Assembly (NCBI GenBank): GCA_050259235.1
Contig: JBLNAG010000002.1
Location: 88,893-152,892 of the forward strand
Reading direction: 5' to 3'
DNA from: Ignavibacteriales bacterium
Lineage (GTDB): Bacteria; Bacillota_I; Bacilli_A; RF39; UBA660
Length of the DNA stretch: 64,000 nt
Below the pieces are notes generated by a model. The model was not told the DNA's origin and ran no database searches. It worked only from the letters and a program-made list of their open reading frames with translations. Below, piece after piece: positions 1 through 64,000 of the stretch (its first letter is position 1; each line of letters starts with the position of its first letter). The translations under genes were made by a program, and so were the position numbers.

Positions 1-129
1 CAAAGGTAGAAATGGCATGATTGATTCAAGAACTACGACCAATAAAGCGACTGAAACACCCATTAAAGGATTACTAGTTTGAATTAAACCCTTTAAGTAT
101 TCAATAGTAAGTTCAATTGTTTCTCTCAT
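1..129 (-). CDS. DedA/TVP38-family membrane protein, N-terminal fragment (gene continues beyond window start)
   Basis: Reverse translation from 129 gives MRETIELTIEYLKGLIQTSNPLMGVSVALLVVVLESIMPFLPL. A hydrophobic helix followed by an E...PFLP motif is typical of DedA/SNARE-associated proteins. The ORF runs off the window. Confidence 0.4.
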   Translation of the reverse strand, partial: MRETIELTIEYLKGLIQTSNPLMGVSVALLVVVLESIMPFLPL

Positions 130-201
130 GTTTCACCTTCTATACTAATAACATTATAATACAACCGTTCGCATAATACAATTAAAAAAGTAAGATACAT
201 C

Positions 202-483
202 TTACTTTTCTAAAATCCAGCTTTCATATCCACCTATAATATTAATTGTTCGATATCCCAAACTATTTAATAAATTGCACATTCTTACACTCTTTATACC
301 CTTTTGACAATATATATAATACATTTGGTCTTTTGATAAATACTTACTAGGATTATTAATTAATAAATCGTATGGTATATTCCTAGAATTCGGAATGTGA
401 TTACTGTTATAATTTTCTGCACTTCTTATATCGATTATTGAAATATTGTTTAATTTTAATAATTCTGATATAGAAATATTCAT
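202..483 (-). CDS. single-domain rhodanese-like sulfurtransferase
   Basis: 93 aa. Active-site loop Y-C-Q-K-G-I-K-S with catalytic Cys. Rhodanese-like beta-alpha layout (IIDIRSAENY...HIP.S.NIP). Confidence 0.6.
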   Translation of the reverse strand: MNISISELLKLNNISIIDIRSAENYNSNHIPNSRNIPYDLLINNPSKYLSKDQMYYIYCQKGIKSVRMCNLLNSLGYRTINIIGGYESWILEK

Positions 484-530
484 TTAACCACCCTACGATA
501 TTATATGACGGTCAAATAAAGTGCGTTAAT

Positions 531-2795
531 TTATTCGTCTTCACTAAAGAAGTCATCAAAGAATTGATCATCTGTAACAACAGGTTTATTCTTAGGTGTA
601 TCCGCAATAGGATTCTTTTCCAATTGTGGTTTTTCTTCTTTCTTTTCAACAACCGTTTCTACAACTTTTTCAGTTACAGGTTGAACCTTAATTTCCGGTT
701 CAATTTCCGGCTTAACTTCTTTCTTAATTTCAGGTCTCTTAACAACTTTAAATTCATCTTCAAGCTTTGGAACCACTTTTTCACTCTTCTTTTCTTCCAG
801 AGTTGGAATTGAAGGAATTGTAATAATTTTTGGCTCCTCTTTTGGTTGAACAGGAGTAACAAATCTTGTTTTAGCTTCAGATTCAACTTTTCTCTTTTCA
901 GCTTCACGACGATCTTCTTCCTCTAATTCTGCTATTTTAGCATCAATTCTCTTAACCAAATCATCCATATTCAAGCTACCCATGTCATTATTTTTATGCA
1001 TTGGAGGAATAATATTTTGTGATGATCCAGAACCAGAAGAATGATCACTTAGTGAATTAATTAATCTATTTTCTTTGTCTTTTTTCTTTTCATCAACATA
1101 TTTTTTTAAGTCAAATACTTCTACTGAACTCTTAGTTCTAATAGGATAAATGGACTTGTCATACTTTTTACCCCAAGCATTCATATTTTCCAATTTGAAA
1201 TTTGGAGTCATTTCCGTTTTATAAGGCATCATTCTTGTACGGATAACTACAATTGACCATTTTTTTAATCTTTGTAAATCACTAACTGTAACAAGTGGTG
1301 TAGAAACAGTCTTATCTTTATCTTTAGATTTTTCTTCTCCACACATCTTACTTATTTCTTCTAGGGCTGCAATTTCACTACTTATTAAGTAAATGATATT
1401 ACCACAGTTACCTTTGATGGTTTCTCCATTTTCTTTGCCATATACTTGATATAATTGAGCAAAGTTTTGAATAATGAAAGTAAATCTAATAGCTCTACTA
1501 CGAGCAGCAGTAACCATTGTTGTTACATCTTTAAGTGGTGGCATATTTGCAAACTCATCTAATATGAAATTTGTTCTAAATGGTAATTTTCCACCATTTT
1601 CTTGTGCTACATCAATTAAAGTTTCATAACATTGTTTAATGAAAATTGTTACCAATGAATGGTATGTTTTCTTTTCATCTTGTACAACAATAAAGACTGC
1701 TGTTTTATGTCTACCTATATCTTTCATATCAAAATCACTTCTTGAAAGCATTTCAGATAGATTTTCACGAGAAGAGAATAATTTAATTTTTTGTTTAAAT
1801 ACTGATAAAATACTACTCTTTGTTTCATTTGGCGCCATCAACGTACTAGCAACATTTATGTATGCTGGTGAAGTTTGACTTTTATCACTATAATATTCTT
1901 TCATATATGTGCTATTGCCATATTTTTCTTCACCAACAGTAGTCATTAAATTAATACTATTTAAGTTAATTTCATCTTCCTTAGCATCTTCAAACAAAGC
2001 TAAAGATAATCCTGCAAAATAATCTGCAGATGTCTTTTCCCAGAAAGGATCTTGTCCTTGAGCTGCTTCATCATAAAGAATATTCATTGCTAAGTCATCT
2101 AATAATTCGTTAGCTTTATCAGGGTTTCCTTCCCTATATAATTTATAAGGTAATGATAATGGATTCCATGAATTACCTTTTTGAGGTTCACGGAAATTTA
2201 ACAGTACTATGTTATATCCCTTTTCACGTAATTCATTAGCATTTCTTTCGTATATTTCACCTTTAGGGTCAGTGATAATCATTGATTCTCCCTTTTTAGC
2301 TAATATCTTAACCATTGGTTGAACCATCATTTCAGTTTTACCAGAACCAGTGGCCCCAATAACTAAACTATGATATTCACCGTCATCAACCCATATTTCT
2401 TTACCATTATTGATAAGAGGAATACCTGCAGCATCAGCCTTTTCTTGTGCTGGATATACTCTTCTAAGTTCTTTTTTCATTTCACGGTCAGTTGACCATC
2501 TTGAATATCCTTTTTCTTTTTTTGCACCAGATGCTAAACCAAAGCCTTTTTCTCTTTCGAAGAAGTATGATGATACACTCATCATAATAGCAATTAATGC
2601 AAAGAAGAAGAATACCAAAGTAGGTCCAATATATTCTGATGTGAAGGCAGGAAAAGGATTAAATCCATGCAATAGACCAAATTCTGCAAATGAAGAGATA
2701 TTAAGTATTGCTATGGCTACCATATATAATAATATTATACAGAATATTATAAATATAAGCCAATCTTTAGGTTCTGCTCTAAATTTAAATTTCAT
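531..2795 (-). CDS. type IV secretion coupling protein (VirD4/TraG/TcpA-like T4CP)
   Basis: 754 aa. Two N-terminal TM helices. Walker A GATGSGKT. NFILDEFANMPPL (the LDEFANL signature of VirD4/TraG). About 230 aa of K/E/P-rich low-complexity C-terminal tail ending in acidic FFDDFFSEDE. Confidence 0.8.
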   Translation of the reverse strand: MKFKFRAEPKDWLIFIIFCIILLYMVAIAILNISSFAEFGLLHGFNPFPAFTSEYIGPTLVFFFFALIAIMMSVSSYFFEREKGFGLASGAKKEKGYSRWSTDREMKKELRRVYPAQEKADAAGIPLINNGKEIWVDDGEYHSLVIGATGSGKTEMMVQPMVKILAKKGESMIITDPKGEIYERNANELREKGYNIVLLNFREPQKGNSWNPLSLPYKLYREGNPDKANELLDDLAMNILYDEAAQGQDPFWEKTSADYFAGLSLALFEDAKEDEINLNSINLMTTVGEEKYGNSTYMKEYYSDKSQTSPAYINVASTLMAPNETKSSILSVFKQKIKLFSSRENLSEMLSRSDFDMKDIGRHKTAVFIVVQDEKKTYHSLVTIFIKQCYETLIDVAQENGGKLPFRTNFILDEFANMPPLKDVTTMVTAARSRAIRFTFIIQNFAQLYQVYGKENGETIKGNCGNIIYLISSEIAALEEISKMCGEEKSKDKDKTVSTPLVTVSDLQRLKKWSIVVIRTRMMPYKTEMTPNFKLENMNAWGKKYDKSIYPIRTKSSVEVFDLKKYVDEKKKDKENRLINSLSDHSSGSGSSQNIIPPMHKNNDMGSLNMDDLVKRIDAKIAELEEEDRREAEKRKVESEAKTRFVTPVQPKEEPKIITIPSIPTLEEKKSEKVVPKLEDEFKVVKRPEIKKEVKPEIEPEIKVQPVTEKVVETVVEKKEEKPQLEKNPIADTPKNKPVVTDDQFFDDFFSEDE

Positions 2796-2810
2796 CTTAT
2801 TCCTCCTACA

Positions 2811-3566
2811 TCATATCTTATTACTTATTAAATGTTTTCCCCAAATTAATATGAATATTCCTAAAATAACACCAACAATAACACCTGTTAATATAATTAC
2901 AGTCATGTAATTGCCAATAAAATCTTTAATTATTATATCATATCTTTTATCATTACTATACTTAATATATATATATTCTTGTTTTGAATCTGGAGTTAAC
3001 TTCCAAGTATAAACATTATTCTTTTCATCTTCAATATCGGCATTACTTTCAATTAATTTATTATGTAGCTTAATAGTAATATTTACATCCCCCATTGCTG
3101 ATTGAGTTGGTGAACCAGATTGTAATCCATCACCATTTCCATCATCAGTTGGTTCAGCTCCATAAATGTCATTATAATAATATTCACCTACTGTTTTAAA
3201 AGTTGTAAATTTATTATTTTCAACAACATTTAAATTTTCAAATATACCATTTAAAATTGGAGAATTTGAATAATCTTTTAAATTTTTATACTTCATAGTC
3301 ATTTCAATAAATGAATTATTTTTTCCTACTCCACTATCATATACATAATTTTTATAACTTCTAATAGACTTGTATGATTTAATTCTGTTTTCGAGGAAAA
3401 CATCAATATCATCATTTCCTTGTAATATTATTTTATTTGGAATAGTAACTTTAAGTTTTTCAGTAACCACATTATTTTCATCTATCACTAAGTCATAGTC
3501 AGCACTACAACCACTTAATACTAGAACAAATATGAATAATGTTGCTAATTTAAATAACTTTTTCAT
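2811..3566 (-). CDS. lipoprotein with C-terminal TM anchor, T4SS-associated (function unknown)
   Basis: 251 aa. Signal peptide plus lipobox LSGC. C-terminal hydrophobic helix. 4-bp overlap with the upstream hydrolase gene. Confidence 0.4.
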   Translation of the reverse strand: MKKLFKLATLFIFVLVLSGCSADYDLVIDENNVVTEKLKVTIPNKIILQGNDDIDVFLENRIKSYKSIRSYKNYVYDSGVGKNNSFIEMTMKYKNLKDYSNSPILNGIFENLNVVENNKFTTFKTVGEYYYNDIYGAEPTDDGNGDGLQSGSPTQSAMGDVNITIKLHNKLIESNADIEDEKNNVYTWKLTPDSKQEYIYIKYSNDKRYDIIIKDFIGNYMTVIILTGVIVGVILGIFILIWGKHLISNKI

Positions 3567-5956
3567 TTAGTTACCTCCGTCTTTCGATCAGCATTGTTGT
3601 AGAAATCATCCATTAAAACAATTTTTTCAAATCTATTACTATTACATGCTGTTGGTGTAACTACAACACCATAATCAGCACCTTTAGCTTCAGCAACATA
3701 GTATTTACAATTGCTGACATCTACACCAATAATAATTGCAATATGTTCACTATTCCACATTAAATCTCCGGCTTTAACTTTTGAAATAACACTTGGATCT
3801 GATGCATCTACCTTATCATCAGTCATATTCCCTTGATTAGTAGAACCTTGAGCATTTTCTATAAAGTAACTTGCTTTATATCCACCATTTGTAATAGACC
3901 AAGCAACAAATCCACTACAGTCTAATCCATCTGGCCACGTAGAACCAGAAGGTTGTTTATCGGTACCACTTGAACCAATTTTTCTAGCACAACCCCAGTT
4001 TTCACTGATACCTTCATACCAATACTTACCACCATAGAAATATGGAATTATAACTCCCATATCACTAGATAAATATTTTGCAGCTGCAACTACACCTGCA
4101 CGAGTACCATATCCAGCAGCTGCTACTTTACTCTTTAAAGTGGTTTCTTTGGCAGCGAGTTGTTCAGCAGTATACATATTACAAGTCATTGCACCTGCTA
4201 ATGGATTTACTCCACCTTGTGCAATACCATTTAAAACTGGAGCAGGATCAATCTTTCTTTTTTCCTCATCCCAAATTTCAAAATGTAAATGTGCCCCTGT
4301 AGAATTACCAGTACTTCCTAGTAAACCTATTTGTTCACCAGCACTTACTTTATCTCCTACTTCAACATCTACTCTATTTAAATGGCCATACAAACTATAA
4401 TATTCAAATTTGCCATCTTCATTTATATCATGGGCAATAACAACATGTTTACCATAACCAGCAGTTGGGTTACCACTGATATCTGAGACAGCCGTTTGAA
4501 CAACACCAGTTGCTATTGCACTAACAGGAGTATTCTCACAACCACCCCATGAAAAATCTATTCCTAAGTGATTACAATTAGACTCTCCAGTCCATTCTCC
4601 ATTAACAAAACATTTAGCAGTTCCTAATTGGTACCCCCGTGTGACATAATCTTGCCAATCTTCCCCGGAGCCAATCTGAACTGGTAATGAGGTCATCCCC
4701 CGTATTCGTATGGTTGAATTTCGAGCATCACCCAATAAATACAAGTATGAGTCCCGCATTCCAAAAATAGAATCAACTATATTATCAACTTCTGTTTTTT
4801 GTCTTTGGGAAAGAGCATCATAAAATTGAAAATTAAGTAAATTATAATATTCTGTACTTGCATCTTCTACTTTTAATAAACGATCCTTAAAACGAAGTGG
4901 AATGTATACATTTTTTAGATATTCTATATATCGATCGTAATCAAGATATTTTACAAGCATTGGAATAGCTACCCATTGATAACCTTCTGGAGCTTCTCCC
5001 ATATAAGAACAGTCAAAATTTAATACTGAATTATCAATAATATATTTTATATTTGCAATAAAACTATCTTGTACAGCTTCATATTTAACATTTGATAATT
5101 GTGATTCAATATAACCAGCATTTTCTTCTTTTGCATATGACCATATCGAGGAAGCTAAATTAAGTAAATTGATTGCACCAACAGCATCCTTAGTAGTATC
5201 AGTAAAACCAGTTTCTAATTCCAAAACTATTGAATGCAATAAATCCCCTGCAGTATCTACCAAATCTCCCCATGCACTTGGATTAAATATATTTAATCCA
5301 GATGGAGCCTTCGTACATAACGTATTAAATCGTGTCCCAATTAAATGACCCACTAATTTCTTTTCACCAGGCCATAATGTATAAGCACTGCCTATATTAT
5401 CCAAAGCAACTTTATAAAAATCCCTTGTTTCTTCTTCTTCTACTGCAGCAGGACCTTGACTATTAAGTTCCTTATTACATTTAGATTCATCGTAATCAGG
5501 ATTATCTTTTGAACATTTATTATCTGGTGTATAAATAGTAGTATCAATCATTTTTGAGTAATGGGCTGTTGCAGCTAAAATTGCCACATCAAATTCACCT
5601 TCTGAATAAGGGTATTCATTAAATCTTTGGTATTCATTCTTTAATGCAATGAAATAACTATCTTCATTTGTAAACCAACCATTACCTGTTACTAAATTAA
5701 GCATTTTTTCAGATGTTGTGACAACAAATTCCCCAACACCTGCAAAAAAGGCTTCTATTTTTTCGCCTATATACATAATCGGAAAGATAACAATGCACGC
5801 TACTAGTAATCCTAAAAGTACATTACCAATAACAGGCATAGCTGCTCCCAAGGCCATTATAATCATTCTAATTCTTTTTACTTTTTTAATCTTATCTTGA
5901 ATAGAATTGCCTTTTTTATTATTTCCGCCAAAACCAAACATTGTTATCACCACCAA
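3563..5956 (-). CDS. conjugation-type bifunctional peptidoglycan hydrolase (M23 peptidase + NlpC/P60/CHAP domains)
   Basis: 797 aa. N-terminal TM. M23 motifs HxxxD and GAHLHFEIW. C-terminal Cys-His papain-like region (LDCSGFVAWSI ... SEHIAIIIG). Sits between VirB4 and VirD4 like CwlT/TcpG/Orf14. Confidence 0.7.
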   Translation of the reverse strand: MVVITMFGFGGNNKKGNSIQDKIKKVKRIRMIIMALGAAMPVIGNVLLGLLVACIVIFPIMYIGEKIEAFFAGVGEFVVTTSEKMLNLVTGNGWFTNEDSYFIALKNEYQRFNEYPYSEGEFDVAILAATAHYSKMIDTTIYTPDNKCSKDNPDYDESKCNKELNSQGPAAVEEEETRDFYKVALDNIGSAYTLWPGEKKLVGHLIGTRFNTLCTKAPSGLNIFNPSAWGDLVDTAGDLLHSIVLELETGFTDTTKDAVGAINLLNLASSIWSYAKEENAGYIESQLSNVKYEAVQDSFIANIKYIIDNSVLNFDCSYMGEAPEGYQWVAIPMLVKYLDYDRYIEYLKNVYIPLRFKDRLLKVEDASTEYYNLLNFQFYDALSQRQKTEVDNIVDSIFGMRDSYLYLLGDARNSTIRIRGMTSLPVQIGSGEDWQDYVTRGYQLGTAKCFVNGEWTGESNCNHLGIDFSWGGCENTPVSAIATGVVQTAVSDISGNPTAGYGKHVVIAHDINEDGKFEYYSLYGHLNRVDVEVGDKVSAGEQIGLLGSTGNSTGAHLHFEIWDEEKRKIDPAPVLNGIAQGGVNPLAGAMTCNMYTAEQLAAKETTLKSKVAAAGYGTRAGVVAAAKYLSSDMGVIIPYFYGGKYWYEGISENWGCARKIGSSGTDKQPSGSTWPDGLDCSGFVAWSITNGGYKASYFIENAQGSTNQGNMTDDKVDASDPSVISKVKAGDLMWNSEHIAIIIGVDVSNCKYYVAEAKGADYGVVVTPTACNSNRFEKIVLMDDFYNNADRKTEVTK

Positions 5957-5975
5957 TTACTATACTTTTTTTATT

Positions 5976-7760
5976 TTATAATCCGCCGCCACTACCAAAT
6001 GAATCTAATTCTTGTTCAGTTGCGACAATATTTATACGCATTCTTCTACTTCCGCATACAAATAATGCTTCTCCTTGATTATATTTCTTAATACTTTCTT
6101 TTTCATTATCATTTAAGTCAATTAACTTCGATAAATCTTCAACTGCTTGTTTTTTAAGTCCCATAACAAGGTAGTATGAAGCATTATCAAATATTGCTTT
6201 TCCTTGTGTAATAACCGCAGGATCACTAAAGTCCGTTGGTTGTTGAGTAATTATAATTGTACCTGTATTATATTTTCTAGCACGTCTTTGAACTTGCGCT
6301 AAGAAGTCAGCACCTAATGTATTATTTCCAGACAATAATACGTGCGCTTCATCAATCATAAGTACTGTATTAATAGTCTTATTTAGAGTTAATCCCCATG
6401 CATATTTCAATACGTTAAAGAATAAAGCATTTTTAATATTAGTTTCAGCATTCATTAATTCTTTAATATTGAAAACAATAAATTCACTCTTTGGACTAAT
6501 TGTTGTATGACCATCAAAATAATATTTTAATTCTTTTATAATTGGTCTTACTTTTAACTCTAATTGTTCTAATATATCTTTTTCATGACTCTTTTCTGGC
6601 ATTGATAGAAGTTTACCTCTAATAGTAGCATAAACATCTTTCATTGTTGGATAGTCAGTTGATTTGAATTTAGAAAAATCAGAATCAAAACTTATATTAA
6701 AACGACGATATGTTTCTTGAATTATTTCACTAAAGATATTAATTATATCTTCAGTTGCAGTAGGATCATAATACTTGAAAAATGCTTTGATAGTTTGAAG
6801 AGTTCTTGTAAGAATTGTATAACCTAATCCTTGTTGAAGTTCTTCTTCATCAGCGTCCATAACAACTTCAAGTGGGTTGATCATACCATATTCTCCACCC
6901 TTACCTAAGTCAATGAAGTCACCGCCATACATTTTAGCCATGTCTCCTAATTCACCTTCAGGGTCAATCGCTACAATTTGATAATCATTTCTAATATGGG
7001 TTCTTAACATTAATTTTGCAGCTGTAGATTTACCACTACCAGATGTACCTAATATAATTAGGTTAGCATTATTTCGATTATGTTCCTTCTTAATTTGATA
7101 TAAAAATTGATTGAATAAAATTACCCCTCCAGAGAAATCCACACCTAGAAGTGTTGCTAAACCAGCATCTTTAACACTGTCAAAGATAAATGGATACATA
7201 GCAGCAAGTGTTGGTGCAGGAATAGGAGTTCCTATCCTATCTTCAATATCTTGTTTAGGATAAATAGGTAAAATTGATTTTAATACTTTTTCTTGTTCAA
7301 AACGAAGTGGAAATGCTCTCATTTCCATAGCTTCTAAGTAATTTTTAATTTGCATTTTCTTACTAATTAATTGATCTTGAGAATCTGCAGTAATCATGAT
7401 ATGCATTTGGAAGTCATATATCTTAGATTGACTGCTAGCTAACATTGAAATAAAATATTCCAATGATTCATAATCTTGACGAATTCTTTCTTGAATAGTT
7501 CTATCATTTTCAGTTTGATATCTTTGTTTTAATTCAGCTATTTCCTTATTTAACATTTTACTAATAACACTAAATGGAAGCGGTATATGTTTAATAACCA
7601 CTTTAATTCCTGACATACTAGTTAATGATGCTAAATAACCAGGACTTATTATTTTGGGATAAGAAACGACTGTCAAAATACAAGCGTGTTTATCACTAAT
7701 AATAAAATCTGCTGATCTAAATTCTAACCCCTTTGGGGCAATTTGACTCTTTATATCCAT
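5976..7760 (-). CDS. VirB4-family conjugal transfer ATPase (TcpF/ConE/PrgJ-like)
   Basis: 594 aa. N-terminus IAPKGLEFRSADFIISDKHACILTVVSYPK typical of VirB4/CagE/TrbE. Walker A GTSGSGKST, IDPEGE, Walker B MIDEAHVLL. Confidence 0.8.
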   Translation of the reverse strand: MDIKSQIAPKGLEFRSADFIISDKHACILTVVSYPKIISPGYLASLTSMSGIKVVIKHIPLPFSVISKMLNKEIAELKQRYQTENDRTIQERIRQDYESLEYFISMLASSQSKIYDFQMHIMITADSQDQLISKKMQIKNYLEAMEMRAFPLRFEQEKVLKSILPIYPKQDIEDRIGTPIPAPTLAAMYPFIFDSVKDAGLATLLGVDFSGGVILFNQFLYQIKKEHNRNNANLIILGTSGSGKSTAAKLMLRTHIRNDYQIVAIDPEGELGDMAKMYGGDFIDLGKGGEYGMINPLEVVMDADEEELQQGLGYTILTRTLQTIKAFFKYYDPTATEDIINIFSEIIQETYRRFNISFDSDFSKFKSTDYPTMKDVYATIRGKLLSMPEKSHEKDILEQLELKVRPIIKELKYYFDGHTTISPKSEFIVFNIKELMNAETNIKNALFFNVLKYAWGLTLNKTINTVLMIDEAHVLLSGNNTLGADFLAQVQRRARKYNTGTIIITQQPTDFSDPAVITQGKAIFDNASYYLVMGLKKQAVEDLSKLIDLNDNEKESIKKYNQGEALFVCGSRRMRINIVATEQELDSFGSGGGL

Positions 7761-8317
7761 TAACTCAACACCGTCCCAAAATTAGTAGTTTGTCCACCAT
7801 TCAAGAAATTATCTAATATCATTCTTAAATCATCATTAGTAACTTGATGTGAAGATAATCCAGCACTAGCTAAATTATTAATTAACGTTCTAATTCGTTT
7901 ATTAATAACTTCATTATCTTTTTCTTTAAATAATAAGAAATATTCAGTATCAACAACATTGTTATTCATAAACATGTTAGCTTTATTAATATCTTCCATA
8001 ATTAATTTTCTCTTAGAAGTATTTTGAACATTGTTATATAATAACTCCAATTGTGATAAATACAAATTAATATCAACTGGTCTATCAGCAACCAAAATCC
8101 AAAATTCATAATCAATCATATTGTAGACATTTTTTAAATTACTTATAATGCTACTTTGCATATCTCTTTCCAAGATAAATATATTTCTTGGTAGAATTTT
8201 TACCCCCGTAACTTTTAAATTATTATCAAGAACAATTACACCATTTGTAATACTCTTTATTGGAATATCATCACTAGTATATTTACTTTTGTTGCTCGTT
8301 TTCTCTTTCAATGCCAT
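7760..8317 (-). CDS. T4SS-associated soluble protein of unknown function (N-terminus resembles VirB4 N-domain pattern)
   Basis: 185 aa with no TM. IPIKSITNGVIVLDNNLKVTGVKILPRNIFILERDMQ echoes the VirB4 N-domain pattern. Stop overlaps the VirB4 start by 1 nt. Confidence 0.3.
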   Translation of the reverse strand: MALKEKTSNKSKYTSDDIPIKSITNGVIVLDNNLKVTGVKILPRNIFILERDMQSSIISNLKNVYNMIDYEFWILVADRPVDINLYLSQLELLYNNVQNTSKRKLIMEDINKANMFMNNNVVDTEYFLLFKEKDNEVINKRIRTLINNLASAGLSSHQVTNDDLRMILDNFLNGGQTTNFGTVLS

Positions 8318-8615
8318 CTAGCACACACCAACCTTTCCATACGAATTTTTGCCTTGTCGTAAAAAATGTAAATGCAGACTTTAATAAAACCCTCATATTA
8401 TGATAATTCGGTATTGGTAATACCAAGAATCCTGCGATTAATCCTGGGGCGATTGCTAACAATGCCCAGGTTAAACTTTCAATTGGTAGGATTAACAATA
8501 AAAACATTGTCGCAACCAAACCAATACCAAATATAATTAAATCTTGCCAAGTAAACAATCCAAGTATTAACATTGAACGTTTTGAATTGGCTGGAATTAA
8601 AAATTCATTTTCCAT
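8283..8615 (-). CDS. VirB3-like small membrane protein (PrgI/ConD-type)
   Basis: 110 aa. Two adjacent TM helices after a short N-terminal segment. Positioned immediately upstream of VirB4 as in Gram-positive T4SS. Confidence 0.5.
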   Translation of the reverse strand: MENEFLIPANSKRSMLILGLFTWQDLIIFGIGLVATMFLLLILPIESLTWALLAIAPGLIAGFLVLPIPNYHNMRVLLKSAFTFFTTRQKFVWKGWCVLDGIERENEQQK

Positions 8616-8635
8616 TTTTTATTACACCCCTTCTT

Positions 8636-27757: not shown

Positions 27758-28393
27758 TCATCTTTTACTAATTTTTATTCTCAATATTGTTTTTAATTTA
27801 TCTGCAACCACTTTCCTTGCATCTGATAAATATATTTCCTTATGAGTGAAACCTACTCTTTCATAATTGTTATCTTTTAAATACTCTTCCATTTTAATAA
27901 ATGATTCAGGCTCAGTATCATATGAACCATTATGTAAAATTTGAAGTGATAATCCTTCTGTAATTTCATCATAATAAATTTTATCCAGTAATGTATTTGG
28001 TTTTTTATTTTTAGCTATTTCTAAAGCTTTATCAAATACATCTTTATTCACAAATGAGGGTTGCTTAATCATTAGAGTATAAGCAAATTCATTCTTATCA
28101 AGAATTCCTTTTTTTATTTTTACTTCTATGCCCTTTTCAGTTAAACTCCATAATCCTTCAAGTGGATAGACCGTATATTCAAAATATCCATCTGGAGTAA
28201 AACCATTTCGAGGCATCATTTTGATGACATAAGATAATTGATATAAAACTTCAATGTCCTTTGCAAAGGCCTCGCTGTTTGGATTACCAATACCATTTAT
28301 ACAAATAAAATTATGTTTTGAAATATCAATTACTTGTGGTTTATCCTTTACACCATATAATTCTTTTTCTTGTTTTTTATATTCATATTTCAT
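27758..28393 (-). CDS. GyrI-like small-molecule-binding domain protein (putative); start trimmed to avoid tRNA overlap
   Basis: The track ORF extends to 28507 and overlaps the tRNA-Leu. The internal ATG at 28393 (MKYEYKKQEKELYG...) has an AGGAG RBS 8 nt upstream. The beta/alpha pattern suggests a GyrI-like fold, weakly. Confidence 0.35.
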   Translation of the reverse strand: MKYEYKKQEKELYGVKDKPQVIDISKHNFICINGIGNPNSEAFAKDIEVLYQLSYVIKMMPRNGFTPDGYFEYTVYPLEGLWSLTEKGIEVKIKKGILDKNEFAYTLMIKQPSFVNKDVFDKALEIAKNKKPNTLLDKIYYDEITEGLSLQILHNGSYDTEPESFIKMEEYLKDNNYERVGFTHKEIYLSDARKVVADKLKTILRIKISKR

Positions 28394-28461
28394 TTTTATT
28401 ACTCCTATCATAATATTATTATATAAAAACTCATACCAAAAGTATGAGCTTAAATTCTTAA

Positions 28462-28550
28462 TGGTGCTCGTGGTCGGAGTCGAACCGACACGGTGTTTTA
28501 GCACCACTGGATTTTGAGTCCAGCACGTCTACCAATTTCATCACACGAGC
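28462..28550 (-). tRNA. tRNA-Leu (anticodon CAA), class II with long variable arm
   Basis: Reverse complement reads GCTCGTG-TG-ATGAAATTGGTAGACGTGCTGGA-CTCAAAA-TCCAG-TGGTGCTAAAACACCGTG-TCGGTTCGACTCCGACCACGAGCACCA. It has a 7-bp acceptor stem, anticodon loop CU-CAA-AA, a long variable arm, a T-arm GGTTCGACTCC and an encoded CCA. Confidence 0.85.
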
Positions 28551-28613
28551 GAGCAATATAATTATATCATAAAAATATTTTTTTACACAATAAAAAAATA
28601 ATATATTTAAATA

Positions 28614-29189
28614 TTACTCTTTATATTTTGACTCATACAAATCAACTTCATTGTCTTCTATTTTTTCCCTTTCAACCTTAGGTAATTGATCTATAGAAGA
28701 TAAGCCAATACAATCTAGAAATACTGAAGTAGTACCATATAATATAGGTCTGCCTGGTAATTCTGATCTTCCTACTTCTTTAATTAAATCTCTGAATAAT
28801 AATTTTCTGATAATATGACTACTATCTACTCCTCTTATCTCTTCAACAAAGCTGCGAGTAACTGGTTCGTTATAAGCAATAATTGCTAAAGTTTCTAAAG
28901 AGGCTTGACTTAGTAATCCATTCTTTTCATATTCTACTAATTTTTCATAATATTCTTTATATTCTTTTTTAGTTACTAATTTTAAATTATCACCAAAAAC
29001 TTCGATTTTTATTCCATGATTTCCTTTATTATATTCTTCTTTTAGTTCATTTAAGATATTACTTAATTGGTTATCATCAATATTTAAAATCTCTTTTACT
29101 TTTTCAAAAGGTAATCCTTCCTCACCTACTAAAAAAAGTAATCCTTCTAATGCTCCAATAAACTCCATCTTATTCACTTCCTTTTGCAA
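28614..29189 (-). CDS. scpB: segregation and condensation protein B
   Basis: 191 aa. LEGLLFLVGEEGL..., tandem winged-helix ScpB pattern. Adjacent to scpA. Confidence 0.8.
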   Translation of the reverse strand: MQKEVNKMEFIGALEGLLFLVGEEGLPFEKVKEILNIDDNQLSNILNELKEEYNKGNHGIKIEVFGDNLKLVTKKEYKEYYEKLVEYEKNGLLSQASLETLAIIAYNEPVTRSFVEEIRGVDSSHIIRKLLFRDLIKEVGRSELPGRPILYGTTSVFLDCIGLSSIDQLPKVEREKIEDNEVDLYESKYKE

Positions 29190-29895
29190 TTAAATATATC
29201 TTGTAAAAATTACTATCTTGTACTATTTTTAATTCTTGCTTTTTAGCTAAATCCAATATTGATAAAAAAGTAACCACAATATAGTCTCTAGTATATACAT
29301 CAAATAATTCCGTGAATTCTACCTTCTTCTTATTTTTAATAATTTCTTTTATCTCATTACTTCTAACCGATACTGAGAATTCTTTAGTTGTTATTTTAGT
29401 ATTTAGGGGTTTATCTAATTCTCTTCTCTCTAAAAAATTAGAAAAGGCTTCTAATAATTCATTTAAATCAATTTGATTATGATTATCATTATCTTCTTTT
29501 GCATATTCGTCTAAATTACTTGGTACTTTACTAAACATTTTATTTCGTTCAGATTCATAATCTTTTAAAACATTCGAAACTTCTTTATAATATTGATATT
29601 CTAATAAACGATTGATAAGTTGTTCTCTTGGATCTTCTTCATATTCATCATCTGCATTATCATTTTGATTTGGAAGAAGTGTGACTGATTTCATTTCTAT
29701 TAGTTCTGCAGCCATTACTAAATATTCACTAGCCACGTTCAAATTCATCTCTTCCATCTTTTTAATAAAATCTAAATATTGCTTAGTAATTTTTTCAATA
29801 CTTATATCAAAGATATTTATATCAGATTGCTTTATTAAATGTAGCAATAAATCTAATGGTCCTTCAAACTCTGGCATATTAATTTCATATGTCAT
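29170..29895 (-). CDS. scpA: segregation and condensation protein A
   Basis: MTYEINMPEFEGPLDLLLHLIKQ is the canonical ScpA N-terminus. Start moved to the ATG at 29895 (the track starts 8 codons earlier). Overlaps scpB by 20 nt. Confidence 0.8.
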   Translation of the reverse strand: MTYEINMPEFEGPLDLLLHLIKQSDINIFDISIEKITKQYLDFIKKMEEMNLNVASEYLVMAAELIEMKSVTLLPNQNDNADDEYEEDPREQLINRLLEYQYYKEVSNVLKDYESERNKMFSKVPSNLDEYAKEDNDNHNQIDLNELLEAFSNFLERRELDKPLNTKITTKEFSVSVRSNEIKEIIKNKKKVEFTELFDVYTRDYIVVTFLSILDLAKKQELKIVQDSNFYKIYLIAKGSE

Positions 29896-29966
29896 TTTAT
29901 CACATCCAAGCATAAACATTATATCATAAATTAAATATATATGATATAATTTTGTGTGGTGATACC

Positions 29967-30269
29967 ATGAAAAAATTTACAATGAAAGATGAATCTTTTA
30001 TTTGCGAAAATTGTGCAAAAAAAGTTAATAAATTAGACTATACTGCAAGAGATCATTGTCCTTATTGTCTATATTCAAAACATATTGATATCAATCCCGG
30101 AGATAGAATGAATAAATGTCTTGGTTTAATGGAACCTATTGGTATTGAAAAGTTTAAAGATTCATATAAAATATTATATAAATGTGAAAAATGTAATGAA
30201 CCTCATAAAAACATTATGGCAAAAGATGATAATATGGATTTAATTATTGAATTATCCATAAAAAAATAA
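29967..30269 (+). CDS. RNHCP-domain zinc-ribbon protein
   Basis: CENC...RDHCPYC...C..KCEKC: four Cys pairs with an R-D-H-C-P core. Start set at MKKFTMKD with a GGTGA RBS. Confidence 0.45.
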   Translation: MKKFTMKDESFICENCAKKVNKLDYTARDHCPYCLYSKHIDINPGDRMNKCLGLMEPIGIEKFKDSYKILYKCEKCNEPHKNIMAKDDNMDLIIELSIKK

Positions 30270-30293
30270 TACCCTCTGGTATTATTTTTTTAT

Positions 30294-30857
30294 TTACCCT
30301 ATAAATTCAATAATTTGTGGTAAAAAGATTATAAAGGCTACTAATATAAGGAATATAATAATAATAAATGCAATAGCTCCTTTATTACTCTTTTCTTTTT
30401 TAACCGGTTTAGTAGATACTTCAGGTGTAGGTGCAGCACTTACAGTAGTTGGTGTTGGCACTGGTACAGGTGTAACAGGTGCTTCTGGTACTGGTTGTAC
30501 TGGTGCACTTGGCATTTCTACTGATGGTACCACTGGAGTTTCAACTACAGGTGATACCGGAGCAACAGGCACACTCATTGTTGGTTGTGCATAATATGGC
30601 ACATCCACTATTTCTGATTGCACTGGTACACTTGGCATTTCCATTGTTGGCATTGCTGGAGTTTCAACTACAGATGGAGTCGGAACAACAGGAGTAGCCA
30701 CCATTGGTTGTACTGGTTGTGCATATGGTACATCTACTATTTCTGGTTGTACTGGTGCACTTGGTGTATCAAAAATTGATAATGGTGTCACCGGATTATT
30801 TGTAGTAGTACTTGGGACTGTTTGATCATTGATAAATTCTTTATTTTCTGGGTTCAT
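30294..30857 (-). CDS. proline/valine-rich repeat protein with C-terminal membrane anchor
   Basis: 187 aa. Imperfect repeats of (P/S)VVETP.(M/V)P(T/S)(M/V)EMPS.PVQ.EIVDVPY. C-terminal TM AIAFIIIIFLILVAFIIFLPQII. Confidence 0.5.
   Translation of the reverse strand: MNPENKEFINDQTVPSTTTNNPVTPLSIFDTPSAPVQPEIVDVPYAQPVQPMVATPVVPTPSVVETPAMPTMEMPSVPVQSEIVDVPYYAQPTMSVPVAPVSPVVETPVVPSVEMPSAPVQPVPEAPVTPVPVPTPTTVSAAPTPEVSTKPVKKEKSNKGAIAFIIIIFLILVAFIIFLPQIIEFIG
30490..30780. repeat. about 130-bp tandem DNA repeats (roughly 2.3 copies) inside the P/V-rich protein gene
   Basis: Recurrent blocks tactggtgcacttggcatttc...ggagtttcaactacag...ggttgtgcata(a)tatgg(c/t)acatc(c/t)actatttctg. Confidence 0.5.
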
Positions 30858-30869
30858 TTTCTTTCCTCC

Positions 30870-31490
30870 TTATTTACATTCATAACCATCTTTAGTATAT
30901 ATTTTGGTTACTTCTTCTATTTTTTGATTGTAACTGTACTTAAGTTCTAAAGGATTATAAGTAGCTGCTTCATTCATCTTTTTAACATCTAATAATGATA
31001 AATCTAAACTTAATTCAACTGTATAAGTATTTCCTGTTATAGTAGGTTTGATTTTAAAACCATTATACTTATCAAAATCTTCTGCTAATTCAGTAAAATA
31101 TTTATTAGCTGTATCAATCTCATTCATATATAATCCTTCATTAGAAATATATGATGTTAATTCAGTTGTAGACTTAATCATATTATTTGGATGATTGAAA
31201 GTTACTTTATAAGATATTTTCCCTTCTTCTTTAGTCTCAGTTTTTGTACAAATAGTAGTGGTTTTAACTTCTTCCTCTTCTTCAACTGGGGGTTCTTCAA
31301 CAACCTCTTCTTTAGGAAAAAGACCATTTACTTTTATGTACATAACTTTGTCGTATATTGTAGGAAGCAAAAAGACAAATACAAAAATAATTATAATTAT
31401 GACAATAAATAAAAGGCTTTCATTGGTAAGTTTAAAACCATCTTTAATCCTTATTCTTGGTCCATCATTATTATTTTGCATCACTATCAC
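30870..31490 (-). CDS. membrane-anchored hypothetical protein
   Basis: 206 aa. N-terminal TM FIVIIIIIFVFVFLLPTIY, an acidic EE-rich linker, then a globular domain. Confidence 0.35.
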   Translation of the reverse strand: MIVMQNNNDGPRIRIKDGFKLTNESLLFIVIIIIIFVFVFLLPTIYDKVMYIKVNGLFPKEEVVEEPPVEEEEEVKTTTICTKTETKEEGKISYKVTFNHPNNMIKSTTELTSYISNEGLYMNEIDTANKYFTELAEDFDKYNGFKIKPTITGNTYTVELSLDLSLLDVKKMNEAATYNPLELKYSYNQKIEEVTKIYTKDGYECK

Positions 31491-31663
31491 CCCTACTTTA
31501 CATAAATAATTATAACAAAAAATTTTAAAAAAAGAAAGTTTTTTTTATTTTTTAATCTTTTTGGAATATTTATTTGATATAAGTATATAATATTAGTGAC
31601 TGAGTTATCGCACAAGCAGTAAATGCTTTCCTTGATAACTTGGTCACTTTTTATATTAATAAA

Positions 31664-31695
31664 AGAACAAAAATAATTGTTCTTTTTTTCTTTTT
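31664..31695 (+). terminator. rho-independent terminator-like hairpin + T-run upstream of gerAA
   Basis: agaacaa-aaataa-ttgttct followed by TTTTTTTCTTTTT. A second hairpin+T5 lies at 31596..31652. Confidence 0.45.
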
Positions 31696-31764
31696 ATAGA
31701 TAATCCAAGATTAATAAAATAGTAGAAATTGGTAATAATATAAAGGAATAGATGAGGTATACAT

Positions 31765-33243
31765 ATGAAAATAGATCAAATTAATAAAAAATTGATGAGT
31801 GATAATAAAGAGAATGTTCAAGAAATTAAAAAAAGAACTGGTGAAAGTCCAGATATAATTATTAAAAAACTATCATTTGCTAATTATACTATTCATGTAG
31901 TCTTTAATGAAACATTGTGTGATCAAACAATTATCAACAAATTTATTCTTGAATATTTTGTTGAAGCACCAATTAAATCAAGACCTGAAAATATTGTAAA
32001 ATATTTAAATGAAAATATTCCAACACGTAAAACAACAAAAATTAGTGATTTTGATACTTTGTTTTACAATCTTTATAGTGGATATACAATTATATTAATA
32101 GATGGACAAGAAGAAGCACTTAGCATTGAAACTAGGTTTATGTTAAATAGTACAATTCAAGAAGCAAAAGATGAGTATGTTTTGAAAGGATCAAAAGATG
32201 CTTTTACTGAAAACTATCAAACTAATATTGGACAAATCCGAAGAAGAGTTAAGACTGAAAAACTATGGTTAAAGGAAGTAGATTTAGGAACCAAAAGCAA
32301 AACTAAAATAGGAATTATGTATATAAATGATATTGCAAGTAAAGAATTAGTTGAACAAGTAATAAATAAAATTGAAAACATTGAAATTGATGCTATTCTT
32401 GGTAGTAATTACATAATAGACACAATATCAGAAAATAAGAGAAATGTTTTTCCAAATTATTTATCAACCGAAAGACCAGATTTAGTTGCTGCAAATCTAT
32501 TAGAAGGTAGAATTGCTATTGTTATTGAAAACATGCAATATGTCGTTGTTATACCTGCCGTGTTTGTTGATTTTTTTCATAGTACTGAAGATTTATATCA
32601 AAAATCGATCAATACTACTTATACCAGAATTATTAGAGTTATAGCTTTATTAATTACTTTACTAGTACCTGCTATTTATATAGCTATTACTACTTTCAAT
32701 CAAGAAGCTATTCCGGAAAATTTAATAATCAACTTTGCAGCACAAAGAAATGGCGTACCGTTTCCGGCAATAGTTGAAGCTATATTAATGATTATTACTT
32801 TTGAAATATTACGAGAGACAAATCTAAGAATACCATCAACATTAGGTAGTGCTTTATCAATAGTTGGAGCAATTGTCTTAGGAGATGCTGCCGTAACAGC
32901 AGGAATTGTATCTCCAATTATGGTTATTGTAGTAGCTATTACTTCTATTAGTGGTTTGACAGTATCTTCATCAGATATAATTAACGGAATTAGATGGTGG
33001 AGAATTATCTTCATTGTGTTAGCATCTATAACAGGACTACTAGGGGTATTTCTTGCCGGTATTTTATTTGTAGTCAACTTAGCAAGCATGAAATCATTTG
33101 GTATTCCTTATCTTGCACCACTTGCACCTTTTGATAAAGATAATCAAGGTAACGCTATTTTCCTCTCCGATAAACGTAAATTTTTCAAAAGAAATTCATT
33201 AACAGCTAAAAAAAATTTATATCGTAGCAAGGAGGATAATTAA
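31765..33243 (+). CDS. spore germination protein, GerA-family A subunit
   Basis: 492 aa. ...ILGSNYIIDTISENKRNVFPNYLSTERPDLVAANLLEGRIAIVIENMQYVVVIP... is diagnostic of GerAA/GerKA. C-terminal TM helices. Confidence 0.8.
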   Translation: MKIDQINKKLMSDNKENVQEIKKRTGESPDIIIKKLSFANYTIHVVFNETLCDQTIINKFILEYFVEAPIKSRPENIVKYLNENIPTRKTTKISDFDTLFYNLYSGYTIILIDGQEEALSIETRFMLNSTIQEAKDEYVLKGSKDAFTENYQTNIGQIRRRVKTEKLWLKEVDLGTKSKTKIGIMYINDIASKELVEQVINKIENIEIDAILGSNYIIDTISENKRNVFPNYLSTERPDLVAANLLEGRIAIVIENMQYVVVIPAVFVDFFHSTEDLYQKSINTTYTRIIRVIALLITLLVPAIYIAITTFNQEAIPENLIINFAAQRNGVPFPAIVEAILMIITFEILRETNLRIPSTLGSALSIVGAIVLGDAAVTAGIVSPIMVIVVAITSISGLTVSSSDIINGIRWWRIIFIVLASITGLLGVFLAGILFVVNLASMKSFGIPYLAPLAPFDKDNQGNAIFLSDKRKFFKRNSLTAKKNLYRSKEDN

Positions 33244-34472
33244 TGAAAAAAATAAAAATACTTATTATATTATTGCTTATTTCCCTTACAACTGGGTGTT
33301 GGAATTATAGAGAATTAAATAATTTAGCGATAGTTAGTGCTATTGGAATCGATGAAGAAGATGGCGTTTATAATGTAAGTGTTCAAGTTATGAATCCTAG
33401 TCAACAAAGTAGTAACTCAAAGTCTGGAGGTTCTAGTAGTCAAACTACACCTGTTGATGTTTACGAAGGAAAAGGTAAATCCATACTTGAAGCAATAAAT
33501 AGTATCTTATTAAAACAACCAAATGATATCTTTCTAGGTCATACTGACCTAATTGTTATTAGTGACCAATTAGCAAGGAAAGGAATTGAAAATTTTATTG
33601 ACTTTCTATTACGAGATAGGCAATCAAGAAAAATATTTCCAATGGTTATTATAAAAAATGCCAAAGCAAGTGATGTTATAAAACTGATTACCCCAATAGA
33701 AACAATATCTAGTAAATATATAAGTTCTACTTTAGAAGCTACAAAGAAAAATAGTGGTGTCCTTAGCGATCGACTTTTTGATGAAATATTGATGTGTTTA
33801 TTTACTAGAGGGAGAGAAGCAACAATATCAGCTATCGAATTGGTTGGTCTCCCTGAAAAGGGTGATGAATCTAAAAATCTTTCTACATCCATCCCTACTA
33901 CTTATTTCAAAATAAGTGGATCTGGTGTCCTTGTTAATGATAGATTAGTTGGATATTTTGATGAAAAGGAAAGTTTAGGATATACCTATATTAGAAATAA
34001 AGTAACTGCTTCAGTTATATCGGTTCCTTGTGATAAGGAAGGAAATTATGCTGGTGTTAAGTTAGAAAAAAGTAAAGCAAGTTTGAAGACCACTATTAAG
34101 GACGGCAAGCCAGTTGGTGAAATTACGTTAAATACTAAAGCGGTAATATCCGAATTCAATTGTAAGGTTGATTTGCTTAAACCTGAAAACATCAAAAAAA
34201 TAGAAGATGCTACAAACAAAGAATTAAAAAAAATATTGAATTATGCTGTGGTTAAAGCTCAAAAAGAACTAAAAAGCGATGTCTTTGGTTTTGGAGAATA
34301 TATTTATAAAAATAAACATAAGGACTGGAAAAAATATGAAGACAATTGGAATGAAACATTTAGTAATATGGAATACAAAATTAAAGTAACAACGGAAATT
34401 AGAAATGTTGGTGCAGCAATAGATTCATTAAAAAATTCATACAGGGGGAATCCTAATTATGGAAAAGAATAA
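33243..34472 (+). CDS. spore germination lipoprotein, GerA-family C subunit
   Basis: Lipobox LTTGCWNYRELNNLAIVSAIGID (Ger(x)C signature). 409 aa. Confidence 0.75.
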   Translation: MKKIKILIILLLISLTTGCWNYRELNNLAIVSAIGIDEEDGVYNVSVQVMNPSQQSSNSKSGGSSSQTTPVDVYEGKGKSILEAINSILLKQPNDIFLGHTDLIVISDQLARKGIENFIDFLLRDRQSRKIFPMVIIKNAKASDVIKLITPIETISSKYISSTLEATKKNSGVLSDRLFDEILMCLFTRGREATISAIELVGLPEKGDESKNLSTSIPTTYFKISGSGVLVNDRLVGYFDEKESLGYTYIRNKVTASVISVPCDKEGNYAGVKLEKSKASLKTTIKDGKPVGEITLNTKAVISEFNCKVDLLKPENIKKIEDATNKELKKILNYAVVKAQKELKSDVFGFGEYIYKNKHKDWKKYEDNWNETFSNMEYKIKVTTEIRNVGAAIDSLKNSYRGNPNYGKE

Positions 34473-35571
34473 CAATATAATTACAGCTGCACAATTTGGT
34501 ATTATTGGTTATTTTTTAGGTAATGCCTTCTTTATAGGAATGGGTGATACTAGCTTAATAAATTTTGCTAGACAAGATACTTGGTTAGCAGCCATATTAG
34601 CAATAATACTTGGACTATTACCTATTGCTATACTAATATACATAATGAATTATAAGCCTGAAAAAAACATCTTAGAAAAGAATAAAGTTTTGTTTGGAAA
34701 GATTTTTGGTAGTTTAATTAATTTTATTATCTTTGCATATATGTTTGTAATAACTATAATACTAATATGGGCAACTAGTAATTATGCAATTATTATTTAT
34801 TTAACTGTTACTCCCCGTTTAGCTATTATTCTACTGTTTGTATCACTCAGTATATATACCGTTATTAAAGGAATAGAAGCAATTTGCCGAACTGGTCAAA
34901 TATTATTTTTTGTAGTATTACTTATGATTGTCTCAATCACCATGGGTCTATTACAATATTCTGATTTTAATAATGTTAAGCCAATTCTTAAAGATGGTGC
35001 TATGCCAATGATTAAAGGATCAATATTGTATTTATCTTATGCATTCACTCCACTAATATCTTTACTTATTATTCCAAAGAAGACTATTAAAGATCAAAAG
35101 AAATTTAATAGATATTTAATAGGAGGTTTTCTCTTCAGTATTATGACAATGGTTTTAGTCTTCTATGTAATAACCTCTGTTTTAACAGTTGATTTGGTAG
35201 ATTTATATCGATATCCAGCATATTATGTTCAAAAGAAACTAGTTATTACCAATTATTTCAATAACGTTGAAAATTTCTTTTCATTACATTGGTTCTTAAA
35301 TTATTTCTTTGGTGTTATAATGTCATTATACTTTTTAAGTAAATATGTACAACATATATTTAAATTTAAAGATTCAAAACATATAAATATTTCAGTTATT
35401 ATATTGGGTTTAATGACAGCTATTGCAGCAAACTACGCATTTAAAAATGGTACTAATGCATTTGATTTTATGAGATATCAATTTCCAATATGGATTGCAG
35501 GAATATTATTTGGAATATTATTACTAACATGTATATTAATATTCATCAGAAAAAAAATAGGAGACACATAA
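34459..35571 (+). CDS. spore germination permease, GerA-family B subunit
   Basis: 370 aa. 10 TM APC-like transporter. Third gene of the gerA-type operon. Confidence 0.7.
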   Translation: MEKNNNIITAAQFGIIGYFLGNAFFIGMGDTSLINFARQDTWLAAILAIILGLLPIAILIYIMNYKPEKNILEKNKVLFGKIFGSLINFIIFAYMFVITIILIWATSNYAIIIYLTVTPRLAIILLFVSLSIYTVIKGIEAICRTGQILFFVVLLMIVSITMGLLQYSDFNNVKPILKDGAMPMIKGSILYLSYAFTPLISLLIIPKKTIKDQKKFNRYLIGGFLFSIMTMVLVFYVITSVLTVDLVDLYRYPAYYVQKKLVITNYFNNVENFFSLHWFLNYFFGVIMSLYFLSKYVQHIFKFKDSKHINISVIILGLMTAIAANYAFKNGTNAFDFMRYQFPIWIAGILFGILLLTCILIFIRKKIGDT

Positions 35572-35583
35572 TCTTCTATTTTT

Positions 35584-36669
35584 TTATGCAAACTTCTTCT
35601 TTCTTAATTTTATTTCAGCGGTTATCCAAATAATTAAAGGAATTATTATTTCAAAAGGAAGAGCATAAATATAGTAAACTTTAATAAAATCCATCATCTC
35701 TAAAATATTAGTGTATATAATTGCTGATAATGCTAAAATTAATAAACTTGTTGGTAGTAATACCTTTTTATAATTAGTTACTGATAATAATTTGGATATT
35801 CCTAAGGAAGCAGCTATTAAGCAAACTGTTATTTTAGTAATTCCAGCAAATAGAAAGTTTATAGTTACTATTCCTTCTATTCTTGTTAAAAAATTTCCTA
35901 ATTCAATTATTCTGGTAGCAGAGAATGAGGGAAAATAAGTTGACAATGCTAACGTTGATCCTAAAACAGTTAAATTTCTTAACATAACAAATAGTAAAAT
36001 GATACTGCCAAATATAATTGCCAACATATATATTTTATATGGACTATCTTCTTTTTTTAGAAAACATGCTAATGGTAAAAATAATACTGTCTCGGCTAGG
36101 GGAAAAGAAATAATTTTATATGTAGCTAACGACAAACCTTTTAAATCAGTTTCCATAATTGGCATAAGATTTTTTACATCAACAATACCCAATGATAAGA
36201 TTATTGTTATTATTAACATTAGAATAACAACAGGTAAAACAACTAATACCCAACTTCCAAAAATAGTTGGTCCACTTTTACCTATATAAATAGCTACCAG
36301 CAATAATACTATTATTATTAATATTTCAGGAGTTTTTAATAATGTGGTTATTTTTATATATTCTGAAAAATTTTTTAAGATCATTGAACATAAGTGAATG
36401 GCATACCATATCATCAAAATAGTAATTATATTACCAATAATTTTGCCAAACAGTTTATAAATTATGTCATATAGTCCTAAACCTGGATATAATTTAATAA
36501 TTCTTGCATATATGAACACTATTGGAAGCGAAAAAAGTGTTGCCAGAATTAGTGTAATCCATGAATCTTGTTTAGCTTCTGTACTTACACCAAAAATAAC
36601 ACTACTACCAAATATAAATAAAACTATTATTGCTATTGCCTGACTAGATGTTATTTTTTCTTTGATCAT
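35584..36669 (-). CDS. spore germination permease, GerA-family B subunit (second operon)
   Basis: 361 aa. MIKEKITSSQAIAIIVLFIFGSSVIFG is a typical GerAB N-terminus. Polytopic. Confidence 0.7.
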   Translation of the reverse strand: MIKEKITSSQAIAIIVLFIFGSSVIFGVSTEAKQDSWITLILATLFSLPIVFIYARIIKLYPGLGLYDIIYKLFGKIIGNIITILMIWYAIHLCSMILKNFSEYIKITTLLKTPEILIIIVLLLVAIYIGKSGPTIFGSWVLVVLPVVILMLIITIILSLGIVDVKNLMPIMETDLKGLSLATYKIISFPLAETVLFLPLACFLKKEDSPYKIYMLAIIFGSIILLFVMLRNLTVLGSTLALSTYFPSFSATRIIELGNFLTRIEGIVTINFLFAGITKITVCLIAASLGISKLLSVTNYKKVLLPTSLLILALSAIIYTNILEMMDFIKVYYIYALPFEIIIPLIIWITAEIKLRKKKFA

Positions 36670-36684
36670 AATTCATGTTCTCCT

Positions 36685-36891
36685 TTAAATTATACTCTTA
36701 ATGGCAGCTTCTATTGGTTTTGCTGGACTAGGTAATGTAACACCTAAACTATAAAGTATCAATATTATCAAAGTAAAAAGAGATGTTCCTATGTAAAATA
36801 AAACAATTTTTTTATTGTCTTTTTTTAAAAGTGGCATAAAATCAAAAATAATTATTAAGGCATATGTTATTAAAATAATTGTTAAATCCAT
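36685..36891 (-). CDS. small two-TM membrane protein within ger operon
   Basis: 68 aa, two hydrophobic helices. Sits between the gerAC-like and gerAB-like genes. Confidence 0.35.
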   Translation of the reverse strand: MDLTIILITYALIIIFDFMPLLKKDNKKIVLFYIGTSLFTLIILILYSLGVTLPSPAKPIEAAIKSII

Positions 36892-36904
36892 TAAATCACC
36901 TCTT

Positions 36905-38056
36905 TTATTTCATAAATGCTGTATTTAGAATATGAACTTTAACATCAACATCAACTTCTACTTCTAAAAAGATATTTCCCCAGTCTTTTTTTATTTTTTT
37001 CCACACTTTTGGATCATTCTTATAAACTAAATTTCCAAAGCTAAAAATATCTACCTTTAATTCCTTTTGTGCCTTTTCAATTAGTTTTTTTATATCCTTA
37101 GTAATTTTTTTCTCAGCCATTTTTTCCATTTTATCTACTTTTTTTGAATCAACCTCCTTATAATTTCCATTTTGTTCACCCAAAATTCCTTCCATTTTAA
37201 CTTTAACATTAAATTTATATTTATCATTATTATTGGAGAAATTTTTCATTGTTGAACTAGTAGCTATTTCAATTGAAACATCATCTTTTTTATCATTGTT
37301 CATATCTAGTGTTATTATTCCACCCTTAACATTGCCTTCAATAAATAAATAACTTTTACTTTCATTTGAAGTCAAATAATCAAATAGTTTATCTTTATTA
37401 AAAACAGCAATTCCATCAGATTCTATAACTTGTTTTTTATCATTTTCTATATTGTGAAATAATGGTAATACTAAAGACATCCCCTTACAATTAAGAGAAT
37501 TAAATACTTTATATAACTCAGAATCTTCAGTATTTGATACTACTGAATTATCTTTCTTTATTATTTTTTTCATCTCAAAGGCCGTTATAGGATTATCTAT
37601 TCCATTTTTTTCTAATAATTCTCTTGCTGTTTTCTCTTTTGAAATAACAAAACTTAATGTTTCACGTATTTCTTCTTCTCTTAGAAAAAAATCAATTACT
37701 GAATTAATTCCTTTTTCTCTAGCAATTTGATTACTAATTATTACTACTTGAACATTACTGAAGTATAATTTATTCATTACCTTTTTCTTACCATTTCTGA
37801 CAGCATCAAAAATAGTAGAACCGGCTGATTCTAAAATAGCTGTTCTTATCTCATTTTGCTGTCTAGATGAACTAGCAGAATTAATAACTTCAAAACTAAG
37901 TTTATATTCATCTTTTTTCTCATCCATATCAATAGCAATACCAGTCACAATTGTAATATCTTCTAATCCAACATAATCCCAACAACCAGTTGTCAGAAAA
38001 ATAAAGAATATTATTGTTAAACTCTTTATAAATTTAGTTACCATTATTAATATCAC
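36905..38056 (-). CDS. spore germination lipoprotein, GerA-family C subunit (second operon)
   Basis: LTTGCWDYVGLEDITIVTGIAIDMD lipobox/GerC signature. 383 aa. Confidence 0.7.
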   Translation of the reverse strand: MILIMVTKFIKSLTIIFFIFLTTGCWDYVGLEDITIVTGIAIDMDEKKDEYKLSFEVINSASSSRQQNEIRTAILESAGSTIFDAVRNGKKKVMNKLYFSNVQVVIISNQIAREKGINSVIDFFLREEEIRETLSFVISKEKTARELLEKNGIDNPITAFEMKKIIKKDNSVVSNTEDSELYKVFNSLNCKGMSLVLPLFHNIENDKKQVIESDGIAVFNKDKLFDYLTSNESKSYLFIEGNVKGGIITLDMNNDKKDDVSIEIATSSTMKNFSNNNDKYKFNVKVKMEGILGEQNGNYKEVDSKKVDKMEKMAEKKITKDIKKLIEKAQKELKVDIFSFGNLVYKNDPKVWKKIKKDWGNIFLEVEVDVDVKVHILNTAFMK

Positions 38057-39584
38057 CTAACGATTTCATGCGAGTTGTATTATTTGATAATATTTTCGGT
38101 CTTTTGAGCATATGCCACCATGGAGATCTAAATGCAATATCCTTATTTTCTTGATATTTAAATCCACCTTTTATATTTACTTGAGATATATCAAATGATT
38201 TTAAGTTAAGAATATGAATAAGTAAAATTGATATACCTATAATAAAACCAAATAATCCTAATGTACTAGCTAATAAAAATAAGAAAATGCGAGCATAAAT
38301 TATAGGTGAATTTAATTTTTGAACTAAAAGACTCGTAATCCCTGTAAAAGCAACAAGAATAATTACTGGTGCTGCTACTAATTTTGCTTCAACCGCTGCT
38401 TGACCAATAACAATAGCTCCTAATACACTAACTGATTGTCCAACATTCTGAGGTATTCTGGCTCCAGTTTCCCGTAATATATCAAAAACTATTAGCATAA
38501 TAGCTAATTCTAAAGCAGCTGGTAGAGGTACACTTTGCCTTTCTGCTGTAACCATTATTAATAATGGTGAAGGTAACATTTCTTGATGATAAGCAACAGT
38601 AGCAATATATAAAGCTGGCAATGTTACAGTTAATAAAAATCCAATAATACGAAGTATTCTAGTAAAAGAAGAAAAATAATATGTTAAGTAATAATCTTCC
38701 GCATTTTGAAAATTTTCAATAAATAAATATGGAATTGTATATACCATAGGTGTCCCATCAACCATAATAGCAATGCGTCCTTCTAAAATCTTAGCAACCA
38801 CTACATCTGGTTTTTCAGTATATCCAGTTGTTCTAAACGGTGATCTTCTATTTTCTCTAGTTAATTCAGATATATAATTAGTATCAAGAATACCATCAAT
38901 TTCTATTTTACTTATGCGCTTATATAATTCATCTAAAACATCTTTGTTTACTACACTTTCAACATAACAAATACATACTTTAGTATTAGTTTTTTCACCA
39001 ATAGTTAAATATTTTATTTTTAAATCATTTGTCCTTAAACGTCTACGAATTAATGATAAATTTTTTAACAATGCCTCATTAAAACCCTCACGTGGCCCAA
39101 TTAAATTTTTTTCACTCTCAGGTTCAGTCATTGATCTTAAATTAAATTGTTTAGTATTTAAGATAAGTACTTTATCAGCACCATCAATGAATAAAACAGT
39201 ATCTCCATACGTTACATTTTCTATAATATCTTTTACTTTATCTGTTATTTTTACATCATCTATTAATAAAACATGTTGCGCTAGGTTATATACAATATTT
39301 TCATCACTAGGATCATACTGTGAAAGCATTAAAGGCTTAATTATATTTTCATTTATCACAATAGAATTAACCATACCATCACAGTAAATCAAACAGTAAT
39401 TAAGACTATCACTGTTATTGTTCTCAAGATATCTTGTTTTGAAATTATCATCGTTCTTAAATAATTCCTTCATATACAAAATATTATCTTCTAAAGATTT
39501 AGAGATAGTTTTTTTTATGTAATTATCATTGAGATGTTCAATTTTATTATTAATGATTGAATTTTTATTGTTTTTTTTGATCAT
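38034..39584 (-). CDS. spore germination protein, GerA-family A subunit (second operon)
   Basis: 516 aa. ILDTNYISELTRENRRSPFRTTGYTEKPDVVVAKILEGRIAIMVDGTP motif block. C-terminal TMs. Confidence 0.8.
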   Translation of the reverse strand: MIKKNNKNSIINNKIEHLNDNYIKKTISKSLEDNILYMKELFKNDDNFKTRYLENNNSDSLNYCLIYCDGMVNSIVINENIIKPLMLSQYDPSDENIVYNLAQHVLLIDDVKITDKVKDIIENVTYGDTVLFIDGADKVLILNTKQFNLRSMTEPESEKNLIGPREGFNEALLKNLSLIRRRLRTNDLKIKYLTIGEKTNTKVCICYVESVVNKDVLDELYKRISKIEIDGILDTNYISELTRENRRSPFRTTGYTEKPDVVVAKILEGRIAIMVDGTPMVYTIPYLFIENFQNAEDYYLTYYFSSFTRILRIIGFLLTVTLPALYIATVAYHQEMLPSPLLIMVTAERQSVPLPAALELAIMLIVFDILRETGARIPQNVGQSVSVLGAIVIGQAAVEAKLVAAPVIILVAFTGITSLLVQKLNSPIIYARIFLFLLASTLGLFGFIIGISILLIHILNLKSFDISQVNIKGGFKYQENKDIAFRSPWWHMLKRPKILSNNTTRMKSLGDINNGN

Positions 39585-39656
39585 AAAACACCTCCTAAAA
39601 AACTAGTCTTTTTAATATTATCTGTTAAATAGTGGAAATTATACTAATCTAATACC

Positions 39657-39684
39657 ACAAAAAAAACCTAAATATACTTAGGTT
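39657..39684 (-). terminator. rho-independent terminator after rluD-like gene
   Basis: aacctaa-atatac-ttaggtt hairpin adjacent to the stop at 39687. An A8 run on the plus strand gives a U-run on the minus transcript. Confidence 0.5.
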
Positions 39685-39686
39685 TT

Positions 39687-40559
39687 TTATTTAACAAGCT
39701 TATTAAAACTATCTGGTATAGGCACTTCAAAATGCATTACTTTTTTAGATATAGGATGTTTGAATTCTAATACATTAGCATGTAATCCAAGTCTTTTTAA
39801 AGGATCACTCTTAGAACCATACTTTTTATCTCCTATAACACTATGTCCTAAATCTTTCATATGAACACGTATTTGATTTTTACGCCCTGTATCTAATCTT
39901 ATATCAACTAAAGAATATTTATCATTAGTTCTTAAAACTTGATAATGAGTAATGGCTAAATCCCCATCATGAGGTCTATTTGAGGAGTAAACCATCTTAG
40001 CTTTATTTTCTTTTAGCCATGATTTAATTGTACCATTTGCTTTATCAAATTGTCCTTCAACAATTGCCACATACCCTCTTATAGTTACAATATCATTCCA
40101 ATTATCTTGAAGCATATTTTTAATCTTTTCATTTTTTGCAAATACTAATATCCCTGATGTATCACGGTCTAAACGATGAACAACAAAAATATGTCCTTTA
40201 GGATTTCGAATTCTAATATGTTCTCTTACTAGATGATATGCTGTATTAGTGGATTCTTTATCAGTAGCAATAGATAACAACCCATCAGGTTTATCAACTA
40301 CTACTAAATCATTATCTTCATAAATAATGGATATTGTATTTTTATAGTTCTTTAATATTTGTCTTATTTCAATAATTTGCCCTTTACGTAACTTATAATC
40401 AAATTTAGTTATAGGTTTATTATCTACAAAAACACTTCCTCTACTTAGAATTGACTTAATATTATTTTTAGATTTGTTTTTTAAATGAGTCAATAAATAA
40501 TCTAGTAGTAATGAATCTTGTTCAACATTTAATATTTCTGCTCTTCCTCTTTCTTCCAT
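39687..40559 (-). CDS. RluA-family 23S rRNA pseudouridine synthase (RluD/RluC-like) with S4 domain
   Basis: 290 aa. N-terminal S4-like region. Catalytic HRLDRDTSGILVFAKNE motif. Confidence 0.8.
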   Translation of the reverse strand: MEERGRAEILNVEQDSLLLDYLLTHLKNKSKNNIKSILSRGSVFVDNKPITKFDYKLRKGQIIEIRQILKNYKNTISIIYEDNDLVVVDKPDGLLSIATDKESTNTAYHLVREHIRIRNPKGHIFVVHRLDRDTSGILVFAKNEKIKNMLQDNWNDIVTIRGYVAIVEGQFDKANGTIKSWLKENKAKMVYSSNRPHDGDLAITHYQVLRTNDKYSLVDIRLDTGRKNQIRVHMKDLGHSVIGDKKYGSKSDPLKRLGLHANVLEFKHPISKKVMHFEVPIPDSFNKLVK

Positions 40560-41437
40560 TCTCTATTACCTTTTTTCTTAATATAAGAAAAACCTTTCAT
40601 TTCTTTCGTAAGTTCTTCAGATAGTATAACATCACATACTTTACTAACAGGCCCGATTAAATAAATGTTATCATCAGGCATCATTTCAACCTTTAATTCA
40701 CCACCTGGCATATGGACAATTACTTTACTGTCAATTAAATCTAGTTTACGTGCGACCACTGCTGCTGCACAACTACTTGTTCCTGAAGCTAAAGTATATC
40801 CAGCCCCACGTTCATATATCTCAATCTGTATATTACTTCTGTCAATTACTTTCATAAACTGTACATTAATGCGTCTAGGAAAGTGTCCATCAATTTCAAT
40901 AATTGGTCCTAACTCTTTAGCAATATCACTAGAGATTTCTTCCATAAGAAGAACACAATGAGGATTACCAACTGATACACATGACACTTTATATTCATGA
41001 CCATTAAATATCATCATTTCATTTACTACTTCCCTTTTAGAACCAGTCACAGGGATAGTATCACTCATAAATGAAGCCTTACCAATTAGGACTTTAATTA
41101 AATTATCTCTTAAGTAATCTATTTCTACTCTTCCACCTAATGTTTCTACCGTGACTGTTCCATCTTTAACGTATCCTTCATCTAATAGATATCTTGCAAA
41201 TATTCTAACCCCATTACCGCTTTTTTCAGCTTCACTACCATCAGGATTATATATTTTTAATTTTATTTTATCATCTTCAAAGATTGGTCCATATAAGATA
41301 CCATCTGATCCTACTCCATAATGACGATCACATAATAGCTTTACGTTATCCTCTGTTAGTAATAAATCATTTTCATTATAATCTAATACTATATAATCAT
41401 TTCCAAGCCCATGATATTTAGACACTTTATAACTCAT
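40529..41437 (-). CDS. dapF: diaminopimelate epimerase
   Basis: YHGLGNDYIVLD..., GNPHCV and SGTSSCAAAV (two catalytic Cys motifs). Confidence 0.85.
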   Translation of the reverse strand: MSYKVSKYHGLGNDYIVLDYNENDLLLTEDNVKLLCDRHYGVGSDGILYGPIFEDDKIKLKIYNPDGSEAEKSGNGVRIFARYLLDEGYVKDGTVTVETLGGRVEIDYLRDNLIKVLIGKASFMSDTIPVTGSKREVVNEMMIFNGHEYKVSCVSVGNPHCVLLMEEISSDIAKELGPIIEIDGHFPRRINVQFMKVIDRSNIQIEIYERGAGYTLASGTSSCAAAVVARKLDLIDSKVIVHMPGGELKVEMMPDDNIYLIGPVSKVCDVILSEELTKEMKGFSYIKKKGNREWKKEEEQKY

Positions 41438-41496
41438 ATTTTCACTCCTATATTATAAATATATTGGAGTTTTAATATTTAGATTACCTTTACTTT

Positions 41497-43764
41497 TTAA
41501 TTTTTATTATCTATAGATATTCTTTTTAGAATACTTATACATTCATCATAAGTTTCATCAACAAAATTCAATCTAATATTCTTAATTCCTATATTAATTA
41601 ACTTATTAATTTCATTAATCATATTTAATTTATCATAATTATAGATAGTTGTTAAACACTTATGACTACTTATTAAATAATCATTACTAAATTTATCTCT
41701 TAAATAGTATCTATTATCTCTTTTACATATATTACATACTTTGTCTTGATTAATATATAAATTAAGTGGACAATACTTAGTAACCATTGCTTCAATCCTA
41801 CCATAAACAATCACTTCAAGATTAGGATTGATTTTATATAACTTACTATAATTTTTTATTAAATTCTTTATTTTATCTATATTTATTTCATGAGATAAAG
41901 TAATTGTTTGAGCACCCATCATATGTAAAAATCCCACACTATAAGCATTAACTGTATTAAATGAAAAATCAGTTATGACACTTTTCTTAAGTGATCCTAA
42001 TTCTCCTACTAGAGAATTATCCAGTATTTCTTCATTATTTAATACTCGCGGATAAGCTAGATGAACAGTTTCATTTTCTTTATATTTTTCGTATTGTTTA
42101 TAATCATCAATATATATATCATCAATACCAAAATCAATGCATGCTTGATATTGTTCTTCATTTTTAACTCTAGCTTTAATCTTTATTTTGTCTTGTATAC
42201 TATTTTTTACTTCAACATTATAACTTTCAATATTAATATTTCTATCTACCTTTATTCGTTCATCAGATAATTTATCCAATACTTCTCTTCTTAACTCATT
42301 AATGACCGATACTGGAATAAATATATTATCATCACCTATAATATCAATATTATCAAATGTATATGGTGTATTTCCTGTTTTACATAACTGCTTAATCATT
42401 TCTTCTTTAGTAGTTGGTTTGGTTTTTGACCCTTCGATCATTACTTTACTAGAAGTAGATACAGTATGAATTCCATCATTTACTTCTAAAACTAATAGTT
42501 TATCTTTATAAGCATATAAAGTACCTCTAATATCTACTTTTCTTGAGTTATCAAATTCACTTAATTCCTCTAATTGTTTGATGTCTGTTGTTTTAACAAC
42601 TTCATCACCTATTTTAACATTACCTTTTAATTCTAATTCAATAGTACTATTTTTAGAAGCATTGCTTACTAATTTACCATTTTGATATAACTTATTAACA
42701 ATAAAACCTTCATCTTTACTTGAAATAATTCTTATACCATCACCTTGATTTAAAGAATAATCTAATTTGATAGTCATAAACTTCTTATCAACTTTTATTA
42801 TTTCTCCAAGATGTATTCCCATATGATTAGGTCTTAAAGGATTCATTAATTCTTCATTAGTAGCATTAAATAAATGCCCTTTAGTGAATTCTCGATTGAA
42901 TATCTTTTTCATATCTATTATAATTTCATCTGTTACTACAAATTCTTCATTGTTATAGTAAGCATCAATAGCCATACGATATAGTCTTGTAATAAGCCCC
43001 ACATATTCGGGTCTTTTCATACGTCCTTCTATTTTTAGACTAGAAATGCCACTTTCAATAAATTCCTTTATATGATCTAAGGTATTTAAATCTTGGGTAC
43101 TAAGTAAATAGTTTCCTTTAGTATTAATCCTTTTTTTATTACCATTTTCTTCACTTATTAACTCATATTGTAAACGACAGGTACCAGCACATTCTCCTCT
43201 ATTACCACTTCGTCCACCAATCAAATAGCTCATAAGACATTGACCTGAATAGGAAATACATAAAGCCCCATGACAAAATATCTCTATTTCCATATTAGCA
43301 TTATCTTTTATTTTTTTTATTTCATTAAGACTTAATTCCCTTGCTAAAACAACTCTTTTAACACCCATTTCTTCTAAGTACTTAACTCCTCTTAAATTAT
43401 GAATATGAGCTTGTGTGCTAGCATGTATTTCGAAATTGGGAAGTATTGCTCTTATTAAATGTATCATTCCTAAGTCTTGCATAATAATAGCATCAATACC
43501 GTGTTCATATAAGAATTTAACATATTTAACAAACTCATCAACTTCATCATCATAGATAATAGTATTCATTGTTACATATATTTTAACCCCATATAGATGA
43601 GCATAATTAACAGCATTAATCATTTCTTCATCATCAAAATTATTAGAAAAAGCCCTTGCACCAAATCTTTTTCCACCTAGATAAACTGCATCTGCTCCAT
43701 TCATAATAGCTGCTTTTAGGGCTTCAAAATTTCCAGCCGGACTTAATAATTCTATTTTCTTCAT
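41497..43764 (-). CDS. U32-family peptidase (collagenase-like PrtC-type), long form
   Basis: MKKIELLSPAGNFEALKAAIMNGADAVYLGGKRFGARAF is the canonical U32 N-terminus. 755 aa. Confidence 0.8.
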   Translation of the reverse strand: MKKIELLSPAGNFEALKAAIMNGADAVYLGGKRFGARAFSNNFDDEEMINAVNYAHLYGVKIYVTMNTIIYDDEVDEFVKYVKFLYEHGIDAIIMQDLGMIHLIRAILPNFEIHASTQAHIHNLRGVKYLEEMGVKRVVLARELSLNEIKKIKDNANMEIEIFCHGALCISYSGQCLMSYLIGGRSGNRGECAGTCRLQYELISEENGNKKRINTKGNYLLSTQDLNTLDHIKEFIESGISSLKIEGRMKRPEYVGLITRLYRMAIDAYYNNEEFVVTDEIIIDMKKIFNREFTKGHLFNATNEELMNPLRPNHMGIHLGEIIKVDKKFMTIKLDYSLNQGDGIRIISSKDEGFIVNKLYQNGKLVSNASKNSTIELELKGNVKIGDEVVKTTDIKQLEELSEFDNSRKVDIRGTLYAYKDKLLVLEVNDGIHTVSTSSKVMIEGSKTKPTTKEEMIKQLCKTGNTPYTFDNIDIIGDDNIFIPVSVINELRREVLDKLSDERIKVDRNINIESYNVEVKNSIQDKIKIKARVKNEEQYQACIDFGIDDIYIDDYKQYEKYKENETVHLAYPRVLNNEEILDNSLVGELGSLKKSVITDFSFNTVNAYSVGFLHMMGAQTITLSHEINIDKIKNLIKNYSKLYKINPNLEVIVYGRIEAMVTKYCPLNLYINQDKVCNICKRDNRYYLRDKFSNDYLISSHKCLTTIYNYDKLNMINEINKLINIGIKNIRLNFVDETYDECISILKRISIDNKN

Positions 43765-43795
43765 ATTTCACCTACCATTACATTAAAAAGTCTTT

Positions 43796-44725
43796 TTATT
43801 CTTGTTTTGTTTTTTCTTCTTCTGGCTTACTACTTAAAAACAAATCTATTTTTTTGTTTTGATAAGCTAAAATTATTTGATTCCACAAACTATCTTCAAC
43901 ATATCTTGCTTTTCTTGGATTAACTAAATATCTAGTATATAATTCAACATGATCAGCAATTATCTTAGTATATATAATTGGCTCTAAATTGTTGAAATAA
44001 ATATGATAATTTAAACTAATGCCACCCATTTGACTTTTCATTTTTTTAGGTACTTTTTTTAATATTTCATTAGTTTTAACAATTTCATAAATTTCCTTCT
44101 TAATGCTTTCAACATCTGCAGTTATTGGTACTTTTATTGTTATTTCATTCCATATATACTTAAACTCTTTCATGTAATTTTTTAAAGGCATAGTAAGAAC
44201 ATATGAATTTGGAAAACTTACAATAATACCACTGCTTTGTTCACCATTAATTCTGTCTCCCACTTCTATTACTTCAAAATTTAGTGGATTCATACTTACA
44301 ATATCCCCTTTAATACCATCTACTTCAATTCTGTCCTCAATAGTAAAAGGCTTTTTAATTCGAATATATATTCCCGCAAAATAATTGAAAATTATTTCTC
44401 TTAAAGCAATTGTAACCCCAGCTGATGCAAAACTAATGACAGTTACAATACTACTAAAATGTCCTTCCCAAATAATAAATAATGCAATAATACTAATAGT
44501 ATTTAAAATTATTTTAGTTTTATAGTTATATTCATATCTTTCTCTAGTATTCTCTTTATTAGAAATATAATATTTTGCTAATGCTCTTTTTATTAAAGAT
44601 ACAAGAATAAGTGTCAATATAGATAAAAGTATTAAATATGTATATTCACTTTTACTAACACTTCTTGCTAAATTAGCAATTACTTCTCCAATCTCATTTA
44701 TAATGATCATAAATAACACCTCCAA
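43796..44725 (-). CDS. MscS-family mechanosensitive channel
   Basis: 309 aa. 3 N-terminal TM then the beta-domain IKKPFTIEDRIEVDGIKGDIVSMNPLNFEVIE. Confidence 0.65.
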   Translation of the reverse strand: MEVLFMIIINEIGEVIANLARSVSKSEYTYLILLSILTLILVSLIKRALAKYYISNKENTRERYEYNYKTKIILNTISIIALFIIWEGHFSSIVTVISFASAGVTIALREIIFNYFAGIYIRIKKPFTIEDRIEVDGIKGDIVSMNPLNFEVIEVGDRINGEQSSGIIVSFPNSYVLTMPLKNYMKEFKYIWNEITIKVPITADVESIKKEIYEIVKTNEILKKVPKKMKSQMGGISLNYHIYFNNLEPIIYTKIIADHVELYTRYLVNPRKARYVEDSLWNQIILAYQNKKIDLFLSSKPEEEKTKQE

Positions 44726-44867
44726 AATATAATATTATTTTTTAAAAAACCTATTTTAACATAATTGCCCACATAATATCAACTAAATAATCACATTAAT
44801 AGTATTATTTTAAATAAATATATAATTCATTAGATTCATAAATTAATTAATTTTTACATGTTAATTT

Positions 44868-45755
44868 TTATTTTTTAGCAAAGATTTTTGCATATGGTAC
44901 TCCCTCAAATTTTTTAATTAAACTTTGAAAATTATCCACATACTTCTTTATTTTCTCTTCATTTTTTGAAATAACAAGATGAGGTTTTCGTTTACCTATT
45001 ATAATTAAAGTAGGTATATCACTTTTACCTGTTTCATTGTCATATCCCATATATTCGCTTGCCGATTTTAGTGCAAATCCCTTTATCTTAGGAAAATTTG
45101 CCACAATCCACGCAACTTGTTCTGTCGAATACAAATTAGTTGGAAAATCAAATTCCTCTAAATATTTCATATCTGATATAAATGATAAATCATCGTCTTC
45201 AATTTTCTTACCAAAAAAAGATAAATATTTGATTTTTGTCCCTTTGAAATATTTAAATGAATCAACTACGCTTGTACTCCAGATAGCATCTCCAATCCCA
45301 AACCATTCTAAATTTGGTGCTTTTTCAATTCCTGCCAAAGTTTTCAACCTAGTAAAGTCTGAAATCATTAACCCTTTTAATGATATATTTTTGCTCATAT
45401 CCCACAATGAATCTATTTTTTGGTTATGAAAGAAATATACAAATTCTAGTTGTGGCAAATTTCCAAGCAAAGACCAGTCGCTCACAAGTTTGTTCTTAAA
45501 AAATCGAACTGCACGTAGTTGTTTTCCATAAGTATTTATAAAATATTCAAATGTGTCTTGATTTAATCCTGATATGGTTAATGTTCCAACTTCCGGAAAT
45601 TTTTTTAATTTGTCAATGTCATCTTTTGATATCCTGCCGCCACCTATATCCATTTCTTCCTGACGAAGCCACAATCCACAATGTTCTTTCGTTTTTTCTG
45701 AATAATCCCACGAACCATAGATAAAATCTTTAAAATTACTCATAGTTATTTTCAA
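44868..45755 (-). CDS. hypothetical cytoplasmic protein (possible leucine-rich-repeat-like)
   Basis: 295 aa with no TM. Periodic L/F-rich segments. Confidence 0.3.
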   Translation of the reverse strand: MKITMSNFKDFIYGSWDYSEKTKEHCGLWLRQEEMDIGGGRISKDDIDKLKKFPEVGTLTISGLNQDTFEYFINTYGKQLRAVRFFKNKLVSDWSLLGNLPQLEFVYFFHNQKIDSLWDMSKNISLKGLMISDFTRLKTLAGIEKAPNLEWFGIGDAIWSTSVVDSFKYFKGTKIKYLSFFGKKIEDDDLSFISDMKYLEEFDFPTNLYSTEQVAWIVANFPKIKGFALKSASEYMGYDNETGKSDIPTLIIIGKRKPHLVISKNEEKIKKYVDNFQSLIKKFEGVPYAKIFAKK

Positions 45756-45811
45756 TTGTTATCACTCCCAAATTTTTCATATTAATAATAAATTGTCTAA
45801 ATTACTTTTTG

Positions 45812-46588
45812 TTATTTACAATATTCTTCATAAAATGCATTTTCTGCCATTGTAGTATCGAAATTAATATCTTTTTTATATTTATTTAGTATAACTTCTA
45901 GATTGGCAGAATACATACCTAATGTCAAACTTTTGTTATCAATAAATTTAATAATCACACTGTAAGAATTTGCACCATCACTATCATTTGTCTTAACAGA
46001 AATTTCCTTAATTTCATTATATTCATATTTTACTTCGGTAAAAGAAAAATATCTAGATACTATTATTTGGTCATCGGTGGCATATAAATAATTACCTATT
46101 CCCAAAACATAAAATGGGAAACAAATAACAAATACTATTGAAATAAAAATTGAAGCTTCCTTATCTGTTGTATTATCTTTTGCATTGTTTACATCTAAAT
46201 TATAATTTTTCTTTAAGTTTTTAATTCTTAATTTTTCTAAAACACTATCAATATCATATTTCTTAAGTATAATGTTATTAATCATCATCATTATACAAAA
46301 TGACGGGAACATTACTGAACCAAGCATACCCATAATGGAAGATTCTAATATTAATCTATATCCACTTTTAATAAAAATAATTTTTTGAAGTAATAATCCA
46401 ATTTGAATAAATCCAAAATAAAGAGCAATAAATGGGATAATTGTCATGAATACGATTATAGTATTAATTACTAATTCACTTTTTATTTTTACTTGTTTTT
46501 TATTTTCATATTTTACCCAAGATGGCAACCATAAAAACACCGCTGCACTTATCATTATAATTAATAGAAATGATATAATATAAAACAT
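45812..46588 (-). CDS. hypothetical membrane protein
   Basis: 258 aa with 4-5 TM helices and a cytoplasmic C-terminal domain. Confidence 0.3.
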   Translation of the reverse strand: MFYIISFLLIIMISAAVFLWLPSWVKYENKKQVKIKSELVINTIIVFMTIIPFIALYFGFIQIGLLLQKIIFIKSGYRLILESSIMGMLGSVMFPSFCIMMMINNIILKKYDIDSVLEKLRIKNLKKNYNLDVNNAKDNTTDKEASIFISIVFVICFPFYVLGIGNYLYATDDQIIVSRYFSFTEVKYEYNEIKEISVKTNDSDGANSYSVIIKFIDNKSLTLGMYSANLEVILNKYKKDINFDTTMAENAFYEEYCK

Positions 46589-46599
46589 ATTTTATCTCC

Positions 46600-47802
46600 T
46601 TATTTATTCAAAGTAAGTAAAGTGACACTTTCAACATGATAAGTTTGAGGAAACATATCTACTGGAGTAATATCAACGATATTATAATTTTCTTTAAATA
46701 TATTTAAGTCTCTAGCTAAAGTCATAGGATCACATGATACATAAATTACTTTTGATGGTTTTAGTTCAATAATTGATTCTATAACACTTTTATTCAATCC
46801 TACTCTAGGTGGATCGACAATAACTATATCTGGTTTAAAATAAATATCGCTTATTTTATCTTTACTATCTCCTAATAAAAATTTTATATTATTTTTATTA
46901 TTTAATTTTTTATTTTCATTAGCATCATCAATAGCTTCAGAAACATTATCTATTCCTAATACTTCTTTACAATAATCACTAATATATAGTCCTATTGTTC
47001 CTGTTCCACAATATAAGTCTAGCACTTTTTCATTTCCACTAAGATCACAATATCTCAATACTTTTTGATATAAGTTAATTGTTTGTTTAGTATTTACTTG
47101 AAAGAATGAATTAGCAGAAATTTTAAAAGTTAAATTCCCAAGTTTTTCTGTTATATAACCATCACCATAGATAACTTCATCATTGATTATAATAGTATCA
47201 ACATAATCAGAAAGTCTATATAAAACATCTTCTCTATCAATATCTTCACAATAAAAGACTACCATTATTTTATTACTACATCTAACAACTATCTTGTCCA
47301 CTTTACTTAAATCTAATTTATTCAAATATGGAATGATATTATTTATTTTTTCATTAGTAATATAGCACTTTTCAATAGGTACAACCACATAACTTTTTTC
47401 TTTATAAAAACCTACTTTTTTATACACTTGAAAAGTAACTTTATTACGGTAGTAATAAATATTTTCACTAGGAATAATAGTTCTTACAACATTATCTAAT
47501 CTAGTATATTTATTAATTATATTTTTTACTTTATCTTCTTTAAATTCACATTGCTTTTCATATTTTAAGTGTAACAAATCACATCCTCCACAATTATTAA
47601 AATATGGACATATAGGATTAATTCGATGTTCACTTTGTTTTATATAATCAATCACTTTACCCTCTAAAAATTTACTCTTTTGTTTTAATATATCTACATC
47701 AACAACTTCATCAACTAAAGTATTTGGAATAAAGATAATCTTATTATCTATCTTTCCAATACCTCTACCTTGATGATCTAAATTATTTATTGTTACTTTC
47801 AT
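46600..47802 (-). CDS. rlmD: 23S rRNA (uracil-5-)-methyltransferase, RumA/RlmD family
   Basis: TRAM domain N-terminus. Cys cluster CPYFNNCGGCDLLH. SAM motif DLYCGTGTIGL, DPPRVG and catalytic Cys VYVSCDP. Confidence 0.8.
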   Translation of the reverse strand: MKVTINNLDHQGRGIGKIDNKIIFIPNTLVDEVVDVDILKQKSKFLEGKVIDYIKQSEHRINPICPYFNNCGGCDLLHLKYEKQCEFKEDKVKNIINKYTRLDNVVRTIIPSENIYYYRNKVTFQVYKKVGFYKEKSYVVVPIEKCYITNEKINNIIPYLNKLDLSKVDKIVVRCSNKIMVVFYCEDIDREDVLYRLSDYVDTIIINDEVIYGDGYITEKLGNLTFKISANSFFQVNTKQTINLYQKVLRYCDLSGNEKVLDLYCGTGTIGLYISDYCKEVLGIDNVSEAIDDANENKKLNNKNNIKFLLGDSKDKISDIYFKPDIVIVDPPRVGLNKSVIESIIELKPSKVIYVSCDPMTLARDLNIFKENYNIVDITPVDMFPQTYHVESVTLLTLNK

Positions 47803-47815
47803 ATAATCACCTATA

Positions 47816-48175
47816 TTACATTTCTTTTATTGTTAATTCATTATTCATAGCACGTCTATGAATACTCGCAAATTCTTGAATGGACTTATATAATAAAATA
47901 ATAGCCTTATCATATTGTCCTTTTTTTGCTAAAAAATCAGCTAAACTAACAAGACCTGATAATTCTATTCCCTTACCTACGAAGTATTCTGAACCAGCGG
48001 CCATCGTTATATAACTAGAAAATAATTCATCAAATCTAATTAATAGATTAAAAAGTTCTACTCCATCAATATCACTTTGCATTTTGTTAAAATTTTCTTC
48101 TCCAAATGTTTTAATAACAAATTCAGGAATTTCATACGAAGTACCACCTATTATTAAAGAATATATCTTATCCAT
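47816..48175 (-). CDS. hypothetical protein
   Basis: 119 aa ORF with no recognisable motifs. Appears co-transcribed with rlmD. Confidence 0.3.
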   Translation of the reverse strand: MDKIYSLIIGGTSYEIPEFVIKTFGEENFNKMQSDIDGVELFNLLIRFDELFSSYITMAAGSEYFVGKGIELSGLVSLADFLAKKGQYDKAIILLYKSIQEFASIHRRAMNNELTIKEM

Positions 48176-48220
48176 CTTATCACCTATTAAAATTATACCA
48201 TAAAAAAAGCACCTAGATGC

Positions 48221-49504
48221 TTATTTTACATTAATCTTTTTAAGTCCACCCATATATGGTTGTAAAACTTGTGGAATATTAATACTTCCATCTTTATTTA
48301 AATTGTTTTCTAGAATAGAAATAAGCATCCTAGGTGGTGCAACTACAGTATTATTTAAAGTATGAGCAAAATATTTATTGTTACCATCTTTAACTCTAAT
48401 TCCTAATCTTCTACTTTGAGCATCAGTTAAATTAGAACAACTTCCAACTTCAAAATATTTCTTTTGTCTTGGACTCCATGCTTCAATATCAATGCTCTTA
48501 TATTTTAAATCAGCTAAGTCACCACTGCAACATTCTAATGCCCTTACTGGAACATCCATACTTCTAAATAGTTCAATAGTATATTCATACATTTTTTTAA
48601 ACCATTCTTCACTTTCTTTAGGTTCACATACAACAATCATCTCTTGTTTTTCAAATTGATGAATACGGTAAATACCTCTTTCTTCTATTCCATGAGCACC
48701 TTTTTCTTTTCTAAAACAAGGTGAATAACTTGTTAAGGTATATGGTAATTCACACTTATCAAGGATTTGATCTTTAAATTTACCAATCATAGAATGTTCA
48801 CTAGTACCTATTAAGTATAGATCTTCGCCTTCTATTTTATACATCATAGCATCCATTTCTTCGAAGCTCATTACTCCAGTAACGACATCTCCTCTAATCA
48901 TGAATGGTGGTATACAATAAGTAAATCCTTTATTTATCATAAAGTCTCTTGCATAAGTTAAAACAGCGGAATGAAGTCTTGCAATATCTCCCATTAAATA
49001 GTAAAAACCATTACCACTTACTCTTCTGGCAGAATCTAAATCAATTCCCCCTAATGATTCTAAGATATCAAGGTGATATGGAACTTCATAATCATATTCT
49101 GTTTTTTCACCAAAAGTAGCTACTTCAACGTTTTCACTATCATCTTTTCCTAGAGGTACATCATCCGCAATAATATTTGGAATTGTCATCATTGTTTCTT
49201 TTATTTTAATACTTAATTCTTCTTCTTTTACTTCTAATTCCAAAATTTTATTATTATAATCATTGATTTCATTCTTTATATTTTCTGCTTCTTCTTTTTT
49301 ACCTTCACGCATTAATGTACCAATTTCAGCACTCTTAGTATTTTTTAATCCTCTTAAATTATCGCCTTCTAATTTATATTCACGATATCTTTTATCTAAT
49401 TCCAACACTTCATCAATTCTAGGTATTTTATAATCTTGGAATTTCTTTTTTAAATTTTCAAGTACTTTCTCTTTGTTTTCTCTAATTAAATTAATATCTA
49501 TCAT
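48221..49504 (-). CDS. serS: seryl-tRNA synthetase
   Basis: 427 aa. N-terminal coiled-coil MIDINLIRENKEKV. Class II motifs (FRKEKGAHG...RIHQFEKQE, GSCSNLTDAQSRRL). Confidence 0.9.
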   Translation of the reverse strand: MIDINLIRENKEKVLENLKKKFQDYKIPRIDEVLELDKRYREYKLEGDNLRGLKNTKSAEIGTLMREGKKEEAENIKNEINDYNNKILELEVKEEELSIKIKETMMTIPNIIADDVPLGKDDSENVEVATFGEKTEYDYEVPYHLDILESLGGIDLDSARRVSGNGFYYLMGDIARLHSAVLTYARDFMINKGFTYCIPPFMIRGDVVTGVMSFEEMDAMMYKIEGEDLYLIGTSEHSMIGKFKDQILDKCELPYTLTSYSPCFRKEKGAHGIEERGIYRIHQFEKQEMIVVCEPKESEEWFKKMYEYTIELFRSMDVPVRALECCSGDLADLKYKSIDIEAWSPRQKKYFEVGSCSNLTDAQSRRLGIRVKDGNNKYFAHTLNNTVVAPPRMLISILENNLNKDGSINIPQVLQPYMGGLKKINVK

Positions 49505-49509
49505 AATAT

Positions 49510-49740
49510 TCCTCCTCTTTTTTTATTTTTTACAATAATTTGGGATCGCTTATTGTTTTTCATATTTCCTCCTAATATAAATAAAAGACTATCAATAGGA
49601 GCATATAATGCGGTACCATCCTACAATAGTCTTAATTTTTTATAACGGCTATGCCGGTAGCTATTAACTACACTCAAAAGTAGATTCATAAATATCAAGT
49701 ATTAGTTTGCACCACCCACTAACTCTCTATAAAATAATAT
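49510..49740 (-). promoter_or_regulatory. probable T-box leader upstream of serS
   Basis: Minus-strand reads ...TTGTAGGATGGTACCGCATT... (12/14 match to the T-box core AGGGTGGTACCGCG). Upstream is AGAGAGTTAGTGGGTGG (stem-I-like AGAGA box). It lies in a 300-bp leader before the serS RBS AGGAGG. Confidence 0.45.
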
Positions 49741-49809
49741 TTATTACTAGTCTTTGTCTTCGTTTTCTAAAGTACATTTTAACACTATATAATATTATTG
49801 TCAACGTTA

Positions 49810-50292
49810 TTATATTTTTACTCTCTCACTAGTAAACATAAATGTTGTACCATATTCTATAGTATACTTATTATTTGTATATTCCTTAATTACTCTTTCC
49901 CAAAACTTTTTTGCGCTTCGACAATGTGGAGTTGGTTTAATTTCCCAATTACCTTCAAACATATTAAATATATTAAATGCAATTATTCTTCCAATTCCAT
50001 TATTTTTGTAAGAATTTAGAATAAACAATATATTTAATTCATAGGTATCATTTGATTCTATTATTCTTTTATCTATTAACGCAAAGCCAATATATTTATT
50101 ATCTGCCTTAATAAAGAAAGGATAATTTTCAATTTCATCATTAACATAACTATCCAAACTTGCACAGTCAAATATGCCATGTTTATTCACATCCATCGGC
50201 AATGAAAGAGATATATCGTGCAAATATAATTGAAATAAGTTAGCTAAAATGTGCTTATCTTTCTTCTCAATTTTTTCGACATAAATAACCAT
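49810..50292 (-). CDS. GNAT-family N-acetyltransferase
   Basis: 160 aa. ...YIGFALID... and Q/R-x-x-G-x-G/A-like NNGIGRIIAFNIF acetyl-CoA motif. Confidence 0.55.
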   Translation of the reverse strand: MVIYVEKIEKKDKHILANLFQLYLHDISLSLPMDVNKHGIFDCASLDSYVNDEIENYPFFIKADNKYIGFALIDKRIIESNDTYELNILFILNSYKNNGIGRIIAFNIFNMFEGNWEIKPTPHCRSAKKFWERVIKEYTNNKYTIEYGTTFMFTSERVKI

Positions 50293-50484
50293 AATAGATC
50301 TGTTCTCCTATTAAACACCATTCGCGTTTATGCAGCTCAAAATGATCATCTTACAAATTATTGTTTTTCTAATTTTAATTATATACTTGGTAATATATAC
50401 TGTCAATGATGCTAATACTACTTAAATCAATATTATTATAAAAATATATTGCCCTAGTATTATTCTTATATACTCATATTTTGA

Positions 50485-53073
50485 TTATTTTATTTGATAC
50501 CAATTACTCCCATCTTCTATTTCTACTTTTAATGGAACATTTAATTTATAAGTATTTTCCATTATATTTTCAATTATTTTTTTAACTTGTTCTACTTCAC
50601 TATTTAAAACATCAAAAACTAATTCATCGTGAACTTGAAGGATCATTTTACTATTTAAATTTTGCTTTTTGAATTCAGCAGCTATTTCAATCATAGCTTT
50701 TTTAATTATATCGGCACTTGTACCTTGAATTGGCGTATTAAGGGCAATTCTTTCTCCTTGTTGTCTAATCATATAATTTGTATTTGCAAGTTCAGGTATC
50801 TTGCGCTTGCGATTTAGTAGCGTTTTAACATATCCATGTTTTTTAGCTTCTTCAATAGTACTATCCATATATTCCTTAATACCAGGATAAGTGTCTAAAT
50901 AATTGTCAATAAAACTTTTAGCTTCTTGAACACTAATACTCAAATTTTCTGACAAACCAAAACTACTTATTCCATAAATAATTCCAAAATTAACAGCTTT
51001 TGCAATTCTACGCATATTCTTACTTACTTCATCAATTGATACATGAAAGATATCACTGGCTGTTTTAGTATGAATATCTAAATTATTATTAAAAGCATCA
51101 ATCAATGATTGAACATTAGACATATGAGCAAGAATTCGAAGTTCTATTTGTGAATAATCCCCACTTACAATAACAGAATTATCACTAGGTACAAAAGCTT
51201 TACGAATAAGTCTACCATAATCATAACGAATTGGAATGTTTTGTAGATTAGGTTCAATTGATGAAAGACGACCAGTTCGTGTTAAAGCTTGTGTATAAAT
51301 GGTATGAATTTTACCATCATTTAAACAAGCATTAATTAATCCATCGATATATGTTGAATATAGTTTGGTAAGCATTCTGTACTCAATAATATCATCAATA
51401 ATTGAATGTTTACCTTTTAATTTATTCAAAACATCAATCGCAGTAGAATACCCACTCTTTCCCTTTTTGCCATGAGGTAATCCTAATTTTTCAAATAAAA
51501 TTTCCCCTAATTGAATTGGTGAAGATATATTAAATTCTTGTCCTGCTTGATTATATATATTTTTACTAATTAGTTCAATTTTAATTTTTATTTCTTCTCC
51601 CATATCAACTAATGTTTCTTTATCAACATGGACACCATTATATTCCATATCTCCTAAAACATATGATAAAGGTAACTCAATATCACTAAATAAGTGATAT
51701 AATTCTTCTTCCTTTAATTGTTTAGTAAACAAATTATAAGTATCATAAATAAACTTAGCTTTAATGATACTATTGTAAGCAATAATATCTATACTAGGTT
51801 CTTCTAATTTATTTTCTTTACCATATACATTTTCATAAAAGGATATATCATTATCAAATTGATTAGCTAGATAAGCAATATCATCTTTAATATTATAATC
51901 TAACAAGTAAGCTGCAAGCATTGTATCAAAAGTAACATTTGATATCTTGATATTATGCCATTTTAAAGCTACATATGTCTTCTTAAAATCATAAGTATAT
52001 TTATTAATATTATTTAAAAAAGTAGGGTTTTGTTGTAATAATTCAAAAGGAATAAAGAAACTATTTTCCCCATTATAAACTCCCATTCCTAATATTTTAG
52101 AGGTATGATAATTCGTACCTAATATTTCCAAATAAATAGCACAGTCACTATTTAAATTTATTTCTTTAATATCTTTAATAGTTTTAAATTCTAAAGGTTT
52201 AGTTGATTCTGGTGCTTGTTCCTTTTTTAAAAAAGAATAAAATTCTAATTCTTCATATAAACCATTTAATTCTTTATTTTTATTTCCCATATATTTAATA
52301 TCATTAATATCAATATCCATTGGAACATTTTTACAAATAGTAGCAAGATCATAACTCATATAAGCTTGGTCTTTATCAGCAATTAATTTTTCTTGCATTT
52401 TACCTTTGATTTTATCAATATTTCCATATACACCATCTAAGCTGCCATAATCTTGTAATAATTTTAAAGCAGTCTTTTCACCTATTCCTTTTACACCTGG
52501 AATATTATCAGAAGGATCTCCCATTAAAGCTTTTAAATCAATTATTCTAATAGGATCTATTCCATATTCATTTTTAAATGTTTCTTCATTATAACGAATA
52601 TAATCCTTTTGTTTTAATAACTTAATATCTACATCACTACTAATTAATTGTAATAAATCTTTATCACTACTAATAATAGTGCCAATATATTCACTTTCTT
52701 TATCACAATATTTAGCAAATGTACCAATTATATCATCAGCCTCATAATTATCTATTTCATAGTACTTTATTCCCATTGCTGTTAATAATTCTTTAGCAAC
52801 TGGAAATTGTGCTTTTAATTCGTTAGGAGTTTCTATTCTTCCATCTTTATAATTTTCATATTTATCATGACGAAATGTTTTACCTTTATCAAAAGCAACA
52901 ATCATATATGTAGGTTTTTCTTCTAAGACTATTTTATTAATCATATTAGCAAAACCAAATAATGCATTAGTTGGAAAATCTTTACTATTCTTCATAAAAT
53001 TTCCATTATATGCCGTTGCATAATAGCTTCTAAATAATAAATTGTTTCCATCCACTAAGATTATTTTTTCCAT
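50485..53073 (-). CDS. polA: DNA polymerase I
   Basis: N-terminal 5'-3' exonuclease (ILVDGNNLLFRSYYA). Polymerase motifs RRIAKAVNFGIIYG and LQVHDELVF. Start set at MEKIIL with an AGGTGA RBS. Confidence 0.9.
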   Translation of the reverse strand: MEKIILVDGNNLLFRSYYATAYNGNFMKNSKDFPTNALFGFANMINKIVLEEKPTYMIVAFDKGKTFRHDKYENYKDGRIETPNELKAQFPVAKELLTAMGIKYYEIDNYEADDIIGTFAKYCDKESEYIGTIISSDKDLLQLISSDVDIKLLKQKDYIRYNEETFKNEYGIDPIRIIDLKALMGDPSDNIPGVKGIGEKTALKLLQDYGSLDGVYGNIDKIKGKMQEKLIADKDQAYMSYDLATICKNVPMDIDINDIKYMGNKNKELNGLYEELEFYSFLKKEQAPESTKPLEFKTIKDIKEINLNSDCAIYLEILGTNYHTSKILGMGVYNGENSFFIPFELLQQNPTFLNNINKYTYDFKKTYVALKWHNIKISNVTFDTMLAAYLLDYNIKDDIAYLANQFDNDISFYENVYGKENKLEEPSIDIIAYNSIIKAKFIYDTYNLFTKQLKEEELYHLFSDIELPLSYVLGDMEYNGVHVDKETLVDMGEEIKIKIELISKNIYNQAGQEFNISSPIQLGEILFEKLGLPHGKKGKSGYSTAIDVLNKLKGKHSIIDDIIEYRMLTKLYSTYIDGLINACLNDGKIHTIYTQALTRTGRLSSIEPNLQNIPIRYDYGRLIRKAFVPSDNSVIVSGDYSQIELRILAHMSNVQSLIDAFNNNLDIHTKTASDIFHVSIDEVSKNMRRIAKAVNFGIIYGISSFGLSENLSISVQEAKSFIDNYLDTYPGIKEYMDSTIEEAKKHGYVKTLLNRKRKIPELANTNYMIRQQGERIALNTPIQGTSADIIKKAMIEIAAEFKKQNLNSKMILQVHDELVFDVLNSEVEQVKKIIENIMENTYKLNVPLKVEIEDGSNWYQIK

Positions 53074-53104
53074 ATATATCACCTACATTAATTATAGCAT
53101 AAAA

Positions 53105-53127
53105 AAATAGAATAAATTATTCTATTT
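53105..53127 (-). terminator. palindromic rho-independent terminator (copy 1 of a 27-nt motif)
   Basis: aaaaaaatagaataaAttattctattt: a perfect hairpin plus a U-run on the minus transcript. It lies downstream of the pilin-like gene and upstream of polA. Confidence 0.5.
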
Positions 53128-53329
53128 GAAAATATGACAACTATCTTGACTCATTTAACATATTCTCAATTTTATATTTTAAGTTATAACTATTACTATG
53201 TTTAATATGACCATAACAACTATTCAAACCTTTCTTCATGTATTATATTTTTTCGTTTGAATTTTTCAAAAAAAATGCTAAGATTACTAACATAATCTTA
53301 GCATTGCTTTGTGATTTAGTGTGAGAAAC

Positions 53330-54988
53330 CTACGGTTTCATCTGGACAAGACGGAACGAGTCGTAGCTGCTGGATTCCCCAGTGATGCTGTAGAAGTAGA
53401 ATGCTCCCCCAACAGTAGTGTTGTAATAGTCGCCCCCACGGACCGACCAAGGATTAGAAGTGCTTACAAAGAATGCGCCATCACTGTACCAACCACTTGT
53501 TTCAGATAAAGCATTTCCGTAACAAATTCCACCACTACATGCAGTTGATGCTGTTGTAGTTGTGTATCTATCCCAATATTCATTTGTTGGTAAAGTTCCA
53601 GCTGTAGTTACAGCGCCAAATCCACTACTATCTGTTACTGATGTTGCGTCTGTTGGACGATACATTCCCATTGTATATTCCCATGTTCCCCCACTCATGT
53701 CATATATTCCATATATATTTCCAGTAGTACTTGCTTTATATGCTAATGTTTTATCACTTAATTCATTATTTGTTACTGTACAATTAGCATTTATTCCTGG
53801 TGCTAAGGTTGTTGTAGTAGCACATTTTCCATCATAAGTATAAAAACCGGTATTTATATATTCGTTTCCACCTACTAAGATTTGGCTTCCCCCAACATTC
53901 CCTCCGCTTCGTCCAGTATAATAACTACTGCTATTATTTTTATATATTTCGCTATTTATTCCATATTGACTATGTGATAGATATGCGATTGCTCCCCATT
54001 CACTATCCTTCGCCATATGAATTTTTCCATCAGTACTTGTTCCATATGTGGCATTATTTTGCATTGCTCTTGAACTATCATACATTGCTTTTACCGTTTG
54101 ACTTCGTAGTGATGTTATATTCGGTAGTATAGTTGGACTACCTATAGTTCCCGTTGTTTCAAATTTTCCTACCCACATACCTGATACTTCAGTTGTTCCA
54201 AAAGTAAATGCTGGATGAGTTCTATAATTTGTATCAACCGCATTGCCTGTTGATTTGGTTGTTGTTTTGGATTCAAAGATAATATTTATACTTCTTGCGC
54301 CAGTTCCTGATGGTATGGCATATTTATATCTTGGTATCCATACCCACATTGTATTTATATCACTCAAAGGTATAACTGTTCCCGGTAATGCATTTAAATA
54401 AGTTGTTCTATTGGTGCTAGTTACTGTTACAGCATTCGCCCATTCTTTATTATTATAATCATACCATTTATCTATTACATTTGCTTTTATCCAATTTGTT
54501 CCATCCCATTTAACAGGTATCATTCCTGTTGTTAATTCTGGCATTGAAGCTCCACTTGAGTCTACATATAGAGGAACATTACAATTATCAATTGCTTCTT
54601 CGGTTAGAATTATCTCACTATCATAATATCCTTTTTTAGTACAATACGTTCCATTATGAATAGCGATAGCTACTTGTCCTTCACTATTTATAATAACATT
54701 ACCTGATTTAGGTTTATTTCCATTATAATCTAACTTTTTTCCAGACACACTAGATGATTCTACTCCATCATTATAAGTAAATGTTACTTCTCCAGTTATT
54801 CCATTTAACAAATCCTTAGAATATAACATTTCTCCTGATTTTACTATTCCATATGCCGAATCTTTAAATGCTTCTTTCGTAGCATTATTAATTAATCCTA
54901 TAATAATTGGAGTTGCTATCAATGCAATAATTGCTAAAATAACGATAACTGCTAATAATTCTATTAATGTAAAACCTTGATTTTTCAT
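53330..54988 (-). CDS. prepilin-type N-terminal cleavage/methylation-domain protein fused to a large C-terminal domain (FGE/sulfatase-modifying-factor-like C-terminus suspected)
   Basis: MKNQGFTLIELLAVIVILAIIALIATP is the type IV pilin class III signal. 552 aa. The C-terminus ...WSVRGGDYYNTTVGGAFYFYSITGESSSYDSFRLVQ resembles the RGG...GFRLV end of FGE-sulfatase domains. The last roughly 170 nt are about 48% GC. Confidence 0.6.
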   Translation of the reverse strand: MKNQGFTLIELLAVIVILAIIALIATPIIIGLINNATKEAFKDSAYGIVKSGEMLYSKDLLNGITGEVTFTYNDGVESSSVSGKKLDYNGNKPKSGNVIINSEGQVAIAIHNGTYCTKKGYYDSEIILTEEAIDNCNVPLYVDSSGASMPELTTGMIPVKWDGTNWIKANVIDKWYDYNNKEWANAVTVTSTNRTTYLNALPGTVIPLSDINTMWVWIPRYKYAIPSGTGARSINIIFESKTTTKSTGNAVDTNYRTHPAFTFGTTEVSGMWVGKFETTGTIGSPTILPNITSLRSQTVKAMYDSSRAMQNNATYGTSTDGKIHMAKDSEWGAIAYLSHSQYGINSEIYKNNSSSYYTGRSGGNVGGSQILVGGNEYINTGFYTYDGKCATTTTLAPGINANCTVTNNELSDKTLAYKASTTGNIYGIYDMSGGTWEYTMGMYRPTDATSVTDSSGFGAVTTAGTLPTNEYWDRYTTTTASTACSGGICYGNALSETSGWYSDGAFFVSTSNPWSVRGGDYYNTTVGGAFYFYSITGESSSYDSFRLVQMKP

Positions 54989-55148
54989 TTCTACACTCCC
55001 TAAAATTTTTACTATATAAATGAATTATAACATTTTGATGTTTTTATTTCAACATAGTTAATTTATTTTACCAAATTTTAACATATATTAACTATAATTT
55101 AATATTTTGATGAAAAAAATTCTAAAAACGATATCAATATAACTTAAA

Positions 55149-55172
55149 AAAATAGAATAATTTATTCTATTT
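55149..55172 (-). terminator. palindromic rho-independent terminator (copy 2 of the 27-nt motif) after polC
   Basis: aaaaaaatagaataaTttattctattt overlapping the polC stop (55174). Confidence 0.5.
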
Positions 55173-55173
55173 C

Positions 55174-58100
55174 TTAAAACAATGTTAATTGACTAGATTC
55201 AGGCATACCATCAAGTATTCCCATTGCACGCATTTTATCAATCAATGTCCCTGAAACTTTACCGCGTTTTTGAAGATCTTCAATACTTAAGAAAGAACCT
55301 TTTTCTCTTTCTTCAACTATTTTCATTGCTACTGTACCTCCAAGACCATCAATTGTTCTAAATGGTGGAATTAATGTTTTATTATCTTCATCAATTAAAA
55401 ATTTAGTAGAATCTGATTTATATAAATCAATATTAGCAAAACTATATCCTCTTGCAGACATTTCTAATGCACTTTTTAAAACATCTAAAATAGAATTTTC
55501 TTTATTTGATGCATCATATCCTTTATTTCTAATATCATTTATTCTTTCTTTAATTGCATTATATCCTTTGATCATTGCTTCAATATCAAAATCAAAACAT
55601 CTAACTGAGAAGAAAGCAGAATAATATTCAATTGCTCGATATACTTTAAACCATGCAACACGAAGAGCCATCATAACATATGCTGTAGCATGTGCTTTAG
55701 GGAACATGTATTTGATTCTTCGGCAAGATTCAATGTACCAATCAGCTATTTTTCCTTCTCTCATGATATTATCAAATTTTATCCAACCTTCAGGATCAGC
55801 TGTAGGCTTACCCTTACGAACAAATTCCATTATTTTGAAGGCATCAATTGGTTTTAATCCTTGATATATTAGATATACCATGATATCATCACGACAACCA
55901 ATTACTTCATCAAATTGGATAACTTTTTGATCAATCAAATCTTTAGCATTATTAAGCCATACATCAGTACCATGTGATAATCCTGAAACTTTAACTAATT
56001 CTGCAAATGATTTTGGTCTAGTGTCTTTTAACATTCCAATTACAAAGTCAGTTCCAAATTCCGGAACTCCATAAGTCCCCACTTCACATTCAATTTGTTC
56101 TTTTGTTATGCCTAATGCTTCAGTAGAAGAGAATAAACTTAATACCCCTTTATCATCAAAAGGAATTTCTTTCATATCTAGTCCACTTATATCTTGTAAC
56201 ATTCTAAGAACGGTCGGATCATCGTGCCCTAGTATATCTAGTTTTAAGACATAGTCATGAATAGCATGGAAGTCAAAATGTGTTGTATACCATGCAGCAT
56301 CTCTATCATCAGCTGGATATTGGTATGGGGTAAAGTCAAAGACATCCATATAGTTTGGAATAACAACTATTCCACCTGGATGTTGCCCAGTTGTCCTTTT
56401 AACACCAGTACATCCTAGTGCTAGTCTTTCAACTTCAGCATTTCTAATCATAATACCTCTATCTTCAGAATACCCCTTAACAAAACCATAAGCAGTCTTA
56501 TCAGCTACTGTACCAATCGTTCCAGCACGATAAACATATTCTGGCCCAAACAATTCTTTGGTATATGCATGAGCTCTAGCTTGATATTCTCCAGAGAAGT
56601 TAAGATCAATATCCGGTACTTTATCTCCATCAAATCCTAAGAATGTCGCAAAGGGCATATCTTGTCCTTCTTTTTTCATCTTAGTTCCACAAGTACATTT
56701 CCTATCAGGTAAATCATATCCTGATGCATAATCCTTTCCTAAAGGAACACCATTTAATTCGAATATTGACGTTTTACAATTTGGACACACATAATGAGCT
56801 GGTAAAGGGTTAACTTCTGTTATTCCCATCATTGTTGCTGCAAAAGATGAACCAACTGATCCACGACTTCCAACTAGATAACCATCATCATTTGATTTTT
56901 TAACTAGTTTTTGAGCAATCAAATAAATAACATCAAATCCATGTCCTATAATACTATCTAGTTCTTGTTTAATTCTTGCTTCAACAATCTCAGGTAAAAC
57001 TTCACCATATACTTCATGAGCTCGTTTATTTACCATCTCAGTTACTTCTTTATCAGAACCTTCAAAAATAGGTGTATATGGTTCTTTTTCATTCTTAATT
57101 ATTTTTACATTTTCAACCATATCTGCAATTAAATTAGTATTTTCTATTACAATTTTATTTCTAAGACTTTCATCTAAAAAACTAAATGCTTCTAACATTT
57201 CTTTGGTTGTTCTTAAATGAAAACTTGGAATACTTCTTATTGACTTTTTATTTAAAGGATGTAGTCCCCCACCAGGATTTTTTTGATTAACAATTATCTC
57301 ACGATATATTTTATCTTTTTTATCTAGATGGTGTGAATCACTAGTAGCAACGACAATTAAATCATTATCTTCTGCCACCCTAATTATCTTTTCCACATGA
57401 TTCTTTAATTCTATTTCATTATTAAATTCACCTAATTGTATTAAATGATCATAAATATCTAATGGTTGAACTTCAATATAATCAAAGAATCTCATGATAT
57501 TACCTAATTCATCATCACTAACACTTCTTGCTCTATTAAATACTTCACCATTAGCACAAGAACTACCAATTAATAATCCTTCTCTTAATGAATCTACTTG
57601 ACTCTTTAATATTCTTGGTGTTTTAAATAAATATTTTGTATTAGCATCTGATATTAATTTATATAAATTTTTAATACCTATATTATTTTTAGCTAGGATA
57701 GTTATATGATACATACTACCAAATTTAAATATATCTTCTTTAGTCATTATCTTATTTAAATCATTAATAACTTCTACTCCTCTAGCACTAAGAATTCTTA
57801 ACATTTTTGATAACACAATAGCCGTAGCTTCTGCATCATAATCAGCTCTATGATGTGATTCTTCATCAAATTGTACATCATATCTCTTAGTAACAACACT
57901 TAAATTGTGTTTTGCTTCATCAGGATTTAAGATTCTACTTAATTGCATTGTATCAATAATTGGATTAACTAATTCTCCTAAGTTATACCTACTATAAACA
58001 CTTGATAAGAAAGATCTATCAAATTTAGCATTATGCGCAACTAGTGGTAAGTCACCAATCCACTCTTTAAATGTTTTAGTAACTTCTTCTTCATTTCTAC

Positions 58101-59493
58101 AATCTTTAACCATATCATCTGTTATATGAGTAAATTTAGTAATATGTTCAGGTATTTTTCTACCAGGATTAATTAATTCATCAAATCTATCAATTATTTC
58201 TCCATCAGATATTTTTACAGCCCCAATTTCAATTAATGAGTCACCACTAGTAGCGTTAAAACCTGTTGTTTCAACGTCAAATACAACATAAGTAATACCC
58301 ATGATTGGTTTATCAGATGATCCGAATACAACATCAATTTGATCATCAATAACATTAAGTTCTGTACCATAAATTACTTTGATAGGATTTTCATTATCCT
58401 TATTTACTTTCTTGGCTGTCCCATATGCTTCAGGAAAAGATTGAACACTATTATGATCAGTTAAGGCAATTGCTTTATGTCCCCATTTAGAAGCCCTTTT
58501 AATTAATGCTTCAGCACTCACTAGTCCATCCATTTGACTCATAAAAGTATGAGTATGTAATTCTACTCTTTTAATCTCCTCATTATCTTTTATTACTTCA
58601 TCTTTACTCTTAATTTCTACTATATCTCTAGCATTTAAAACTAGATCTTTAGAGTATTGATCATTTTTAGTGTACCCTCTTATTTTAACCCATTTTCCAG
58701 CATTTAATTTTTTTGTTAATGCACTAAACTCATCACTATCCTTAGAAAACACTTTACAAAACATACTATCTGTATAATCACTTATTTTTAAGGTTAGTAT
58801 TTTAAAATTACTTTTAGATGATTCAAAAATATCTACACCAAAAATAAAACATTCAACAATAACATTATTATCTTCATAAGTAACATCTTTTATTTCATAA
58901 TTTTTTTCATTATCAAAATCAATTCCAAGAATTACTTTGGATTCAACTTCTTTTTTTGATTCAACAACTATCGTATTACGCATAGCTTCTATTTCAGCGA
59001 CTATCTCTTTTGATTTTTCCTCATTGATTTTAATATCTATTTCAATGTCACCATATCCAATACATTTAAAATCTTCTATTAAATTTTTACACACACTCTT
59101 CAATTTCATTTTTTCTGCTTTGTTGTTTACTTCAACAGTTAAAATATTATTTTCTAATATAATATTACTATCAACGAATGTCTTTAAAAGAGGATATTTA
59201 ACACTATATTGATTTATTAAGTTATTAAAGTACTCAATTAATTTACTATCATCAAATTTTTCTACACAAAAAATTGGTTTAACAATTTCAAATTGATTAA
59301 ACCCTTGTTTAAGTAATTCACAAAATTGATTGTAAATGTCAACTGGTAATAGATTAGTTAATGTAATATGGAAGTAATAACTACTTTCTTTCTTTTTACC
59401 TTCTATTTTATTTAATGTGGCATCTTCAAAATATTTATGATCCTCTATATTCATATTAATTTTTTCTAATAATAATTTCATTTTCTCTTGCAT
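55174..59493 (-). CDS. polC: DNA polymerase III PolC-type (Gram-positive replicative polymerase)
   Basis: 1439 aa. PHP HTHTFMSQMDG. Embedded DnaQ-like exonuclease VVFDVETTGF...YDAEAT. Polymerase core. GGGTGG RBS. Confidence 0.9.
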   Translation of the reverse strand: MQEKMKLLLEKINMNIEDHKYFEDATLNKIEGKKKESSYYFHITLTNLLPVDIYNQFCELLKQGFNQFEIVKPIFCVEKFDDSKLIEYFNNLINQYSVKYPLLKTFVDSNIILENNILTVEVNNKAEKMKLKSVCKNLIEDFKCIGYGDIEIDIKINEEKSKEIVAEIEAMRNTIVVESKKEVESKVILGIDFDNEKNYEIKDVTYEDNNVIVECFIFGVDIFESSKSNFKILTLKISDYTDSMFCKVFSKDSDEFSALTKKLNAGKWVKIRGYTKNDQYSKDLVLNARDIVEIKSKDEVIKDNEEIKRVELHTHTFMSQMDGLVSAEALIKRASKWGHKAIALTDHNSVQSFPEAYGTAKKVNKDNENPIKVIYGTELNVIDDQIDVVFGSSDKPIMGITYVVFDVETTGFNATSGDSLIEIGAVKISDGEIIDRFDELINPGRKIPEHITKFTHITDDMVKDCRNEEEVTKTFKEWIGDLPLVAHNAKFDRSFLSSVYSRYNLGELVNPIIDTMQLSRILNPDEAKHNLSVVTKRYDVQFDEESHHRADYDAEATAIVLSKMLRILSARGVEVINDLNKIMTKEDIFKFGSMYHITILAKNNIGIKNLYKLISDANTKYLFKTPRILKSQVDSLREGLLIGSSCANGEVFNRARSVSDDELGNIMRFFDYIEVQPLDIYDHLIQLGEFNNEIELKNHVEKIIRVAEDNDLIVVATSDSHHLDKKDKIYREIIVNQKNPGGGLHPLNKKSIRSIPSFHLRTTKEMLEAFSFLDESLRNKIVIENTNLIADMVENVKIIKNEKEPYTPIFEGSDKEVTEMVNKRAHEVYGEVLPEIVEARIKQELDSIIGHGFDVIYLIAQKLVKKSNDDGYLVGSRGSVGSSFAATMMGITEVNPLPAHYVCPNCKTSIFELNGVPLGKDYASGYDLPDRKCTCGTKMKKEGQDMPFATFLGFDGDKVPDIDLNFSGEYQARAHAYTKELFGPEYVYRAGTIGTVADKTAYGFVKGYSEDRGIMIRNAEVERLALGCTGVKRTTGQHPGGIVVIPNYMDVFDFTPYQYPADDRDAAWYTTHFDFHAIHDYVLKLDILGHDDPTVLRMLQDISGLDMKEIPFDDKGVLSLFSSTEALGITKEQIECEVGTYGVPEFGTDFVIGMLKDTRPKSFAELVKVSGLSHGTDVWLNNAKDLIDQKVIQFDEVIGCRDDIMVYLIYQGLKPIDAFKIMEFVRKGKPTADPEGWIKFDNIMREGKIADWYIESCRRIKYMFPKAHATAYVMMALRVAWFKVYRAIEYYSAFFSVRCFDFDIEAMIKGYNAIKERINDIRNKGYDASNKENSILDVLKSALEMSARGYSFANIDLYKSDSTKFLIDEDNKTLIPPFRTIDGLGGTVAMKIVEEREKGSFLSIEDLQKRGKVSGTLIDKMRAMGILDGMPESSQLTLF

Positions 59494-59548
59494 ACTACCA
59501 CCCTATATTCATTGTACCAAAAATATGAATATTATTAAATGGTTATTA

Positions 59549-59573
59549 CAAAAAAAACTACAATCTTGTAGTT
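59549..59573 (-). terminator. rho-independent terminator after prmC
   Basis: aactacaa-tc-ttgtagtt hairpin overlapping the stop at 59575. An A7 run on the plus strand gives U7 on the transcript. Confidence 0.5.
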
Positions 59574-59574
59574 T

Positions 59575-60363
59575 TTAATTACTTATAAAGATAAATGCAA
59601 AACGATCACGATTTTGTAAGTCTTTTTCAATTACAACTTTAGCATCTTTCAAATATTTACTCGCTAACTCTTTGACCATTTTACCTTGTTTATTACCTAT
59701 TTCAAGAGCAATCATACCCTTAGGTTTCAAGTAATTATTTACATTCCTTAGAATATTTTCAATTACTTCTAAGCCATCATTATTAGCATATAAAGCAATA
59801 TTAGGCTCATTTTTTTTAACAATATCCATTACATCATCATTAACACTTAAATATGGAGGATTACTAATAATTAAATCATATTTTTTAGTTAATGTAGAAA
59901 ATAAATCTCCTAAATAATAATTAATAGAAACATTGTTGATCTTAGCATTATTTTTTGCTACTTCTAAAGCTTTATCTGAAATATCAACTGCATCTACTTT
60001 TGAATTAGGAAATGTTTTTTGTAAAGTAATAGCTATACAACCACTACCAGTTCCCAAATCAACAATATCAATATCATGGTTAAAATAATCATTAATATAC
60101 TCAACTGTTTTTTCGATTAATTCTTCTGTTTCAAATCTAGGTATTAAGACATTAGAATTAACATTAAAAATGTTACCATAAAAATCAACATTCCCTATTA
60201 CATATTGAATAGGTATACCACTTAATAACTTTTCAATACCATCCTTATAATTATTTACATCATCAATATATTGGAATAAATAATTTGCTAAATAATTTGC
60301 TTCTTCCTCATTCACAATTTCTTTTAATTTATTTATACCATAATTTATTAACTCTTTATTCAC
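59575..60363 (-). CDS. prmC: release factor glutamine N5-methyltransferase
   Basis: VDLGTGSGCIAI SAM motif. NPPY catalytic motif (LIISNPPYL). Overlaps prfA by 8 nt. Confidence 0.85.
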   Translation of the reverse strand: MNKELINYGINKLKEIVNEEEANYLANYLFQYIDDVNNYKDGIEKLLSGIPIQYVIGNVDFYGNIFNVNSNVLIPRFETEELIEKTVEYINDYFNHDIDIVDLGTGSGCIAITLQKTFPNSKVDAVDISDKALEVAKNNAKINNVSINYYLGDLFSTLTKKYDLIISNPPYLSVNDDVMDIVKKNEPNIALYANNDGLEVIENILRNVNNYLKPKGMIALEIGNKQGKMVKELASKYLKDAKVVIEKDLQNRDRFAFIFISN

Positions 60364-61411
60364 CTTTTAACTTACGTACTTGGTCTTCATTAATCAATGC
60401 TTCGATTATTTCTTCCAAGTCTCCCTCCATAACACGATCCAATTGTTTAATAGTAAAACCAATACGATGATCAGTAATTCTATTTTGTGGATAGTTATAT
60501 GTTCTTATTTTTTCACTACGGTCACCAGTACCAATTTTACTCTTTCTTTCATTTCCAAGTTGTTCTTCTTTTTTTCTTAATTCATTTTCATAAATACGAG
60601 TTCTAAGCATTTGCATAGCACTTTCCTTATTTTGAATTTGACTTCTTTCATTTTGACAAGTAACTACCGTACCAGTTGGAATATGAGTAATTCTTACAGC
60701 ACTATCAGTTGTATTAACACCTTGGCCACCACAACCACCACTACGATAAACATCAATTCTTAAATCATTTGGTTTAATTTCAAGATCAAATTCTTCAGCT
60801 TCAGGCATAACTAAAACAGTAGCCGTAGAAGTATGAACTCTTCCTTGAGTTTCTGTTTCTGGGACCCTTTGAACACGATGAGCACCACTTTCATACTTCA
60901 TTTTTGCGTAAACCTTTTTCCCCTTAATCAAGAATTCAACTTGTGAAAAACCACCAGAAGCTCCATATTCCTCATTAAGTCTTTCAATTTTCCAACCTTG
61001 ACCTTCAGCATACTTAGTATACATACGATATAAATCTCCAGCAAAGATATTAGCTTCATCTCCACCTGCTGCACCTCTAATTTCCACGATAACGTTTTTA
61101 CCGTCCATTGGATCTTGTGGTAGTAGCATAACCTCGATGTCCTTTTCAATTTGTTGGAACTTTTCATTTAATTCTACTAACTCTTCTTTAGCCATTTCAC
61201 CTAAATCATGATCATTAACCATTTGTTTAGTATCATCAATGCTCTTTTCTACTTTTTTATATTCTTGAAAAGCATCAAAAAGATCACGAATATTAGCTTG
61301 TTCCTTAGATAATTGCGTTGTTTTTTTAATATCCGCAATTACTTCTGGTTTCATTAATTCTTCATTTAATTCATTATATCTTTTTTCTATATTTGTTAGT
61401 CTATCTAACAT
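60356..61411 (-). CDS. prfA: peptide chain release factor 1
   Basis: GGQ motif (SGGCGGQGVNTTDSAVRITHIPTG). RF1-type P-x-T tripeptide region (RVPETETQGRVHTS). Start reset to the ATG at 61411 (MLDRL...) with a GGGTGA RBS; the track ORF starts at an upstream TTG. Confidence 0.85.
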   Translation of the reverse strand: MLDRLTNIEKRYNELNEELMKPEVIADIKKTTQLSKEQANIRDLFDAFQEYKKVEKSIDDTKQMVNDHDLGEMAKEELVELNEKFQQIEKDIEVMLLPQDPMDGKNVIVEIRGAAGGDEANIFAGDLYRMYTKYAEGQGWKIERLNEEYGASGGFSQVEFLIKGKKVYAKMKYESGAHRVQRVPETETQGRVHTSTATVLVMPEAEEFDLEIKPNDLRIDVYRSGGCGGQGVNTTDSAVRITHIPTGTVVTCQNERSQIQNKESAMQMLRTRIYENELRKKEEQLGNERKSKIGTGDRSEKIRTYNYPQNRITDHRIGFTIKQLDRVMEGDLEEIIEALINEDQVRKLKGE

Positions 61412-61495
61412 ATTATCACCCTTCAATCACTAAAAATTATACTATATAAATATAAAATAAGCAATAAATTCCTTTCAAATTAAAAGAAGGAAGTA

Positions 61496-61939
61496 TTAAC
61501 TTTCTTCTATTTCATCTTCAGAAACAATTGATAGATCTTCTATTTCTTCTTCATTTTCATCTAAATCATCATCAATGATACTATCAATATCTTCTTCATC
61601 AGCATCTAGTTCTTCTTCTTCTTCATCTTCTTCTTCATCTTCTTCTAAAATATCTTCTATTTCTTCTTCATCTTCAATAACTAAAGGGATAACATGATTA
61701 TCTCTTAAGTCCCATTCAGCAGATTCTAATAGAATAAATCTTCTATCTGTTGTTAAAGAAGTGTAATAATCTCCTACTTTTGCTGTATAATCAGCATCCG
61801 TATAATCTAATAAATCACATATAATTCTAAAAATACTTGGTGTATTCATTGGTTTCTTATTTTCTTTTAATATAATTTCTGTTAAATCTGTGTAAGATAA
61901 TAAATCTAATTCTTCTTTGCTCATATCTTCTAATCTCAT
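61496..61939 (-). CDS. rpoE: DNA-directed RNA polymerase delta subunit
   Basis: 147 aa. N-terminal HARE-HTH-like domain. C-terminal 60 aa almost purely D/E (EEEDEEEEELDADEEDID...). AGGAGG RBS 8 nt upstream. Confidence 0.7.
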   Translation of the reverse strand: MRLEDMSKEELDLLSYTDLTEIILKENKKPMNTPSIFRIICDLLDYTDADYTAKVGDYYTSLTTDRRFILLESAEWDLRDNHVIPLVIEDEEEIEDILEEDEEEDEEEEELDADEEDIDSIIDDDLDENEEEIEDLSIVSEDEIEES

Positions 61940-61950
61940 ATTTTTTCCTC

Positions 61951-63627
61951 CTACATTTTGTTTAATACTTCTATTCCTAATATGCGCATACCTTCTTTTA
62001 ATACAATTGCGGTACTTTCACATATAAGGAGTTTGAATTCTGAATTATTTTCATCAGTATCAATTATTTTTTCATTAGCATATAACTTGTTAAAGTCTTG
62101 TGCTATATCAATAAGATATTTGGCCAATTCAGACGGATCATAATTAATTTTCGCCTTATATATAATATCAGAAAATTCATATAATTTAAATATTATATTC
62201 CACATATATTCATTTACTACTAATTTATCATAATCTATATTAATATTTTTCTTGTGTTCTAATAATGAATTAATACGAGCATATGTATATTGAACATAAG
62301 GACCAGTATTTCCTTCAAATTTTAAAGTATCTTCTAAGTTAAATTCAATATCATTAGTACGGTAATTCTTTAAATCATTAAATATAACCGCACCTACACC
62401 AATCTTACGACTTACTTCATCTTTATTTTCTAAGTTTGGACTCTTTTCTTCAATATATTTTTTTGCTAATTCAATAGATTCAACTAAGACATCATGTAGT
62501 TTAACACTCTTACCTTGTCTCGTTGACATCTTTTTACCACCTTGAAGAACCATTCCAAAATTAATGTGATGAATATCTTTACTCCATTCATAACCCATTT
62601 TTAATAAAACTGCTTTTAACTGATTAAAGTGCAATTGTTGTTCATTACCAACTACATATAAAGCTTCATCAAAATGGTATCTATTTTTACGATCAATAGC
62701 AGCGGCTAAATCACGAGTAATATATAAGGTTGCTCCATCACTTCTTTTTATAAGAGCTGGGATTAAATCATCCCCTAATCTTACAATCTTAGCACCATCA
62801 TCTAATTCCAATAAATTTTTCTTTTCTAATTCTTCAACAATTGGTTCCATCTTATCATTATAGTAAGATTCACCATCATATGAATCAAAATTATCTACTC
62901 CAAGAAGAGTATATGTCTTATTGAAATCTTTTAAAGATACTTCTCTAAATCTTTTCCACAATTCATAGTATTCTTGATTCCCATCTTCTAGTTCTTTAAA
63001 AATTCTTCTTCCTTCATCATCTAATTTAGAATCTTTTTCGGCTTCTTCATGGAACTTAACATAGATTCTTTTTAATTCATCTAGAGGGCTTTTTTCTAGT
63101 TCTTCTTCATTTCCCCATTTTTTATAAGCATAAATTAATTTACCAAATTGTGTTCCATAATCACCTAAATAATTAATTCCAAATACTTTATAACCATTTT
63201 TAAGACAAATATTTTTTAATGCACTACCAATAACAGTACTTCTTAAATGCCCTACTCCAAATGGTTTAGCAATATTAGGCGCTGAATAATCTATTACAAC
63301 CATTTTACCGTCACCTATGTGATTGCTCCCATAATTTTCCCTTTCGGTAATAATTGTCTTTAATATTTGTTTAGACATTTCCTTTTTATTTACAAATATG
63401 TTTAAATATCCGTTAACAGCTTCTACTTCATATCCTTTTAAGTTTTCTTTGATATATAATGCTATATCATTAGGACTCTTATGCATAACTTTTGCAAACG
63501 TAAAACATGGTAACGCATAATCAGCCATTTTTCTATCTTTTGGTTTCTCAATAATAATATCATCGATATTTACATATTCTTTCATTATTTCATAAATATC
63601 ATTTTTAATTTTTTCTTTTATATTCAC
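61951..63627 (-). CDS. argS: arginyl-tRNA synthetase
   Basis: 558 aa. HIGH-class region PNIAKPFGVGHLRST. KMSKS-like KKMSTRQGK. C-terminal DALR anticodon-binding domain. Confidence 0.9.
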   Translation of the reverse strand: MNIKEKIKNDIYEIMKEYVNIDDIIIEKPKDRKMADYALPCFTFAKVMHKSPNDIALYIKENLKGYEVEAVNGYLNIFVNKKEMSKQILKTIITERENYGSNHIGDGKMVVIDYSAPNIAKPFGVGHLRSTVIGSALKNICLKNGYKVFGINYLGDYGTQFGKLIYAYKKWGNEEELEKSPLDELKRIYVKFHEEAEKDSKLDDEGRRIFKELEDGNQEYYELWKRFREVSLKDFNKTYTLLGVDNFDSYDGESYYNDKMEPIVEELEKKNLLELDDGAKIVRLGDDLIPALIKRSDGATLYITRDLAAAIDRKNRYHFDEALYVVGNEQQLHFNQLKAVLLKMGYEWSKDIHHINFGMVLQGGKKMSTRQGKSVKLHDVLVESIELAKKYIEEKSPNLENKDEVSRKIGVGAVIFNDLKNYRTNDIEFNLEDTLKFEGNTGPYVQYTYARINSLLEHKKNINIDYDKLVVNEYMWNIIFKLYEFSDIIYKAKINYDPSELAKYLIDIAQDFNKLYANEKIIDTDENNSEFKLLICESTAIVLKEGMRILGIEVLNKM

Positions 63628-63998
63628 TCTATCTCCTCAAATCTTGTTTCAAACGTAAATAATCCTATTTCTTCGTTATTGATTACTAATTCATATTCAG
63701 TATAAATACTATTATTAGTAATTTTTAGGATATTCGTTTTAATTTTTATTTCTAAATTTCCTACTCCCTTAATAAAATATGTACCTATTGTTTCATTAGT
63801 TACATCCAATATTAATGTTAGTTCTGAATCTTCATTTTTTCTTATAATTGTGACTACATCTTCAATCCGAATTAAAACATCGGTATTATCTTCTTTATAT
63901 ATTAACTCATTCCGCTTTTTTATACCTTCTAAATTATGCACTATATCATTAATTTCTTCAGGGTTTCTTAGCGAAGTCTGTACCATAATTTTACTCAT
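63624..63998 (-). CDS. DUF1934-family protein (YwiB-like, conserved partner of argS)
   Basis: 124 aa beta-rich protein immediately upstream of and overlapping argS, as in many Firmicutes. Confidence 0.5.
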   Translation of the reverse strand: MSKIMVQTSLRNPEEINDIVHNLEGIKKRNELIYKEDNTDVLIRIEDVVTIIRKNEDSELTLILDVTNETIGTYFIKGVGNLEIKIKTNILKITNNSIYTEYELVINNEEIGLFTFETRFEEIE

Positions 63999-64000
63999 TT

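Follow-up and report, generated by a model that had tools for sequence, protein, structure and literature searches.

TvpA of Treponema denticola, a target of a diversity-generating retroelement (DGR), is a lipoprotein and not a pilin. The TvpA DGR has a known template repeat (TR) and RT and serves multiple remote targets (PDB 2y3c, PMC5758913), and a further DGR variable protein, TaqVP, comes from Thermus aquaticus (PDB 5vf4, PMC6328139). Most cellular DGR targets in Bacillota have been described as resembling phage receptor-binding proteins, not pilins; in gut Bacteroides, a retroelement hypermutates the adhesive component of type V pili (both from bioRxiv 10.1101/2024.11.15.621889). Modular pilins are likewise a known and widespread design (PMC8179133), and in the monoderm Bacillota species Streptococcus sanguinis, PilB and PilC each join a small class III signal-peptide pilin module to a bulky grafted ligand-binding module, vWA in the former and lectin in the latter (PMC8179133, PMC9934059). 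FGE/sulfatase modules are absent from the main text of PMC8179133. Both DGRs and modular pilins are known. For a type IV pilin that presents a hypervariable lectin domain of the DGR type there is hardly any record, the sole trace that we found being a 'GspG-type pilin' domain among the rare variable region (VR)-bearing proteins of one survey (PMC11661182), and pilins go unmentioned in the main text of a large global survey (PMC8144416).

Here we describe a gene lying between polC and polA in a 64-kb stretch of DNA (the window; Table 1). We consider it probable that this gene encodes a modular type IV pilin, that its GC-rich tail is a DGR VR and that the product is a pilus-displayed hypermutable adhesin. 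The architecture resembles that of PilB and PilC, except that the graft of the pilin-lectin protein is a DGR-type C-type-lectin domain with a hypervariable-looking end. TaqVP shares only 14–18% sequence identity with the pilin-lectin protein, which alone has the N-terminal type IV pilin module and for which, in contrast to the TvpA system, no cognate TR or RT was located in the window. The Bacteroides adhesins follow the same logic in host-associated bacteria but represent another pilus class (Bacteroidota) and another protein family, with TR, RT and activity demonstrated.

Table 1. Features of the polC–polA region (positions in the window)
Feature	Position	Strand	Remarks
Modular type IV pilin / DGR-type variable protein gene	53330..54988	(-)	552 aa; protein P0001 = MGE5455869.1
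Gene's own promoter	55024..55052	(-)	TTGAAA, 17 nt, TG-TATAAT; 11/12 matches, extended -10
Pilin module, residues ~1-135	54584..54988	(-)	Leader, alpha1 helix and sheet
C-terminal module, residues ~150-552	53333..54541	(-)	Small beta domain, then FGE-subclass C-type-lectin fold of DGR variable-protein type
Putative DGR VR	53333..53503	(-)	Last ~165 nt of gene; GC-rich, A-depleted, NNC-codon-rich
Conserved 3' flank common with P0079	53239..53332	(-)	80/94 nt identical; terminator hairpin 53274-53305 and outward promoter-like site 53242-53269
polC	55174..59493	(-)	Pfam; stop 55174-55176
polA	50485..53073	(-)	Pfam; RBS 53080-53084, ATG 53071-53073
polC-proximal repeat copy	55138..55172	(-)	polC intrinsic terminator hairpin (-8.9 kcal/mol, z -3.35), T-run and 8 further nt; identical in Logan contig L166
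polA-proximal repeat copy	53093..53127	(-)	Overlaps polA TGcTATAAT -10 box (53091-53099)

An AGGGAG ribosome-binding site lies 8 nt ahead of the ATG of the pilin-lectin gene. The protein begins MKNQG-FTLIELLAVIVIL, a five-residue leader ending in Gly and followed by a hydrophobic mature N terminus (FTLIE) with Glu5 and the N-methylation motif. Matches to PF07963 (E 1e-7, 31.7 bits; cut-off 21.2) and TIGR02532 (E 5e-8, 32.4 bits; cut-off 16.3) bear out the canonical type IV prepilin signal that the first-pass annotation had assigned to this 552-residue open reading frame. In the structure model, the pilin module consists of an α1 helix (residues 7–60) and a four-stranded antiparallel β-sheet; the family profile reaches type IV pilins (E 3e-10), and the N-terminal module is closest by sequence to S. 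sanguinis PilE1. Beyond this module, the lectin-like part is foreign to type IV filament biology, the arrangement that characterizes a modular pilin. Prepilin peptidase would cut after Gly5, between MKNQG and FTLIE, and the hydrophobic α1 helix would then place the protein in a type IV or Com-type filament, most likely as a minor pilin at the tip, given the bulk of the extra module (~45 kDa). Both its place in a pilus and a ligand for the grafted module are presumed. It is reasonable, as proposed earlier, to see in the protein a binding domain tethered by a pilin and displayed at the surface.

The prepilin-type N terminus might instead be only a pseudopilin-like membrane anchor or export signal, leaving the lectin on the cell surface or in a competence or secretion pseudopilus. 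We regard this as rather doubtful, since a full pilin fold with α1, β-sheet and Glu5 goes beyond a mere signal and experimentally characterized modular pilins with grafted adhesion modules do enter filaments (PMC8179133). It would nevertheless accord with the genomic setting: this is the sole prepilin gene in the window, no type IVa or Com machinery (prepilin peptidase, ATPase, platform) was found in those 64 kb, and the only T2SSE-type ATPase there (15647-16930) sits beside RcpC/CpaB in a conjugative element and is Tad-like. Also in its favour, N termini are interchangeable within the family, with non-pilin signal anchors in the homologues L103, L082 and P0009, and one paralog is named ComGC by NCBI. 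Such an anchor would be compatible with diversification of the lectin by a DGR.

The identity of the grafted module is established by structure and sequence. The AF2 model (pLDDT 91) has DGR variable protein TaqVP as its closest structure (Foldseek E 9e-11), and the family profile reaches TaqVP from sequence alone (E 7e-4); the module is an FGE-subclass C-type-lectin domain, the fold expected of DGR variable proteins and the kind that DGRs hypermutate. The first-pass annotation had seen an FGE/sulfatase-like C terminus. PF03781 scores 20.8 bits, below its gathering cut-off of 23.3, aligns a single 36-residue stretch and has no match in homologues L103 and L085. In contrast to members of that family (pFGE 1y4j, EgtB, PvdO, PorK), the closest relatives of the pilin-lectin protein are non-enzymatic variable proteins, and there is no hint of catalysis. 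The pilin fusion, noted as unusual, is not an isolated case, given 7573 family matches at E<=1e-3, at least nine paralogs in one genome and the wide distribution of modular pilins (PMC8179133).

The 3′ end of the gene had been noted as GC-rich, correctly so, but left unexplained although it is the key feature of the locus. GC content reaches 0.50 in 53300-53449 and 0.47 in 53375-53524 against 0.284 in the whole window, and NNC codons make up 44% of the last 50 codons compared with 5% in the rest of the gene and 6% in housekeeping genes of the window (binomial p 3e-14). Adenine falls to 0.19 in the VR from 0.40 elsewhere, whereas thymine is unchanged (0.29 versus 0.27), and conserved VR residues are encoded by A-free codons seldom used in the genome (TCG, GTC, CGT, CTT, GGG/GGC). 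Because the tail is A-depleted and NNC-specific with thymine unaffected, it is not generic foreign DNA. We infer that adenine-mutagenic reverse transcription left this composition behind: A-rich template codons (AAC/AAT and A-ending codons), copied with random bases at adenines, would give NNC codons, few adenines and higher GC. The features expected of such mutagenesis are present: an A-depleted VR, NNC/NNT codons of the AAY-derived type and a scarcity of K/E/Q/M/W at variable sites.

The paralogs of the same MAG, at least nine in number (MGE5455684 to MGE5456693), are scattered and have the VR scaffold in common. Among nine of these proteins, VR identity is 48% (sd 7) while the rest of the protein ranges anywhere from 36% to 84%, and 35/50 VR columns are hypervariable. 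K/E/Q/M/W account for 2.5% of residues at these columns versus 16.7% at other variable columns (Fisher p 3e-14). The VRs differ even between paralogs that are 80–84% identical elsewhere, indicating that rewriting went on after the latest duplications. On the other side, the two VR DNA sequences available from the source genome diverge to the same extent at first, second and third codon positions, a pattern that one common TR fits only if it has many third-position adenines.

Homologues elsewhere connect this signature to retroelements. Among 90 family genes in retrieved loci, the tail NNC fraction is bimodal, and the pilin-lectin gene falls in the high class together with 5/5 family genes that have an adjacent RT (0.35–0.46). 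In metagenome contigs (L103, L102, L110) and viral contigs (L082/L083), the target is accompanied by a TR, a MutS-I-like gene, bAvd and an RVT_1 RT with the motif IGNYxSQ...YMDD. TR/VR pairs were found for homologues L082, L103, L102, L085 and L099; mismatches are adenine-specific, at 19 A and 0 other positions in L082, and at 17 A and 4 other positions in L103. The prepilin-fused homologue L085 has an adjacent TR (17 A, 5 other mismatches) and cassette remnants from which the RT has been deleted.

These data also bear on whether the VR is a fossil, that is, whether the gene descends from a DGR target, has since lost its retroelement or had it inactivated, and now encodes a static pilin-tethered lectin with a merely historical composition. 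An adenine-tolerant scan of the 64-kb window detected no TR, and no RT or Avd was found among window ORFs of >=100 aa; a DGR RT profile search gave none traceable to the source MAG among the best 120 of more than 6000 matches. The unitig-based Logan assembly of run SRR24085913 is continuous through the VR and, as an independent assembly of the same run, contains exactly one, identical VR, so there is no sign of within-sample heterogeneity. About half of the family members lost or never had the NNC signature, no RT occurs within the retrieved DNA of 77/80 metagenome loci and the L085 cassette is decayed, meaning that the VR could be a relic. We nevertheless judge this unlikely. The NNC fraction of the pilin-lectin tail equals that of genes beside intact cassettes despite the strong AT pressure seen in the 6% background, the VRs of close paralogs have diverged as described above, and targets more than 100 kb from their RT are documented for cellular DGRs (PMC5758913). 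In the reading that we prefer, a DGR would act on the pilin-lectin gene at the present day, and the gene would be a remote (trans) target with TR, Avd and RT outside the 64-kb window.

The sequence following the VR points the same way. The pilin-lectin gene and paralog P0079, only 41% identical overall as proteins, have in common a 3′ module of ~265 nt made up of tail and terminator hairpin: DNA similarity begins at the VR (68%), rises to 85% in the next 94 nt and is 46% on either side. The terminator at 53274-53305, a 14-bp hairpin (-19.1 kcal/mol, z -6.1), is much stronger than the repeat hairpins that flank the gene, and its stem is kept in P0079 with a compensatory G-C to U-A change, retention that argues further against a fossil VR. 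On sequence grounds, the conserved 3′ flank is a candidate for the cis element through which a DGR would recognize its target. The motifs of the module are confined to loci of the source organism, and a 6-bp hairpin spanning the stop codon of the gene is not better than chance (z -0.86).

Around the gene, Pfam confirms polC and polA as neighbours. The annotation of two identical copies of a 27-bp palindromic terminator was right as to duplication, but the repeat is longer and less perfect, a 35-nt direct repeat with 32/35 positions identical (91%) and a spacing of 2045 nt, whose 23-nt palindromic core is present in exactly two copies in the window versus 0.02 expected. Both copies fold as a hairpin followed by a T-run, and the repeat contains the polC terminator and part of the polA promoter. 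It begins just past the polC stop codon, which it had been said to overlap; only the extended stem reaches the stop. Both junctions are base-for-base identical in the independent Logan assembly of SRR24085913 and are therefore not a MAG assembly artefact.

Comparison with relatives qualifies the idea of a cassette inserted with a copy of the terminator. The polC and polA genes are directly adjacent in relatives L005 and L020, the latter showing, with no insert, the same order of polC stop, hairpin, TGnTATAAT, RBS and polA; gap content varies in other relatives. The gene is thus not ancestral at this site in all relatives. The duplication is real. However, relative L004 has at the same position a different modular pilin, with the same pilin module and a BspA-type LRR, and no terminator duplication, so a simple recent cassette insertion is not the sole reading. 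The insert holds only the pilin-lectin gene, with no recombinase or other mobility gene; of the hallmarks of a mobile cassette, flanking direct repeats are present, and recombinase/transposase, att/attC/IR ends or recurrent flanks are not. Flanking repeats are not a family trait, the other high scores being tandem paralogs. Promoter, gene, putative VR, terminator and outward promoter sit together as one unit in a variable polC–polA slot, and we read the 35-nt duplication of the polC terminator/polA promoter region as the trace of either an insertion or a recombination.

Recombination could in principle account for the tail as well, if the 3′ end, or perhaps the whole cassette, had been taken from a higher-GC donor or a paralog through recombination or gene conversion, with no retroelement involved, and ordinary diversifying selection had varied the binding loop. 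The sharp change of composition near 53500, a 3′ module common with a paralog, as gene conversion would also give, and the apparent insertion of the gene itself are what such a mosaic origin would leave behind. We consider it very improbable. The anomaly is adenine-specific and NNC-codon-specific with no general GC shift, variable columns avoid exactly the residues unreachable from AAY codons, the closest structure is a DGR variable protein and homologues have canonical TR/VR pairs beside DGR RTs.

Taken further, and more tentatively, it is possible that one trans-acting DGR in this small-genome, spore-forming gut/digester-type member of the Bacillota hypermutates a scattered set of type IV pilin tip adhesins, six to nine or more in number. 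Each would have a portable ~265-nt 3′ module (VR, recognition/terminator hairpin and outward promoter) that earmarks it for diversification and allows such genes to drop between essential genes such as polC and polA. If true, the system would do for type IV pili what DGRs do for the type V pili of Bacteroides and would amount to a multi-receptor, antibody-like adhesin repertoire on pili. The pilin-lectin family is large and uncaptured by current Pfam models. In an AT-rich genome, an abrupt local rise in GC and NNC codons at a gene's 3′ end can serve to flag orphan or remote DGR targets, which RT-centred DGR finders miss. If the retroelement is present and active, the organism would be able to re-programme the adhesins at its pilus tips rapidly, which bears on the means by which uncultured Bacilli with reduced genomes attach to hosts, prey, particles or partners.

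The interval between polC (55174..59493) and polA (50485..53073, with its true ATG at 53073), both confirmed by Pfam, holds a single real gene, 53330..54988 on the minus strand, which encodes 552 residues. As the first-pass annotation had proposed, the protein opens with a prepilin signal: its start, MKNQG-FTLIELLAVIVIL, fits the N-methylation motif, and it scores 31.7 bits against PF07963 (cut-off 21.2) and 32.4 against TIGR02532 (cut-off 16.3). The FGE-like C terminus suggested at the same time is right at the level of the fold but not as a family assignment, PF03781 reaching 20.8 bits, below its threshold of 23.3. A confident AlphaFold model from an 85-sequence alignment (pLDDT 91.2, pTM 0.89) gave structure-comparison values of 13.8 for PvdO, 13.3 for the Treponema denticola DGR variable protein TvpA, 12.0 for pFGE, 11–12 for EgtB/OvoA/PorK and 11.1 for the Bordetella phage DGR protein Mtd. 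In agreement with this comparison, the top Foldseek match is TaqVP, a DGR variable protein of Thermus aquaticus (E 9e-11), which a sequence-only profile search also reaches at E 7e-4. The closest relatives of the protein are non-enzymatic hypervariable proteins, not enzymes. A tblastn search of GenBank phages with the C-terminal C-type-lectin module gave no match.

The GC-rich 3′ end reported earlier is real (GC 0.50 in 53300-53449 versus 0.284 window-wide). Over the last 50 codons before the terminal QMKP and stop, NNC codons make up 44%; their share is 5% in the remainder of the gene and 6% across 15 window housekeeping genes (binomial p 3e-14). Adenine drops to 0.19 from 0.40 with thymine unchanged (0.27 and 0.29), and conserved tail residues are encoded by codons that lack A and are seldom used in this genome (TCG, GTC, CGT, CTT and GGG/GGC). 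Because the anomaly is specific to adenine and to codon type, we reject a generic island of foreign GC. Adenine-mutagenic copying of a template rich in AAC/AAT and A-ending codons would yield such a composition.

The gene belongs to a scattered multigene family in its genome: one MAG supplies nine of the best database matches (MGE5455684 to MGE5456693, locus-tag prefix ACM3O4), and one paralog lies on the same contig, 109 proteins distant. In the last ~50 residues of the paralogs, 35 of 50 columns are hypervariable around a fixed scaffold,.W..D...F.....PW...GG........G.F......G......SFR, and identity across this stretch is 48% (sd 7) irrespective of whether the remaining protein is 36% or 84% identical, an uncoupling expected of independent draws from a common template. 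Lys, Glu, Gln, Met and Trp, which AAY codons cannot give, account for 2.5% of residues at the hypervariable tail columns versus 16.7% at the remaining variable columns (Fisher p 3e-14). Family members often stand two or three in tandem (L131, L134, L137, L090, L092 and L143), and both tandem members of L143 bear a signature like that of a DGR variable region (VR). On Logan contig L164, the paralog at 8402-9991, in tandem upstream of the paralog P0079, lacks the NNC-rich, A-depleted signature (NNC 0.16) and the 3′ module described below; its codons at the corresponding positions are AAT-rich (…RGGAYNNTTDAGVFNFN…), and it resembles a tail that is unmutated or template-like.

Complete DGR cassettes stand beside homologues elsewhere. 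In two viral contigs (L082 and L083) and three metagenome contigs (L102, L103 and L110), a family member is followed by a template repeat (TR), a small MutS-domain-I protein, bAvd and an RVT_1 reverse transcriptase (RT) bearing the motif IGNYxSQ...YMDD; the L103 cassette is chromosomal, between glyA and obg. TR/VR mismatches are adenine-specific, with 19 at A and 0 elsewhere in L082, and 17 and 4, respectively, in L103. The MutS domain I protein (PF01624, E 6e-9) lies between TR and avd at L103 12016-12384 and L082 3996-4409; DGR surveys have recorded an accessory gene of the MutS type. On L085, a prepilin-fused homologue (PF07963) adjoins a TR with 17 A and 5 other mismatches, in what is a DGR cassette in decay. 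Across the 90 family genes in the fetched loci, the NNC fraction of the tail is bimodal, and the high class (39 of the 90) holds all RT-adjacent genes (0.35–0.46) as well as the window gene (0.44). Most genes of this class have no RT within 10 kb, implying that remote targets, or relics, are common in the family; targets more than 100 kb away have been documented for cellular DGRs (PMC5758913).

We consider the tail of the window gene to be probably a DGR-written VR. That it is being rewritten at present we hold to be less likely. An adenine-tolerant sliding scan of both window strands for a TR gave self-matches only, and Pfam on essentially all window ORFs of at least 100 residues found neither RT nor Avd. 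A profile built from the L103 and L082 RTs returned more than 6,000 matches, with none of the best 120 traceable to the source MAG, and a search for VR variants with the last 103 residues gave five word-index candidates and one unrelated fragment, without recovering the query itself. A fossil VR, the tail being a relic, is a live rival; in its favour, an independent assembly passes straight through a VR identical to that of the window, with no hint of within-sample heterogeneity.

The similarity between paralogs extends past the coding region. In the DNA comparison, which rests on one readable paralog (P0079, 41% identical overall), identity is 68% in the VR, 85% in the next 94 nt (53239-53332) and only 46% beyond the module in both directions. 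Within it lies the terminator hairpin, whose stem is preserved in P0079 by a paired G-C to U-A substitution; the motifs of the module are confined to loci from this organism. The module is a candidate cis element marking targets for the DGR of this genome; alternatively, gene conversion between paralogs may account for the sharing. Mismatches between the two VR DNAs are spread evenly over codon positions, a test that does not discriminate because a TR may carry third-position adenines. A small hairpin over the stop codon was dropped as a DGR hairpin, being no better than shuffles. Directly past the terminator, and facing polA, is a promoter-like site (53242-53269, minus strand; near-consensus TTGAAA, 16 nt, TATAAT), which is kept in the P0079 3′ flank (TTGAAA, 16 nt, TATGAT); its role may be to re-establish transcription of what lies downstream once a gene has inserted, or to drive another transcript.

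The 27-nt palindrome first noted on both sides of the gene does occur in two copies; it is only part of a longer, 35-nt direct repeat (53093-53127 and 55138-55172, 32/35 identical), in which folding places a hairpin and then a T-run in both copies. The repeat core occurs twice in the window versus 0.02 expected. Both repeat-bracketed junctions are reproduced base for base in two Logan contigs of run SRR24085913, one spanning polC to window 54948 and the other 53642 to polA and beyond, so the arrangement is not an assembly artefact. Among relatives with PolA 65–76% identical, the polC–polA junction varies: no gene intervenes in L005 and L020, with gaps of 173 and 70 nt, and unrelated genes occupy the gap in others. 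The closer relative CAYPGI01 (polA 90%) is cut short at this junction. L020 reads polC stop, terminator hairpin, TGnTATAAT, RBS and polA, presumably the ancestral layout, and the polA-proximal repeat copy of the window keeps it. The same slot in L004 (6157-7869) encodes a 570-residue modular pilin with a BspA-type LRR_5 C terminus (E 1e-53); its pilin module is of the same type as that of the window protein (43% identity), and the terminator is not duplicated. The site is a slot of variable content, the 35-nt duplication is the mark left by an insertion or recombination event, and the pilin module is reused with differing C-terminal modules in this clade. No recombinase is present with the inserted gene. 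Flanking repeats are ruled out as a family property, the window being the top case once tandem paralogs are set aside. Two further observations concern this region: near polA, L034 encodes a modular pilin of yet another, third kind, and in L002, L006, L014 and L015 the gap holds an opposite-strand ORF of ~310–350 residues starting MKIRLGY(A/V)(A/C)(L/I)SKT…, which we take to resemble UV-damage endonuclease (UvdE).

Features by position (window coordinates unless a contig is named)
Feature	Position	Strand	Remarks
Window gene promoter	55052-55024		Near-consensus, extended -10
Window gene own terminator	53274-53305		Strong; -19.1 kcal/mol, z -6.1
GerA/GerC/spore-permease operon	31765-35571	+	Complete; convergent with next, tail to tail
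GerA/GerC/spore-permease operon	35584-39584	-	Complete
DAP epimerase gene	40529-41437
VirD4/TraG-type coupling protein	531-2795	-	Conjugative cluster
M23 peptidase protein	3563-5956	-	Conjugative cluster
VirB4/TraG P-loop ATPase	5976-7760	-	Conjugative cluster
TrbL-like protein	8636-10639	-	Conjugative cluster
T2SSE ATPase	15647-16930	-	Conjugative cluster
RcpC/CpaB	16934-17767	-	Conjugative cluster
DUF5411	17799-18209		Listed with conjugative cluster
Decayed DGR, contig L085	79-2683		TR 1870-2026 intact-looking; MutS-I-like fragments; last ~30 RT residues

We reject the NCBI label 'Ignavibacteriales', given to the source MAG in the record of the window protein (MGE5455869.1), which looks wrong given polC, the GerA operons, 28% GC and a PolA whose nearest relatives (65–90%) are gut MAGs of uncultured Bacilli / 'Tenericutes'; the GerA operons and DAP epimerase indicate a walled spore-former, not a mollicute. 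Type IVa/Com assembly genes were not found within the 64-kb window, and its sole T2SSE ATPase belongs to the Tad-like set of a conjugative-element-like cluster (531-17767, minus strand) that also comprises a type IV secretion system. This cluster is unrelated to the machinery expected for a prepilin gene. Two very large minus-strand ORFs adjoin it (18469-21999, 1,176 residues; 22131-25313, 1,060 residues), neither with a Pfam match at E≤1e-5.

In the portions of the literature searched, pilin-type DGR targets receive only passing mention, as a rare 'GspG-type pilin' domain (PMC11661182); pilins are absent from the main text of a large global DGR survey (PMC8144416), as are FGE modules from that of a modular-pilin survey (PMC8179133). 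In its working the window protein resembles the modular type IV pilins (PMC8179133), its grafted module is a DGR variable protein of the same kind as TaqVP and TvpA (PMC6328139), the genomic logic of its family is similar to that of the multi-target DGR of Treponema (PMC5758913), and a conceptual parallel comes from Bacteroides, whose type V pili are diversified by DGRs (bioRxiv 10.1101/2024.11.15.621889).
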